Positions 1 through 32,000 of a stretch of 32,000 nucleotides of DNA are shown piece by piece. The stretch is from Nitrosococcus oceani ATCC 19707 (GTDB lineage: Bacteria; Pseudomonadota; Gammaproteobacteria; Nitrosococcales; Nitrosococcaceae). The notes beneath the pieces were generated by a model. The model was not told the DNA's origin, made no database searches, and worked only from the letters and a program-made list of their open reading frames with translations. The translations under genes were made by a program, and so were the position numbers. The stretch covers positions 510,001 through 542,000 of the forward strand of contig NC_007484.1 of the NCBI RefSeq assembly GCF_000012805.1, read 5' to 3'. How positions within the stretch are numbered: position 1 is the stretch's first letter; every line of letters starts with the position of its first letter.

Positions 1-2
1 CT

Positions 3-305
3 TACGCCATTGTGGCGCTTGTTGGATTATCTGTATTGGGGTTGTCATTGCTCGCGGCAGCTTTCTGGCGTCCTCCCTCCAGGCCATTGCGGGCGCCCGA
101 TTCTTGGAAGAAATACCGTTTCGGTTTTGCCACTTATTCGCTTATTTTTGTGGCCTTCGATATGGAAATGATTTTTATGTATCCCTGGGCGGTAGTCTTT
201 GCAGAGATTGGATTGAAAGCGTTTCTCGATATGCTGGTATTTATTGCGTTGCTGGGCGGTGGCATTACTTATGTGTGGGGAATGGGCGGATTGAAATGGG
301 AGTGA
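3..305 (+). CDS. nuoA: Complex I subunit A (NuoA/ND3)-like; 5' end probably beyond the window edge
   Basis: The frame is open from base 3 (track ORF 12..305). It has TM helices and the family motif FDMEMIFMYPWA. The stop TGA 303-305 overlaps the next start (ATG 296 or ATG 305). Confidence 0.8.
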   Translation, partial: YAIVALVGLSVLGLSLLAAAFWRPPSRPLRAPDSWKKYRFGFATYSLIFVAFDMEMIFMYPWAVVFAEIGLKAFLDMLVFIALLGGGITYVWGMGGLKWE

Positions 306-1228
306 TGACAAGCGTATTAGCCACCGTGGCCGCGCTCTTGGCGGGGGTAGGGCTTACGGCCTGGCTGGAGCCTAAGTGGCTTGGCGCTAACGGCGAGCGG
401 GGACCGGCAAGTCCCGTGAAAATTGCCGCCGATGTGCGGTTAACTCAGCCCGATCCCTGGCTCTATTACGCCGGGCCGGTAATCGCGTGTATGGGCGTGA
501 GCTGGGCCATGGTCTGCATTCCCTTTAGTCCTTCCCTGGTAGGCAATGATGTCAATATCGGGCTTTTTTATTTCATCGTTGTGGTTGATTTCGTAGTGCT
601 GGGTATTGCCTTGGGCGGATGGGGTGCCAACACCCCCGATAGTGTTGAATCCTGTTATCGGGCTATCGCCCAATTGATTGCCTATGTGATTCCCCTCGGG
701 CTAGCGATTATCGGTCCGATTATGATGGCCCGCTCCTTATCGACGGTCCACATTGTTGAGGCGCAGGCCAACGCCCAGCTTTGGTATCTCATCCCCCAGC
801 CAATTGGTTTTATTCTTTATGTGATATCGGGATTGATGCAAGTGTATCGGGCGCCTTTTCTGGAACCCTTTGCCGATCCCATTGGCCGGGGTGTGCTAAG
901 CGTGTTTGGCGGCTGGAAGGGTTTGCTCTGGCGGCTCGCCTTGTCAGGGGTGCTTTTTGTGGTCGCCGCCATGGGAGCAGTCATTTTTCTCGGCGGCTAT
1001 AGCGGGCCGTTCCTGCCAGGGCCGGTTTGGATGGTCATCAAGACCGTGGGGCTAATGGTCCTCATGATTTGGTTGGGGCGCCAGGTGCGGTTATTGAGCG
1101 TGGCTGAAATGCTCAGCCTGTCATGGAAAGTACTTATCCCGGTAGGTTTATTGAACGTGCTGCTAGTGGGCGGATTAATTTTGTTGGGTGCCGGTCAAGA
1201 CCCCTTTTCTCCTGGAGGAGGCCACTGA
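296..1228 (+). CDS. nuoH: Divergent complex I subunit H (NuoH/ND1)-like polytopic membrane protein
   Basis: Track ORF 104..1228. The 5' part overlaps nuoA, so I start at ATG 296 (alternative ATG 305 in a TGATG overlap). ND1-like blocks are present (GWGAN..YRAIAQLIAY, IPQPIGFILY, YRAPF), but many family-conserved acidic residues are replaced. Confidence 0.7.
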   Translation: MGVMTSVLATVAALLAGVGLTAWLEPKWLGANGERGPASPVKIAADVRLTQPDPWLYYAGPVIACMGVSWAMVCIPFSPSLVGNDVNIGLFYFIVVVDFVVLGIALGGWGANTPDSVESCYRAIAQLIAYVIPLGLAIIGPIMMARSLSTVHIVEAQANAQLWYLIPQPIGFILYVISGLMQVYRAPFLEPFADPIGRGVLSVFGGWKGLLWRLALSGVLFVVAAMGAVIFLGGYSGPFLPGPVWMVIKTVGLMVLMIWLGRQVRLLSVAEMLSLSWKVLIPVGLLNVLLVGGLILLGAGQDPFSPGGGH

Positions 1229-1229
1229 G

Positions 1230-2027
1230 ATGGAAGTGAGTCCGGTGCTGCAATGGGCCGCCTTTGGGATCTTCGCTTTTATCAGCATCGCCGGAGCCTT
1301 GGGCATGGCTACGACCATGAGCATGTTTCGCAGCGGTATTTTTCTGATGGCTTCATTTATTGGGGTGGCGGGATTGTTTATTTTATTGCTTGCGGACTTG
1401 CTGGCCCTGTTGCAGATCATGATGTACATCGGCGGTATGTTGGTGATGATTCTGTTCATGCTGCTGTTCAGCGGCGATCCCGGCGGTGGGATGATGAGCA
1501 CTCATATGCGGCTTCGGGGTCCTGAGTGGTTCTTTAGCCTGGGTTTGGCCCGCTCCCCATCCGGAACGGATGGGAATAACGCTAATGATTCCTCGGATAA
1601 GGAAGAAGACCAGCGTGATCAGGCCAGGGACAGCCACCAAGAGGAAGGGGAGAAGGAGGAGAGTAACGACATGTCCATGTTTACCCCTGCTAAGCGGGGG
1701 GCCGCTGGGCTGGCGCTAGGTATCGGCGTTTTACTGATCGCGCTGCTGCTGTGGCGGCCCCATTGGGCGGTGGTGGCGCAAATGCCGGATCCGGACTCAC
1801 CCCGCCGTATTGGCCACTTGCTCATGGATAAATACATGATCGCTTTTGAAGGCGCGGGGCTGCTTATTCTACTGGGTATTTTCGGCGCCGTTCTGCTGCA
1901 ACGCCCTGGCAAATATCCTGACTCGGCCCACCGGGAGGAACTCCGGGCCGCGGTAGAGGATGCGCCCGCCCCGGTGAAAACCGATCCACTTAAACCCTTA
2001 GGGCTGGATCGCGATAGGGAAAAATAA
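1230..2027 (+). CDS. nuoJ: Complex I subunit J (NuoJ/ND6)-like with a long acidic low-complexity insertion
   Basis: ATG 1230 lies 1 nt after the nuoH stop, with the SD 'ggaggagg' at 1214-1221. The N-terminal TM1-3 region looks like NuoJ (FGIFAFISIAGALGM...LLQIMMYIGGMLVMILF). The insertion 'NNANDSSDKEEDQRDQARDSHQEEGEKEESND' precedes the last TM segments. Confidence 0.75.
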   Translation: MEVSPVLQWAAFGIFAFISIAGALGMATTMSMFRSGIFLMASFIGVAGLFILLLADLLALLQIMMYIGGMLVMILFMLLFSGDPGGGMMSTHMRLRGPEWFFSLGLARSPSGTDGNNANDSSDKEEDQRDQARDSHQEEGEKEESNDMSMFTPAKRGAAGLALGIGVLLIALLLWRPHWAVVAQMPDPDSPRRIGHLLMDKYMIAFEGAGLLILLGIFGAVLLQRPGKYPDSAHREELRAAVEDAPAPVKTDPLKPLGLDRDREK

Positions 2028-2055
2028 AATTTATGCTGTCCTTAAAGATGGCCCC

Positions 2056-2370
2056 ATGATCGCTATTCCCTTAACCGCCTTCTTGCTGGTGGCGGCTGTT
2101 CTTTTCGCCATTGGGCTATATGCCGTCATCGCCCAACGCACCGCGGTGATGGTGCTGATGGGAATTGAGCTGCTGCTGAATGCGACGGGATTGAACCTGG
2201 TGGCTTTTTGGCGGTTCACCGCTCCCCAGGATTATTCCGGCCAAATTTTCGTGATCATTATCGTGACCATTGGGGCGATCGAAATGGCCATCGGGTTGGC
2301 AATCATGATGTTGTTATATCGCCGCCACCAGACCGTGCAGGTGGATAAATATAAAGAGTTAAAGGGATGA
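2056..2370 (+). CDS. nuoK: Complex I subunit K (NuoK/ND4L)
   Basis: A 104-aa protein with three TM helices. Both family-typical membrane glutamates are present (GIELLLNA and GAIEMAIGLA). Confidence 0.85.
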   Translation: MIAIPLTAFLLVAAVLFAIGLYAVIAQRTAVMVLMGIELLLNATGLNLVAFWRFTAPQDYSGQIFVIIIVTIGAIEMAIGLAIMMLLYRRHQTVQVDKYKELKG

Positions 2371-2421
2371 GGGTGTTACTACTGGCAGTGCCCCTAGCTC
2401 CCTTGGCCATGGCGGCGCTGA

Positions 2422-4068
2422 TTGCCAGGCCGTGGGAGTGGACTTGCCGTCGGAGGGATTTTTATCTCCGCCCTGGCGGTGTTGCCCTTATCCGGCGCCG
2501 ATGCCGAGGTGGCGTTGACCTGGTTCACGGTGGGCCCCTTTGAGCTGACGGTGAGTCTGGCGGCCGATAGGCTGGGTTGGTGGATGGCCACGCTGGTTGC
2601 CTGGATTGCATTGCCCGTGGCCGTTTATTCGGTACCCTACATGGCCGATGAGGCGGGCCGCCAGCGGTTTTTTGCGTGGCTGAGCTTTTTTGTAGGGATG
2701 ATGCTCGCCTTGGTGCTGAGTCAGTCATTGCTATTGCTATTTATCGCCTGGGAAGGAGTAGGGCTGGCCTCTTTTGTATTAATTGGCCAGCACCACGGGC
2801 AAGCCAAGGCCCGGCAAGCCGCCTTCAAGGCCCTGCTCATGACCCGGCTGGGGGACATGGGCCTACTGCTTGGTTGGCTGTGGATGCTGATGATCACCGG
2901 CACCACCCAGTTACCGCCTTTTTTTCAGCAGGTGGAGGATGGAGCTTTTACCGCTGGGACGCTCAATCTGCTGGCTCTGTTGTTTTTTCTGGCGGCTATA
3001 GGAAAAAGCGCTCAATTACCCTTGACTGCTTGGCTTCCCGAAGCGATGGCGGCTCCGACGCCGGTATCAGCCTTGATTCATTCGGCCACCATGGCCGCCG
3101 CTGGGGTGTTTTTGGTGTTGCGGTTATTTCCCTTGTTTGAGCATGCCCCCTTAGCGTTAGCAGTGGTGTTGTGGGTTGGCGCCTTCACCGCCCTGATCGC
3201 CGCCTTGGTGGCGACCGCCCAATATGATTTAAAGCGCCTTCTTGCCTGGTCCACCGTCTCCCAGCTGGGCGAAATGATGCTTGCACTGGGGCTCGGAGGG
3301 CCATTGGGCGCCGCTTTTCATTTGACCGTCCATGCCACTTTCAAATCGGCGCTTTTTCTCAGCGTTGGCGCCCTGGAGCGGGCCACCGGCACCCGGGATC
3401 TGCGTCAGCTTGGCGGGTTGGGAAAGCGCTTGCCGTGGACGGCGGGCGCCTTTATTGCTTCTGCCTTGGCGTTGGCGGGCTTTCCCTTGTTATCGGGCTA
3501 TTGGAGTGAGGAGGAACTGCTAAGGCAGGCCGTTTCCGTCCATACCGCTTGGGGAGTTTTCATGCTGGTGCTGATTTTACTGGCTGGAATCTATATAGGC
3601 CGGGCCGCTATGGCCACTTTCGGGTTAGCGCCCCAGGCGGTCATGCCAGCGAATCGGCGAGAATCGGCGCCCCTAGTTGGACCTGCCCTGGGTTTGGCCC
3701 TTGCCGCCGCCGGGTTGGGAGCGATCATTAAAACCCCCATCGAGTCCATGTTGTCCTTCGAGGCCGGCAGCGCGACCCTGACTGGGGCCTGGACCCTGAG
3801 TGCCATTCTGGCAAGCCTGGTGGGATTAGGAGTGGGCGCATGGCGGGTTTACCACTGGGGGCCAGCGCCCGCCCTGGGCGGTTGGCCTAGCAGGCTGGTC
3901 GTTATCATCCATGGTTTAGTCTCTGGGGTTGCCCGTGCTGCTAAAGCCGGCGCGCTGGTGCTGGTCTGGTTGGAACGGGGCTTTGATGGAGCAGCGCGAT
4001 CTTTCCCCACTGGAATAGATAGAGTTAGTCGCCAATCGGATAGGAGGCCAATTGGAACAGGGCCTTGA
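2422..4068 (+). CDS. nuoL: Complex I subunit L (NuoL/ND5)-like, main body; the gene appears broken at both ends by frame changes
   Basis: Antiporter-like motifs are present: FIAWEGVGLASFVLIG (TM5 Glu), AAIGKSAQLPLTAWLPEAMAAPTPVSALIHSATM (TM7 Lys) and HATFKSALFL (TM12 Lys). The track start is TTG 2422. A better-looking start (ATG 2367, ATGA overlap with the nuoK stop, hydrophobic MRVLLLAVPLAPLAMAALIA) is in another frame. Confidence 0.8.
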   Translation: MPGRGSGLAVGGIFISALAVLPLSGADAEVALTWFTVGPFELTVSLAADRLGWWMATLVAWIALPVAVYSVPYMADEAGRQRFFAWLSFFVGMMLALVLSQSLLLLFIAWEGVGLASFVLIGQHHGQAKARQAAFKALLMTRLGDMGLLLGWLWMLMITGTTQLPPFFQQVEDGAFTAGTLNLLALLFFLAAIGKSAQLPLTAWLPEAMAAPTPVSALIHSATMAAAGVFLVLRLFPLFEHAPLALAVVLWVGAFTALIAALVATAQYDLKRLLAWSTVSQLGEMMLALGLGGPLGAAFHLTVHATFKSALFLSVGALERATGTRDLRQLGGLGKRLPWTAGAFIASALALAGFPLLSGYWSEEELLRQAVSVHTAWGVFMLVLILLAGIYIGRAAMATFGLAPQAVMPANRRESAPLVGPALGLALAAAGLGAIIKTPIESMLSFEAGSATLTGAWTLSAILASLVGLGVGAWRVYHWGPAPALGGWPSRLVVIIHGLVSGVARAAKAGALVLVWLERGFDGAARSFPTGIDRVSRQSDRRPIGTGP

Positions 4069-4387
4069 TAAAACAGGACGATTTTTTTGCCGGGGAGCGT
4101 TGTTTTTGGCCCAGGGTGTTCTGTTGTATGAAAGATTTTTCAATGCCGGCGCCCACGCTAGCAGCGGCGCGATTATGACGGTTGGTCGGGCAACGGCAAG
4201 CTTTGAGTCGCAAATATGGGGGGTGGGTCATGACCGCCTGGCGGGGTTTTTCCAGTGGGCCGGGCAAAAGCTGCGCCTATCGCAGAGCGGCAAACTTTAT
4301 CTTTATACCTTGAGCGTGTTTGCTTTTATTCTGCTGATAGGGGTAGGGATTGTCATGGTTTGGCTATTGCTGGAAAGAGGCTATTAA
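4052..4387 (+). CDS. NuoL C-terminal segment (lateral-helix / last-TM-like) encoded in the +1 frame relative to the nuoL body
   Basis: Track ORF of 111 aa. It ends '...AGQKLRLSQSGKLYLYTLSVFAFILLIGVGIVMVW', which resembles the NuoL C-terminal 'lr.lQtG.l..Y + final TM' block. It overlaps the end of the main nuoL frame by 17 nt. Confidence 0.55.
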   Translation: MEQGLDKTGRFFCRGALFLAQGVLLYERFFNAGAHASSGAIMTVGRATASFESQIWGVGHDRLAGFFQWAGQKLRLSQSGKLYLYTLSVFAFILLIGVGIVMVWLLLERGY

Positions 4388-4409
4388 ACCGCAAGGTATC
4401 CTATTTACT

Positions 4410-5885
4410 ATGCTGAGCCTGACTATTTTTTTACCTTTAATCACGGCCTTGGTAGTGTTAATCCTGCCCCGTTCACGCCCCTTTCTGATTCGCTGGGTCG
4501 CATTGGCGGGTGCGGTGCTGACCTTTGCCGCCGCCTTGGGATTACTGGCTGGGTTTGATACCGGCAGGCCAGGATTGCAGTGGCGCACTAGGCTGCCTTG
4601 GATCCCTCCCGTCAATGCGGCCTACGATGTAGGCGTCAATGGCTTTTCGCTGGCGCTGATTTTACTGACAGCATGGTTGCTGGTCACCGTGATGGTCTAT
4701 GTGCTGCGAAATGACAATCGCCCCAAGGGCCATGCCGCGCTTTTCCTGCTAATGGCAACCGGTTTGCTGGGGGTCTTCGCCGCCCAGGATTTGCTGCTGT
4801 TTTATCTTTTCTTTGAAGTGGGCCTAGTGCCCATGTATTTCATTATCGGCATCTGGGGCCACGACAATCGCCGCTACGCCGCCATGAAATTTTTTCTTTA
4901 TACCCGGGCCGCCAGTTTGGCGATGCTGCTAAGCTTTTTGGCGTTGTATCTGTTGATGGAGCCCCATACCTTTTCCCTGCCTGCTATCATTGAGGCTCAA
5001 CCCCTGGCCCAGGCGGGCGGGGCTGGCGGCTGGGTCATGCTCGGGATGCTCATCGGCTTTGGCGTGAAACTGCCCACCGTGCCCCTTCATAACTGGCTGC
5101 CCGATGCCCACGTGGAAGCGCCCACCGAAGGCAGCGTGATGCTTGCTGGCATTCAACTCAAGATGGGCGCTTATGGCCTGCTCGCCATCATGCTGCCCAT
5201 TATGCCGCAGGTGGTGTTTGATTATGCTTGGCTTTTGCTGGCGCTGGCCTTGGTTTCCCTCGTCTATGGGTCACTAGCCGCGCTAGCCCAGCAGGATTTA
5301 AAGCGTCTTATTGCTTATACCTCCATCAATCATATGGGATATATCATGTTGGCGGGGGCCTTAGCTGTGTTGGCGCCCACCGCCGGCACCCAAGAGTTAG
5401 CCTTAAATGGCGGTATTTATCAGATTATCAGCCATGGCTTGTTGACGGGGGGGATGTTTTTCGCTGTGGGAATGATTCAAGATCAAACGGGGACGCGGGA
5501 GATGGGCCGGCTTAGGGGACTCTCCCGGCAAGCTTCCGCTTTTTCCTTGCTGACCGGCGTGCTGGTGTTCGGCTCCCTAGGATTACCCGGGCTTTCGGGA
5601 TTTATTGGAGAATTTCAAGTATTAGGAGCGGCCGTTTCCTGGAATCTCTGGATCGCCGGGGTGGCCCTGGTGGCGTTAGTGATCACCACGGGCTTATATC
5701 TGCGTATCGTGATCTCGGTGCTATGGGGCGAGCCCCGTACGGGGACAGGGGCTATGAAGGAGCCGGAGGGACGAAAGCTGGCGGTCATGGGCAGTTTAGT
5801 AATGTTATCCCTGTGGCTGGGGCTGTTGCCGGCAGGGTTGCTGGGGGTGATTCAAGAGACCGTCCGGAGTTTGGCGGCAGGATGA
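4410..5885 (+). CDS. nuoM: Complex I subunit M (NuoM/ND4)
   Basis: ATG 4410 gives the typical N-terminus MLSLTIFLPLITALVVL. Motifs are LFYLFFEVGLVPMYFIIGIWG, GFGVKLPTVPLHNWLPDAHVEAPT and GIQLKMGAYG. The track start at 4350 is an upstream extension. Confidence 0.9.
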   Translation: MLSLTIFLPLITALVVLILPRSRPFLIRWVALAGAVLTFAAALGLLAGFDTGRPGLQWRTRLPWIPPVNAAYDVGVNGFSLALILLTAWLLVTVMVYVLRNDNRPKGHAALFLLMATGLLGVFAAQDLLLFYLFFEVGLVPMYFIIGIWGHDNRRYAAMKFFLYTRAASLAMLLSFLALYLLMEPHTFSLPAIIEAQPLAQAGGAGGWVMLGMLIGFGVKLPTVPLHNWLPDAHVEAPTEGSVMLAGIQLKMGAYGLLAIMLPIMPQVVFDYAWLLLALALVSLVYGSLAALAQQDLKRLIAYTSINHMGYIMLAGALAVLAPTAGTQELALNGGIYQIISHGLLTGGMFFAVGMIQDQTGTREMGRLRGLSRQASAFSLLTGVLVFGSLGLPGLSGFIGEFQVLGAAVSWNLWIAGVALVALVITTGLYLRIVISVLWGEPRTGTGAMKEPEGRKLAVMGSLVMLSLWLGLLPAGLLGVIQETVRSLAAG

Positions 5886-7294
5886 AACTTTGGGCGCTCA
5901 TCCCCGAGCTTATCCTGGGGGGGTCATGCTTGCTATTGGTCCCCCTTGCCGGCTGGGTGCGGGGTAAATGGCGGATGCTGCCAGGGCTAATGGCCCTGCT
6001 GGGTCTGCTTGCCTGCCTGGTGGCGACTGCCAGAATGCTTCCCTGGCAGCCGGTGACGGCCTTTCACGGTAGTTACGCCATTGATGGTTTCGCCCATTTT
6101 TTCAAGCTAATTATTGAATTAAGCAGTCTGCTTACGGTGGCGCTGCTCATGATATATTTCCGCGGCCACTCCCAGCAGGCCCCGGCAGCGGTCGCGGTGA
6201 TTTTCGCCACTTTGGGCGCCGTGGGGTTGGCTTCTAGCCGGGATCTGGGGTTAATCGTGCTTTTCTTTCAGATGATGAGCATGGCGGGCTATGTGCTGGC
6301 CGCCCTTGAGCGTCACCACCGGCCTGCCTTAGAAGCCGCCCTTAAATATTTTATTTATGCGGGGGTCACCTTAGCCACCATGGCCTATGGGCTGACTTTC
6401 TTTTACGGCTTGACGGGTAGTCTTAATTTGCAAGTGATTGGATCGGATTTGCAGGACGCTGATGGGCTGTGGGTGACCTTGGCCCTGATTTTGATTCTCG
6501 TTGGTTATGGCTTTGAGATTACGTTGGCGCCCTTTCATGTGTGGGCTCCGGATGTATTTTCCGGCGCGACGGCGCCAGTGGCCGGCTTTCTTGCCGTTGT
6601 GCCCAAAGCGGCTGGCATAGCGGCCCTGCTGCGTTTTATGCTGGAAGGAATGCCCGGTGAAATGGTGGGATGGCCCCTCTGGCTCGCTATAGGCGCCGCC
6701 ATGACCATGACGCTGGGTAATGTCGTCGCCCTGGGGCAGAATCATCTTAAACGCTTGCTGGCCTGGTCGAGCATCGCCCACGCCGGATATCTTCTCATGG
6801 CGGTAGCCGTGGCTGAACGGGCGCCGGAGGCTTTGGCGGCCATTGGTTATTACTTCGCTGCTTATTTGTTTATGACCCTGGGCGCATTTGCAGTGGGCGC
6901 TCATTTGGAACGCGCGGCAGGCAGCGATTCGTATGAAGCGCTTCGTGGCTTAAGTCAACGCGCGCCTATGGGAGCCGGGGTGTTGGCCCTATGCCTGTTG
7001 TCGCTGGCAGGCATCCCGCCCCTGGCCGGTTTTGCCGGCAAAGTTTTTTTGCTAGAAGCAGTGCTTGACGGGGAAATGATATGGCTTGCCGTTATCGCGG
7101 CGATTAATATGACCCTGGCGCTCTATTATTATGTCAAGATTATTGCCGAGATATATCTTTACTCTCCTGTCCGCACTTATTCTATGCCTACAGGAGGCGG
7201 TTACCTTATTGTTTACAGCGGGTGTGTGTTGGGCATTCTCGGCTTGGGGATCTGGCCTGGACCGTTGCTGGTATTGCTTGAATTAATGGGATAA
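5882..7294 (+). CDS. nuoN: Complex I subunit N (NuoN/ND2)-like
   Basis: ATG 5882 overlaps the nuoM stop (ATGA). Motifs are LAPFHVWAPDVFSGATAPVAGFLAVVPKAAG, LKRLLAWSSIAHAGY and GIPPLAGFAGKVFLL. The track start at 5723 lies inside nuoM. Confidence 0.85.
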   Translation: MKLWALIPELILGGSCLLLVPLAGWVRGKWRMLPGLMALLGLLACLVATARMLPWQPVTAFHGSYAIDGFAHFFKLIIELSSLLTVALLMIYFRGHSQQAPAAVAVIFATLGAVGLASSRDLGLIVLFFQMMSMAGYVLAALERHHRPALEAALKYFIYAGVTLATMAYGLTFFYGLTGSLNLQVIGSDLQDADGLWVTLALILILVGYGFEITLAPFHVWAPDVFSGATAPVAGFLAVVPKAAGIAALLRFMLEGMPGEMVGWPLWLAIGAAMTMTLGNVVALGQNHLKRLLAWSSIAHAGYLLMAVAVAERAPEALAAIGYYFAAYLFMTLGAFAVGAHLERAAGSDSYEALRGLSQRAPMGAGVLALCLLSLAGIPPLAGFAGKVFLLEAVLDGEMIWLAVIAAINMTLALYYYVKIIAEIYLYSPVRTYSMPTGGGYLIVYSGCVLGILGLGIWPGPLLVLLELMG

Positions 7295-7370
7295 ATAATT
7301 CCTTGTATAATCGCTGCTAAGCTAACCGTGCTATCCCCACCCATTGCATGTCTGAAGCGTTCAACTCACA

Positions 7371-7397
7371 AACCGGAGACATCCTTGTCTACCGGTT
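7371..7397. terminator. Imperfect hairpin between convergent nuoN and the DUF1328 gene (likely bidirectional terminator)
   Basis: 'aaccggagaca-tcct-tgtctaccggtt' lies between the two stop codons. It is conserved in repeat copy B. Confidence 0.55.
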
Positions 7398-7418
7398 CTG
7401 AGTGAAGCCATATCCGCT

Positions 7419-7589
7419 CTAGAGAGGAGGCCGCCCCCGCCGTCCTAAAAGCAAGAAAACCACAAATAAAATAAGCCCTACCACAAATAGAATCCACGCA
7501 ATGTGGGTAGCCACTCCTGCCAATCCTGTAAAGCCAAAGAGCGCTGCTATAAGCGCGATAATCAAAAAAGTTACTGCCCATCCGAACAT
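7419..7589 (-). CDS. DUF1328 (UPF0391, YtjA-like) small membrane protein, 56 aa
   Basis: My own translation is [56 protein letters not shown]. The SD 'gaggagg' lies 6-7 nt upstream. It is below the track's 60-aa cutoff; track ORF 7366..7581 is the wrong frame. Confidence 0.85.
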
Positions 7590-7626
7590 TTTTTCCTCCT
7601 CGTGTATTCTATATTTACGAAATAAA

Positions 7627-7633
7627 AGTATAG
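7627..7633 (-). promoter_or_regulatory. Candidate sigma-S-type -10 element (CTATACT) for the DUF1328 gene
   Basis: The minus strand reads 'gaaCTATACTttt' about 38 nt upstream of the ATG. It is conserved in copy B. Confidence 0.35.
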
Positions 7634-8192
7634 TTCAAGATTTTTAGAGAGTATAAAATCATAAGAACATACGTTTAAAAATATAAGCGGTATTTAACTT
7701 TTACCTTCGCCTTTCAATAATACTTTTTGTTCGCTATAGGATTTATACTTTTGGAAAAATTCTGAGTGTATGGAGATCCCAGAGACAGGAATCACTATCA
7801 GGCGCGGGTTACGGGGTTTTTCTGAAATAACCGTGGCTGCGCGTTTATTGCTAGGAAAGGTACTCGCGTGCAAGTCGTCACCAGCTCTGCCATGCTGGCG
7901 AGAGAGAAGAGTTGAATTCTGTCCTCCTCCTTGCTTACTTTGCAAAAGGAGAGAACTGGATTAGGGATTAAAGCTCCTTATAATTGAAAGTAGGCCGTGC
8001 TGCTTAAATAAAGAGGCCAGGACGATCAGATGCGGGAGTATGATTGATTTGTAATATAGCCTTGAATAATATTTTAACGGCCTAACCTAGGATGGAAATT
8101 ATGTGGGCTTTCTCGATAGAATTTTATCAATAACCGAATAGTTATAAATTTCCGGCCAGAGCCTAGCAGGGTAGAATTATTTTTTTGAAAAA

Positions 8193-8220
8193 CTAGATTA
8201 TTACAAAAGCTGTTCTATAG
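8193..8220 (+). promoter_or_regulatory. Candidate promoter of secreted-protein paralog A (-35 TAGATT, 16-nt spacer, -10 TATAGT preceded by C)
   Basis: The block 'actagattattacaaaagctgttctatagt' is conserved with 'actagacaattctagaaatcgttctatagt' upstream of paralog B. Confidence 0.45.
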
Positions 8221-8332
8221 TCTATACAAGGTGCCTGTACTTAGTAGAGTGATTGGCACAAAAATTTCTTATAAAGAAGTGCTCATAAATTTAGCTAAAT
8301 TTTTTGTTAACCTATTTTTTAAGGAGATTAAT

Positions 8333-8800
8333 ATGGTGGCGTCTTTGGATAAAATAAATTTTGATATGCTCGTCAAAATGGCGGTGCTAGTAATGGCAAG
8401 TGCTGCATTGGCGGCGGTTCCCGCTATGAGTTCCGCTCAGACGGGGGCTCAACCCCAGCAACTAGAAGATGTAGAAGCCCTGCTGGATAATGTGGTTCGG
8501 TATGATGGTAAAAAAGTGAGTGTTTCCGGTGAGGTGGAAGAAGTCATTGATGAAAAAGCTTTCATTCTTGAAAGCGGGGGGCTTTTTGAGGATGAAATGG
8601 TAGTCTTGAAACCTGCCGGTAATTTGATGGTTAAGGAAGACTACGAGGTGACTGTGACAGGGACAGTGCGCGCGGTGGCCCTGGTTGATATCGAGCGTGA
8701 ATACGGCTGGGACTTAGATCCCCAGATTAAGATAGAGCTTGAAAATATAGAAGCTTTCCTTATCGCGGATAGCATTGAGATAACCGAGAAGGATGATTGA
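8333..8800 (+). CDS. Secreted protein of unknown function, paralog A (signal peptide, acidic beta-rich domain)
   Basis: ATG 8333 has the SD 'aaggag' 6 nt upstream. The signal peptide is ...ASAALAAVPAMSSAQ. It has clear paralogy with 11701..12225 (blocks FILESGGLF, VDIEREY, EAFLIAD are shared). Confidence 0.8.
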   Translation: MVASLDKINFDMLVKMAVLVMASAALAAVPAMSSAQTGAQPQQLEDVEALLDNVVRYDGKKVSVSGEVEEVIDEKAFILESGGLFEDEMVVLKPAGNLMVKEDYEVTVTGTVRAVALVDIEREYGWDLDPQIKIELENIEAFLIADSIEITEKDD

Positions 8801-8811
8801 TTAAAATAAAA

Positions 8812-8847
8812 AGCCCCATAGCCATGAAAGTGGCTATGGGGCTTTTT
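8812..8847 (+). terminator. Rho-independent terminator
   Basis: A perfect 13-bp stem (agccccatagcca / tggctatggggct), loop 'tgaaag', then TTTT. Confidence 0.85.
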
Positions 8848-8854
8848 ACTTCTC

Positions 8855-9004
8855 GCCGAGATGTATCTTTACTCTCTCCTATCTATATTTACCATGCCCA
8901 CCAGGAGCGGTTACCTTACTGTCTACAGGGGATGTGTGTTGGGAATTCTCGGCTTGGGGATCTGGCCTGGACCGTTGCTGGTATTGCTTGAATTAATGGA
9001 ATAA
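8855..9004 (+). pseudogene. Relic of the last 49 codons of nuoN, with no upstream gene body
   Basis: It translates to AEMYLYSLLSIFTMPTRSGYLTVYRGCVLGILGLGIWPGPLLVLLELME*. The genuine NuoN end is AEIYLYSPVRTYSMPTGGGYLIVYSGCVLGILGLGIWPGPLLVLLELMG*. Both are 150 nt. Confidence 0.8.
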
Positions 9005-9082
9005 ATAATTCCTTGTATAATCGCTGCTAAGCTAACCGTGCTATCTCCTATCTCATTGCATGTCTGAAGCGTCCAACTTACA

Positions 9083-9108
9083 AACCGGAGACATCCTTGT
9101 CTACCGGT
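9083..9108. terminator. Copy of the 7371-7397 hairpin
   Basis: The same 'aaccggagaca..tgtctaccggt' sequence. Confidence 0.5.
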
Positions 9109-9130
9109 CCTGAGCGAAGCCATATCCGCT

Positions 9131-9301
9131 CTAGAGAGGAGGCCGTCCTCGTCGTCCTAAAACCAAGAAAACCACAAATAAAATAATTCCTACCACAAAT
9201 AAAATCCATGCAATCTCTGTCGCTATACCGGCTATCCCAGTGAAACCAAGGAGAGCTGCTACGAGTGCAACAATTAAAAAAGTTACTGCCCATCCGAACA
9301 T
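9131..9301 (-). CDS. DUF1328 (UPF0391, YtjA-like) small membrane protein, second copy, 56 aa
   Basis: My own translation is [56 protein letters not shown]. The SD is 'aggagg'. Track ORF 9078..9293 is the wrong frame. Confidence 0.85.
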
Positions 9302-9339
9302 TTTTTCCTCCTAATGCAATTAGTTAATTATGAAATAAA

Positions 9340-9346
9340 AGTATAG
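9340..9346 (-). promoter_or_regulatory. Candidate sigma-S-type -10 element (CTATACT) for DUF1328 copy 2
   Basis: The minus strand reads 'gaaCTATACTttt', the same as copy A. Confidence 0.35.
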
Positions 9347-9697
9347 TTCAGATTTTTTGGAAGTACATAAGTTTTTAAATATAATCTATTTCAGGCTTGC
9401 GTCCTTATATCATTCCAATAGCGATTTGTACTGTTTTCCGTTAAGATAAATTTTAATATATCTTTCACATAAAGCATCTGTATCAGTACCCGTATTCCGA
9501 TGGGAAGGGACGTGGTTAGTAATATGTCAAGGACGCCAAAGGCCATTCCCATCGTTATTGGTTAGAATTTTAAATTAAGACCTTGGAAGAATTTTCTTTA
9601 GGTATCTAAAATTGATTTAAACCAAATCGCATGTTGGAAGGTAAAAAATAGCTAACTCTAAGAGGCATTAAAATTAGAAAAATTCTGACCGGCAAAC

Positions 9698-9883
9698 TTA
9701 TTGCTCCAGTGCCGTCAACATTATTGCCATCTTTCTGCTTATCGTTGCGTTGTTTGTCCTAGGTACTGACAAAGTGCCATACCAGCCGCTAACTAACGTG
9801 GCTGTGCCACTTACAAAGCCGAATAAAATAAGGGCTACTGAAGAGAGGAGGCGCAGAAAAGTTATAGCTAACCTAATAAGCAT
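9698..9883 (-). CDS. Possible small hydrophobic protein (61 aa), doubtful
   Basis: Track ORF only. It has one or two hydrophobic stretches, no convincing SD and no recognisable family. Confidence 0.25.
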   Translation of the reverse strand: MLIRLAITFLRLLSSVALILFGFVSGTATLVSGWYGTLSVPRTNNATISRKMAIMLTALEQ

Positions 9884-9999
9884 CGAATGGCAGGTATGAC
9901 TAAAACATTTACTTCTATCTATGTATTTAAATACGCGGTCATGCCAGTAATTATTTTTATAGTAGCAACCGCCCTGCAGATATATAGGAGAAAGTCGTT

Positions 10000-10713
10000 A
10001 TGAAGCAATTCAATAAGATGCTCACTAAGTTTACTCCCCTTATACTATTTATTGTCGGCTGCACGCCGCCAGCAGCTAATTTAAAGCCAGCCTCCACAGC
10101 AAATGTGGTGGCGCACTTAGAGGAAGCTGCTGTCAGCCAGGTGAAAGGAGTCCAGGTAATCGTACAGACCGACCAATGGCCCGGTCCCCAGCCCATCCAA
10201 AATGAAGTGACGCCGGTGCGGGTAGTCATCGACAACAAAAGCGAGACGGCGCTGCGCTTGCGTTACAATGATTTCGCCCTCATTGCCGATGACGGCACGC
10301 GCTACGCTGCCTTGCCGTTGTATAGAATTGTGGGCTCTATTCCGGAGCCTGTAATCGACACTGGCTATACGGCGATAACCGAACCCCATTTCGTATACCA
10401 TGCTTTTACAGTTGCCCCGTTCTACGCCAACATCTATCCTGCTATGACGGCTTATCGCGGCACATTTGCTTACGACCCATTCTACTATGATACCTACAAT
10501 GCTTACTGGATAAACATCCCCTTACCGACTCAAGAAATGTTCAAACGGGCATTGCCGGAAGGTGTGCTGGATGTTGGAGGCCGCATTGAAGGCTATCTTT
10601 ATTTCGAACGCGTATCGGATGACCAGTCACGTGTGACCTTCCGGGCCGACTTGAGCAGTGCCCAGAGCAATCGATTTTTTGGGGAAGTCCGGATTCCATT
10701 CAACGTACAGTAA
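10000..10713 (+). CDS. Lipoprotein of unknown function
   Basis: The SD 'aggaga' lies upstream. The signal peptide has the lipobox LFIVG-C. No family recognised. Confidence 0.8.
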   Translation: MKQFNKMLTKFTPLILFIVGCTPPAANLKPASTANVVAHLEEAAVSQVKGVQVIVQTDQWPGPQPIQNEVTPVRVVIDNKSETALRLRYNDFALIADDGTRYAALPLYRIVGSIPEPVIDTGYTAITEPHFVYHAFTVAPFYANIYPAMTAYRGTFAYDPFYYDTYNAYWINIPLPTQEMFKRALPEGVLDVGGRIEGYLYFERVSDDQSRVTFRADLSSAQSNRFFGEVRIPFNVQ

Positions 10714-10820
10714 AACCTCCTTAGAGCCCTTTTGAAACAAAAACGGCAGAGAGAGATTAGGAAAAATAAAAGACCGAAGCCCCACTTCTTTAAAGAAATA
10801 TAGGAAAGTGGAATGTTCTC

Positions 10821-11297
10821 TCACATTCGTGTTTGCCGTCCCTGGCGAACACGTTTGGTAGGCCAATAATCCTTAGGGACCCAATAAGGGCGGGCTCCAT
10901 AACGGCTGTGTACGTCGCTAGCCCAGCGTTGATCAGCCATTGATGGCCAGTGGTCTTTATCAAAGCCGGGGTCGTTTTCAAGGACTTCTTTATTAACTCT
11001 TAATACAAAACACTTCTCATCCGCGTCCAAAGTCAAAGCACTCCAGGGCACGGCAAATAATTTATCTCCCACGCCGAGGATTCCCCCAAAGGATAACACC
11101 GCATAGGCTACGCGGCCTTTAGGTACATCTATCATGATGTCCTTGATTTTACCTAACTCCTCTCCTTCCAGGTTGAATACCTCATTATTTTCCAGAGAGT
11201 TTGCGGTCATGAGGTAGGGACCAGGTCCGCTAGTATTGTCTTCGCCTCCAATGACTCGAGGTTGATCGCTGCCGGGGGTAGTTATAGGGGTATTCAT
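10821..11297 (-). CDS. PRC-barrel domain protein
   Basis: The core 'NLEGEELGKIKDIMIDVPKGRVAYAVLSFGGILGVGDKLFAVPWSAL' is a typical PRC-barrel signature. The SD is 'ggagg'. Confidence 0.85.
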   Translation of the reverse strand: MNTPITTPGSDQPRVIGGEDNTSGPGPYLMTANSLENNEVFNLEGEELGKIKDIMIDVPKGRVAYAVLSFGGILGVGDKLFAVPWSALTLDADEKCFVLRVNKEVLENDPGFDKDHWPSMADQRWASDVHSRYGARPYWVPKDYWPTKRVRQGRQTRM

Positions 11298-11572
11298 AGT
11301 TTTCCTCCAAAGGTTAATAATTTATTTCACGTCTATCACGTGCCTTAATATTTGAAGCAAAAAATATGCCGATAATATTAGCTATCGCGTAAGTGAAATA
11401 AAACAATGACTGAAGCAGGTTTTTCCTTGGCTTAGCTCGCTTCTCTTTTATTTTGTTTCGCAAGCAACCGCACTTTTGTTTGTGTAAAATCTTCTTGGTG
11501 ACGTAATAATTACAAATTATATTTGTACTTAGTATTAAGAAAAAATAATTTCATCTTAAAATATTCTATGAC

Positions 11573-11600
11573 TAGACAATTCTAGAAATCGTTCTATAGT
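11573..11600 (+). promoter_or_regulatory. Candidate promoter of secreted-protein paralog B (-35 TAGACA, 16-nt spacer, -10 TATAGT preceded by C)
   Basis: Conserved with 8193-8220 (see there). Confidence 0.45.
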
Positions 11601-11700
11601 TTAGTTTAGAGCGATTTTGATGAAAGAGTTCTGTTTATAGTTACGCATGGTAGAGAGACGTTCCACAAACTAAACTTTATGACAAGTAAAGGAGACAAAT

Positions 11701-12225
11701 ATGAGCAAACTTTTTTGTAAATTAAGCATAAGCACTATGACTAAAATGGCTATAGCCGCTATGGTGAGCGCCGCGCTTATGTCGCTACCTGCCATGGGTG
11801 TCGCCCAGACGACTGCCTCGCCCTCTTCAGGTGTTGACCCATCCTCTCAGATGGGCGGGCAGCAAGCAGGTGGGCAATCCCAGACGGTAGAAGACGTGGA
11901 AGAGCTACTGGATAATATAGAACGCTACGATGGTCAGAAAGTTACTGTTTCCGGTGAAGTAGAAGAAAGGATTGATAAGAGATCCTTTATCCTTGAAAGT
12001 GGTGGGCTTTTCAATGATGAGATAGTTGTGGTGATGCCAAAAGGCAATCTTAATGTTCAGGAAGACGACGAGGTTGCGGTTACCGGGAAGGTTCGCGCGG
12101 TAAAATTTGTTGACATTGAGCGTGAATACAATTGGGTTCTGAATGAAGAGATAAAGAGTGAAATTGAGGATGTGGAGGCTTTTCTTATTGCAGACCATGT
12201 TGAAATAACAAAACAGGACGATTAA
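11701..12225 (+). CDS. Secreted protein of unknown function, paralog B
   Basis: The SD is 'aaggag'. It has a signal peptide (...LPAMGVAQ) and the mature part aligns with 8333..8800 over its whole length. Confidence 0.85.
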   Translation: MSKLFCKLSISTMTKMAIAAMVSAALMSLPAMGVAQTTASPSSGVDPSSQMGGQQAGGQSQTVEDVEELLDNIERYDGQKVTVSGEVEERIDKRSFILESGGLFNDEIVVVMPKGNLNVQEDDEVAVTGKVRAVKFVDIEREYNWVLNEEIKSEIEDVEAFLIADHVEITKQDD

Positions 12226-12239
12226 TTTCCTTAAAAAAT

Positions 12240-12273
12240 CCCCCTGGCGATCCTAACTGGGATCCTCAGGGGG
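12240..12273 (+). terminator. Stem-loop downstream of paralog B (terminator-like, weak T tract)
   Basis: 'ccccctggcgatcc-taact-gggatcctcaggggg', with two paired segments. Confidence 0.45.
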
Positions 12274-12442
12274 AAGATTGTAAATTTCCTGTTTTATCTA
12301 TTCTTTTGAATAGACTATTTATTTCCAACCTTCTCTATCTCTAAATTAATTGTTTTACAAAATACTTAGACTGTTCCCTATTCCTTAGCTATTATCCTTA
12401 AGGTAAATGTTTTTCCTACTTAAAAAGTATTGTGGGGCAATC

Positions 12443-13846
12443 ATGGAAAAGAAAAGATGTCTTTATAAAAATTATTGGGTAGTGATAAGCTCAGCCTTAA
12501 TTTTATCTGGGAGTAGCGGCGTTCTATTAGCGGCTGAACAAGCAACGAGCTATAAAAAAGTCGCTGTAGAAAAAAGTTTCGATGAAGTGAAGCAACAAGA
12601 TGTCGCCGATAAACCCAACGTCATGAAGCGTCATAAATCCCTCTTGGAGCGGCGCTATGAGCTTCAAGACCAGCCTTCCAAGACGGTTACCATGTCGGCG
12701 GGAAAACCTGTGCAGGAAGGAATTCGGGTAAAGCTTCCGCAGGGAATTACCTGGGAACAGCTTTCTGAGATGAGCGCCCAGGAAATTAAGCAGCGGGATC
12801 TATTTCCCAAAGGCTTTCGGCCACTTCCCCATCCTAAGCATAGTGTAGGGGGTCAAGTTTATCCCCCCAACCAAATCGAGGCTATCCAAAAAGCGGAAAG
12901 CCGGGATCTTTCTCGCTTCGATGTGGAATTCGATCTACCCGATCGCTTTTTGCCTGAGTTTCCTCCGCCTATCTATTTGACGACACATCCAGCACTAGGA
13001 GATGTCTCCCAGGGCGAGGTGCTGACCATCAAAAATTACTATCGGCTTTTGAATGGAATCATTACTCCTGTTCAAATGGAAGGTTTAAGGTTATTACTTA
13101 CTCCTTTCCCGCAGCAAGAATTTAACCAGACCGAGGATAGGAAAGTTAAGGAGCCCACGTTAGGGGTTACCTGCCTCGATTGTCATGTCAACGGGCACAC
13201 CAATGCTGCTTTCCATCTTAATCCCGATACTAGGCCCCAGAAAAATCGGTTTCGGTTGGATACGGTAAGCCTGCGAGGCATGTACAACCAGCAGATCCAT
13301 GGCTCTAAGCGTTCCCTGCGATCGGTGGAGGATTTTACTCAATTCGAGCAGCGAACTGCCTATTTTGACGGGGATCATGTGATTGCAGCAAAAAAAGGGG
13401 TTCATCTGCCTAATCGTACTGAGCAAGTTTCAATGATGGCTCAGATGCAAAATATGTTCGATTTTCCACCGGCGCCAAAATTAGATGCAACGGGCCGTTT
13501 GATGTCCGAAAAGGCGTCGGAGGAAGAACTGCGTGGCGAAAATATTTTTTTTGGTAAAGGCAAATGTAGCACTTGCCATATACCGCCAGCCTTCTTGGAT
13601 CATCAGATGCATGATCTCCATTTAGAACGTTTCTACGAGCCGGAAATGATCAATAGCCAGTACAATGTGGCCAATGGACCGATTAAAACTTTTACCCTGC
13701 GGGGCATCAAGGACTCACCCCCTTATCTTGCCGACGGTCGGCTCTTGACTTTAGCTGACACGGTAGAATTTTTCAATTTGGTTTTGCAATTGGATCTAAC
13801 CTCCCAAGAGAAAGAAGATTTATTATCCTATCTCTATACACTGTAG
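12443..13846 (+). CDS. Di-haem c-type cytochrome, cytochrome-c-peroxidase/MauG-like C-terminal half with a long N-terminal extension
   Basis: Two CXXCH motifs are present: CLDCH at ~aa 256-260 and CSTCH at ~aa 387-391 of the 479-aa track ORF. The second sits in the CCP-like context 'GENIFFGKGKCSTCHIPPAF'. A signal peptide follows ATG 12443 (MEKKR...LLAAEQ). The track start at 12407 is also possible. Confidence 0.75.
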   Translation: MEKKRCLYKNYWVVISSALILSGSSGVLLAAEQATSYKKVAVEKSFDEVKQQDVADKPNVMKRHKSLLERRYELQDQPSKTVTMSAGKPVQEGIRVKLPQGITWEQLSEMSAQEIKQRDLFPKGFRPLPHPKHSVGGQVYPPNQIEAIQKAESRDLSRFDVEFDLPDRFLPEFPPPIYLTTHPALGDVSQGEVLTIKNYYRLLNGIITPVQMEGLRLLLTPFPQQEFNQTEDRKVKEPTLGVTCLDCHVNGHTNAAFHLNPDTRPQKNRFRLDTVSLRGMYNQQIHGSKRSLRSVEDFTQFEQRTAYFDGDHVIAAKKGVHLPNRTEQVSMMAQMQNMFDFPPAPKLDATGRLMSEKASEEELRGENIFFGKGKCSTCHIPPAFLDHQMHDLHLERFYEPEMINSQYNVANGPIKTFTLRGIKDSPPYLADGRLLTLADTVEFFNLVLQLDLTSQEKEDLLSYLYTL

Positions 13847-14055
13847 CAGTGAACAGTAATTAAAAGTCAAAAAAATAGCCCGGCGAGAGGCCAGGCTTAA
13901 AGAAGAGAGAGTCAAGAATCAGTAATTATTTTATACTCTGAGGATGGACTATTCTATAAGGATATTCCCCTACATATAAAATTTGACGATTTTATTCAAA
14001 TTTTCTTTTTTTAAAGTCATCAGAAAAAATAAGCAACCATAACTTATGAGTAATT

Positions 14056-14064
14056 CCCCCCCCC
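14056..14064 (+). repeat. Homopolymeric C9 tract in AT-rich DNA, ~160 nt upstream of the AsmA-family gene
   Basis: Read directly as 'aattcccccccccTccc'. Confidence 0.9.
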
Positions 14065-14222
14065 TCCCAGTCTATTCAACTAGAAGTCATAACCATCCTC
14101 CTTTATGGAGATTCTATTAAAAAACAGGAAGGGAGTTCTAGAGAAATAAAGGCTGGCAAGGGTTTTAAATACTAAAGGTTTATTCCAGCGATTTGCCATT
14201 TTTAAATCAATGAATAGAATTT

Positions 14223-16220
14223 ATGCTAAAAAAATTATTTATCCTATTCGCAATTATCCTGATATCCCTGCTGCTGCTGGTGATACTGGCTGGAGTAATG
14301 ATTGATGAGAATAGGGTTAAAAAATGGGTTTCTAACTATATTGAACAGGAGTATGACAGAGAATTTGAGATAACTGGCGAGCTCAAGCTAAATTTATTAT
14401 CCTTGCAACCCAGCGTTACAGCAAAAGGAATAAAACTAGAAAATGCAGAATGGGCGGATAAGCCTAATATGGCGACTATCGGTAAAGTTTTTTTCCAGTT
14501 TGAGTTTTTTCCGTTGATCTTAGGAAACATCAACATCCTAGATGTGGAAATTAGAGATGGCCGGATTTCCTTGCTTGAAAAACAGAATAAAACTAATTGG
14601 GATATTTTTTTACCAGAAGAGAAGAAGCCCCCAGGTTATTTTTCAGTAGAGAAAATCAGAAATTTTAGGCTAAACGATTTCACGGTGACTTACCAAAGTA
14701 GGGTAAAAAAAGAAACCCATACTCTGCTCGCAAAAAATATTCAGCTGCAAAATTTTTATTCTACTAAAAGGAAAGGTTCTTTTCAGGGAAAGGTTGATTC
14801 CATTCCAATTGGTTTTCAACTTAACCAAAAGCCAATCAATGCAGAAAATGTGGACAAACTACTCCTGTTGACAGGACATATCGGTACGATAGAACTTTAT
14901 TTTACCGGCGATATTTCCGATGATTTTAATCTGATAAGGGGTAAATCCCGTGTAAAAGGATCCGGAGAAACATTATTGCAGCTGGCCGAATTGGCTGGTT
15001 TAAAAATTAAGAATTTTCGCTCTTATGATAGTTTTGCCACTATTGATGCGAATCTAGAGAAGATGTTGATAAATGTGAATCAGATGGATATTACCTATGG
15101 TCAGAGTCAAATGACAGGTACGTTGAAGATTGATTCGAACGAGAAGCGAACGCTTGTTAGAGGCGATTTACTATTTCCGGTGCTGTCTAGCCCTGATTTT
15201 AGATCCCTAACTAAGAAAAGCGTAGCCGAGCTAGAAGAAGAAACCACGGATATTGATGTTAAGGCGCAAGAAAAACAAAGCGAGAAAAAAAAGCTCTTCG
15301 ATGATGATCCTCTCGAATCTTTTATCCCAGAAAAACTGGAACTCTATCTGCATATGAAAGTGGATAAATATGTTGGCGGTGATTGGGATAAACTTATTCA
15401 GGGGGGCAAGCTTAATATTGCGATCAAGGAAAAACAGTTAGCGCTTCATCCAATAAAAGTAAGGATGTTAGGAGGAGGGATCTCTCTGGAGGGATTGATC
15501 GATCAATCAAAGAATAACTTAACAGAAGCTGATCTTAGGCTAAACGTTAATAATTTTGAGCTCAAGCAAATCTCTGAAAGCTTAGCCGATCTTGATAATA
15601 AGCTTAATATTGATGACATCATTGGAGGAGATTTTAATGCTGTGGTTAACTTGCATGCTAATGGTGGTTCACCGCAAGACATGGCTTCAACTCTGAGTGG
15701 GGATCTTAATTTCGTAGTAGAGGACGGCTATATCGGTAGCTTGCTGGTAGAAGCCTTGCAGATTGATGTGACGGAAGCCTTTGTTTCTTGGCTGGCTGAT
15801 AATCCAAAGACAGAAATGAACTGCCTGGTGGGATTATTTGATATTGATTCAGGACGCGTCGAAACCGAGTCCCTGCTCATCAATACCGATGATTCCAACG
15901 TAGTGGGTAATGGGGTTGTGAATCTGGATAAGGAATTAATAAAGTACATGTTGGTTGCAAGGGCAAAAGATTTCTCTTTAACGGGAGCGCCCATTAAAAT
16001 AGTTATGGAGGGGGATCTTTTAAATCCTATGCTTGATATTGGTGGTGAAGATTCATTGCTTGAAGTGGCTGCTGAAGTGCTTGTGACGCCTATTGCTGAA
16101 GGTTTTAAAAATATCTTTAGCGAAAATAGCGAAAGTGAAGAATTAACGGGTTGTAAGAAATTTATGGACGATATTGCTCGTATCCAGAAAAAAGCAGACA
16201 CGGTGGAAAAACACCAGTAA
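14223..16220 (+). CDS. AsmA-family outer-membrane biogenesis protein
   Basis: It has an N-terminal TM anchor followed by an AsmA-like N-domain (VKKWVSNYIEQEYDREFEITGELKLNLLSLQPSVTAKGIKLEN). The length and C-terminal region are typical of the family. Confidence 0.8.
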   Translation: MLKKLFILFAIILISLLLLVILAGVMIDENRVKKWVSNYIEQEYDREFEITGELKLNLLSLQPSVTAKGIKLENAEWADKPNMATIGKVFFQFEFFPLILGNINILDVEIRDGRISLLEKQNKTNWDIFLPEEKKPPGYFSVEKIRNFRLNDFTVTYQSRVKKETHTLLAKNIQLQNFYSTKRKGSFQGKVDSIPIGFQLNQKPINAENVDKLLLLTGHIGTIELYFTGDISDDFNLIRGKSRVKGSGETLLQLAELAGLKIKNFRSYDSFATIDANLEKMLINVNQMDITYGQSQMTGTLKIDSNEKRTLVRGDLLFPVLSSPDFRSLTKKSVAELEEETTDIDVKAQEKQSEKKKLFDDDPLESFIPEKLELYLHMKVDKYVGGDWDKLIQGGKLNIAIKEKQLALHPIKVRMLGGGISLEGLIDQSKNNLTEADLRLNVNNFELKQISESLADLDNKLNIDDIIGGDFNAVVNLHANGGSPQDMASTLSGDLNFVVEDGYIGSLLVEALQIDVTEAFVSWLADNPKTEMNCLVGLFDIDSGRVETESLLINTDDSNVVGNGVVNLDKELIKYMLVARAKDFSLTGAPIKIVMEGDLLNPMLDIGGEDSLLEVAAEVLVTPIAEGFKNIFSENSESEELTGCKKFMDDIARIQKKADTVEKHQ

Positions 16221-16810
16221 CCCCCCGATAAGGCGCGCAGGCGGCGGGCGATGCTTCTCAAGCGTGTTTGGAAGGGGAGTAGCACGGGGCTGGCATTTCC
16301 TCCTCTAGCTGTGTGACTGCGTGGCCTACCCCAGGTTTAGTTATGGGACATTTAAATTTTCCTTTCACTCAATTTTAGAACTAGGGAAGCATGGTGAAGT
16401 AATTTTTCAGAGTAAAGCGTTTGCTGGAGTTGCATGAGAGCAGAGGTTTCTTAGGGAGCAGTTAACAAGAGGAAAAATATGCCAGTATTGTGCCTGTTCG
16501 ATTACTGAGGTTTACTAATTCTTTTGGTATAAGAATGAATAGGGCAGGCGGGATAATTGCCGTATCGTCCATAGGGTTACTGCAAGGGTACCCAAGAGCA
16601 GAAGAGGTGCGTCGGTAAAAATGTTCATGGGTACATCTGAACCCTCTATCTTGTAGCACGCTTATTTTGTATAGTAATTGTATCTTTGCGCTGCCTCTTA
16701 ATTTTGGGCCTTGGTCTGCTGAAGCTTTAGGCAATGTATTATTGCTATAGATACCGGTTAGCGGACCGCGCTGCTAAGAATGTACCGGCAGAAAAAAATA
16801 AACATGATGA

Positions 16811-16841
16811 AACAGCCCAATGCTGTCCACATTGGGCTGTT
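16811..16841 (-). terminator. Rho-independent terminator of the small lipoprotein gene
   Basis: A perfect 12-bp stem (aacagcccaatg / cattgggctgtt) with a 7-nt loop. On the minus strand it is followed by a T-rich run. Confidence 0.7.
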
Positions 16842-16936
16842 TGTTCTATCTATCTATCTTCACTCACCCTTGGCAGCATCGTGAACGCTTATTGGGATGA
16901 GAATTCCATAATATTGATTAAATTACCTTTTATTCG

Positions 16937-17113
16937 TCAATCGGTAGCGTCTTCCATGCGATCACCTGCATCCTCCATGCGATCACCTGCATCTTCCATC
17001 GTTTGGTCTATATTCTCACCCGCACGCTCAGCCGGTCCCTCTTGTTCACAGCCGCTTAGCCAAGCACTTCCCGAAAGAAGTAGGGCAATGATTACAAGCT
17101 TAATTTTCATCAT
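16937..17113 (-). CDS. Small acidic lipoprotein (58 aa) with tandem MEDAGDR repeats
   Basis: My own translation is MMKIKLVIIALLLSGSAWLSG-CEQEGPAERAGENIDQTMEDAGDRMEDAGDRMEDATD*. The SD is 'agagagga' and the lipobox is LSGC. It is below the track cutoff. Track ORF 16734..17138 (+) is its antisense shadow. Confidence 0.75.
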   Translation of the reverse strand: MMKIKLVIIALLLSGSAWLSGCEQEGPAERAGENIDQTMEDAGDRMEDAGDRMEDATD

Positions 17114-17265
17114 TTTTATGATCCTCTCTATTTCATAGGGGTTTAAAAGATTAGTTTATTACTACGAGTTTCTAAAGAACAATAGTTTATTTTTTAAATA
17201 TTTCAAGCTAATTATAAATAGACTGGCCATCTTTATAAATTTCTTCCTTATTTGCAACCTCCTTA

Positions 17266-18141
17266 TTATTTCGACGCAGGAATGGTTAGCTTAGTCCCCA
17301 CCGATAATTGGTTGGGATTTTTGATCTTGTCCTTGTTTGCCTTGTAAATCAAGCGCCATTTATTGGCATCGTCGTAGACTCTCGCGGCAATAGTAGAGAG
17401 AGAATCACCCTGTTGAACAGTGATTAATTTTGAGTTAATTCCTTCTCCTTCCTGGCCTTTTCCCGAAGGTTTGGGTTGTTCTGATTGAATGGGAGGAAGT
17501 TTGGTAGATTTAGAGCGGGAAGAGTCCGTGTTCCCCAGCTCTTCCGCTGTTGGAACTTTTCCTCTCTCGTAAGGTTCCTTGGAGGTTTGTTCAAATGTGT
17601 CTTCCTTATTTGGGGTGTCGGCCTGTTCAGGGGGTGCCTGGGCAGGCATCTTATCCTCCCGCGCTAGCTGTGGAGAAGACTCTCTGGATTTCTCGAATTC
17701 AGCCTTCTCTTCCTCCCTATTTAATTCCTCTAAAATCGCGGCAAATTCGTCCTTTTCATCTTCTGGCGTGGTTTTCTTTTCTTTAGGAACTGATTTATAT
17801 TTTTGATCGTCCGCAGCTAGTTCAGTAGATCCGGGTTCCGTGGATTTAGTTGCACTTACTTGTGGAACGAGTGCATCATTATCCTTGTTGCTCACCTTTA
17901 CTTCTTCATCCTGGCGTCCAAGGTATACCCACACCGCACCTGTTGCTAATACTACAATCAATAAGAGCACAATGACTATGGATAAAATTCCACCGTGGCT
18001 TTTAGCGGGTCCGTACACAAAGGATTTAGGGGTGGACCGGCGGTAGTGGCCATGAATGTTGGGTCTAGAATGGGCCATACTTATTCCAATAGTGTTTTTT
18101 AAGTCAGTTAAAGTAGAAATAAGAGATAAATAGACTTTCAT
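17266..18141 (-). CDS. Membrane-anchored LysM domain protein (YgaU/Kbp-like C-terminal LysM)
   Basis: The C-terminus 'ITVQQGDSLSTIAARVYDDANKWRLIYKANKDKIKNPNQLSVGTKLTIP' is a LysM domain. There is one TM helix and a low-complexity acidic linker. An alternative start is MAHS at 18078. Confidence 0.85.
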   Translation of the reverse strand: MKVYLSLISTLTDLKNTIGISMAHSRPNIHGHYRRSTPKSFVYGPAKSHGGILSIVIVLLLIVVLATGAVWVYLGRQDEEVKVSNKDNDALVPQVSATKSTEPGSTELAADDQKYKSVPKEKKTTPEDEKDEFAAILEELNREEEKAEFEKSRESSPQLAREDKMPAQAPPEQADTPNKEDTFEQTSKEPYERGKVPTAEELGNTDSSRSKSTKLPPIQSEQPKPSGKGQEGEGINSKLITVQQGDSLSTIAARVYDDANKWRLIYKANKDKIKNPNQLSVGTKLTIPASK

Positions 18142-18859
18142 TTTTATCTTCCCTATTTTTTTAATATTCTATTGAGACGTAATAAATTTATAGTACAATC
18201 AAACTGTTTTTGCAGTTAAGATTTTTTTAGGTGCGAGATGCAGGCCCTTAATAGTGAGCAGTCCTTGAGCCTGATAAATGTGTCGGAAGTTAGTGAGTTA
18301 CATTTTTGATGGTGCTAAAAACCATCCGAGTTGAAAATATTAAATAGATTTGGCTTCTCAGATAGGTAACCAGTAATAAATTTGGACTTGCTAGATGCAA
18401 GATATATACGCTATGGGCGAATCATCCGGTAATTAATATCTTCATCCTCAGCGATACCCCGGACCCAGGTATCTGGGTGGAAGAGGAGCTGCATTGGCAC
18501 TGGATGCGCCAGGATTTAAATTCTCACGCCCTATTAATAGGGATCTATCAATCCCTGTTTCTATGTATACACGCAGTATTCACTCCAACCGACGCTTTTG
18601 AGAGAAAGGGCTATTCCTGATCCCGGAAGAGACCTGGCCACCACCGGTACTTGTCTTACTGCATGAAACGCTTGCCAGCCTACCTGTTCAAGAGAAATGC
18701 TGTTTATTCTCTGATCTAGAGCCCTAAAAACCCTATCCATTGAGTTATCTAATACCGGCTAGAGAATAAAAGTCTAGACTATATAAAGGATAAAAGCTCG
18801 TAAATTATTGAGCAATGATTTAAATGACCCAAGCTAATTTTTGAGATAGGAAAAAAGAT

Positions 18860-19939
18860 ATGATCCAACTAGATGAAGCACAGAATCGCTATCGAAAAAA
18901 CTTTATTATGATACTGTTGGTATCCATTCTGGCAGTATTTTTAGTGATGATTCATGAGTACCTTATTGCCATTCTTTTAGCGATTATTTTCACAGCCCTG
19001 TTGTATCCTGTTTATGCTTGGATTTTAAAGAAATTTAATGGCAGACAGGTGCTGTCGTCAATGACTACGATCCTGTTAGCTATTCTAATGATAGGCCTGC
19101 CGTTGCTAGGTTTGCTCGGCGCCGTAGCTGCCGAAGCAATTCAAATTAGCAATAGCATTGCCCCCTGGATAGAGAAAAAAATTCCTGATCAGAACGCCTC
19201 CCCCCTCCACGAATTTCCACAGTGGCTGCCGTTTGCTGATCAGCTTGAGCCTTATAGAACGCGGATTTTAGCTAAAGTAGGGGAGTTTGCCGGTAATGCA
19301 GGCGCGTTTATCGCAAGTGGAATTTCTAAGGCCACCCAAGGCACGATCGGTTTCATAGTAAATTTTTTCATTATGTTATATGCCATGTTCTTCTTTTTTA
19401 TATGGGGGCCGGATTCGCTTATTAACTTAATACGTTATCTTCCCCTTACTGAAAAAGACCGTTCCCATATTCTTGAAAAAGGACTTTCAGTTACAAAGGC
19501 GACCTTAAAGAGTATTCTCATCATTGGGGTATTACAGGGAATCCTAGTAGGGCTCGCCTTCTGGGTAGCTGGGATTAAAGGGGCTATCTTTTGGGGTACC
19601 ATCACGGTAGTGCTTTCTGCGGTTCCCGGGCTCGGTGCCCCCGTTGTTTGGATTCCAGCGGTAATTTATTTGATAGCTACGGATCAAATAGGTTGGGCCA
19701 TTGGGATGACGTTATGGGGGATAATTATCGTAGGCTTGGTGGATAACATCCTGCGTCCTCGAATTGTGGGCAGCGAGGCCAAAATGCCTGATTTGCTGAT
19801 TTTGCTAGCTACTTTGGGTGGTATTCTTATGTTCGGAATGGTGGGTGTTATTGTAGGTCCTATTATTGCTGCCTTACTAATCACTGTGCTTGATATCTAT
19901 GGAAAAGTATTTACTAATCTTTATTCCCAGGCGGAATGA
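18860..19939 (+). CDS. AI-2E family transporter (PerM/UPF0118)
   Basis: A polytopic protein of 359 aa with a typical C-terminal block (VDNILRPRIVGSEAKMPDLLILLATLGGILMFGMVGVIVGPII). Confidence 0.85.
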   Translation: MIQLDEAQNRYRKNFIMILLVSILAVFLVMIHEYLIAILLAIIFTALLYPVYAWILKKFNGRQVLSSMTTILLAILMIGLPLLGLLGAVAAEAIQISNSIAPWIEKKIPDQNASPLHEFPQWLPFADQLEPYRTRILAKVGEFAGNAGAFIASGISKATQGTIGFIVNFFIMLYAMFFFFIWGPDSLINLIRYLPLTEKDRSHILEKGLSVTKATLKSILIIGVLQGILVGLAFWVAGIKGAIFWGTITVVLSAVPGLGAPVVWIPAVIYLIATDQIGWAIGMTLWGIIIVGLVDNILRPRIVGSEAKMPDLLILLATLGGILMFGMVGVIVGPIIAALLITVLDIYGKVFTNLYSQAE

Positions 19940-20068
19940 CTTAGCAATAGTAGTTGCTTTCTTTCATTAAGTTATCCCTATGATTTCTGGTTTTGCCAGT
20001 TCTCTTAACTAAGGGTTTACCTGTATAGAATTATCCTTCTAGAGTGAATATCCTTAAAAAGGATGCTC

Positions 20069-20086
20069 GTGATTGAGTTCAATCAC
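20069..20086. promoter_or_regulatory. Perfect 8-2-8 palindrome GTGATTGA-gt-TCAATCAC, candidate operator
   Basis: Read directly. It lies ~140 nt upstream of the Met/His-rich repeat protein gene. Confidence 0.3.
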
Positions 20087-20223
20087 TTTGAGGTCAAGGA
20101 AAAGGAGGAATTTGAAGATCAGTAAAAAGATTAGAACCTTTAAGGGAATTGCAATCCTTTAATTCCAAATAGCGGAAGCTATAGAAGGTATATTGCTAAC
20201 TGATGAAAATGAGGAATCAGCTC

Positions 20224-20535
20224 ATGAAAAAGATAAATTCGCTTTTAATTTCCGCCGTTGCTTTATCGCTTATGCTAGCAAGCACAGTACTATCCGCGGA
20301 GCAGCATAAGGGCATGGAAGGCATGGATAAAGGCCAGCATAAGGGCATGGAAGGCATGGACAAGGGCCAGCAACATAAGGGTATGGAAGGCATGGACAAG
20401 GGCCAGCATAAGGGCATGGAAGGCATGGATAAAGGCCAGCATAAGGGCATGGAAGGCATGGACAAGGGCCAGCATAAGGGCATGGAAGGGCAGGAAGAGC
20501 CTACCTCTCGTAGCCGGGGAAATTATCCTGATTAA
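20224..20535 (+). CDS. Periplasmic Met/His-rich tandem-repeat protein (candidate metal, e.g. Cu(I), binding)
   Basis: The SD 'gagga' lies before ATG 20224 and there is a signal peptide (...STVLSA-EQ). Six repeats of QHKGMEGMDKG follow. The track start at 20203 is also possible. Confidence 0.75.
   Translation: MKKINSLLISAVALSLMLASTVLSAEQHKGMEGMDKGQHKGMEGMDKGQQHKGMEGMDKGQHKGMEGMDKGQHKGMEGMDKGQHKGMEGQEEPTSRSRGNYPD
20302..20490 (+). repeat. Tandem 33-bp coding repeat (5 full units, one of them 36 bp, plus a partial sixth)
   Basis: The unit is 'cagcataagggcatggaaggcatggat/caaa/gggc'. Units differ only at a few synonymous positions and by one extra CAA. Confidence 0.95.
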
Positions 20536-20572
20536 CTAGACCTTTATTTTCTTTCTTAGCCTAGATATAAGC

Positions 20573-20609
20573 AGCAAAGGTCTGTCCGCTAAGCGGGGAG
20601 ACCTTTGCT
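20573..20609 (+). terminator. Long stem-loop after the repeat-protein gene
   Basis: A perfect 11-bp outer stem (agcaaaggtct / agacctttgct) plus an inner ccgc-taa-gcgg stem. Confidence 0.6.
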
Positions 20610-20641
20610 TAATAAAGGGAACGCTGCATTTAGCAACGATA

Positions 20642-21784
20642 ATGCATGTACAGAAGAAGATTACGCACCAAAAAATAATTCGTTATGTTTCTCTGCTAGT
20701 ATTAGTTTTTATTCCTGCCTTGCTCATTGCTTCTACTAAAACCCTTCCTCCTGATTTTTACCAGCAGGTGAATCATTTTCTCACAATCAAGCAAAATATG
20801 AGCAAGCCGCTGGTTCTAAAAGCTCATCAAATCGTACAACGAATTGTCAAAACTACTGAAAGCAGGGAAGGCTTCGTCCAGAAAGTAAAGGAATTAAAAG
20901 CTTATCTCCGAATCATATGTGATTTATCCCAGTTGCAAACCCTTCAACGGGCGCTTCTCCTTGAAGAAGAAATTAATTCTCACATTGAGTCTTGGAATAA
21001 AGAAATTAAACGCAGGCGCGGTACAATCGCCTGGACGGCAATAGCACTGGGCGCCCTTATTGGCTTGCTCATCGTTATCTTTAGAGCCATTCGAGAAGAT
21101 AGACTAGAGTTAGAGCATCTTCGGAAAATGGGTATTGATGTACTCATCTGGGCGCCTCTTACTATTGGTGGCGGGCTAAGCGTGGGGAATGTGATTGCTG
21201 TAAAAGAAGTAGAACATAACCCGATGCTCTTGGTACATCCAGCTGAATTGATAAGGGCTCATTCTGGAGATGTGGCTACCTATGAGATTGAATCTCAATT
21301 GAAAGCATTTTTAGCAACAAAAGATAAATCGTCCCGTTTCCAAGAAATACAAAAAAAAATCCAAGCCTTGCATTCCAAGGCTCCCGAACGAGTGAGTTCG
21401 AGAATACGGTATATGAAAAAGGTAATAGAACATGCGCCCCAAGAAGAATTGGGAATCTCCAAAAAAGAGCAGTGGGAACGGCTAGAAACCCTACAAAAAA
21501 GTCTTTCTAGCGAGTTTTCCTCAGCTTCAACATCAATTTCTTGGTGGGATGAGTTACGCTATTTCCTTAGCGATTATAGCTATAAGATTGCAATAGTCGG
21601 CGCCATCTTAGGGGCCATTATTTTTCTCCTCCCCTTGTGCTTCAGCAATGGATGGTCCTGGCCATACGCGATCCTGCTTCTTGTGATTGGCCTCAGCGTG
21701 GGTTTATCCCTGGGCCAGATGGGGGCAGAACTCATAAAGAAAGAAACACCCCAGGAAATTCTTTACCATGAGGCCGCATTCTGA
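20642..21784 (+). CDS. Hypothetical membrane protein with central coiled-coil-like region
   Basis: Track ORF of 380 aa. It has an N-terminal TM, internal TMs (AWTAIALGALIGLLIVIF) and two C-terminal TMs. No family recognised. Confidence 0.65.
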   Translation: MHVQKKITHQKIIRYVSLLVLVFIPALLIASTKTLPPDFYQQVNHFLTIKQNMSKPLVLKAHQIVQRIVKTTESREGFVQKVKELKAYLRIICDLSQLQTLQRALLLEEEINSHIESWNKEIKRRRGTIAWTAIALGALIGLLIVIFRAIREDRLELEHLRKMGIDVLIWAPLTIGGGLSVGNVIAVKEVEHNPMLLVHPAELIRAHSGDVATYEIESQLKAFLATKDKSSRFQEIQKKIQALHSKAPERVSSRIRYMKKVIEHAPQEELGISKKEQWERLETLQKSLSSEFSSASTSISWWDELRYFLSDYSYKIAIVGAILGAIIFLLPLCFSNGWSWPYAILLLVIGLSVGLSLGQMGAELIKKETPQEILYHEAAF

Positions 21785-21799
21785 AGAAAGCTTGAGAGA

Positions 21800-22076
21800 T
21801 TGGAGTTTCGCCATGATGGATAGCAGTTTTGTTCCTACAAAACCTCATCCGCCTGGAGAATTCGCGCTTCAATGGGTGCCTTGGGCTGGCCACGACTTAG
21901 CGCGCAAGGCCCTCAGTTGGGTATCACCCTCCACGCGCATCACTTCTCCTCCTCCCGAGGATAGGTCGCGCTATTGGCAACGGGAAAATCATAGCGCCAA
22001 TTCATGGCAAAACGCAAGTAACCTGGCCCTCGCGCTCGCAGCAAAGCTACGCTTCGCACGCTCGCTAGGGGGTCGT
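21800..22076 (-). mobile_element. Miniature tnpB-less derivative (MITE/PATE-like) of the IS200/IS605-family element at 27604-29062
   Basis: The reverse complement aligns to both ends of the full element. A 50-nt left-end block (22075-22026 vs 27634-27683) matches at 41/50 by hand count. About 160 nt (21957-21800) align with 28913-29062, and similarity stops at the shared 'aaactccaa'. Confidence 0.65.
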
Positions 22077-23192
22077 TCACCATCCATGGAGAACTCCAAC
22101 GCCCCGAAATTGCCGGTGTTCGTCAATTTCCAGAACGAGATCGGCCCGCCCTGGCATTTCATCCAACAGGTATTCCGTCAGCCGTTGAAAGTGCATAATA
22201 AAACGCCGCAGTTCTGATGCGCTCATGGCGCGCCGCTCTTCTCTATTGCTCTGTCCGTGCCGCAACGCTTGGGCAAGCTGCTGTTCCTGCTCTAGCCGCT
22301 GCCTATAAACTACCTCGAAGGTAGGTATTTCAAGAAAGAGTAGGGCATCCAATAAACCGAACAATTGCGCATACTCATTTTCCAGCATCCCATTGACATA
22401 ATGGCGCCACGCGCCTTCCTGATCTTCCCGTGCCTCCAGAATGTTAACAGGTTTAGTCAGGCGCGGCGCAGGCTCTGGCCTGGCTCCCACACACCACCCT
22501 TCAAACAAAATAATGGCCGGTTTTCCTTGAAAAGCGGTCCATTTCTCCCGCGGCAGAGGATTATCCATGGCCTTATCAAAAACCGGCAGCAAGGTTACGG
22601 TGTCTGGGTCCGCCCTTTTCACGGATGTCAAAATTTCCATGGCCAGCGATACATCATGCGTCCCTGGCACCCCCCGGGTCTGGAAAAGAGGGTGAACCTG
22701 ATCCGCTAAGCGGAGGCGCTCAGTCTGGCTAAGGTAAAAATCATCCATGGATAAAATAGCCGTCCGCTGGTCAAAACCGGCCTCAAGAATAATCTGAAGC
22801 AAGCCGCAAAGGGTAGATTTGCCTGATCCTTGAGCCCCGCTTATTCCAAGGACTAACACTTCCTTGGAATTTCTTGCTCTCTGCATTATTATCCAGTGGG
22901 CTAAGGGGAGATAAATCCGCCAGAGAGTTTCTAGTGGCGGAGGATTTAACCGCAACTGCTGGCATCTAGCCTTAAAGGTGGGATAAATTAAGGGTAGCAG
23001 ACGGCATTTAGTTGCTAGCCGCTGCTGGGTGCAGGTTGTCGTCCTGGAGGCACCCCAGAATCGGCCTGTATCCCTTTCTAATCGCTTTAAGAGCAAATGG
23101 GCGTGGGCATCGAGATCAACAAATTTCTTCCCTTCTCCTAGCCTGCGGAGAACATCAAAGACTAATTCATCCGCTTCAATCAATTCGGACAT
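22077..23192 (-). CDS. P-loop kinase of the plant/cyanobacterial D-glycerate 3-kinase (GLYK, COG4240) type
   Basis: The Walker A motif is 'GISGAQGSGKSTL'. It is followed by 'LSMDDFYLS', 'FQTRGVPGTHD' and 'ILFEGWCVG', as I remember for this family. Confidence 0.7.
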   Translation of the reverse strand: MSELIEADELVFDVLRRLGEGKKFVDLDAHAHLLLKRLERDTGRFWGASRTTTCTQQRLATKCRLLPLIYPTFKARCQQLRLNPPPLETLWRIYLPLAHWIIMQRARNSKEVLVLGISGAQGSGKSTLCGLLQIILEAGFDQRTAILSMDDFYLSQTERLRLADQVHPLFQTRGVPGTHDVSLAMEILTSVKRADPDTVTLLPVFDKAMDNPLPREKWTAFQGKPAIILFEGWCVGARPEPAPRLTKPVNILEAREDQEGAWRHYVNGMLENEYAQLFGLLDALLFLEIPTFEVVYRQRLEQEQQLAQALRHGQSNREERRAMSASELRRFIMHFQRLTEYLLDEMPGRADLVLEIDEHRQFRGVGVLHGW

Positions 23193-23277
23193 CTTCGATC
23201 CTCTTTTCTCTCCAGGTAAATTGTAAAATGCTATGATTCGTTATTGAACATACAATTGTCCTAGAGGAGCTGGTCCC

Positions 23278-24768
23278 TTGTCATCGCCAACCCATGAGAC
23301 TTTCGCCCATTCCATCCCCAAGGGTAAACTCGTTAAAGCCTTCAGCGCGTTTCTTTCCCCAGAAACTATTCTTTTTGAAGAGGAAGATTTGCGCCCCTAT
23401 GAGTGTGATGGGCTTTCTGCCTATCGCGTCCTCCCCTGGATGGTAGTATTACCGGAAACAGTCGAGCAGGTCCAAAAAATCTTGCAAATTTGCCATAGTT
23501 GGGATATCCCGGTGGTGGCGCGAGGGGCGGGTACCGGCCTTTCCGGTGGAGCCTTACCCCTGAAAAACGGTGTGTTACTCAGTCTTGCGAAATTTAACCG
23601 TATTCTTGCTATTGACCCTATTAGCCGCACGGCCCGAGTGCAACCGGGGGTGCGAAACCTAGCCATTTCTGAAGCAGCTGCCCCCGCCGGGCTCTATTAC
23701 GCCCCTGATCCCTCTTCGCAAATCGCCTGCACCATTGGTGGCAATGTGGCAGAAAATTCTGGCGGCGTCCACTGCCTTAAATATGGTCTCACGGTTCATA
23801 ATATCCTTGGATTAAAGATGCTGACCATGACGGGGGAGGAGATTTCCCTGGGAGGTGAAACCCTTGATTCTCCTGGCTATGATCTCCTGGCCCTCATGAC
23901 GGGATCGGAGGGGCTGCTTGGGGTCATCATCGAAGTCACGGTCAGGCTTTTGCCCCTCCCCGAGCGGGCCCAGGTGATTTTGGCGGCCTTCGATAACGTG
24001 GCCAAGGCAGGCGCCGCGGTAGGAGGGATTATCAGCGCGGGTATTATCCCCGGGGGCTTGGAGATGATGGATAATCTGGCGATCCGGGCCGCCGAGGATT
24101 TTGTCCATGCAGGCTATCCCCAGGAAGCCGCCGCCATTCTGCTATGCGAGCTAGACGGTACCCAGGCGGAGGTTTCTCATCAGATCCGCAAAGTCCGGGA
24201 ATTGCTGCTGAGCCATGGCGCCATCGAAATTCGCACAGCCCTGGATGAGCAAGAACGGGCAAAATTGTGGCAGGGGCGTAAGGCGGCCTTCCCGGCTGTT
24301 GGCCGCCTGGCACCCGACTATTACTGCATGGATGGGACCATTCCCCGTAACCGCCTGCCCCAGGTCTTAGAACGGATTAACGAGCTTTCTCAAGAGTTCA
24401 ATCTTCCCGTGGCTAACGTTTTTCATGCGGGGGACGGAAATCTGCACCCTCTCATTCTCTATGATGCTAATCGCCCTGGCGAGCTGGAGCGGGCTGAACA
24501 GCTTGGGGCTAATATCCTGGAGCTTTGTGTTGCCGTTGGCGGTACTATCACGGGTGAACATGGGGTAGGAATAGAAAAAATTAACCAGATGTGCATCCAA
24601 TTTGGCACCGCTGAACTACAACAATTTCACGCCCTCAAAGCTGCCTTTGATCCCAAGGGCCTGCTTAATCCGGGGAAAGCCGTTCCTACTTTGCATCGCT
24701 GTGCCGAATTTGGGGCCATGCATGTCCATCAAGGTAAACTTCCTTTTCCAGAATTGGACAGATTTTAA
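23278..24768 (+). CDS. glcD: Glycolate oxidase subunit GlcD (FAD-linked oxidase)
   Basis: The TTG start has the SD 'gaggag' 9 nt upstream. The N-terminus is GlcD-like (PYECDGLSAYRVLPWMVVLPETVEQVQ...VVARGAGTGLSGGALP). The length matches at 496 aa. Confidence 0.85.
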   Translation: MSSPTHETFAHSIPKGKLVKAFSAFLSPETILFEEEDLRPYECDGLSAYRVLPWMVVLPETVEQVQKILQICHSWDIPVVARGAGTGLSGGALPLKNGVLLSLAKFNRILAIDPISRTARVQPGVRNLAISEAAAPAGLYYAPDPSSQIACTIGGNVAENSGGVHCLKYGLTVHNILGLKMLTMTGEEISLGGETLDSPGYDLLALMTGSEGLLGVIIEVTVRLLPLPERAQVILAAFDNVAKAGAAVGGIISAGIIPGGLEMMDNLAIRAAEDFVHAGYPQEAAAILLCELDGTQAEVSHQIRKVRELLLSHGAIEIRTALDEQERAKLWQGRKAAFPAVGRLAPDYYCMDGTIPRNRLPQVLERINELSQEFNLPVANVFHAGDGNLHPLILYDANRPGELERAEQLGANILELCVAVGGTITGEHGVGIEKINQMCIQFGTAELQQFHALKAAFDPKGLLNPGKAVPTLHRCAEFGAMHVHQGKLPFPELDRF

Positions 24769-24804
24769 GTCAAGATCCGATTAATAAAGGCCACGCTAAA
24801 CACT

Positions 24805-25197
24805 TTAACTTAGCGAGCTGCCATTGCCATAGGGTCGGGTGATAATTTCGAGGAGGTGTCCGTTAGGGTCCTCAAAGTATACGCCTCGACCGCCGTCGTT
24901 GTGGTTGATTTCACCTGATCGGTTTTGGCCTGGATCGGCCCAATAAGGAATATTGCGCTCGCGAAGGCGGGCGAAGATTTCATCAAACTCGGTTTCTGTA
25001 ATAAGGAAAGCGTAGTGTTGCGAGGCGATCTCGCCATCGGTTTCGTAGAAATCCAAATTTACCTTGTTATCCATCTCAACCACCAGGAACGGGCCGAAGG
25101 GTTTAGCCTCAGGTAGTCCAAGTATCTCAGTCAGAAATTTTGCCGATTGCTCCTGGTTGTGTGACATCACAATGGTATGGTTGAGTTGCACAGCCAT
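24805..25197 (-). CDS. VOC (glyoxalase/bleomycin-resistance/dioxygenase) family protein
   Basis: ATG 25197 has the SD 'aaggagag'. The sequence is MAVQLNHTIV...HYAFLITETEFDEIFARL...GRGVYFEDPNGHLLEIIT. The track start at 25263 is an extension. Confidence 0.8.
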   Translation of the reverse strand: MAVQLNHTIVMSHNQEQSAKFLTEILGLPEAKPFGPFLVVEMDNKVNLDFYETDGEIASQHYAFLITETEFDEIFARLRERNIPYWADPGQNRSGEINHNDGGRGVYFEDPNGHLLEIITRPYGNGSSLS

Positions 25198-25333
25198 AGC
25201 GCTCTCCTTTATTTTAATCTTAAAAGATGCACGGGACTTTACTCCTCTGGACAGCTTAAGCATTAATAAGTTTAGAAACGCTTTGAAATATTTTAAATAC
25301 CCAGCCTAAGAAGGCGGGCGTCAATATGGCCGT

Positions 25334-26068
25334 CTATTCCAAGAAATGTCCGCAGCCACGATATGTTTTATCCGCCAATTTGAGAATCACTTGGGCTTGG
25401 AACTGTTCACCGCTCATGCTGTCAATGCAGGTTCCCGGTGTGATTAGGATCCGTAGTCTATGTGTCCCTGTTTTGGTTTCGTAGATAGTGCTTTCGCCGC
25501 TTGTTGTTGGATTCATCTCAGGTAGAGGAATCCTGGTCTTACCATAATCCATCAGCAGATGGATTTCGCCTTTCTTGATGATTTCCATTATCCAGCCCGG
25601 CTCGTTGCCAGTAGCACGGAAACCCACAGGCCAGAAAGAGTTTGGAATGCGCGCCTCGCGTTCCTGGTTGCGGCGGCAACCCTGATAGCGTTTGTCGTTG
25701 ATCTCGAGTATGGCGCTATCGCCCTTATGCCAAAAGAGCATCTTTTTTCCTTTATATTTAGCGCCGGACGCGGCGCGTACTTGAGCTAATGTCTCGCTGC
25801 GGCCCTAGGGAAGATACAGAGTAATTTTGTCGGGATCGCTAACTGTGCTAAGGACAAGGTCGTCACACTCAAATACCCAAGGGCGAGGAGGTTTTTGCTT
25901 TACGTTTGGTGGGAGCGCCACGCGTTTCCAGGAACTTACCGTTCCAGAGATAATTTTTTTCTGCAATCCCTAATGGGAGTTGTTGTTTACTGGCTGGTCG
26001 GCAGAATGACTACAGGCGATTAGAATTGCGAGCCCCATAACCGTCAATATGAACTTTATTTTAGACAT
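25334..26068 (-). pseudogene. Lipoprotein with MliC-like and COG3650-like (GNEPGW) domains, interrupted by two in-frame TAG codons
   Basis: One continuous frame runs from ATG 26068 (MSKIKFILTVMGLAILIA-C, lipobox) to TAG 25334-25336. The only interruptions are TAG at 25970-25972 and TAG at 25805-25807. The MliC-like block 'FECDDLVLSTVSDPDKITLYLP*GRSETLAQVRAASGAKYKGKKMLFWHKGDSAILEINDKRYQGC' spans the second stop. Confidence 0.7.
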
Positions 26069-26560
26069 AATTAGGATTGATATTAGCATAGCGTTATAAA
26101 ATAAAATCTGATTTTTTCCTTTCTTAACAAAGCATATATTTGTGATCTTGGGATGGTTGAATTGCCAGAAGATCACCAGCATGGGAGCTGATTTATTCTA
26201 CTTCCCCATCAAGTCGCTTGTTCAGAACATAGAAATTCATAAAACACAATCTAGCACTCTCCCATCGCAAATCAGAAGTTCCATGACGCCTCTAAAAATT
26301 AGCGGAGCTAATGGAGCGGCGGTACTTGTCTTACGTAGCAATGCCAATAGATGATTAAAGTCTGTTGGTAAAAAGACGAAGTTACTAGAGGTAGGCTATC
26401 GTTTAAGAGTGGGATTGATGATTTCCAATCCATAAGTAGACAGGTTTCCTTTGATTCTCAAATTAATATCAATTTATTGAATAAATTACTCTAAAGTAAT
26501 GTTTGGGGATGAGGCTAGATTTGGGTCTTTGTTATTCTAAACTACGGGAAAGAGAAGTTT

Positions 26561-26764
26561 ATGCATAAAGTTGTGTTTGTTCTCATTGTTACAGTGATCT
26601 CTGGCTGCGCTAGCCAGGCTGGACCCTTCGTCACTAATATCAGCAGCGATGGTAGAGGTGGTCTCGTCGTAGAAAAATGTATGGTCCGGCTTGATAGAAT
26701 GATTAATACAGTAGAGGCAGCCAGCTGCACTAACACTCCGATTGCGCTCACTAACGGCAGGTAG
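26561..26764 (+). CDS. Small lipoprotein (67 aa), hypothetical
   Basis: MHKVVFVLIVTVISG-C lipobox and a weak SD 'gagaag'. The overlapping minus-strand ORFs look like shadows. Confidence 0.5.
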   Translation: MHKVVFVLIVTVISGCASQAGPFVTNISSDGRGGLVVEKCMVRLDRMINTVEAASCTNTPIALTNGR

Positions 26765-26832
26765 TTTGTTTTTGGTATGAAGCAGGTCCCATAAAATAAT
26801 CAGGGAATTAGGATGGGTAAAAAGGACATCCT

Positions 26833-27438
26833 GTGAAGAATAATTACATATTAATCGATTACGAGAATGTTCAACCAAAGAGTTTGGCTGTTCTCAAAGA
26901 TCATCCATCTAAGGTACTGGTTTTTATAGGCGCTAATCAAACTAAAGTGCCATTTGATTTTGCTTCATCGCTACAATCCTTAGGCGGCAATGCCGAGTAC
27001 GTGAAAATCGCTGGAAATGGTTCCAACGCTCTGGATTTCCATATTGCGTTCTATATAGGTCAATTAGCGGAGCGGGACCCGAAAGGCTATTTTCACATCA
27101 TCTCGAAAGATACTGGCTTTGATCCCCTTATCCGGCATTTGAAAGAAAAAAAGATATACGCTCAACGAGAAAAGGAGATATCCGAGATACCTTTTCTAGG
27201 CGTTTCGAATGCTACTTCATCCGAAGAGAAAATAGTTGCTATTGTAAAAAGCCTTTCCTCGCGTGGTCATTCCCGGCCCCGCAAGGTTAAAACTTTAGCA
27301 AATACGATCAACGCATTGTTCATGAAAAAGCTTGGAGAAACTGAATTAATGCGTTTGATTGAACAATTGCGCCAGCAGAAATATATTGTGATAGAGAACG
27401 AAAATGTTAGTTATAAACCACCCATTAGCCATCCCTAA
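26833..27438 (+). CDS. PIN-like (NYN-type) domain protein with a C-terminal helical/wHTH-like tail
   Basis: The start is GTG. The N-terminus 'ILIDYENVQPK...VLVFIGANQ...GSNALDFHIAFYIGQ...FHIISKDTGFDPLIRHL' fits the PIN-like/NYN pattern of acidic residues. Confidence 0.65.
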   Translation: MKNNYILIDYENVQPKSLAVLKDHPSKVLVFIGANQTKVPFDFASSLQSLGGNAEYVKIAGNGSNALDFHIAFYIGQLAERDPKGYFHIISKDTGFDPLIRHLKEKKIYAQREKEISEIPFLGVSNATSSEEKIVAIVKSLSSRGHSRPRKVKTLANTINALFMKKLGETELMRLIEQLRQQKYIVIENENVSYKPPISHP

Positions 27439-27800
27439 CAAGGCCGTGAATCGATTGCCTCACTGGTTTTATTCTGTAGGAAATTCCGGCTGAGCGTTCT
27501 GGACGTTAAGATGGAGGCAAGAGGTGTTGCCTTCTCGGTATCAGCGGTCCCAGTACAGGTCTTCCACGGAGGTTTTGCCACTAACTTCTGCCTCTCTCCT
27601 CTAAGCTCCTTCGAAGGAGTACAGGGATGTACGACGACCCCCTAGCGAGAGTGCGAAGTGGAACGGCGCATCGAGCGCGAGGGTCCCATAAAGTGATGTT
27701 GGCGGCGGGCAAAATTCGCGGTAAAATAAGCGCGGCTAGAGGGTGCTTGCAACACCACCTAGCCACTTGCCACCGACCCAATGAGAAAAGCATTGAGGCC

Positions 27801-28979
27801 ATGACCGAGCACGATTCTACCACTGTTCAGCGGTCCTATACATTCCGCTTCTACCCCACGAGTGTCCAGCGCCAGCAACTGGCTATGGAATTCGGCCATG
27901 CCCGGTGGGTATGGAACACCTGTCTGACCTGGCGGGGCCGTCAATATAGGGTACATGACAAGCGCGTGACTGGCGTTGATTTTAGCCGCCAGCTCACGTT
28001 CCTCAAAGGGTTAGGCCCGTACGCTTGGCTCAAGGAGGCCAGCGCCACCTGCCTGATCCAAAAGCTCAGGGACCAGGACACGGCCTTCAGGCATTTTTTT
28101 GCGGGGCGAGCGAAGTATCCCCGTTTCAAAAAAAGAACGCATACCCAAAGCATCCGCTATCAACTCGATCAACGTCAGGTAGCAGGCATGTATCGAGCGG
28201 GCGAGTTTCTTAAATTGCCCAAACTCGGGGCACTCAAGCTCAAGTGGTCCCGCAAGCCCCAGGGCATCCCCAAGATGGTGACGGTCACCCAGGATTGCGT
28301 CGGCCGTTATTGTGTTTCGTTCATGTGCGAGGAAACCCTCCAACCCCTACCGCGAAAGCCAAACGGTATCGGTGTTGATTTAGGGGTGTGCGATGTGGTG
28401 GTGACCTCCGAGGGCTGGAAGTCCGGTAATCCTCGGCACCTACGCACGCATACCCGGCAACTCAGAAAAACCCAGCGCAGGCTATCCCGCAAGCGTAAGA
28501 GCAGTGTTCGTTGGCATCGTCAGCGGATACGGGTTGCTAAAGCTCATGCCAGGGTGAGCAATACCCGCCAGGATTGGCTGCACAAGCTCACCACGGCGCT
28601 GATTCGCCAGGCGGGGTTCATTGCCATGGAAACGCTCAACGTCAGGGGCATGATGGCCAATAGACGGCTATCCAAGGCGTTGGGCGATGTGGGGATGCAT
28701 GAACTCAAGCGGCAAATGGAATACAAGGCTAAGTGGTATGGCCGCGAGTTTAGGCAAGTAGACCGCTGGGCGCCCACCAGTAAAACGTGCTCGGTGTGTG
28801 GCGCAGTGCAAAAAGCCATGCCGCTCAAGGTCCGCGAGTGGACCTGCCCGGACTGCCAAACAGCCCATGACCGCGACATCAACGCGGCCAGAAATATTTT
28901 AATTTTAGCTACCGGCGGGAGGCCGGGAAGTCATGCGCGTGGAGGAGTATACCAACCGGCGGCGGCTTATGGCTGCTAA
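27801..28979 (+). CDS. tnpB: TnpB (OrfB) RNA-guided endonuclease, apparently intact
   Basis: ATG 27801 gives MTEHDSTTVQRSYTFRFYPT... RuvC-I is IGVDLGV and RuvC-II is IAMETLNVRGM. The zinc ribbon is CSVCG...CPDC and RuvC-III is HDRDINAARNI. The track start at 27627 is an upstream extension across the left end. Confidence 0.9.
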   Translation: MTEHDSTTVQRSYTFRFYPTSVQRQQLAMEFGHARWVWNTCLTWRGRQYRVHDKRVTGVDFSRQLTFLKGLGPYAWLKEASATCLIQKLRDQDTAFRHFFAGRAKYPRFKKRTHTQSIRYQLDQRQVAGMYRAGEFLKLPKLGALKLKWSRKPQGIPKMVTVTQDCVGRYCVSFMCEETLQPLPRKPNGIGVDLGVCDVVVTSEGWKSGNPRHLRTHTRQLRKTQRRLSRKRKSSVRWHRQRIRVAKAHARVSNTRQDWLHKLTTALIRQAGFIAMETLNVRGMMANRRLSKALGDVGMHELKRQMEYKAKWYGREFRQVDRWAPTSKTCSVCGAVQKAMPLKVREWTCPDCQTAHDRDINAARNILILATGGRPGSHARGGVYQPAAAYGC

Positions 28980-29062
28980 AGGACTCCATGGAAACGCGAA
29001 TTGCAGCAAGGCGAGTGAGCTTGTCGGGAACAAGCGAATGAGGCTTAGCCGCAAACTCCAAA
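28913..29062 (+). ncRNA. Predicted omega-RNA (reRNA) scaffold region of the TnpB element
   Basis: Position follows characterised TnpB systems (3' end of tnpB plus right end). This stretch is exactly the part conserved in the tnpB-less miniature copy, including a hairpin with compensatory changes. Confidence 0.4.
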
Positions 29063-29207
29063 CATAATAAGTATGACCGTTAATATATTGGCTTTTGGTA
29101 GCGGGAAAACCTTTCTTACCAAGCCCTGGCCAGCGCAGATCATCTCATCCCTATAGGGTCAAGCCTTGTGGTTTGTTTGCTTTTAATCTTATGGTAGGGT
29201 TGAACTC

Positions 29208-29449
29208 ATGGTTCGGCCTTTACGTATTGAATTTCCCTGACACCTTTTATTATGTGGCTTTCTGCGGCCCGCAGCAAAACCCCTAAAGTTCTTTCCAAAA
29301 GGCATTGTGACCAAGATGAGGCTATTTGCGGGCCTATGCTAGTGGTGGGCGCACGATGAAGGAAATAGGCGCTCGCTTTGATCTTCGTTATTCTCGTGCC
29401 AACCAAATTATTAGGGCCGTGGGGGAAGCCAAGAGATAAAGAAACGATG
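29208..29449 (+). pseudogene. Internally deleted, frameshifted relic of a COG1943/RAYT-like Y1 transposase with a C-terminal HTH
   Basis: The N-terminal signature is 'MVRPLRIEFP', then (after a frame change) 'DTFYYVA'. The C-terminal signature is 'DEAIC', then (after a frame change) 'RAYASGGRTMKEIGARFDLRYSRANQIIRAVGEAKR*'. The catalytic core between them is missing. Confidence 0.5.
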
Positions 29450-29511
29450 ATGAGTACTTCTTATTCGCGCTTCAGGCTGTAAAATCTAGGGAAAATAGAA
29501 GTTTAATCTTG

Positions 29512-29563
29512 CAAGGGCGGGAACCATCGGGATCTTCCAGAGGTTCTATGGTCTACGCCCTTG
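29512..29563 (+). promoter_or_regulatory. Stem-loop in the gcvT leader (terminator/attenuator-like)
   Basis: The outer stem is caagggcg / cgcccttg and the inner stem ggaacc / ggttc. It is followed by 'tttaatattctt' and then the gcvT SD 'gaggagg'. Confidence 0.35.
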
Positions 29564-29590
29564 TTTAATATTCTTGAGGAGGAGTGTGTC

Positions 29591-30706
29591 ATGGGAAAAC
29601 ATACGGCGATATTTGATCTGCATCGCTCGGCGGGAGCCCGGTTAGTGGACTTTGCCGGCTGGGATATGCCTTTGCACTACGGTTCCCAAGTGGCAGAGCA
29701 TCAAGCGGTGCGCCAAGGGGTGGGGATATTCGATGTTTCCCATATGACCGTGATAGAGCTTAAAGGCGAGAAGGTACGTCCTTTTTTACACCAGTTGCTA
29801 GCTAATAACGTGGACCGTTTAACCGTCCCTGGCACGGCGCTGTATAGCTGTATGCTTAATACGGAGGGTGGAGTTATTGATGACCTTATTGTTTACCTGA
29901 TGGCGGAGCAAGAATTTCGTGTGGTCTCTAATGCGGGAACCCGGGATAAGGTCTTGGCTTGGATTGAATCTCACGCCGCTCCCTTCAAAGTTCAAGTGGA
30001 AGAGCGTCCTGAGTTGGCGATGATCGCCGTCCAAGGACCCGAAGCTCGTGCCCAGGTCCACGGCCAGTTACCCGAATCTTTAAAGGAAAAAGTTGTTAAC
30101 CTTAAGCGCTTTCAGGCTACCTGGGAGGAGGGGCTTTTTGTTGCCCGTACCGGCTATACGGGGGAGGACGGTTATGAATTACTGTTATCAGGCTCACAAG
30201 CCCAAGACTGGTGGCGGCGCTTGCAGGCAGGCGGGGCGAAGCCCTGTGGCCTTGGGGCGAGGGATACCTTAAGGCTAGAAGCAGGAATGTGTCTGTATGG
30301 GGCAGATATGGATGAGACCACAACCCCCCTGGAATCAGGTCTTGGATGGACGGTCGCCTGGAAACCCCCGGAGCGGGATTTTATAGGTCGTGCGGTTTTG
30401 GAAGCCCAGCAAGCTGCGGGTTGCCCCCATCAACAAGTGGGCTTATTGCTCCAGGGCAAGGGGCTCATGCGCAATGGGCAGACCATCACCACTAACTTGG
30501 GGGAAGGCGTGGTGACCAGTGGTGGGTTTTCTCCCAGTTTGGAGCGATCCATCGCCCTTGCCCGGGTGCCAGTCGGCGCTGATGGCCCCTGTGAAGTCCA
30601 GATCCGGGGGCGGGCGGTACCAGCCGCTATGGTCAAACCTCCCTTTGTTCGCAATGGCCGAGCCTGTGTACCAGCAGAGCTCATGGAACCCATCGAGGTA
30701 AGTTAG
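29591..30706 (+). CDS. gcvT: Glycine cleavage system T protein (aminomethyltransferase)
   Basis: ATG 29591 has the SD 'gaggagg'. The sequence is [52 protein letters not shown]..., with [10 protein letters not shown] and [18 protein letters not shown]. Confidence 0.9.
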
Positions 30707-32000
30707 GCCAGGGAGTTTAGTTTCTCCCGCCCCCGTTGGATGGCCGCACGCACCTGGGCGGGCGCGGTACCTCCCAGGTGATTTCTTGCCGCCACTGAGC
30801 CTTCTAGGGTCAGGACATCAAAGACATCTTCCTCGATAACAGGAGAGAAGTCTTGGAGGGTAGCCAACTTGAGGGCGGCCAGATCTTTGCTTTGTTCGAT
30901 GGCAAGGGCCACGGCTTTGCCCACGATTTCGTGGGCATCCCGGAATGAAACGCCTTTGCGTACCAGATAGTCAGCAAGATCGGTTGCGGTCGCATAGCCT
31001 TTAGTTGCTGCTTCCCGCATTTTATCGGGATTGGTTGTGATTGCTGGGATCATATCCGCAAAGGCCCGCAGGCATCCCAAGAGAGTATCAACGGTGTCAA
31101 AGAGCGGTTCTTTGTCTTCCTGGTTATCCTTGTTATAAGCCAGCGGTTGGCCTTTCATCAGGGTGAGAAGACTCACTAAATGACCGTTGACCCGCCCTGT
31201 TTTTCCCCTTACCAATTCTGGTACATCCGGGTTTTTTTTCTGGGGCATAATGGAAGAGCCCGTGCAGAATCGATCCGGCAGGGTGATAAAGTCGAATTGG
31301 GCTGAGGACCAGAGCACCAATTCCTCGGCGAACCGGGACAAATGGGTCATAAGAAGGGCGCCAGCGGCGGTAAACTCAATGGCAAAATCCCGATCAGATA
31401 CGGCATCCAATGAGTTTTCCGCTATACCATCAAAGCCTAGTAGCTCGGCTGTATAGGCCCGATCGATGGGGAAGGTAGTTCCCGCTAATGCCGCTGCTCC
31501 CAAGGGCAAAACATTAACCCGGTGGCGGCAGTCTGCGAGACGCCCGGTATCTCTTAGCAGCATCTCAAACCAGGCCATTAAATGATGGCCAAAAGTGACC
31601 GGTTGCGCTGTTTGTAGGTGAGTAAACCCTGGCATGATGGTGGCTGCTTCCCGCTCGGCTATCGCTAGCAATCCTTCTTGCAAGCGCTGTAGCTGGGCGG
31701 TGATAAGATCAATGGCATCTCGTAGATACAGCCGGATATCGGTGGCGATCTGATCATTTCGGGAGCGGCCGGTATGGAGCTTTTTTCCGACGGGGCCAAT
31801 ACGCTCGGTAAGGGCGGCTTCAATGTTCATATGCACATCTTCAAGGGCTACAGACCAGGAAAATTGCCCTCGGCTGATGTCTTGAGCAATAGTTTCTAGA
31901 CCTTGGATGATGGCATCGCATTCCTCCCTGGAGAGTACGCCCACCTTGGCTAGCATACGAGCGTGGGCGATGGAACCGTGGATATCTTGCCGGTAAAGCC
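30703..32000 (-). CDS. argH: Argininosuccinate lyase; N-terminus beyond the window edge
   Basis: The frame stays open past the track start (..[20 protein letters not shown]..). Signatures are 'TGRSRNDQ', '[10 protein letters not shown]' and '[12 protein letters not shown]'. It is convergent with gcvT, with a 4-nt overlap. Confidence 0.95.

Follow-up and report, generated by a model that had tools for sequence, protein, structure and literature searches.

The window analysed here is a stretch of 32,000 nucleotides from Nitrosococcus oceani ATCC 19707 (NC_007484.1, positions 510,001 to 542,000). Pfam matches and a direct reading of the sequence place seven gene families of the complex I membrane arm at positions 1-7294, in the order nuoA-H-J-K-L-M-N, all on the plus strand and abutting or overlapping.

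1..305, +, nuoA; Pfam Oxidored_q4 on the ORF 12-305, E = 3e-19; Noc_0474 by the 2013 numbering
305..1228, +, nuoH, short form, 307 aa; Pfam NADHdh, E = 2e-44; 100% identity with NuoH of N. oceani ATCC 19707
1230..2027, +, nuoJ with a family-specific insertion; Pfam Oxidored_q3
1476..1685, +, insertion in the NuoJ TM3-TM4 loop, aa 83-152, DPGG...DMSMFT; from the alignment
2056..2370, +, nuoK; Pfam Oxidored_q2
2367..2421, +, remnant of the beginning of nuoL (start codon, ~18-20 codons), in a different frame from the nuoL body
2422..4068, +, nuoL body, Noc_0478, 548 aa as annotated; Pfam Proton_antipo_N and Proton_antipo_M
4015..4022, +, 4-nt tandem duplication ATAGATAG (ATAG) that shifts the nuoL frame; direct sequence read
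4052..4387, +, C-terminal piece of nuoL, Noc_0479, 111 aa; covers the last part of the lateral helix and the final TM helix
4410..5885, +, nuoM; Pfam Proton_antipo_M
5882..7294, +, nuoN; Pfam Proton_antipo_M

The window cuts the 5' end of nuoA: translation would begin at an ATG 12 nt outside the window, at position 9684 of the upstream stretch L001. The nuoA TGA (303-305) overlaps the nuoH ATG (305-307), nuoH ends at 1228 ahead of a nuoJ ATG at 1230, the nuoK TGA (2368-2370) overlaps an ATG (2367-2369), and nuoM and nuoN meet in an ATGA at 5882-5885. An earlier note, made from the sequence alone, had described a cluster of membrane subunits only. That cluster is real, and its four junctions are as claimed. 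A tblastn search with E. coli queries gave no match to NuoB, NuoCD, NuoE, NuoF, NuoG or NuoI in the window, in L001 or in L015, a locus of another Nitrosococcus. Upstream, beyond the view of the note, L001 shows a 235-nt AT-rich spacer and then a divergent PRC/LysM gene, with no nuoB, nuoC, nuoD or nuoI.

Do these genes serve the only complex I of the organism, as the note had considered? They are not its only complex I genes, because two complete operons exist elsewhere in N. oceani (PMC4453560; Noc2552-2565 in PMC3772326); the cluster is a third, accessory, head-less copy of the membrane arm. The gene set was previously on record, yet without explanation: in 2013 it was labelled "NuoAHJKLLMN (C I-membrane arm)", Noc_0474-0481, and all eight annotated ORFs were found to be transcribed, with a coherent ~10-fold repression by ammonium (PMC3772326). 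The earlier note missed this annotation.

A mobile cassette with an altered quinone interface

The same seven-gene order, without NuoB/C/D/I, recurs at about 65 loci (L005-L010, L012-L015 and L017-L074) in at least six phyla and on two plasmids of Alphaproteobacteria (L078, L079), a survey of the kind that the note had proposed. Carriers include Rhodanobacteraceae, Bacteroidetes, Ignavibacteriales, Melioribacteraceae, Terriglobales/Acidobacteria, Alphaproteobacteria and Deinococcus. A tblastn search with E. coli NuoB/CD/E/F/G/I matched only the separate canonical operon of L006, where the cassette directly follows a canonical nuo operon, and the canonical locus L011. The arrangement nuoA-H-J-K-L-M-N is a widespread, horizontally mobile cassette that never carries quinone-reducing or NADH-oxidising subunits.

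The cassette has in common with complex I (NDH-1, NuoA-N) all seven core membrane subunits and the nuo order minus B-G and I, and lacks the Q-module and the N-module. We compared it with a canonical set of two sequences per subunit, using E. coli residue numbers. N. oceani NuoH differs from that of E. coli by E157V, D213L, E216F, E228V, E241L and R286G, by deletion of E220, by loss of R291, R293 and D295 and by a 14-aa deletion in the TM1-2 loop; it keeps E36 and R148 and has its own family motif, YRAPFLEPFAD. In NuoA the TM1-2 'PFESGID' loop is deleted, D79 and E81 are kept, and the family motif reads FDMEMIFMYPW. Also retained are NuoJ Y59, G61 and V65, NuoK E36 and E72, and the NuoL lateral helix. 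NuoM has the canonical residue at every key position (E144, K234, K265, H241, H322, H348 and E407). Most lysines and histidines of NuoL and NuoN persist: N. oceani NuoL keeps E144, K229, H254, H334, H338 and K342, with K399 changed to E, and NuoN keeps K158, K247, K395 and E154, with E133Q and K217E as family-wide changes. Throughout the family, the quinone-module contact elements of NuoH and NuoA are deleted or have become hydrophobic, the TM1-2 and TM5-6 loop features of NuoH and the E-channel carboxylates are gone, and NuoA/J/K/L/M/N retain most of their ion-translocating residues. NuoH and NuoA are without the loops and acidic residues by which canonical complex I contacts and senses the quinone site.

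The earlier note had suggested, as the first of two options, a redox-module-less, Mrp-like ion-translocating module derived from complex I. This option is favoured by the lack of Q-module genes here and at the ~65 loci, by the lost NuoH/NuoA contacts and by the mostly retained antiporter axis; a generic Na+/H+ role fits less well, the family pointing instead to copper or soft metals. Mrp (CPA3) antiporters are likewise redox-free, are built of NuoL/M/N-like and NuoK-like subunits, and share the working model, in which the passage of protons through the antiporter-like subunits powers cation movement at the small-subunit end. The cassette nevertheless falls outside the Mrp family: it has three antiporter-like subunits rather than two, and NuoH, NuoA and NuoJ in place of MrpE, MrpF, MrpG and the MrpB-like domain.

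Methionines, metal genes and candidate functions

In 48 related loci the NuoJ TM3-TM4 loop, large and of a metal-binding type, contains 12.2% Met, 9.6% His and 0% Cys. Some members (P0123, P0141, P0148, P0149, P0150 and P0179) carry one to six copies of Pfam HMBD (PF19335) in this loop, with E down to 4.5e-89. Measured against the two canonical sequences per subunit, Met enrichment is limited to NuoJ (10.4% vs 3.3%), NuoA (5.8% vs 2.1%) and sites beside NuoK E36/E72. Fifteen family-conserved methionines of NuoJ are other residues in E. coli, NuoK methionines at E. coli positions 30, 33 and 73 flank E36/E72, and new conserved methionines surround the NuoA/J/K carboxylates. Both the C-terminal loop of NDUFA9 and the TMH1-2 loop of ND3 face the matrix. 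PMC9977279 places the ND6 TMH3-4 loop next to these two. By homology the NuoJ loop would lie on the cytoplasmic face.

Among 36 non-redundant loci whose flanks span 3 kb or more, 20 have copper or heavy-metal genes within 10 kb; the other 16 show no marker. The markers were CopA-type ATPase, CopZ/HMA, CueR-like MerR, multicopper oxidase, CopB, CusF, CusA-like RND pump, DUF411, DUF4396 and DUF1775. The binomial P is < 1e-16 if the background is at most 5%, a rate that is an estimate. Both plasmid cassettes sit among metal-resistance genes and have a DUF305 gene; that of the Rhodopseudomonas plasmid also has DmeF, two metal-sensing repressors and a CusA/CzcA pump beside it. A shared CueR-type operator was sought upstream of nuoA and was not found. 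The metal-gene neighbourhood could reflect co-travel on mobile islands, not shared function.

What, then, might the cassette do? There are strong signs, in sequence and neighbourhood, that the family handles copper rather than respiration, and we put at about even the chance that it is a redox-free exporter of Cu(I)/Ag(I) or another cation, derived from complex I and driven by the proton motive force. The seven-subunit assembly would need no redox chemistry and would act, like an Mrp antiporter, as a secondary transporter: protons entering through the three antiporter-like subunits would push a cation out at the NuoA/J/K(/H) end. Across the family this cation would most likely be Cu(I) or Ag(I). 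The Met/His-rich NuoJ loop, with HMBD in some members, may collect it at the cytoplasmic face, from where it could move along the methionines flanking the old E-channel carboxylates. Known soft-metal exporters offer parallels in the methionine relay of CusA, the HMBD of P1B-ATPases and CusB, and the His-rich loops of CDF/ZIP proteins. The cassette has in common with them Met/His-rich ligands of the Cu(I)/Ag(I) type, Pfam HMBD and genomic neighbourhoods; the transporter core is non-homologous, and the likeness is one of ligand chemistry and context only.

A 'partial NDH-1 operon' nuoAHJKLMN has been published for Salinispora, Streptomyces and Kocuria (PMC3314556, PMC6676996, PMC6002675) and for Bdellovibrionota (PMC13147790), reports that the earlier note also missed. 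Gene content and order are identical, and on these the actinobacterial and Bdellovibrionota sets are likened to ours; they are likewise accessory to a complete NADH dehydrogenase, with evidence of horizontal transfer. These papers, together with the one on N. oceani, see in the genes a pump for protons or sodium, or a component of 'forward complex I'; none of them describes the loss of the quinone interface, a metal-binding loop in NuoJ or the broken nuoL. In Marinobacter atlanticus, likewise overlooked by the note, seven co-located nuo-like genes (annotated nuoADHJKL plus a hypothetical gene) lie between copA copies in a copper cluster and are co-expressed with copA, the organism relies on another NADH dehydrogenase, and the authors proposed energy from copper redox reactions (PMC8233155). 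This cassette is likened to ours by content and context only.

Would a generic Mrp-like antiporter exchanging Na+ (or K+) for H+ suffice, or an accessory proton pump used under saline or alkaline conditions, with no special copper role? Such a function has been suggested for the actinomycete nuoAHJKLMN 'marine adaptation genes' (PMC3314556, PMC6002675), and it agrees with the marine host, the kept antiporter-axis residues, the lack of metal genes in the window and the acidic, not Met/His-rich, NuoJ loops of N. oceani and L015. We consider it unlikely, as Met/His loops, HMBD, the A/J/K methionines and copper neighbourhoods are unexpected for a Na+ carrier, and many carriers live in soil or freshwater (Acidobacteria, Ignavibacteriales, Methylobacterium).

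Far less probable is an alternative membrane arm docking onto NuoB/C/D/I(EFG) from either complete operon, a version of the distant partner envisaged by the note. The 2013 authors assigned the N. oceani cluster to a 'forward Complex I' (PMC3772326); complete operons do share its genome, the L006 cassette comes straight after a canonical nuo operon of its own locus, and NuoH E36 and R148 are kept. Docking is disfavoured by the lost interface motifs: the shortened NuoH TM1-2 loop, the missing TM5-6 loop carboxylates, E157 and R291/R293/D295 motif, and the deleted NuoA loop. The enlarged NuoJ loop, moreover, occupies the region beside the ND3 TMH1-2 loop, where the peripheral arm would be expected to dock, and the cassette travels alone on plasmids. 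We give a very slender chance to a redox pump whose head is a non-homologous partner tied to copper chemistry, for instance a multicopper oxidase or c-type cytochrome, along the lines of the Marinobacter speculation (PMC8233155). In L005, L008, L009, L010 and L028 a CBB3-type cytochrome c gene lies no more than 1 kb from the cassette, in L014 and L029 it is further off, and multicopper oxidase genes occur at 8 of the 36 loci. Immediate neighbours nevertheless vary by locus with no universal partner gene, and cofactor-binding motifs are absent from the seven subunits. The site of action of multicopper oxidases and cytochromes c is the periplasm, but homology makes the remodelled face the cytoplasmic one.

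The broken nuoL and the state of the N. oceani copy

The earlier note described the nuoK stop as overlapping an ATG at 2367. This overlap stands, but the ATG opens only ~20 codons of NuoL-like sequence before the frame is lost, to stop at 2543, and two frameshifts went unnoticed. The frame-3 translation of the remnant, MRVLLLAVPLAPLAMAALIA, matches MTALLLLAPFAPLFMAALIA of N. watsonii and also L012; relative to N. watsonii, 20 nt are deleted between 2420 and 2422 (near 2421). Removing one ATAG from 4015-4022 yields a single 653-codon ORF across 2422-4387. The pieces lie in three frames (start at 2367, body 2422-4068, C-terminal 111 aa 4052-4387), so that the cluster comprises seven gene families without nuoL being a single uninterrupted ORF. 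In N. watsonii, NuoL is intact and 652 aa long; the N. oceani body shares 83% identity with it, and the C-terminal fragment is 72% identical to its residues 541-648.

The N. oceani NuoJ loop is Met/His-poor, with two His, no HMBD and Met clusters only in its flanks. Metal genes are absent from the 32-kb window and from the 10 kb upstream. None of the family's signs of a copper link appear in the window itself.

The N. oceani copy is probably impaired; whether it still forms a working complex is roughly an even question, and the broken nuoL may mean no function at all in this species. Is the cluster a decaying relic, once functional and heading to loss, whose transcription persists by inertia? 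This seems possible, if somewhat doubtful. Both frameshifts are specific to N. oceani, absent from N. watsonii and all other homologues and identical across independent assemblies; no RBS-like sequence precedes TTG 2422, the NuoJ loop is degenerate, and metal genes are remote. Against decay, the other six genes are intact, dN/dS for nuoA, nuoH and nuoJ is 0.06-0.17 against L015, evidence of selection, and all eight ORF transcripts respond coherently to ammonium. An AGGAGG at 4041-4046 stands ahead of TTG 4052 (AGGAGG-N5-TTG), so the C-terminal fragment could be separately made, and a NuoL split within the lateral helix might still assemble.

Gene content, surroundings and prior record

Is the cluster a membrane arm only, or do its missing partners lie just beyond the window? 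ORF listing and Pfam scans delimit seven gene families, all on the plus strand, with Pfam matches for seven of the seven core membrane subunits of complex I (NuoA, H, J, K, L, M and N).

The nuo cluster (window coordinates; assignments by Pfam)
1-305, plus strand, nuoA; 5' end beyond the window edge
305-1228, plus strand, nuoH
1230-2027, plus strand, nuoJ
2056-2370, plus strand, nuoK
2367-4387, plus strand, nuoL; spread over three frames
4410-5885, plus strand, nuoM
5882-7294, plus strand, nuoN

The earlier note had described a membrane-arm-only cluster of the order A-H-J-K-L-M-N with overlapping or abutting genes. This observation is correct, and every gene junction that it quoted is found in the sequence. 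Pfam and tblastn searches with E. coli NuoB, NuoCD, NuoE, NuoF, NuoG and NuoI both came back empty for the window, and inspection of the 10 kb on the upstream side found NuoB, C, D and I absent there as well. This flank was read from a 110-kb contig of the same N. oceani region (L001, assembly GCA_007990675.1), where window position 1 corresponds to position 9697; the window NuoH has 100% identity with NuoH of N. oceani ATCC 19707. In this contig nuoA starts 12 nt ahead of window position 1, and a 235-nt AT-rich spacer separates it from a PRC-barrel/LysM gene on the divergent strand. The cluster thus forms a complete transcription unit with nuoA as its first gene. Farther upstream come genes unrelated to complex I, among them those for an SDR-family dehydrogenase and a TPP enzyme and an MR/MLE-family gene. 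Promoter and terminator scans around the nuo cluster returned nothing informative, and the window holds no tRNA genes or Rfam family matches.

N. oceani has two complete complex I isozymes on record, of clades B and E, as counted by Spero et al. 2015 (PMC4453560). In Stein et al. 2013 (PMC3772326), Noc0474-Noc0481 carry the label "NuoAHJKLLMN (C I-membrane arm)", where the double L stands for two nuoL ORFs, and the same table contains a complete NuoA-N set, Noc2552-2565. An ammonium pulse left nuoH, nuoJ and the two nuoL ORFs with transcript levels 9-12-fold below those of starved cells and 7-10-fold below those of control cells (PMC3772326). Partial nuoAHJKLMN operons have been published as 'marine adaptation genes' of Salinispora, Streptomyces and Kocuria (PMC3314556, PMC6676996, PMC6002675) and also for Bdellovibrionota (PMC13147790). 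The seven-gene arrangement has thus been described before, in N. oceani too. What is new here is the loss of the quinone interface across the family, the convergent evidence on copper, the evidence of movement from lineage to lineage, and the two frameshifts that compromise the N. oceani copy.

Exactly the same seven genes, in the same order and with no peripheral-arm gene, make up the published partial NDH-1 operon and the cluster in the window; the actinobacterial and Bdellovibrionota clusters resemble it in published gene content and order. With complex I the window shares all seven membrane subunits, but the quinone module, the NuoH cavity features and the NuoA loop motif are missing. With Mrp (CPA3) it shares MrpA/D-type and MrpC-type subunits (three Proton_antipo_M and one Oxidored_q2 match), whereas the Mrp features MrpE, MrpF, MrpG and the MrpB domain are missing from the cluster; their Pfam families have no match among the ORFs of the cluster or the window. 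Within the complex I / Mrp superfamily, the cassette stands as an uncharacterised variant.

We considered the nuo cluster as a foreign GC island and dropped this idea: its 55-58% GC fits other gene-dense parts of the window (about 50-56% at 22-25 kb and 27-32 kb), and the deviating segment is the adjacent stretch of 38-44% GC. This block (window 7300-21000) lies directly 3' of the nuo cluster and may be acquired DNA; Pfam assigns no family to the majority of its ORFs.

Genes in the 38-44% GC block (window coordinates)
10821-11297, minus strand, PRC-barrel gene
14223-16220, AsmA-like gene
17266-18141, minus strand, LysM gene
18860-19939, AI-2E-family transporter

PRC-barrel genes thus stand on both sides of the nuo cluster, at L001 8672-9448 (also LysM) and at window 10821-11297. 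The upstream PRC-barrel/LysM gene is kept in another Nitrosococcus (L015, 7777-8844), there with faint EF-hand matches. Farther along the window, an IS605-family TnpB (27627-28979; HTH_OrfB_IS605, OrfB_IS605 and a Cas12f1-like TNB domain) has a PIN7-domain gene just upstream (26833-27438).

The cassette across lineages and its divergence from complex I

Related loci were drawn from look-ups of three NuoH proteins at 63-65% identity, from a NuoH scan of species-representative genomes (7 loci, N. oceani itself not among them), from a metagenome scan seeded with the NuoJ family alignment (58 loci), and from a plasmid search. This survey extends the arrangement to other genomes, since A-H-J-K-L-M-N order and tight spacing recur in every locus long enough to judge. 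Named carriers are Rhodanobacteraceae, Bacteroidetes, Melioribacteraceae, Ignavibacteriales, Terriglobales/Acidobacteria, Alphaproteobacteria and Deinococcus; two plasmids, a mobilizable one of Methylobacterium and a conjugative one of Rhodopseudomonas, carry the cassette as well. The plasmid copies and the spread across phyla are evidence that the cassette moves between lineages. No universal eighth gene is attached to it across the related loci.

The quinone-module genes NuoB, C, D and I were found neither in the window, nor in the 10 kb upstream, nor in the approximately 65 homologous loci, and matches to NuoB/CD/E/F/G/I within 10 kb of the related cassettes are absent with the sole exception of a Bacteroidetes MAG (L006). 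There, a canonical ...G-H-I-J-K-L-M-N operon (1-8935) ends 0.7 kb upstream of the cassette (9672-16770), with a PEBP-family gene between them; the two sets stand in tandem and are clearly paralogous. Six loci (L067-L072) form a more divergent subgroup, with NuoA 45-48%, NuoN 41-42% and NuoH less than 40% identical to the window proteins; their gene order is unchanged, and some adjoin CusA-like pumps.

We aligned the cassette proteins to the E. coli K-12 subunits, whose numbering is used here, and to the canonical subunits of L006; split genes of L009 (NuoJ), L006 (NuoL) and L010 (several) were left out of residue counts. In all members NuoH lacks 14 residues of the TM1-2 loop, carries the changes E157V, D213L, E216F, E241L and R286G, has lost E220, R291, R293 and D295, and replaces E228 with a hydrophobic residue or glycine. 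When tested for the canonical form of the quinone-cavity and E-channel features (TM1-2 loop, TM5-6 loop carboxylates, E157, R291/R293/D295), NuoH failed, and the replacements are seen likewise against the sequence of the solved E. coli structure. A 9-aa deletion in the NuoA TM1-2 loop removes PFESGID, again in all members. In known complex I structures, these lost elements form the lining of the quinone cavity, the start of the E-channel and the contact with the peripheral arm.

Residues that make up the central ion-translocation axis in the same structures are retained. Unchanged in all members are NuoA D79 and E81; NuoJ Y59, G61 and V65; NuoK E36 and E72; NuoM E144, K234, K265, H241, H322, H348 and E407; NuoL E144, K229, H254 and K342; and NuoN K158, K247, K395 and E154. 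NuoL H334 and H338 each differ in a single one of the eight aligned members. The set of antiporter-type Glu, Lys and His residues plus NuoK E36/E72 is complete in NuoM and NuoK and has substitutions in NuoL and NuoN: K399E in most members makes the TM12 residue of NuoL NuoM-like, and the family-wide E133Q and K217E of NuoN swap the TM5/TM7 charge pair. The window proteins contain the signature motifs YRAPFLEPFAD (NuoH), FDMEMIFMYPW (NuoA), and TTMSMFRSG and DPGG...MSM.T (NuoJ).

Loss of the interface with retention of the axis argues against the cassette serving NuoBCDI, be it as the ordinary arm or as an alternative one, and favours ion translocation free of redox chemistry. The earlier note had left two options, a Mrp-like redox-less module and a membrane arm that docks onto an unknown or distantly encoded partner; the lost interface features speak against docking, and the Mrp-like module is the better option. 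Judged by its proteins, the cassette is probably a redox-free ion translocator.

Metal-related features and a candidate mechanism

Which ion might such a complex move? Among the 36 non-redundant loci whose flanks reach 3 kb or more, 20 have at least one strict metal marker within 10 kb of the cassette. Strict markers were CopA-type ATPase, CopZ/HMA, CueR-like MerR, multicopper oxidase, CopB, CusF, CusA-like RND pump, DUF411, DUF4396 and DUF1775. The binomial tail is 3e-17 at a 5% background, a rate that is estimated rather than measured; by estimate of such genes per genome, the chance rate for a 14-kb flank is in the order of a few percent. Several further loci have a cop-associated c-type cytochrome or CusRS-like regulators. 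Both plasmids have a DUF305 gene near the cassette, on the Rhodopseudomonas plasmid 135 nt upstream of nuoA, and the latter plasmid adds, within 15 kb, DmeF, two metal-sensing repressors and a CusA/CzcA pump. A putative relative, the seven-gene complex-I-like cassette of Marinobacter atlanticus, interrupts the copper-resistance genes of that organism and is expressed together with copA (PMC8233155); this is the one indirect hint at metal-dependent regulation or transport. The N. oceani window and the 10 kb upstream of it hold no cop, cus, cue or other metal genes, and the 500 nt upstream of nuoA show no consistent CueR/MerR-type dyad common to the loci.

Loci from Ignavibacteriales, Bacteroidetes and Rhodanobacteraceae have a CBB3-type c cytochrome of approximately 150-190 aa at most 1 kb from the cassette; it shares 43-48% identity with the cytochrome encoded after copA-copB in another cassette locus, L014.

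CBB3-type c cytochrome genes near the cassette (locus coordinates)
L008, 16984-18229
L009, 17446-18000
L010, 16848-17375
L028, 16208-16621
L005, 2378-2797

NuoJ carries a family-wide insertion between TM3 and TM4, bordered by 'DPGGxMM..M' and 'M.DMSM.T'. In 48 distinct metagenomic copies this loop spans 40-175 aa, lacks Cys and contains 12.2% Met, 9.6% His and 17.4% Asp+Glu; MDH-type repeats are frequent. Among 50%-identity cluster representatives, the loop of several proteins contains one to six copies of the heavy-metal-binding domain (HMBD, PF19335), with E-values down to 4.5e-89. In the mitochondrial enzyme, the NDUFA9 C-terminal loop and the ND3 TMH1-2 loop lie on the matrix side, equivalent to the bacterial cytoplasmic side, where the peripheral arm would sit. 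The ND6 TMH3-4 loop, homologous to the NuoJ loop, adjoins these two (PMC9977279).

Methionine is also enriched within the membrane. The family has Met at 15 NuoJ and 5 NuoA sites that are not Met in E. coli (Met content 10.4% versus 3.3% and 5.8% versus 2.1%, respectively), and family-conserved Met also adjoin NuoK E36 and E72, such that new methionines flank the retained carboxylates and Y59. NuoH, NuoL, NuoM and NuoN show no Met enrichment. The N. oceani copy shares the transmembrane signatures of the family; it has an acidic NuoJ loop with just two His, and its metal-type features are limited to the flanking Met clusters and transmembrane methionines. We found no publications tying nuoJ to methionine-rich features and copper, and in the copper, silver and genomic-island literature nuoJ is unmentioned among the matches listed.

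We propose that the seven subunits would form a stand-alone complex working like a Mrp antiporter. Protons would enter via NuoL, NuoM and NuoN, and a charge and conformational relay along the central axis, in the reverse sense relative to respiratory complex I, would drive a cation out at the NuoA/J/K(/H) end. In most of the family this cation would be Cu(I) or Ag(I); the NuoJ loop would pick it up on the cytoplasmic side, and methionines would hand it along. As a whole, this scheme of proton influx driving Cu(I)/Ag(I) export from a Mrp-like complex has, on the sequence evidence, about an even chance of being right; Cu(I)/H+ antiport specifically is a more tentative proposal, falling somewhat short of even. 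With similar reserve, the cassette might be the first Cu(I)/Ag(I) transporter built from complex I / Mrp machinery, with the E-channel as a methionine-lined metal path, a cytoplasmic Met/His/HMBD loop feeding it and proton influx through NuoL/M/N powering it.

The main open question of complex I is how events at the quinone site are relayed to three distant antiporter-like subunits. A head-less arm under purifying selection and spread across phyla would, if truly such, be a natural redox-free membrane arm for studying long-range coupling without a quinone site; coupling could be studied in reverse, from an ion gradient alone. If the copper link holds, the cassette would represent a new class of proton-motive-force-driven metal exporter on mobile resistance islands and plasmids, and the labels 'marine adaptation' and 'forward complex I' on nuoAHJKLMN genes would need revision.

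The interrupted nuoL of N. oceani

NuoL of intact homologues measures 619-652 aa, and in the sister species N. watsonii it is a single 652-aa protein, 83% identical to that of N. oceani. Relative to N. watsonii and other intact homologues, N. oceani nuoL has two lesions. From ATG 2367, approximately 20 codons (MRVLLLAVPLAPLAMAALIA) agree with the N-terminal sequence of the homologues. Between 2420 and 2422, 20 nt have been deleted relative to N. watsonii; this moves the body to another frame, where the earliest possible start is TTG 2422, without an obvious ribosome-binding site. A tandem ATAG duplication (4015-4022) changes the frame a second time and leaves the last 111 aa, comprising the lateral-helix end and the final helix, as a separate ORF (4052-4387). 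In-silico removal of one ATAG restores a single 653-codon nuoL ORF. In the ATCC 19707 annotation, nuoL accordingly appears as two genes, Noc0478 and Noc0479. Sequencing error is ruled out as the source of the breaks, because the NBRC assembly (L001) carries the identical sequence; over the region of the first lesion, the independent Logan assemblies L003 and L004 agree with it too.

The remaining six genes of the N. oceani cluster are intact, and dN/dS relative to the other Nitrosococcus (L015) is 0.06-0.17 for nuoA, nuoH and nuoJ; the nuoL damage is therefore recent on the scale of the N. oceani/L015 divergence. Is the N. oceani complex still made? It may be assembled from truncated NuoL and a separately translated C-terminal piece, which is conceivable because an AGGAGG sits 5 nt before TTG 4052, the start of that piece. 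It may equally be an early-stage pseudogene cluster. Ammonia monooxygenase of N. oceani is understood to need copper, and, as a matter of speculation, the approximately 10-fold ammonium-induced transcript drop would suit a copper exporter; lowering such an exporter with ammonium would make physiological sense, again speculatively, and the nuoL of this copy is broken.

In the NuoL lateral-helix region (window 3960-4100), the motif 'LERxxDxxxRxFxxG' occurs twice in N. oceani (approximately 3970-4014 and 4052-4096) and once in N. watsonii, and ER..D units are repeated in other cassette members too; gain and loss of repeats therefore make the lateral helix variable in length. Split nuo genes also occur in several MFD-series MAG loci, affecting NuoJ in L009, NuoL in L006 and several genes in L010, and these we assumed to be assembly frameshift errors rather than real pseudogenes.

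Follow-up and report, generated by a model that had tools for sequence, protein, structure and literature searches.

A complete complex I membrane arm encoded without peripheral-arm genes in Nitrosococcus oceani: a conserved family with an altered NuoH/NuoA entrance and a possible function in cation transport

A central question of complex I research is how a signal from the quinone site reaches the antiporter-like subunits by way of NuoH and the E-channel. Partial nuoAHJKLMN operons, named 'partial NDH-1 operon 2' or 'marine adaptation genes', have been described for Salinispora, Streptomyces and Kocuria, and the treatment of such operons has been restricted to annotation, by which they were assigned either to Na+/H+ pumping or to a forward complex I. 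For Nitrosococcus oceani a 'C I-membrane arm' was listed as Noc0474-0481, including the two NuoL genes Noc0478 and Noc0479, and the operon was found to be transcribed and regulated about 9-12-fold, with transcript ratios of all eight genes about 2- to 12-fold lower on ammonium exposure (PMC3772326). In Marinobacter, a nuoADHJKL cassette lies among copper-resistance genes and is co-expressed with them (PMC8233155). Moreover, NuoL/M/N/K/J are homologous to MrpA(N)/D/C/A(C) of the Mrp antiporters, in which the Na+ exit path coincides with the E-channel (PMC7419157). While the operon type is already known, the residue pattern and the copper link described here are new; an earlier account of the NuoH residue losses, of the Met/His features or of a copper-linked nuoAHJKLMN operon was not found in the literature searched, the coverage of which was incomplete.

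The window, i.e. the entire stretch of 32,000 nucleotides analysed here, carries nuoA-H-J-K-L(split)-M-N of N. oceani at positions 1-7294 of the + strand. The first gene of the operon is nuoA, which follows a divergently oriented gene. The nuoA-like gene (1-305, +; Pfam PF00507, E=3e-19) is truncated by the window start to residues 6-105 of a 105-aa protein, and its full-length form is located at 9684-10001 in locus record L001. Its stop overlaps the start of the nuoH-like gene (TGATG), which encodes 307 aa (305-1228, +; Pfam PF00146, E=1.6e-44) and is followed by a nuoJ-like gene of 265 aa (1230-2027, +; Pfam PF00499) and by nuoK with 104 aa (2056-2370, +), the latter assigned by profile matches and the family alignment. 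A nuoL-like core of 548 aa (2422-4068, +), whose frame breaks near 4002-4004, is accompanied by a 111-aa ORF (4052-4387, +) representing the split-off C-terminal part of NuoL with the lateral helix and the last TM helix. The operon is completed by nuoM (4410-5885, +; TIGR01972, 476.7 bits, above the cutoff) and a nuoN-like gene (5882-7294, +). Due to the matching gene content, gene order and presence of two NuoL genes, the entry Noc0474-0481 is almost certainly the present locus.

All subunits of the complex I membrane arm (NuoA, H, J, K, L, M and N) are thus encoded by the operon, which contains no further genes. Searches by tblastn with E. coli NuoB/CD/E/F/G/I as queries gave zero matches in the 32-kb window, and the 10 kb upstream of the operon are devoid of nuoB/C/D/E/F/G/I, so that the absence of Q-module genes, as noted earlier from the DNA alone, was confirmed. 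By Pfam, the operon proteins match Nuo families alone, and MrpB/E/F/G are absent; NuoB-like and NuoD-like genes (hydrogenase small/large subunit) were found in the cluster neither by Pfam nor by tblastn nor in the related loci. About 55 related loci contain the identical seven genes in identical order and lack nuoB/C/D/I/E/F/G, and no Q- or N-module was found within 10 kb of them, apart from a separate canonical nuo operon adjoining one locus (L015). A mis-assembly or an artefact of window truncation is excluded, as the same layout is present in the N. oceani genome record, in independent read-set assemblies and in all related loci. Carriers of the family belong to at least 10 phyla, and the operon is also located on conjugative or mobilizable plasmids. 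Across these phyla the members are approximately 60-70% identical, with a mean column identity of 68% in the alignment; the family is tightly conserved and horizontally spread.

For NuoH, 120 family members were compared with 90 longer NuoH homologues, and columns conserved to at least 80% in the homologues were scored. The family has kept 25 of the 41 uncharged columns, 4 of the 12 basic and 1 of the 12 acidic ones (Fisher p=0.002, whether all charged or only the acidic columns are set against the uncharged ones). Since charged columns were retained far less than uncharged columns, the loss is selective and general divergence is not its cause. Alignment of the window NuoH to E. coli NuoH was performed by HMMER and MAFFT, both of which set the R-A-P-F anchor correctly and agree that this RxPF anchor of the TM5-TM6 loop is kept and that nearly all acidic positions around it are replaced, as the earlier note had stated from a hand alignment. 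In the TM5-TM6 loop block (LMQVYRAPFLEPFADPIGRGVLSVFGGWKGLLWRLALSG; 833-949, +; aa 177-215), the E. coli residues E206, D213, E216, E228 and E241 correspond to Q179, L186, F189, V200 and L213, respectively, E220 is deleted, and E218 corresponds to D191, which varies in the family; E206 is the position of the 'AETNR' Glu, where E. coli itself has V. The reading of 'SYE' as 'AYV' (680-688, +; aa 126-128) holds as well, with E157 replaced by V128. Outside of these blocks, K140 is replaced by P and R286/R291/R293/D295 by G/L/S/A (E. coli numbering). The N-terminal 'ERK..Q.R.GP' motif, also considered changed, is indeed altered in its remnant EPKWLGANGERGP (368-406, +; aa 22-34) and is followed by a deletion of 14 residues relative to E. 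coli 50-63, the first loop (TM1-TM2) being about 14 residues shorter in the family; its Glu (E36 in E. coli, E22 in the window), however, is retained in 117 of 120 family members. With the per-column conservation scoring the observation on NuoH was confirmed, most of the conserved charged columns being lost.

Nevertheless, the protein is placed in the ND1 superfamily by a Pfam PF00146 score of 152.9 bits against a cutoff of 27, whereas the NCBIfam NuoH equivalogs score far below their cutoff (143.6 versus 399). An AF2 model (pTM 0.79) matched NuoH of the solved E. coli complex I (7p63_H) with a Foldseek TM of 0.83, and retention of the ND1 fold is therefore predicted. The word 'erosion' used in the earlier note is inappropriate, since a new conserved set has taken over from the charged one: NuoH has acquired, among others, the invariant residues D95 (a membrane Asp), E187, E115 and R210, of which E187 and R210 are situated in the TM5-TM6 block.

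NuoA was found to be changed in a different manner than proposed. The YE(C/S)G segment is deleted, as the HMMER match begins at the canonical GDA(W/R) and MAFFT places a gap at the segment. The motif 'YRFG' (114-125, +), which had been taken as the counterpart of 'YECG', is part of 'DSWKKYRFGF', which HMMER pairs with the canonical 'GDAWLQFRIRY' in alignments to five solved NuoA/NdhC chains; this candidate was ruled out and the supposed substitution was a misalignment. The loop before 'FDME' (156-167, +) is shorter, as claimed, but by about 10-11 residues compared to NdhC and by 9 compared to E. coli (MAFFT) instead of roughly 15. In total, NuoA has 105 aa versus 115-122 aa in most solved NuoA/ND3/NdhC chains; those of ordinary size range from 113 to 147 aa, with E. 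coli NuoA at 147. All of the 22 family sequences compared, that of the window among them, have the E-channel pair FDxE (D58/E60, corresponding to E. coli D79/E81). As judged from the alignments, NuoH and NuoA of the family no longer have the loops and charges responsible for shaping the quinone cavity, for the docking of NuoB/D and for the beginning of the E-channel.

Further along the membrane arm most of the key residues are present. NuoJ Y66 (E. coli Y59) and the membrane glutamates E38 and E76 of NuoK (E. coli E36 and E72) are kept in 22/22 family sequences including the window, so that the change to the E-channel is confined to its NuoH part, and the parts formed by NuoA, NuoJ and NuoK are intact. 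NuoM is fully canonical (equivalents of E144, K234, K265, H322, H348 and E407 kept). In NuoL the equivalents of E144, K229, H334, H338 and K342 are kept and the TM12 Lys is replaced by Glu (K399 to E363), and in NuoN the equivalents of K247 and K395 are kept, with the TM5 Glu replaced by Gln (E133 to Q130) and the TM7 Lys by Glu (K217 to E212). Due to the substitutions E133Q and K217E in NuoN and K399E in NuoL, the antiporter-like subunits could work differently or not at all. Overall, the aligned sequences show the downstream ion-translocating residues to be kept, namely NuoA D/E, NuoJ Tyr, NuoK E/E and most Lys/Glu/His of NuoL/M/N. NuoJ additionally contains an insertion in its TM3-TM4 loop (1476-1688, +), which is probably cytoplasmic, judging from the topology of E. 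coli NuoJ and the flanking positive charges.

Neither a charged quinone site nor Q-module genes are present, and therefore the operon most likely encodes a self-contained ion transporter and not a respiratory enzyme. Its function as an alternative complex I, corresponding to what Stein et al. named 'forward complex I', would require that NuoB/C/D/I (and E/F/G) are supplied to the membrane arm by one of the complete nuo operons which N. oceani also possesses. Full-length operons for complex I, one of clade B and one of clade E, are indeed present in Nitrosococcus, the label 'C I-membrane arm' was discussed in terms of forward complex I (PMC3772326), and the canonical nuo operon of L015 is located directly upstream of the membrane-arm genes. 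Yet those elements of NuoH and NuoA that would build the docking surface and the quinone cavity are either missing or devoid of charge, the seven-gene unit crosses phyla and plasmids without a co-transferred Q-module, and the long NuoJ loop insertion, given its presumed position, would fill the surface otherwise covered by the peripheral arm. Borrowing of the peripheral arm is consequently regarded as very improbable.

The self-contained unit is under constraint also in N. oceani. The window NuoH departs from the family at 1 of 105 family-conserved positions, which is below the family median, and this finding together with the family-wide invariance excludes pseudogene decay of NuoH. N. watsonii NuoH is 88% identical to the window NuoH, and the closest sister NuoH (P0126) is located on a 1.3-kb contig. 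The earlier suggestion of a changed function instead of a mis-assembled operon is borne out by the conservation of the seven-gene unit, the invariance of the altered NuoH residues, the low number of deviations and the reported transcription (PMC3772326). A functional family of which N. oceani harbors a decaying or disabled remnant is an improbable reading, even though the nuoL frame is broken, the NuoJ loop lacks the His/Met character of its relatives, and metal genes were found neither in the 32-kb window nor in the 10 kb upstream. In relatives NuoL is undivided with 615-660 aa, and in tblastn with the intact NuoL of L009 and L025 the match shifts to another frame from about 4004; however, the split-off piece possesses its own Shine-Dalgarno sequence (AGGAGG, 4042-4047) and a TTG start codon, and the NuoL lateral helix is present. 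Besides the nearly unchanged NuoH and its close N. watsonii counterpart, the intact key residues of NuoA/J/K/L/M and the ammonium-responsive transcript ratios of all eight genes including both NuoL parts (PMC3772326) also speak against a remnant.

With regard to the substrate of such a transporter, the distribution of methionines and histidines is informative. NuoA, NuoJ and NuoK together have 24 family-specific invariant Met, 16 of them in NuoJ, and almost none are new in NuoL/M; in NuoA, M59, M61 and M64 lie beside the carboxylates. The N. oceani copy retains these family methionines. In nearly all relatives His and Met make up 15-32% of the NuoJ loop, in which repeats of the MDH type occur; the two lowest shares are 10% and 13%. 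At one locus (L011) a Pfam HMBD domain is located inside of the loop (E=4e-14), whereas the loop of the window NuoJ is rich in Asp/Glu/Ser with 8% His+Met.

Copper or metal genes are located within 10 kb of the operon at 26 of 44 non-Methylobacterium and 14 of 16 Methylobacterium loci, a raw count without background for which the markers were drawn from these same loci; the remaining 18 of the 44 non-Methylobacterium loci have no metal marker. In some related loci copZ-csoR-nuoA are arranged on the same strand with gaps of 34 and 111 bp, in others Csp-DUF305-nuoA with a gap of 19 bp, and metal-resistance plasmids are among the carriers of the operon. One locus with a nuoADHJKL-type cassette (L071) adjoins a DUF411 gene. 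A universal extra partner gene was not revealed by neighbour clustering, as the occurrence of DUF305, csoR, cytochrome c and others was in every case restricted to certain lineages, and the idea of such a partner was dropped. The N. oceani copy is atypical with respect to its acidic NuoJ loop, its lack of copper neighbours and its split nuoL. Because of these three features its substrate may differ from that of its relatives.

Two other readings bear on this neighbourhood. A non-canonical periplasmic redox partner, for example a multicopper oxidase or cytochrome c, could link ion pumping to the redox chemistry of copper or of other compounds, an idea also raised for the Marinobacter cassette (PMC8233155). 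Multicopper oxidases are frequent neighbours of the operon, and a mono-haem cytochrome c gene is found near it in 12 loci, following nuoN on the same strand after 48-235 bp in six loci of Bacteroidota/Ignavibacteria type. No redox partner is universal, though, cytochrome c being missing from most loci and from the window, and a cofactor-binding motif was not seen in the seven subunits, so that this coupling appears highly improbable. According to the second reading, the complex would serve salt/pH homeostasis as an unspecialised Na+(K+)/H+ antiporter of the Mrp type or as an ion pump, and copper genes would lie next to it only as co-travellers on stress islands. This reading agrees with the papers on Salinispora, Streptomyces and Kocuria, in which partial nuoAHJKLMN operons were proposed as Na+/H+-pumping marine adaptation genes, with the marine origin of N. 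oceani and its acidic instead of His/Met-rich NuoJ loop, and with the established Mrp homology. Most members found, however, belong to genomes of soil, freshwater or engineered systems (Acidobacteriota, Methylobacterium, Chloroflexota, Ignavibacteria), and none from the three genera named above were returned by the genome scan, which was keyed on exact peptide patterns. Moreover, a Na+ site would not be expected to have clusters of invariant Met, loops of His/Met or an inserted HMBD, and the linkage to csoR/copZ and DUF305/DUF326 is operonic and hence beyond island level. A Na+(K+)/H+ function is therefore unlikely, albeit with more in its favour than the readings discussed before.

The preferred interpretation is a quinone-independent, proton-motive-force-coupled cation transporter assembled without a peripheral arm, to which a probability slightly better than even is assigned on the basis of the sequence comparisons. 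Such a complex would perform no quinone chemistry and would act as a secondary transporter, so that an antiporter of the Mrp kind would in practice have arisen anew out of complex I. Protons would enter through NuoL/M/N, and their inflow would drive a cation outward via the remodelled NuoH/A/J/K region, which in Mrp is the Na+ path. Cu(I) or Ag(I) could be captured by the His/Met-rich cytoplasmic NuoJ loop and then be handed along the family-specific methionines around the retained carboxylates of NuoA/J/K. The identity of the cation as Cu(I), or Ag(I), is proposed tentatively, at somewhat less than even probability for the family and lower for the N. oceani copy. More doubtful still is the full proposal that the family is an unrecognised class of heavy-metal exporters, in which the quinone-site/E-channel entrance may have turned into a Met-lined Cu(I)/Ag(I) path driven by several H+ per cycle via NuoL/M/N and fed by the NuoJ loop with its abundant His/Met and, at times, its HMBD domain.

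A widespread, conserved membrane arm without a quinone site, in which the NuoH/NuoA entrance is rewired and the carboxylates of NuoA/J/K and most key residues of NuoL/M/N are kept, separates the elements needed only for redox coupling from those needed for ion translocation, and offers, with its seven subunits, a less complicated target for studies of structure and transport. If the exporter proposal is true, a 'Q-module-free' complex I would exist in nature, by means of which the coupling of the E-channel to the antiporter-like subunits could be dissected, and it would be a counterpart of the CopA ATPase driven by the proton motive force. If the copper link is true, a new type of metal efflux would be spreading on plasmids and resistance islands, and 'NADH dehydrogenase' genes counted as respiratory or as marine adaptation in surveys would need re-reading. 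For N. oceani, the assumption that Noc0474-0481 feeds a forward complex I would be corrected.

In comparison with respiratory complex I, the operon has the same seven membrane subunits in canonical order, recognised by Pfam and with a predicted ND1 fold, and shares NuoA D/E, NuoJ Tyr, NuoK E/E, most Lys/Glu/His of NuoL/M/N and the lateral helix of NuoL. It differs in the absence of NuoB/C/D/I/E/F/G, of the quinone-cavity/E-channel charges of NuoH and of loop segments of NuoH and NuoA, in the NuoN and NuoL substitutions, in the Met-rich NuoA/J/K and in the long insertion of the NuoJ loop. The partial nuoAHJKLMN operons of Salinispora, Streptomyces and Kocuria contain these seven genes in an identical arrangement. 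Group 4 [NiFe]-hydrogenase-related complexes (MBH, MBS, Ech, FHL, Ehr) have NuoB-/NuoD-like genes, which the operon lacks. Marinobacter atlanticus nuoA-D-H-J-K-L (ACP86_11540-11570) is likewise derived from complex I, with a short divergent NuoH and a copper-gene setting, but it has a NuoD homologue, lacks NuoM/N, and its NuoH keeps more acidic loop residues. With CopA-type P1B ATPases and CusCBA RND pumps a purely functional likeness is suggested by the putative Met-lined paths, the His/Met-rich or HMBD segments and the neighbours csoR/cueR, copZ, multicopper oxidase and CusF; these systems have no sequence or fold relation to the operon proteins. Under the proposed model, Mrp (Mnh/Sha/Pha) would be similar in its stand-alone antiporter-like and NuoK/NuoJ-type subunits and in H+-cation coupling. 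However, Mrp has MrpB/E/F/G and no NuoH/NuoA homologue, while the operon has NuoH and NuoA and lacks MrpB/E/F/G, and by its sequences the operon is clearly derived from complex I and not from Mrp.

The window carries seven complex I membrane-subunit genes, all on the plus strand, as judged from the ORF listing and Pfam searches: nuoA (1-305, its 5′ end cut by the window start), a nuoH-like gene (305-1228), a nuoJ-like gene (1230-2027), nuoK (2056-2370), a nuoL-like gene (2422-4068) with an additional 111-aa ORF at 4052-4387, nuoM (4410-5885) and nuoN (5882-7294). According to the genome record, the full nuoA encodes 105 aa and opens the operon, downstream of a PRC/LysM gene transcribed divergently. 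With the NCBI curated models, NuoM and NuoK scored above a cutoff, NuoN narrowly below, NuoA, NuoJ and NuoL below, and NuoH at 143.6 vs a cutoff of 399; the identical NuoH protein is on record in Nitrosococcus oceani as 'complex I subunit 1/NuoH family protein'. NuoB, CD, E, F, G and I gave no match in the 32-kb window (tblastn, E. coli queries), the remainder of which consists of genes unrelated to the operon. Stein et al. (2013) listed Noc0474-0481 of N. oceani as 'NuoAHJKLLMN (C I-membrane arm)', discussed it as forward complex I, and reported ~9-12-fold lower NuoH, NuoJ and both NuoL transcripts in ammonium-exposed vs starved cells (PMC3772326). Two complete complex I operons are described for Nitrosococcus (PMC4453560).

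Elsewhere in the window, two paralogous small genes (8231-8800, 189 aa; 11701-12225, 174 aa) encode proteins with hydrophobic N-termini resembling signal peptides (putative) and similar C-terminal halves (…VSGEVEE.ID…FILESGGLF.DE.VV…VTG.VRAV…DIEREY…EAFLIAD..EIT..DD); neither has a Pfam match, and a PRC-barrel gene (10821-11297, minus strand) lies near both. At 26833-28979, ~20 kb downstream of the nuo operon, a PIN7-domain gene followed by an IS605 OrfB/TnpB-type gene (Cas12f1-like TNB domain) forms a mobile-element remnant.

An earlier note had proposed that NuoH and NuoA have lost conserved charged residues. Each string quoted in it was found in place, and HMMER alignment against solved structures, with E. 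coli NuoH as the best match (E=6e-34), confirmed its placement of the NuoH R-x-P-F anchor. The residues were mapped with MAFFT using E. coli NuoH, a second canonical NuoH and 32 members of the family formed by relatives of the window protein. In E. coli numbering, the 'AETNR' Glu at position 206 is replaced by Q179 (window), D213 by L186, E216 by F189, E228 by V200, E241 by L213, the 'SYE' residue E157 by V128, K140 by P, and R286/R291/R293/D295 by G/L/S/A; E218 corresponds to D191, a position variable in the family, and E220 is deleted. The TM1-TM2 loop moreover lacks 14 residues (E. coli 50-63), and E36 (window E22), D79, R148, R209, K274 and K303 are kept. For a selectivity test, 120 family members were aligned with 90 longer NuoH homologues drawn from an exhaustive profile search, and the 65 columns conserved in at least 80% of the latter were scored. 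The family retains 1 of 12 acidic, 4 of 12 basic and 25 of 41 uncharged columns (Fisher p=0.002 for charged vs uncharged and likewise for acidic vs uncharged), a pattern which marks the loss as real and selective for charged residues and rules out general divergence. The ND1 fold is predicted to be preserved, since the AlphaFold2 model (pLDDT 74.5, pTM 0.79) has a TM-score of 0.83 to E. coli NuoH.

For NuoA, the proposed reading of 'YECG' as 'YRFG' had to be rejected as a shifted hand alignment. Residues 37-104 align gaplessly with NdhC 52-119 (HMMER), so that 'DSWKKYRFGF' is the counterpart of canonical 'GDAWLQFRIRY' and the YE(C/S)G segment is missing altogether. The loop is shorter by ~10-11 residues than in NdhC and by 9 than in E. 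coli (MAFFT), and the protein has 105 aa vs 115-122 aa in most solved NuoA/ND3/NdhC chains. The E-channel pair (FDME) is retained in 22/22 family sequences.

Key residues of NuoA, J, K, L, M and N were scored against the E. coli reference at 21 diverse loci. Retained are NuoA D79 and E81, NuoJ Y59 and G61, NuoK E36 and E72, NuoL E144, K229, H334, H338 and K342, NuoM E144, K234, K265, H322, H348 and E407, and NuoN K247 and K395. Outside NuoH, family-wide changes of coupling residues map to 3496-3520 in nuoL and 6257-6527 in nuoN: NuoL TM12 K399 is Glu in 19/22 (window E363), NuoN TM5 Glu is Gln in 20/21 (window Q130), and NuoN TM7 Lys is Glu in 20/21 (window E212). In this survey, rewiring is confined to the entrance of the E-channel in NuoH and to the coupling pair next to it in NuoN.

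Hundreds of relatives of the NuoH-like protein, ~300 aa long, share 58-88% identity with it, and mean column identity in the 32-member alignment is 68%. The substituted positions form the invariant motifs MQxYRAPFLEPFA, GGWKxxxWR, MMARSLS, VEACYRxxAQLxAYVxPLGLA and FYFIVVVDF, the last of which brings in a new membrane Asp, D95, that is likewise invariant. The protein is thus a member of a conserved family and not a product of decay, and the changed function suggested in the earlier note is supported. Clustering of the library at 50% identity leaves the family with essentially one full-length representative (424 bits) and four fragmentary entries (270-294 bits); the next full-length relatives, at 229 bits or less, are other short NuoH-like proteins keeping varying parts of the acidic set.

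A scan of a single genome for each species found 58 loci in Chloroflexota, Acidobacteriota, Bacteroidota/Ignavibacteria, Deinococcus/Trueperaceae, Actinomycetota, a cyanobacterium, Desulfobacteraceae and Alpha-, Beta- and Gammaproteobacteria. At every locus long enough to judge, the order is A-H-J-K-L-M-N and B/CD/I/E/F/G are absent within 10 kb, with the sole exception of a Bacteroidota locus (L015, 1-16800). There a separate canonical E. coli-type operon (…G-H-I-J-K-L-M-N) ends ~700 bp before the partial one, so both kinds of membrane arm are encoded back to back. Plasmids that carry the operon include a conjugative one from Rhodopseudomonas, others from Methylobacterium and one from Deinococcus (L041); this carriage and the 55-70% identity across phyla indicate horizontal spread as a seven-gene unit. 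D. marmoris (L029, L030) and D. saxicola (L025, L032) each have two operon loci on different contigs, all with DUF326 (Csp-like) and DUF305 genes in front; the gene layout of the two D. marmoris loci looks the same, so they may be an assembly duplicate. That a canonical operon lends the membrane arm its Q-module is very improbable, as docking and cavity elements are deleted and the operon moves as a unit.

The N. oceani copy is atypical in its acidic NuoJ loop, its lack of metal neighbours and its split nuoL. A frameshift near 4002-4004 separates a 548-aa core from the 111-aa piece, which comprises the lateral helix and last TM, is preceded by a separate AGGAGG (4042-4047) and begins with TTG at 4052; in relatives NuoL is one intact protein of 615-660 aa, and PMC3772326 likewise lists two NuoL genes for N. 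oceani ATCC 19707. Nevertheless, a disabled copy is improbable: NuoH deviates at only 1 of 105 positions conserved in at least 90% of the other family members (fewer than the family median) and transcripts are regulated. All conserved residues and methionines are present.

Three independent observations point the same way, to copper. First, none of the family-specific methionines of NuoA (5, three around D/E), NuoJ (16) and NuoK (3, adjoining E36 and E72) is Met in E. coli; NuoA reads FDMEMIFMYPW vs canonical FD(V/I)E(T/I/A)(V/L)(F/Y)L(Y/F)(P/A)W, and NuoJ has MMY at the conserved Tyr, MxxxMSM in loop 1 and MDMSM before TM4. The NuoJ TM3 methionines are absent from four solved NuoJ sequences, and nearly all invariant Met/His of NuoL and NuoM are common to E. 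coli. Second, the NuoJ TM3-TM4 loop bears an insertion of 30-195 residues, typically with 15-32% His+Met and MDH-type repeats, and in an Anaerolineales locus (L011) with a Pfam HMBD heavy-metal-binding domain (E=4e-14); the window loop is Asp/Glu/Ser-rich with 8% His+Met. E. coli NuoJ has five helices with the C-terminus inside. By homology with it and from the flanking Arg/Lys, the loop is predicted to face the cytoplasm, on the side normally occupied by the peripheral arm. The most Met/His-rich loop seen (32%) is that of a Chloroflexia locus (L009), where a MbnB/TglH/ChrH-family (DUF692) RiPP-modification gene (17774-18577) lies ~100 bp downstream of nuoN.

Third, recurrent neighbours include multicopper oxidase, CopB, CusF, DUF411, CopZ/HMA, P1B-ATPase, MerR-/CsoR-type regulators, CusA-type RND pumps, HMBD proteins, DUF326 and DUF305. 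At least one copper/metal marker lies within 10 kb at 26/44 non-Methylobacterium and 14/16 Methylobacterium loci, raw counts without random background for markers drawn from the same loci. Operonic links are copZ-csoR-nuoA (gaps 34 and 111 bp) and, in Deinococcus, DUF326-DUF305-nuoA (19-bp gap). A cytochrome c gene follows nuoN by 48-235 bp in six Bacteroidota/Ignavibacteria-type loci; coupling to a periplasmic redox partner is the least probable of the readings weighed.

Steiner and Sazanov (PMC7419157) show that Mrp has subunits homologous to NuoL, M, N, K and J but none to NuoH, and that the E-channel of complex I, entered through the NuoH glutamate chain that leads to the quinone site, coincides with the route of Na+ exit in Mrp. 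In the family, this entrance has been rebuilt, the exit has become lined with methionines and the subunits that translocate protons are largely intact. The evidence is best accounted for by a cation transporter that stands alone, is independent of quinone and is coupled to the proton motive force. Gene content, selective residue loss, conservation and expression are shown; we infer that the complex assembles without a peripheral arm and works by antiport. Cu(I) as the substrate is speculative, for the family as a whole possible rather than probable, and a generic Na+/H+ antiporter is rather unlikely.

Operons of this type have been described before and do not form a new category: in Salinispora, Streptomyces and Kocuria, partial nuoAHJKLMN operons go under the name of marine adaptation genes and are taken to pump Na+ or H+. 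The NuoJ of Salinispora was annotated as hypothetical, and marine Proteobacteria were the nearest clades. The literature searched yielded no description, for the AHJKLMN type, of the rewired residues, of the methionine and His/Met features or of the link to copper, which thus seem to be undescribed. They make the family appealing as a test case for the coupling of complex I, and it may represent a novel sort of metal transporter. A tie to copper may recur more widely among short NuoH-like families: a sister type (L071, 5600-11227; DUF411-nuoA-nuoD-nuoH-nuoJ-nuoK-nuoL, with NuoD and without NuoB) matches the 'NuoADHJKL' cassette of Marinobacter atlanticus, which lies inside a copper-resistance cluster and is co-expressed with it (Bird et al., PMC8233155).

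What the first reader, a model, noticed from the sequence alone, without database searches (positions are those of the whole stretch)
21800..22076. tnpB-less miniature IS200/IS605 derivative that retains the omega-RNA-coding right end: a possible orphan guide RNA locus
Read on the minus strand, this 277-bp GC-rich segment has two parts.

(i) A 50-nt left-end block matches the block in front of tnpB (27634-27683). Perfectly conserved 16-nt and 12-nt arms (acgaccccctagcgag ... cgagcgcgaggg) surround a variable core.

(ii) About 160 nt align with the last ~65 nt of tnpB plus the right end (28913-29062):
- shared strings include 'gaagt.atgcgcgtggagg' and 'cgcgaatt'
- a hairpin sits at the same place with different but still complementary arms (gcttgt/acaagc vs gttttgt/acaaaac), which is covariation expected for a functional RNA
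- both copies share the terminal 'aaactccaa', after which similarity stops

In characterised TnpB systems this region is the omega-RNA scaffold, and the 16-20 nt beyond the right end is the guide. The miniature could therefore supply the TnpB encoded 5.7 kb away with a second guide ('tctctcaagctttcttcag', 21799-21781). That guide is complementary to the plus-strand sequence around the stop codon of ORF 20642..21784.

The element exactly fills the gap between two convergent genes. The kinase stop codon abuts its left end.
Basis: partly seen in the sequence, partly recalled or inferred. Interest (0 to 1): 0.7.

Follow-up and report, generated by a model that had tools for sequence, protein, structure and literature searches.

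The report
Gene-less mini-transposon retaining TnpB guide RNA
A roughly 298-bp remnant of an IS605-type jumping gene in Nitrosococcus oceani has lost its TnpB nuclease gene but keeps both transposon ends and a structurally intact guide-RNA scaffold; it is a real example of the "stand-alone guide RNA / PATE" elements already described in the literature.

Summary
On the minus strand, 22076-22027 matches the left-end hairpin block of the TnpB element at 27634-27683 (41/50 identical). Minus-strand 21972-21800 matches the last ~80 nt of tnpB plus the right end (28901-29061). The alignment score is about 15 sd above shuffles.

I built a covariance model only from TnpB-linked right ends. It hits the mini end-to-end at 78 bits (E 4e-19); the next best hit in the window scores 8.5 bits. 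All five helices are kept, with about 11 compensatory pair changes and no disruptions. The invariant strands that match the ISDra2 pseudoknot are also kept.

The window is Nitrosococcus oceani AFC27. An uninterrupted site in a relative, plus orthologue C-termini, put the left junction at 22098|22097. The element is therefore 22097-21800, and its left end supplies the last six codons and the stop of the glycerate-kinase-like gene.

Function in trans is plausible but unproven:
- no promoter was found;
- only one copy was detected;
- the scaffold is only ~61% identical to the resident copies;
- no TnpA was located.

Gene-less PATEs that encode ωRNAs, and stand-alone ωRNAs working in trans, are already published. 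This is a new member of a known kind.

The parts
21800..22097 (-). Whole miniature element (about 298 bp): left end + linker + right end with omega-RNA scaffold; no protein gene
   Evidence: The right boundary is set where two further full copies and the mini all stop being similar. The left boundary comes from the uninterrupted site in L128 and from orthologue C-termini. Only short ORFs lie wholly inside the element (22-47 aa; longer ones of 53-149 aa merely run across its ends); the one annotated (47 aa, NOC27_2433) is a 90%-identity cluster of one.
22077..22097 (-). Outermost left end. It supplies codons GVLHGW plus the TGA stop to the glycerate-kinase-like ORF 22077-23192
   Evidence: About 55% identical to the tip of the full-copy left end, GAAGGAGTACAGGGATGTACG. 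The kinase tail departs from its orthologues immediately after the conserved ..F(R/Q)(G/S)V. The junction sits at GCGTT|GGAGTT relative to L128.
22027..22076 (-). Left-end subterminal imperfect hairpin: conserved stem base, variable but still self-complementary tip
   Evidence: 41/50 identical to 27634-27683. DNA folds of the mini and of both full copies pair the conserved arms and, in the mini, a longer inner stem.
21973..22026 (-). Linker of unknown origin. It replaces the tnpB 5'UTR and almost all of tnpB
   Evidence: Similarity to 27680-28912 is no better than shuffles. The scan found no sigma-70-like site. By eye there is a sub-threshold TTGCGT-18-TATGAT at 22017-21988. A weak terminator-like hairpin at 22009-21995 occurs at chance frequency.
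21800..21972 (-). Omega-RNA scaffold homologue / right end. Helices: H1 21961-21957 with 21951-21947; H2 21937-21933 with 21867-21863; pseudoknot strands TGGAG 21933-21929 and CTCCA 21805-21801; H3 21929-21925 with 21878-21874; H4 21843-21837 with 21832-21826; H5 21819-21817 with 21813-21811
   Evidence: Model R1, built from five TnpB-linked right ends without the mini, scores 78.4 bits, E 4e-19, over model positions 1-171 with no non-canonical pairs. Helix tables are, coordinates, family covariation.
21780..21799 (-). Would-be guide (TCTCTCAAGCTTTCTTCAGA): the flank 3' of the right end. It overlaps the TGA stop (21782-21784) of the convergent ORF 20642-21784
   Evidence: Position follows from the right-end boundary. 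The 16-mer is unique in the window. The guide-from-flank rule is taken from the ISDra2 literature.
22098..22102 (-). Candidate TAM (GCGTT) immediately 5' of the left end; native kinase codons G-V
   Evidence: The same GCGTT precedes the left end of full copy L040. The other two full copies have TCCTT(C) and GACAT(C), so the motif is not resolved.
27612..29061 (+). Full-length solo-TnpB element (IS1341-type) used for comparison. The left boundary is uncertain, 27597-27613
   Evidence: Pairwise comparison with the second copy L040 and the third copy L130.
27801..28979 (+). tnpB, 392 aa, predicted active RNA-guided nuclease
   Evidence: Pfam HTH_OrfB_IS605, OrfB_IS605 and Cas12f1-like_TNB. Full-length match to ISDra2 TnpB structures 8h1j/8exa, E 4e-71. 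The RuvC residues D193, E277 and D359 are invariant in the family alignment.
28901..29061 (+). Omega-RNA scaffold of the full element. It overlaps the last 79 nt of tnpB, stop codon included
   Evidence: R1 scores 156 bits; helices.

Best explanation
This is a non-autonomous, protein-less derivative of an IS200/IS605-family solo-TnpB (IS1341-type) insertion sequence. [quoted passage not shown] It is fixed in Nitrosococcus oceani, inside the 3' end of a D-glycerate-3-kinase-like gene.

Shown here:
- It keeps the left-end subterminal hairpin and the right end.
- It keeps a complete, undisrupted omega-RNA scaffold: stem 1 analogue H2, pseudoknot strands UGGAG/CUCCA, and helices H1, H3, H4 and H5.
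- It has lost the tnpB 5'UTR and nearly all of tnpB.

Inferred mechanism:
1. The minus strand is transcribed by read-through from the kinase gene, which has the same orientation, or from a weak internal promoter.
2. The scaffold is bound and trimmed in trans by one of the many resident TnpB paralogues.
3. The 16-20 nt copied from the right flank (UCUCUCAAGCUUUCUUCAGA) act as the guide.
4. If a Y1 TnpA excises the mini, the resealed donor site (..GCGTT|TCTCTCAAGC..) becomes TAM + target. It is cut and repaired from a sister copy, which reinstates the mini.

The mini would thus parasitise TnpA for movement and TnpB for retention.

My probabilities: identity and intact scaffold about 0.9; that it is currently expressed and used by a resident TnpB about 0.35-0.4.
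For: Homology of both ends to the full element, far above shuffles.

The right-end boundary is confirmed by three full copies.

The covariance model built without the mini recovers it end-to-end at 78.4 bits, E 4e-19. The next best hit in 32 kb scores 8.5 bits.

Helices:
- In the MAFFT alignment H1, H2, H3 and H5 are fully paired in the mini. H4 is fully paired after manual re-registration, or in the CM alignment.
- Against the window's full copy there are about 11 both-sided (compensatory) changes and no broken pair.
- Across nine family members 94.8% of cells pair, versus 74% in shuffles and 27-48% when the partners are slid. Thirteen pairs have double changes.

The single-stranded motifs AUGCGCGUGGAGG and GAAGCGCGAA are invariant or nearly so across the family; the terminal CUCCAA is kept in the mini, the N. 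oceani full copies and two of the three other TnpB-linked members (UUCCAA in L041 and L036, which still pairs by G-U). UGGAG/CUCCA reproduces the ISDra2 pseudoknot geometry, in which -5..-3 pairs with about -103..-105 (PMC10097598).

An active-looking TnpB lies 5.7 kb away, and the species has several 82-94% paralogues.

The uninterrupted site in L128/L129 and the orthologue tails fix the insertion point.

The broader TnpB clade sits next to a Y1 TnpA in 14 of 80 loci.

TnpB-less scaffold-bearing relatives occur in intergenic DNA of two other Proteobacteria: L022 at 54.8 bits and L005 at 28 bits.

Published precedent: PATEs 'often encode omega-RNAs' that need TnpB in trans, and stand-alone omega-RNAs work in trans.
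Against: - The scan found no sigma-70-like promoter in the mini. The full element's promoter-like site (27699-27727) lies in a region the mini lacks.
- A terminator-like hairpin sits in the linker upstream of the scaffold, although such hits occur at chance frequency.
- Only one copy is detectable. The element-encoded 47-aa ORF is a cluster of one, and no match was found in plasmids or viral contigs.
- The scaffold is ~61% identical to the resident copies, comparable to elements whose TnpBs are only ~55% identical. Compatibility is therefore uncertain.
- The parent subfamily (..LGRRRSDARGG*) is not among the N. oceani TnpBs seen.
- The compensatory changes may all predate the deletion. They show an intact scaffold, not selection on the mini itself.
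- MFE z-scores are unremarkable at -0.9 and -1.5.
- No TnpA was located in this genome, and the TAM is unresolved.
Confidence: 0.6

Rival explanations
1. Same origin, but now an inert fossil. An old internal-deletion (or recombinant) derivative was fixed in N. oceani. It is not transcribed as a functional RNA and is not bound by any resident TnpB. The scaffold looks intact only because it was intact when tnpB was lost and little time or few mutations have passed since.
For: - Single copy, with no near-identical duplicates.
- No promoter-like site.
- ~61% identity to the resident scaffolds, and the parent subfamily is absent from the genome.
- The third full copy, L130, shows that members of this family do decay in place: it has a truncated left-end hairpin and a 29-nt insert in H4.
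Against: None of about 24 base pairs is broken, and every conserved single-stranded motif is intact. This is despite the element predating the spread of the sampled N. oceani strains: the kinase with the element-encoded tail is found on 8 contigs. The orientation matches the upstream gene, which favours read-through expression.
Confidence: 0.4
2. An exapted element. The insertion now serves the host as a structured 3'UTR or insulator between two convergent genes that overlap in relatives. Alternatively its read-through transcript acts as an antisense RNA against the 3' end of ORF 20642-21784. Either role would be independent of TnpB.
For: In the relative L128 the two genes overlap by 52 nt. 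In N. oceani they are separated by the element. The element is G+C-rich and highly structured. The would-be guide and any read-through are antisense to the stop region of the convergent ORF.
Against: There is no terminator-like signal above chance. Nothing distinguishes this insertion from an ordinary insertion at a TAM. The conserved features are exactly those of the TnpB scaffold, not of a terminator.
Confidence: 0.08
3. Not an IS605 derivative at all: chance similarity, a REP/RAYT-type palindrome, or a TIR-type MITE.
For: It is a short, G+C-rich, palindrome-containing intergenic sequence.
Against: Alignment scores are about 15 sd above shuffles. The hit to a model built from TnpB 3' ends is end-to-end. 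A remnant of the TnpB C-terminal reading frame is present. By direct reading there is no target-site duplication, and there are no long terminal inverted repeats. No repeat copies occur in the window beyond the full element.
Confidence: 0.01

Closest known systems
PATEs (palindrome-associated transposable elements) of IS200/IS605, including the ISGst1/ISGst5-related PATEs of Geobacillus stearothermophilus (Meers et al. 2023, bioRxiv 10.1101/2023.03.14.532601)
   Same: No protein gene. The left and right ends are homologous to a full-length TnpB element in the same genome and have subterminal hairpins. The right end carries an omega-RNA that would need a TnpB encoded elsewhere; the paper states this explicitly.
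   Different: Here only one copy is detectable. It is about 39% diverged from the resident scaffolds, so it comes from a different, apparently absent, subfamily. Mobility and TnpA are not demonstrated.
Stand-alone omega-RNAs of OMEGA systems (Altae-Tran et al. 2021, as summarised in PNAS 2023, PMC10691335)
   Same: An omega-RNA locus without an adjacent effector or transposase, in a genome that also holds effector-containing loci. Such RNAs were reported to work in trans with compatible effectors.
   Different: Trans function is untested here, and compatibility is uncertain because of divergence.
ISDra2 TnpB-omega-RNA (Deinococcus radiodurans; PDB 8h1j, 8exa; PMC10097598)
   Same: The neighbouring TnpB aligns over its full length (E 4e-71). 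The scaffold lies at the 3' end of tnpB plus the right end. There is a stem next to a pseudoknot formed by the last nucleotides before the guide, and the guide is the flank.
   Different: The scaffold primary sequence, the right-end terminus (CTCCAA here) and the TAM (possibly ..GTT; TTGAT in ISDra2) all differ. There is an extra covarying 5' hairpin, H1. The mini has no tnpB.
TldR / nuclease-dead TnpB-like repressors with fixed guides (bioRxiv 10.1101/2023.11.30.569447)
   Same: A TnpB-family guide RNA used away from transposition would be the analogous exaptation.
   Different: The resident TnpB keeps its D-E-D triad. No TAM-adjacent host target was identified, and there is no evidence of domestication.
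REP/BIME elements with RAYT transposases, and TIR-type MITEs
   Same: Short, non-coding, palindrome-bearing, intergenic.
   Different: There is direct homology to a tnpB 3' end and to IS605-type ends. There are no long terminal inverted repeats and no target duplication. The element is not highly repeated.

Membership tests
IS200/IS605-derived PATE | No protein-coding gene between the ends | tested here: met
   Only short ORFs lie wholly inside the element (22-47 aa; longer ones of 53-149 aa merely run across its ends). The annotated 47-aa ORF has no relatives in its 90% cluster. One ORF is the frame-remnant of the TnpB C-terminus.
IS200/IS605-derived PATE | Left and right ends homologous to those of a full-length family member, with subterminal imperfect hairpins | tested here: met
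   Left-end block 41/50 identical. Right end about 15 sd above shuffles. Hairpins fold in both elements. H4 is kept by two compensatory changes.
IS200/IS605-derived PATE | No target-site duplication and no long terminal inverted repeats | tested here: met
   The flanks ..GGGGCGTT| and |TCTCTCAAG share nothing. Only a 5-6 nt complementarity exists between the left-end tip GGAGTT and the right-end tip AACTCC.
IS200/IS605-derived PATE | Insertion 3' of a conserved tetra- or pentanucleotide (TAM) shared with the full-length elements | tested here: inconclusive
   GCGTT precedes both the mini and L040. The window copy has TCCTT(C) and L130 has GACAT(C). Four sites are too few to define the motif.
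IS200/IS605-derived PATE | A Y1 (HUH) TnpA in the genome able to mobilise it; evidence of multiple copies or mobility | not testable with these tools
Y1 TnpA adjoins 14 of 80 distant relatives, but none was seen in N. oceani loci. Only one mini copy was detected.
Stand-alone omega-RNA (OMEGA/TnpB) | Scaffold homologous in sequence and secondary structure to effector-linked omega-RNAs | tested here: met
   R1 was built without the mini and scores 78.4 bits, E 4e-19, end-to-end. Helices are all paired, with family covariation.
Stand-alone omega-RNA (OMEGA/TnpB) | No adjacent effector or transposase gene | tested here: met
   The neighbours are a glycerate-kinase-like gene and a membrane-protein ORF.
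Stand-alone omega-RNA (OMEGA/TnpB) | A compatible effector in the same genome | tested here: inconclusive
   Active-looking TnpB paralogues are present. The scaffold is only ~61% identical to theirs, and the tail remnant matches none of them. The core motifs are identical.
Stand-alone omega-RNA (OMEGA/TnpB) | Expressed, bound by the effector, and directs cleavage in trans | not testable with these tools
   Needs RNA-seq, RIP and interference assays.
Rfam-curated RNA family | Match at or above a family's gathering score | tested here: not met
   No Rfam 15 family reaches its gathering score anywhere in the window, including over the full element's right end. An E-value-threshold scan of 21600-29300 also listed nothing over either right end.
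TnpB (neighbouring gene 27801-28979) | HTH + OrfB_IS605 (RuvC) + zinc-finger TNB domains with the D-E-D catalytic triad | tested here: met
   Pfam hits. D193, E277 and D359 are invariant. Full-length alignment to ISDra2 TnpB.

The most novel reading that the evidence does not exclude
The mini is the surviving guide-RNA module of a TnpB subfamily that is no longer present in N. oceani. It has been kept intact by selection because resident, only distantly cognate TnpB paralogues still load it. That would be natural cross-family sharing of an orphan omega-RNA. Alternatively, its read-through transcript has been co-opted to regulate the convergent gene pair it now separates.
Probability: 0.1. Interest if true: 0.55.

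Novelty: new member of a known kind. Interest (0 to 1): 0.3.

Why it matters
It is a clean, well-bounded natural example of a guide-RNA-only IS605 derivative. It has an uninterrupted site in a relative, three full-length paralogues in the same species, and an adjacent active-looking TnpB.

If the scaffold is loaded by TnpBs whose own scaffolds differ at about 39% of positions, that would show how tolerant TnpB-omega-RNA pairing is. It would also show how gene-less elements hitch-hike on both TnpA and TnpB.

The family alignment also provides a covariation-supported scaffold model for a gammaproteobacterial TnpB clade that matches no Rfam family at its gathering score. Otherwise the finding is ordinary mobile-element biology.

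Tried and rejected
- **Rfam.** Nothing reaches a gathering score. A scan of 21600-29300 up to E = 10 gave only a SymR-like sub-threshold hit in the full element's 5'UTR, which is unrelated to the mini.
- **Genome-wide census.**
  - My single genome-contig scan used GAAGTNATGCGCGTGGAGG. It returned 37 loci, mostly chance matches, and none from N. oceani.
  - It did reveal TnpB-less relatives L022 and L005.
  - The census of the source genome therefore could not be done.
- **Exact-protein look-ups.**
  - These failed or returned no DNA for P0002, P0003, P0004, P0009 and P0012, and for two of my own TnpB start choices.
  - P0001, P0253 and P0122 worked.
- **Metagenome scan with TnpB.** It gave only 7 loci.
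- **Other collections.** Plasmids and viral contigs had no match to the mini or to the left-end 16-mer.
- **Mini linker 22026-21973.** Its similarity to the tnpB 5'UTR and coding region is no better than shuffles.
- **Single-sequence folding energies.** The z-scores are uninformative at -0.9 and -1.5.
- **MAFFT alignments.** They misplace H3 and H4 for some rows. I relied on manual registration and on the CM-based alignment, which leans towards the model's structure.
- **TAM.** It could not be resolved from four insertion sites.
- **Rejected explanations.** Chance similarity, REP/RAYT, TIR-MITE, and any special meaning of the guide matching the neighbouring stop codon.

Full report
**Source and setting**

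The window is Nitrosococcus oceani AFC27 (GCA_000155655.1, scaffold DS995301.1). An exact-protein look-up of the GcvT gene returned that record, with the same gene order. The best TnpB homologues are named N. oceani AFC27 / ATCC 19707.

The finding lies between two convergent genes:
- ORF 22077-23192 (minus strand). It has a P-loop, and its homologues are called D-glycerate 3-kinase or "kinase-like protein".
- ORF 20642-21784 (plus strand). It has no Pfam hit and looks like a membrane protein.

About 5.7 kb away is a solo tnpB at 27801-28979:
- It carries the Pfam domains HTH_OrfB_IS605, OrfB_IS605 and Cas12f1-like_TNB.
- It aligns over its full length to ISDra2 TnpB structures at E 4e-71.
- The RuvC D-E-D residues are invariant in the family alignment.
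- No tnpA is nearby; the upstream gene is a PIN7-domain protein.

Yes.
- The 50-nt left-end block aligns without gaps, 41/50 identical, with perfect 16-nt and 12-nt arms.
- The right part gives a local score of 52 against 17.5 +/- 2.2 (max 29) for shuffles. Under looser scoring the alignment runs to the shared AAACTCCAA.
- The diagnostic strings occur only at the two elements in the window. The repeat finder reports the same two inverted pairs (I1 and I2).

**Boundaries**

Right end. A second full copy in the same scaffold (L040, TnpB 94% identical) and a third (L130, 82%) lose similarity to the window copy exactly after ...GCCGCAAACTCCAA. This is the true right end. The mini ends with the same motif at 21800.

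Left end of the full copies.

Left end of the mini. Three observations agree on a junction at 22098|22097:
- Bases 22097-22077 are about 55% identical to that left-end tip.
- The kinase C-terminus is conserved among 14 orthologues up to ..EIDEHRQF(R/Q)(G/S)V. In N. oceani it then switches to GVLHGW*.
- A close relative (L128/L129; kinase 83% identical) has no element. Its two genes overlap by 52 nt, and the alignment breaks at ..GCGTT|GGAGTT...

The element is therefore 22097-21800 (298 bp). It supplies the last six codons and the stop of the kinase gene. The right junction against L128 is less clean: 15-17 nt after the right end also lack a counterpart. I attribute this to indels in a non-conserved tail.

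The kinase protein with the element-encoded tail is found on 8 contigs, including the ATCC 19707 chromosome. The insertion is therefore fixed in the sampled strains. N. watsonii and N. halophilus have different tails.

**Anatomy of the mini**

- Outer left end plus hairpin block: 22097-22027.
- A 54-nt linker with no detectable similarity to the full element: 22026-21973.
- A 173-nt right part: 21972-21800.
- One short internal ORF reads ..ILGRRRSDARGG*. This is the frame-remnant of the TnpB C-terminus (..ATGGRPGSHARGGV.. in the window copy).

**Does it keep the omega-RNA?**

Rfam reports no family at its gathering score over either right end, so I collected relatives:
- the three N. oceani full copies;
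- metagenomic TnpB loci L041/42, L043 and L047;
- L036 from the genome scan.

RNAalifold on seven sequences found four helices, three of them covarying. A fifth small hairpin is visible by eye.

The mini compared with the window's full copy:

| Helix | Full copy | Mini | Both-sided changes |
|---|---|---|---|
| H1 | CCGGC/GCCGG | UCCUC/GAGGA | 3 |
| H2 | CGCGU/ACGCG | CGCGU/GCGCG | none; one one-sided change (U-A to U-G) |
| H3 | GGAGU/ACUCC | GGGUG/CACCC | 3 |
| H4 | GCUUGU/ACAAGC | GUUUUGU/ACAAAAC | 2, after re-registering MAFFT's misalignment |
| H5 | GGC/GCC | CCA/UGG | 3 |

That is about 11 compensatory changes and no broken pair.

I then built covariance model R1 from five TnpB-linked right ends only, leaving the mini out. 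With filters off it finds:
- the full element at 156 bits;
- the mini at 78.4 bits, E 4e-19, covering model positions 1-171;
- nothing else above 8.5 bits.

On the CM alignment of nine family members, 94.8% of cells pair. Column shuffles give 74%, and sliding the partners gives 27-48%. Thirteen of 21 pairs show both-sided changes. The caveat is that a CM-fitted alignment leans towards the model's structure.

The single-stranded motifs AUGCGCGUGGAGG and GAAGCGCGAA are invariant or nearly so across the family; the terminal CUCCAA is kept in the mini and most members (UUCCAA in L041 and L036).

UGGAG sits next to H2, and CUCCA lies at positions -6..-2 before the guide. The two are complementary. 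This mirrors the ISDra2 structure, where nucleotides -5..-3 pair with -103..-105 to form the pseudoknot that stacks on stem 1, and where about 116 nt of scaffold suffice (PMC10097598).

By that analogy the mini contains the whole functional core plus about 40 nt upstream. H1 and H3 lie outside the transposon-end hairpin, and H1 lies inside tnpB coding sequence in the full copies.

**What limits the functional claim**

1. *Expression.*
   - The scan finds no sigma-70-like site in the mini.
   - The promoter-like site of the full element (27699-27727) lies in a region the mini lacks.
   - By eye there is only a sub-threshold TTGCGT-18-TATGAT at 22017-21988.
   - Read-through from the co-oriented kinase gene is the likeliest source of a transcript.
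2. *Compatibility.*
   - The three resident scaffolds are 88-94% identical to each other. The mini is ~61% identical to each, similar to elements whose TnpBs are ~55% identical.
   - All N. oceani paralogues seen end ..VGRTGSDARGGV.. or ..GGRPGSHARGGV...
   - The mini's remnant is closest to Ca. Nitrosoglobus terrae P0012 (..LGRRESDVRGG..).
   - The mini is therefore not a recent deletion of a resident copy. The compensatory changes may all have arisen while its ancestor still had tnpB.
3. *Copy number and mobility.*
   - The element-encoded 47-aa ORF (NOC27_2433 / WP_002812691.1) forms a 90% cluster of one.
   - I could not scan the genome.
   - No Y1 TnpA was seen in N. oceani loci, although 14 of 80 more distant relatives have one immediately upstream.
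4. *TAM.* The four left flanks read GCGTT (mini and L040), TCCTT(C) and GACAT(C). The motif is unresolved.

**Mechanism**

Shown:
- the element is a protein-less IS605-family derivative with both ends;
- it has a complete, undisrupted scaffold;
- it is inserted at a defined site.

Inferred from the published homing model (Meers et al.; PNAS 2023):
- the RNA is made by read-through and loaded in trans by a resident TnpB;
- its guide is the 3' flank UCUCUCAAGCUUUCUUCAGA;
- its only meaningful target is the resealed donor site after excision (GCGTT|TCTCTC...);
- cleavage of that site, followed by recombination with a sister copy, restores the element.

The guide's overlap with the neighbour's stop codon follows simply from where the element landed.

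**Comparison with what is known**

Meers et al. describe PATEs related to ISGst1 and ISGst5. [quoted passage not shown] My own scan supports recurrence. Two other Proteobacteria carry TnpB-less intergenic copies that match R1 end-to-end: L022 at 54.8 bits and L005 at 28 bits.

**Verdict**

The identification as a tnpB-less IS200/IS605 miniature that retains the omega-RNA is well supported. Its use as a second guide for the nearby TnpB is plausible but untested, and it is weakened by divergence, by the absence of a promoter and by the single copy. The kind of element is already described, so this is a new member of a known kind and of modest interest.

Noticed in passing
window 27729-27806 (minus strand): A sub-threshold Rfam match to the SymR antitoxin RNA: 39.3 bits against a gathering score of 61, full model length, two hairpins. 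It lies antisense to the tnpB 5'UTR and start codon, inside the full element's left end. This 5'UTR is strongly conserved among paralogues; it reads as 'LATCHRPN..SIEAMT' in over-called N-termini. It could be an antisense regulator of tnpB, or a chance structural match. The mini lacks this region.
   Followed up: partly
L130 1470-1500 and 2830-2870 (third N. oceani full copy): This copy has lost the 3' arm of the left-end hairpin (ACGACCCCCTAGTGAGGTCGC|AAAGTGATG). It also carries a 29-nt palindromic insertion inside right-end hairpin H4. It looks like a full-length copy decaying at its ends.
   Followed up: partly
window 22097-22092 with 21806-21801; 27613-27619 with 29055-29059; also L040 and L130: The left-end tip GGAGT(T) is complementary to the right-end tip (A)ACTCC in every copy. 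The same right-end tip is complementary to the invariant UGGAG of the omega-RNA core (the pseudoknot analogue). The last bases of the right end may therefore serve both as the TnpA cleavage motif and as an RNA pseudoknot strand. The RE-LE circle junction would be an inverted repeat.
   Followed up: no
window 27597-27611 versus L040 2903-2917: The 15 nt upstream of the GAAGGAG left-end tip are 11/15 identical between two full copies in unrelated contexts (TCCTCTAAGCTCCTT versus TCATCCAAGCGCGTT). Both resemble a right-end terminus (..CTCC.. / ..TCCAA..). This could be an extended target preference, or insertion next to older right-end remnants.
   Followed up: no
L022 4283-4458 (minus) and L005 6274-6441 (minus): Other Proteobacteria (Gammaproteobacteria bacterium CCP3-SC1AL1; a Pseudomonadota MAG) carry intergenic, TnpB-less sequences that match the scaffold model end-to-end, at 54.8 and 28 bits. 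L022 ends in GGACTCCAA. Guide-only derivatives of this clade are therefore recurrent.
   Followed up: partly
window 7140-7650 and 8850-9361: A duplication of about 500 bp at 88% identity. It contains the last ~40 codons of a NuoN-like ORF (5723-7294) and, on the minus strand, a 56-aa small membrane-protein gene with a strong Shine-Dalgarno sequence ([20 protein letters not shown]...; UPF0391-like from memory).
   Followed up: partly
window 20269-20507: Five tandem, in-register 33-nt repeats inside ORF 20203-20535, encoding QHKGMEGMDKG-type repeats (family D1).
   Followed up: no
window 26833-27438; L130 3085-3698: Full copies of this TnpB family sit next to toxin-antitoxin-type genes: a PIN7-domain gene upstream in the window, and a VapB-PIN pair downstream in L130. 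A VapB gene was also called upstream of the P0009 copy.
   Followed up: no
Genome-contig scan: The exact 19-mer present twice in N. oceani AFC27 was not returned from any Nitrosococcus record in the species-representative collection. Yet the same proteins are recorded on the ATCC 19707 chromosome. The cause is either a gap or masking in the stored data, or a different representative genome. It means that absence from that scan is not evidence of absence.
   Followed up: no
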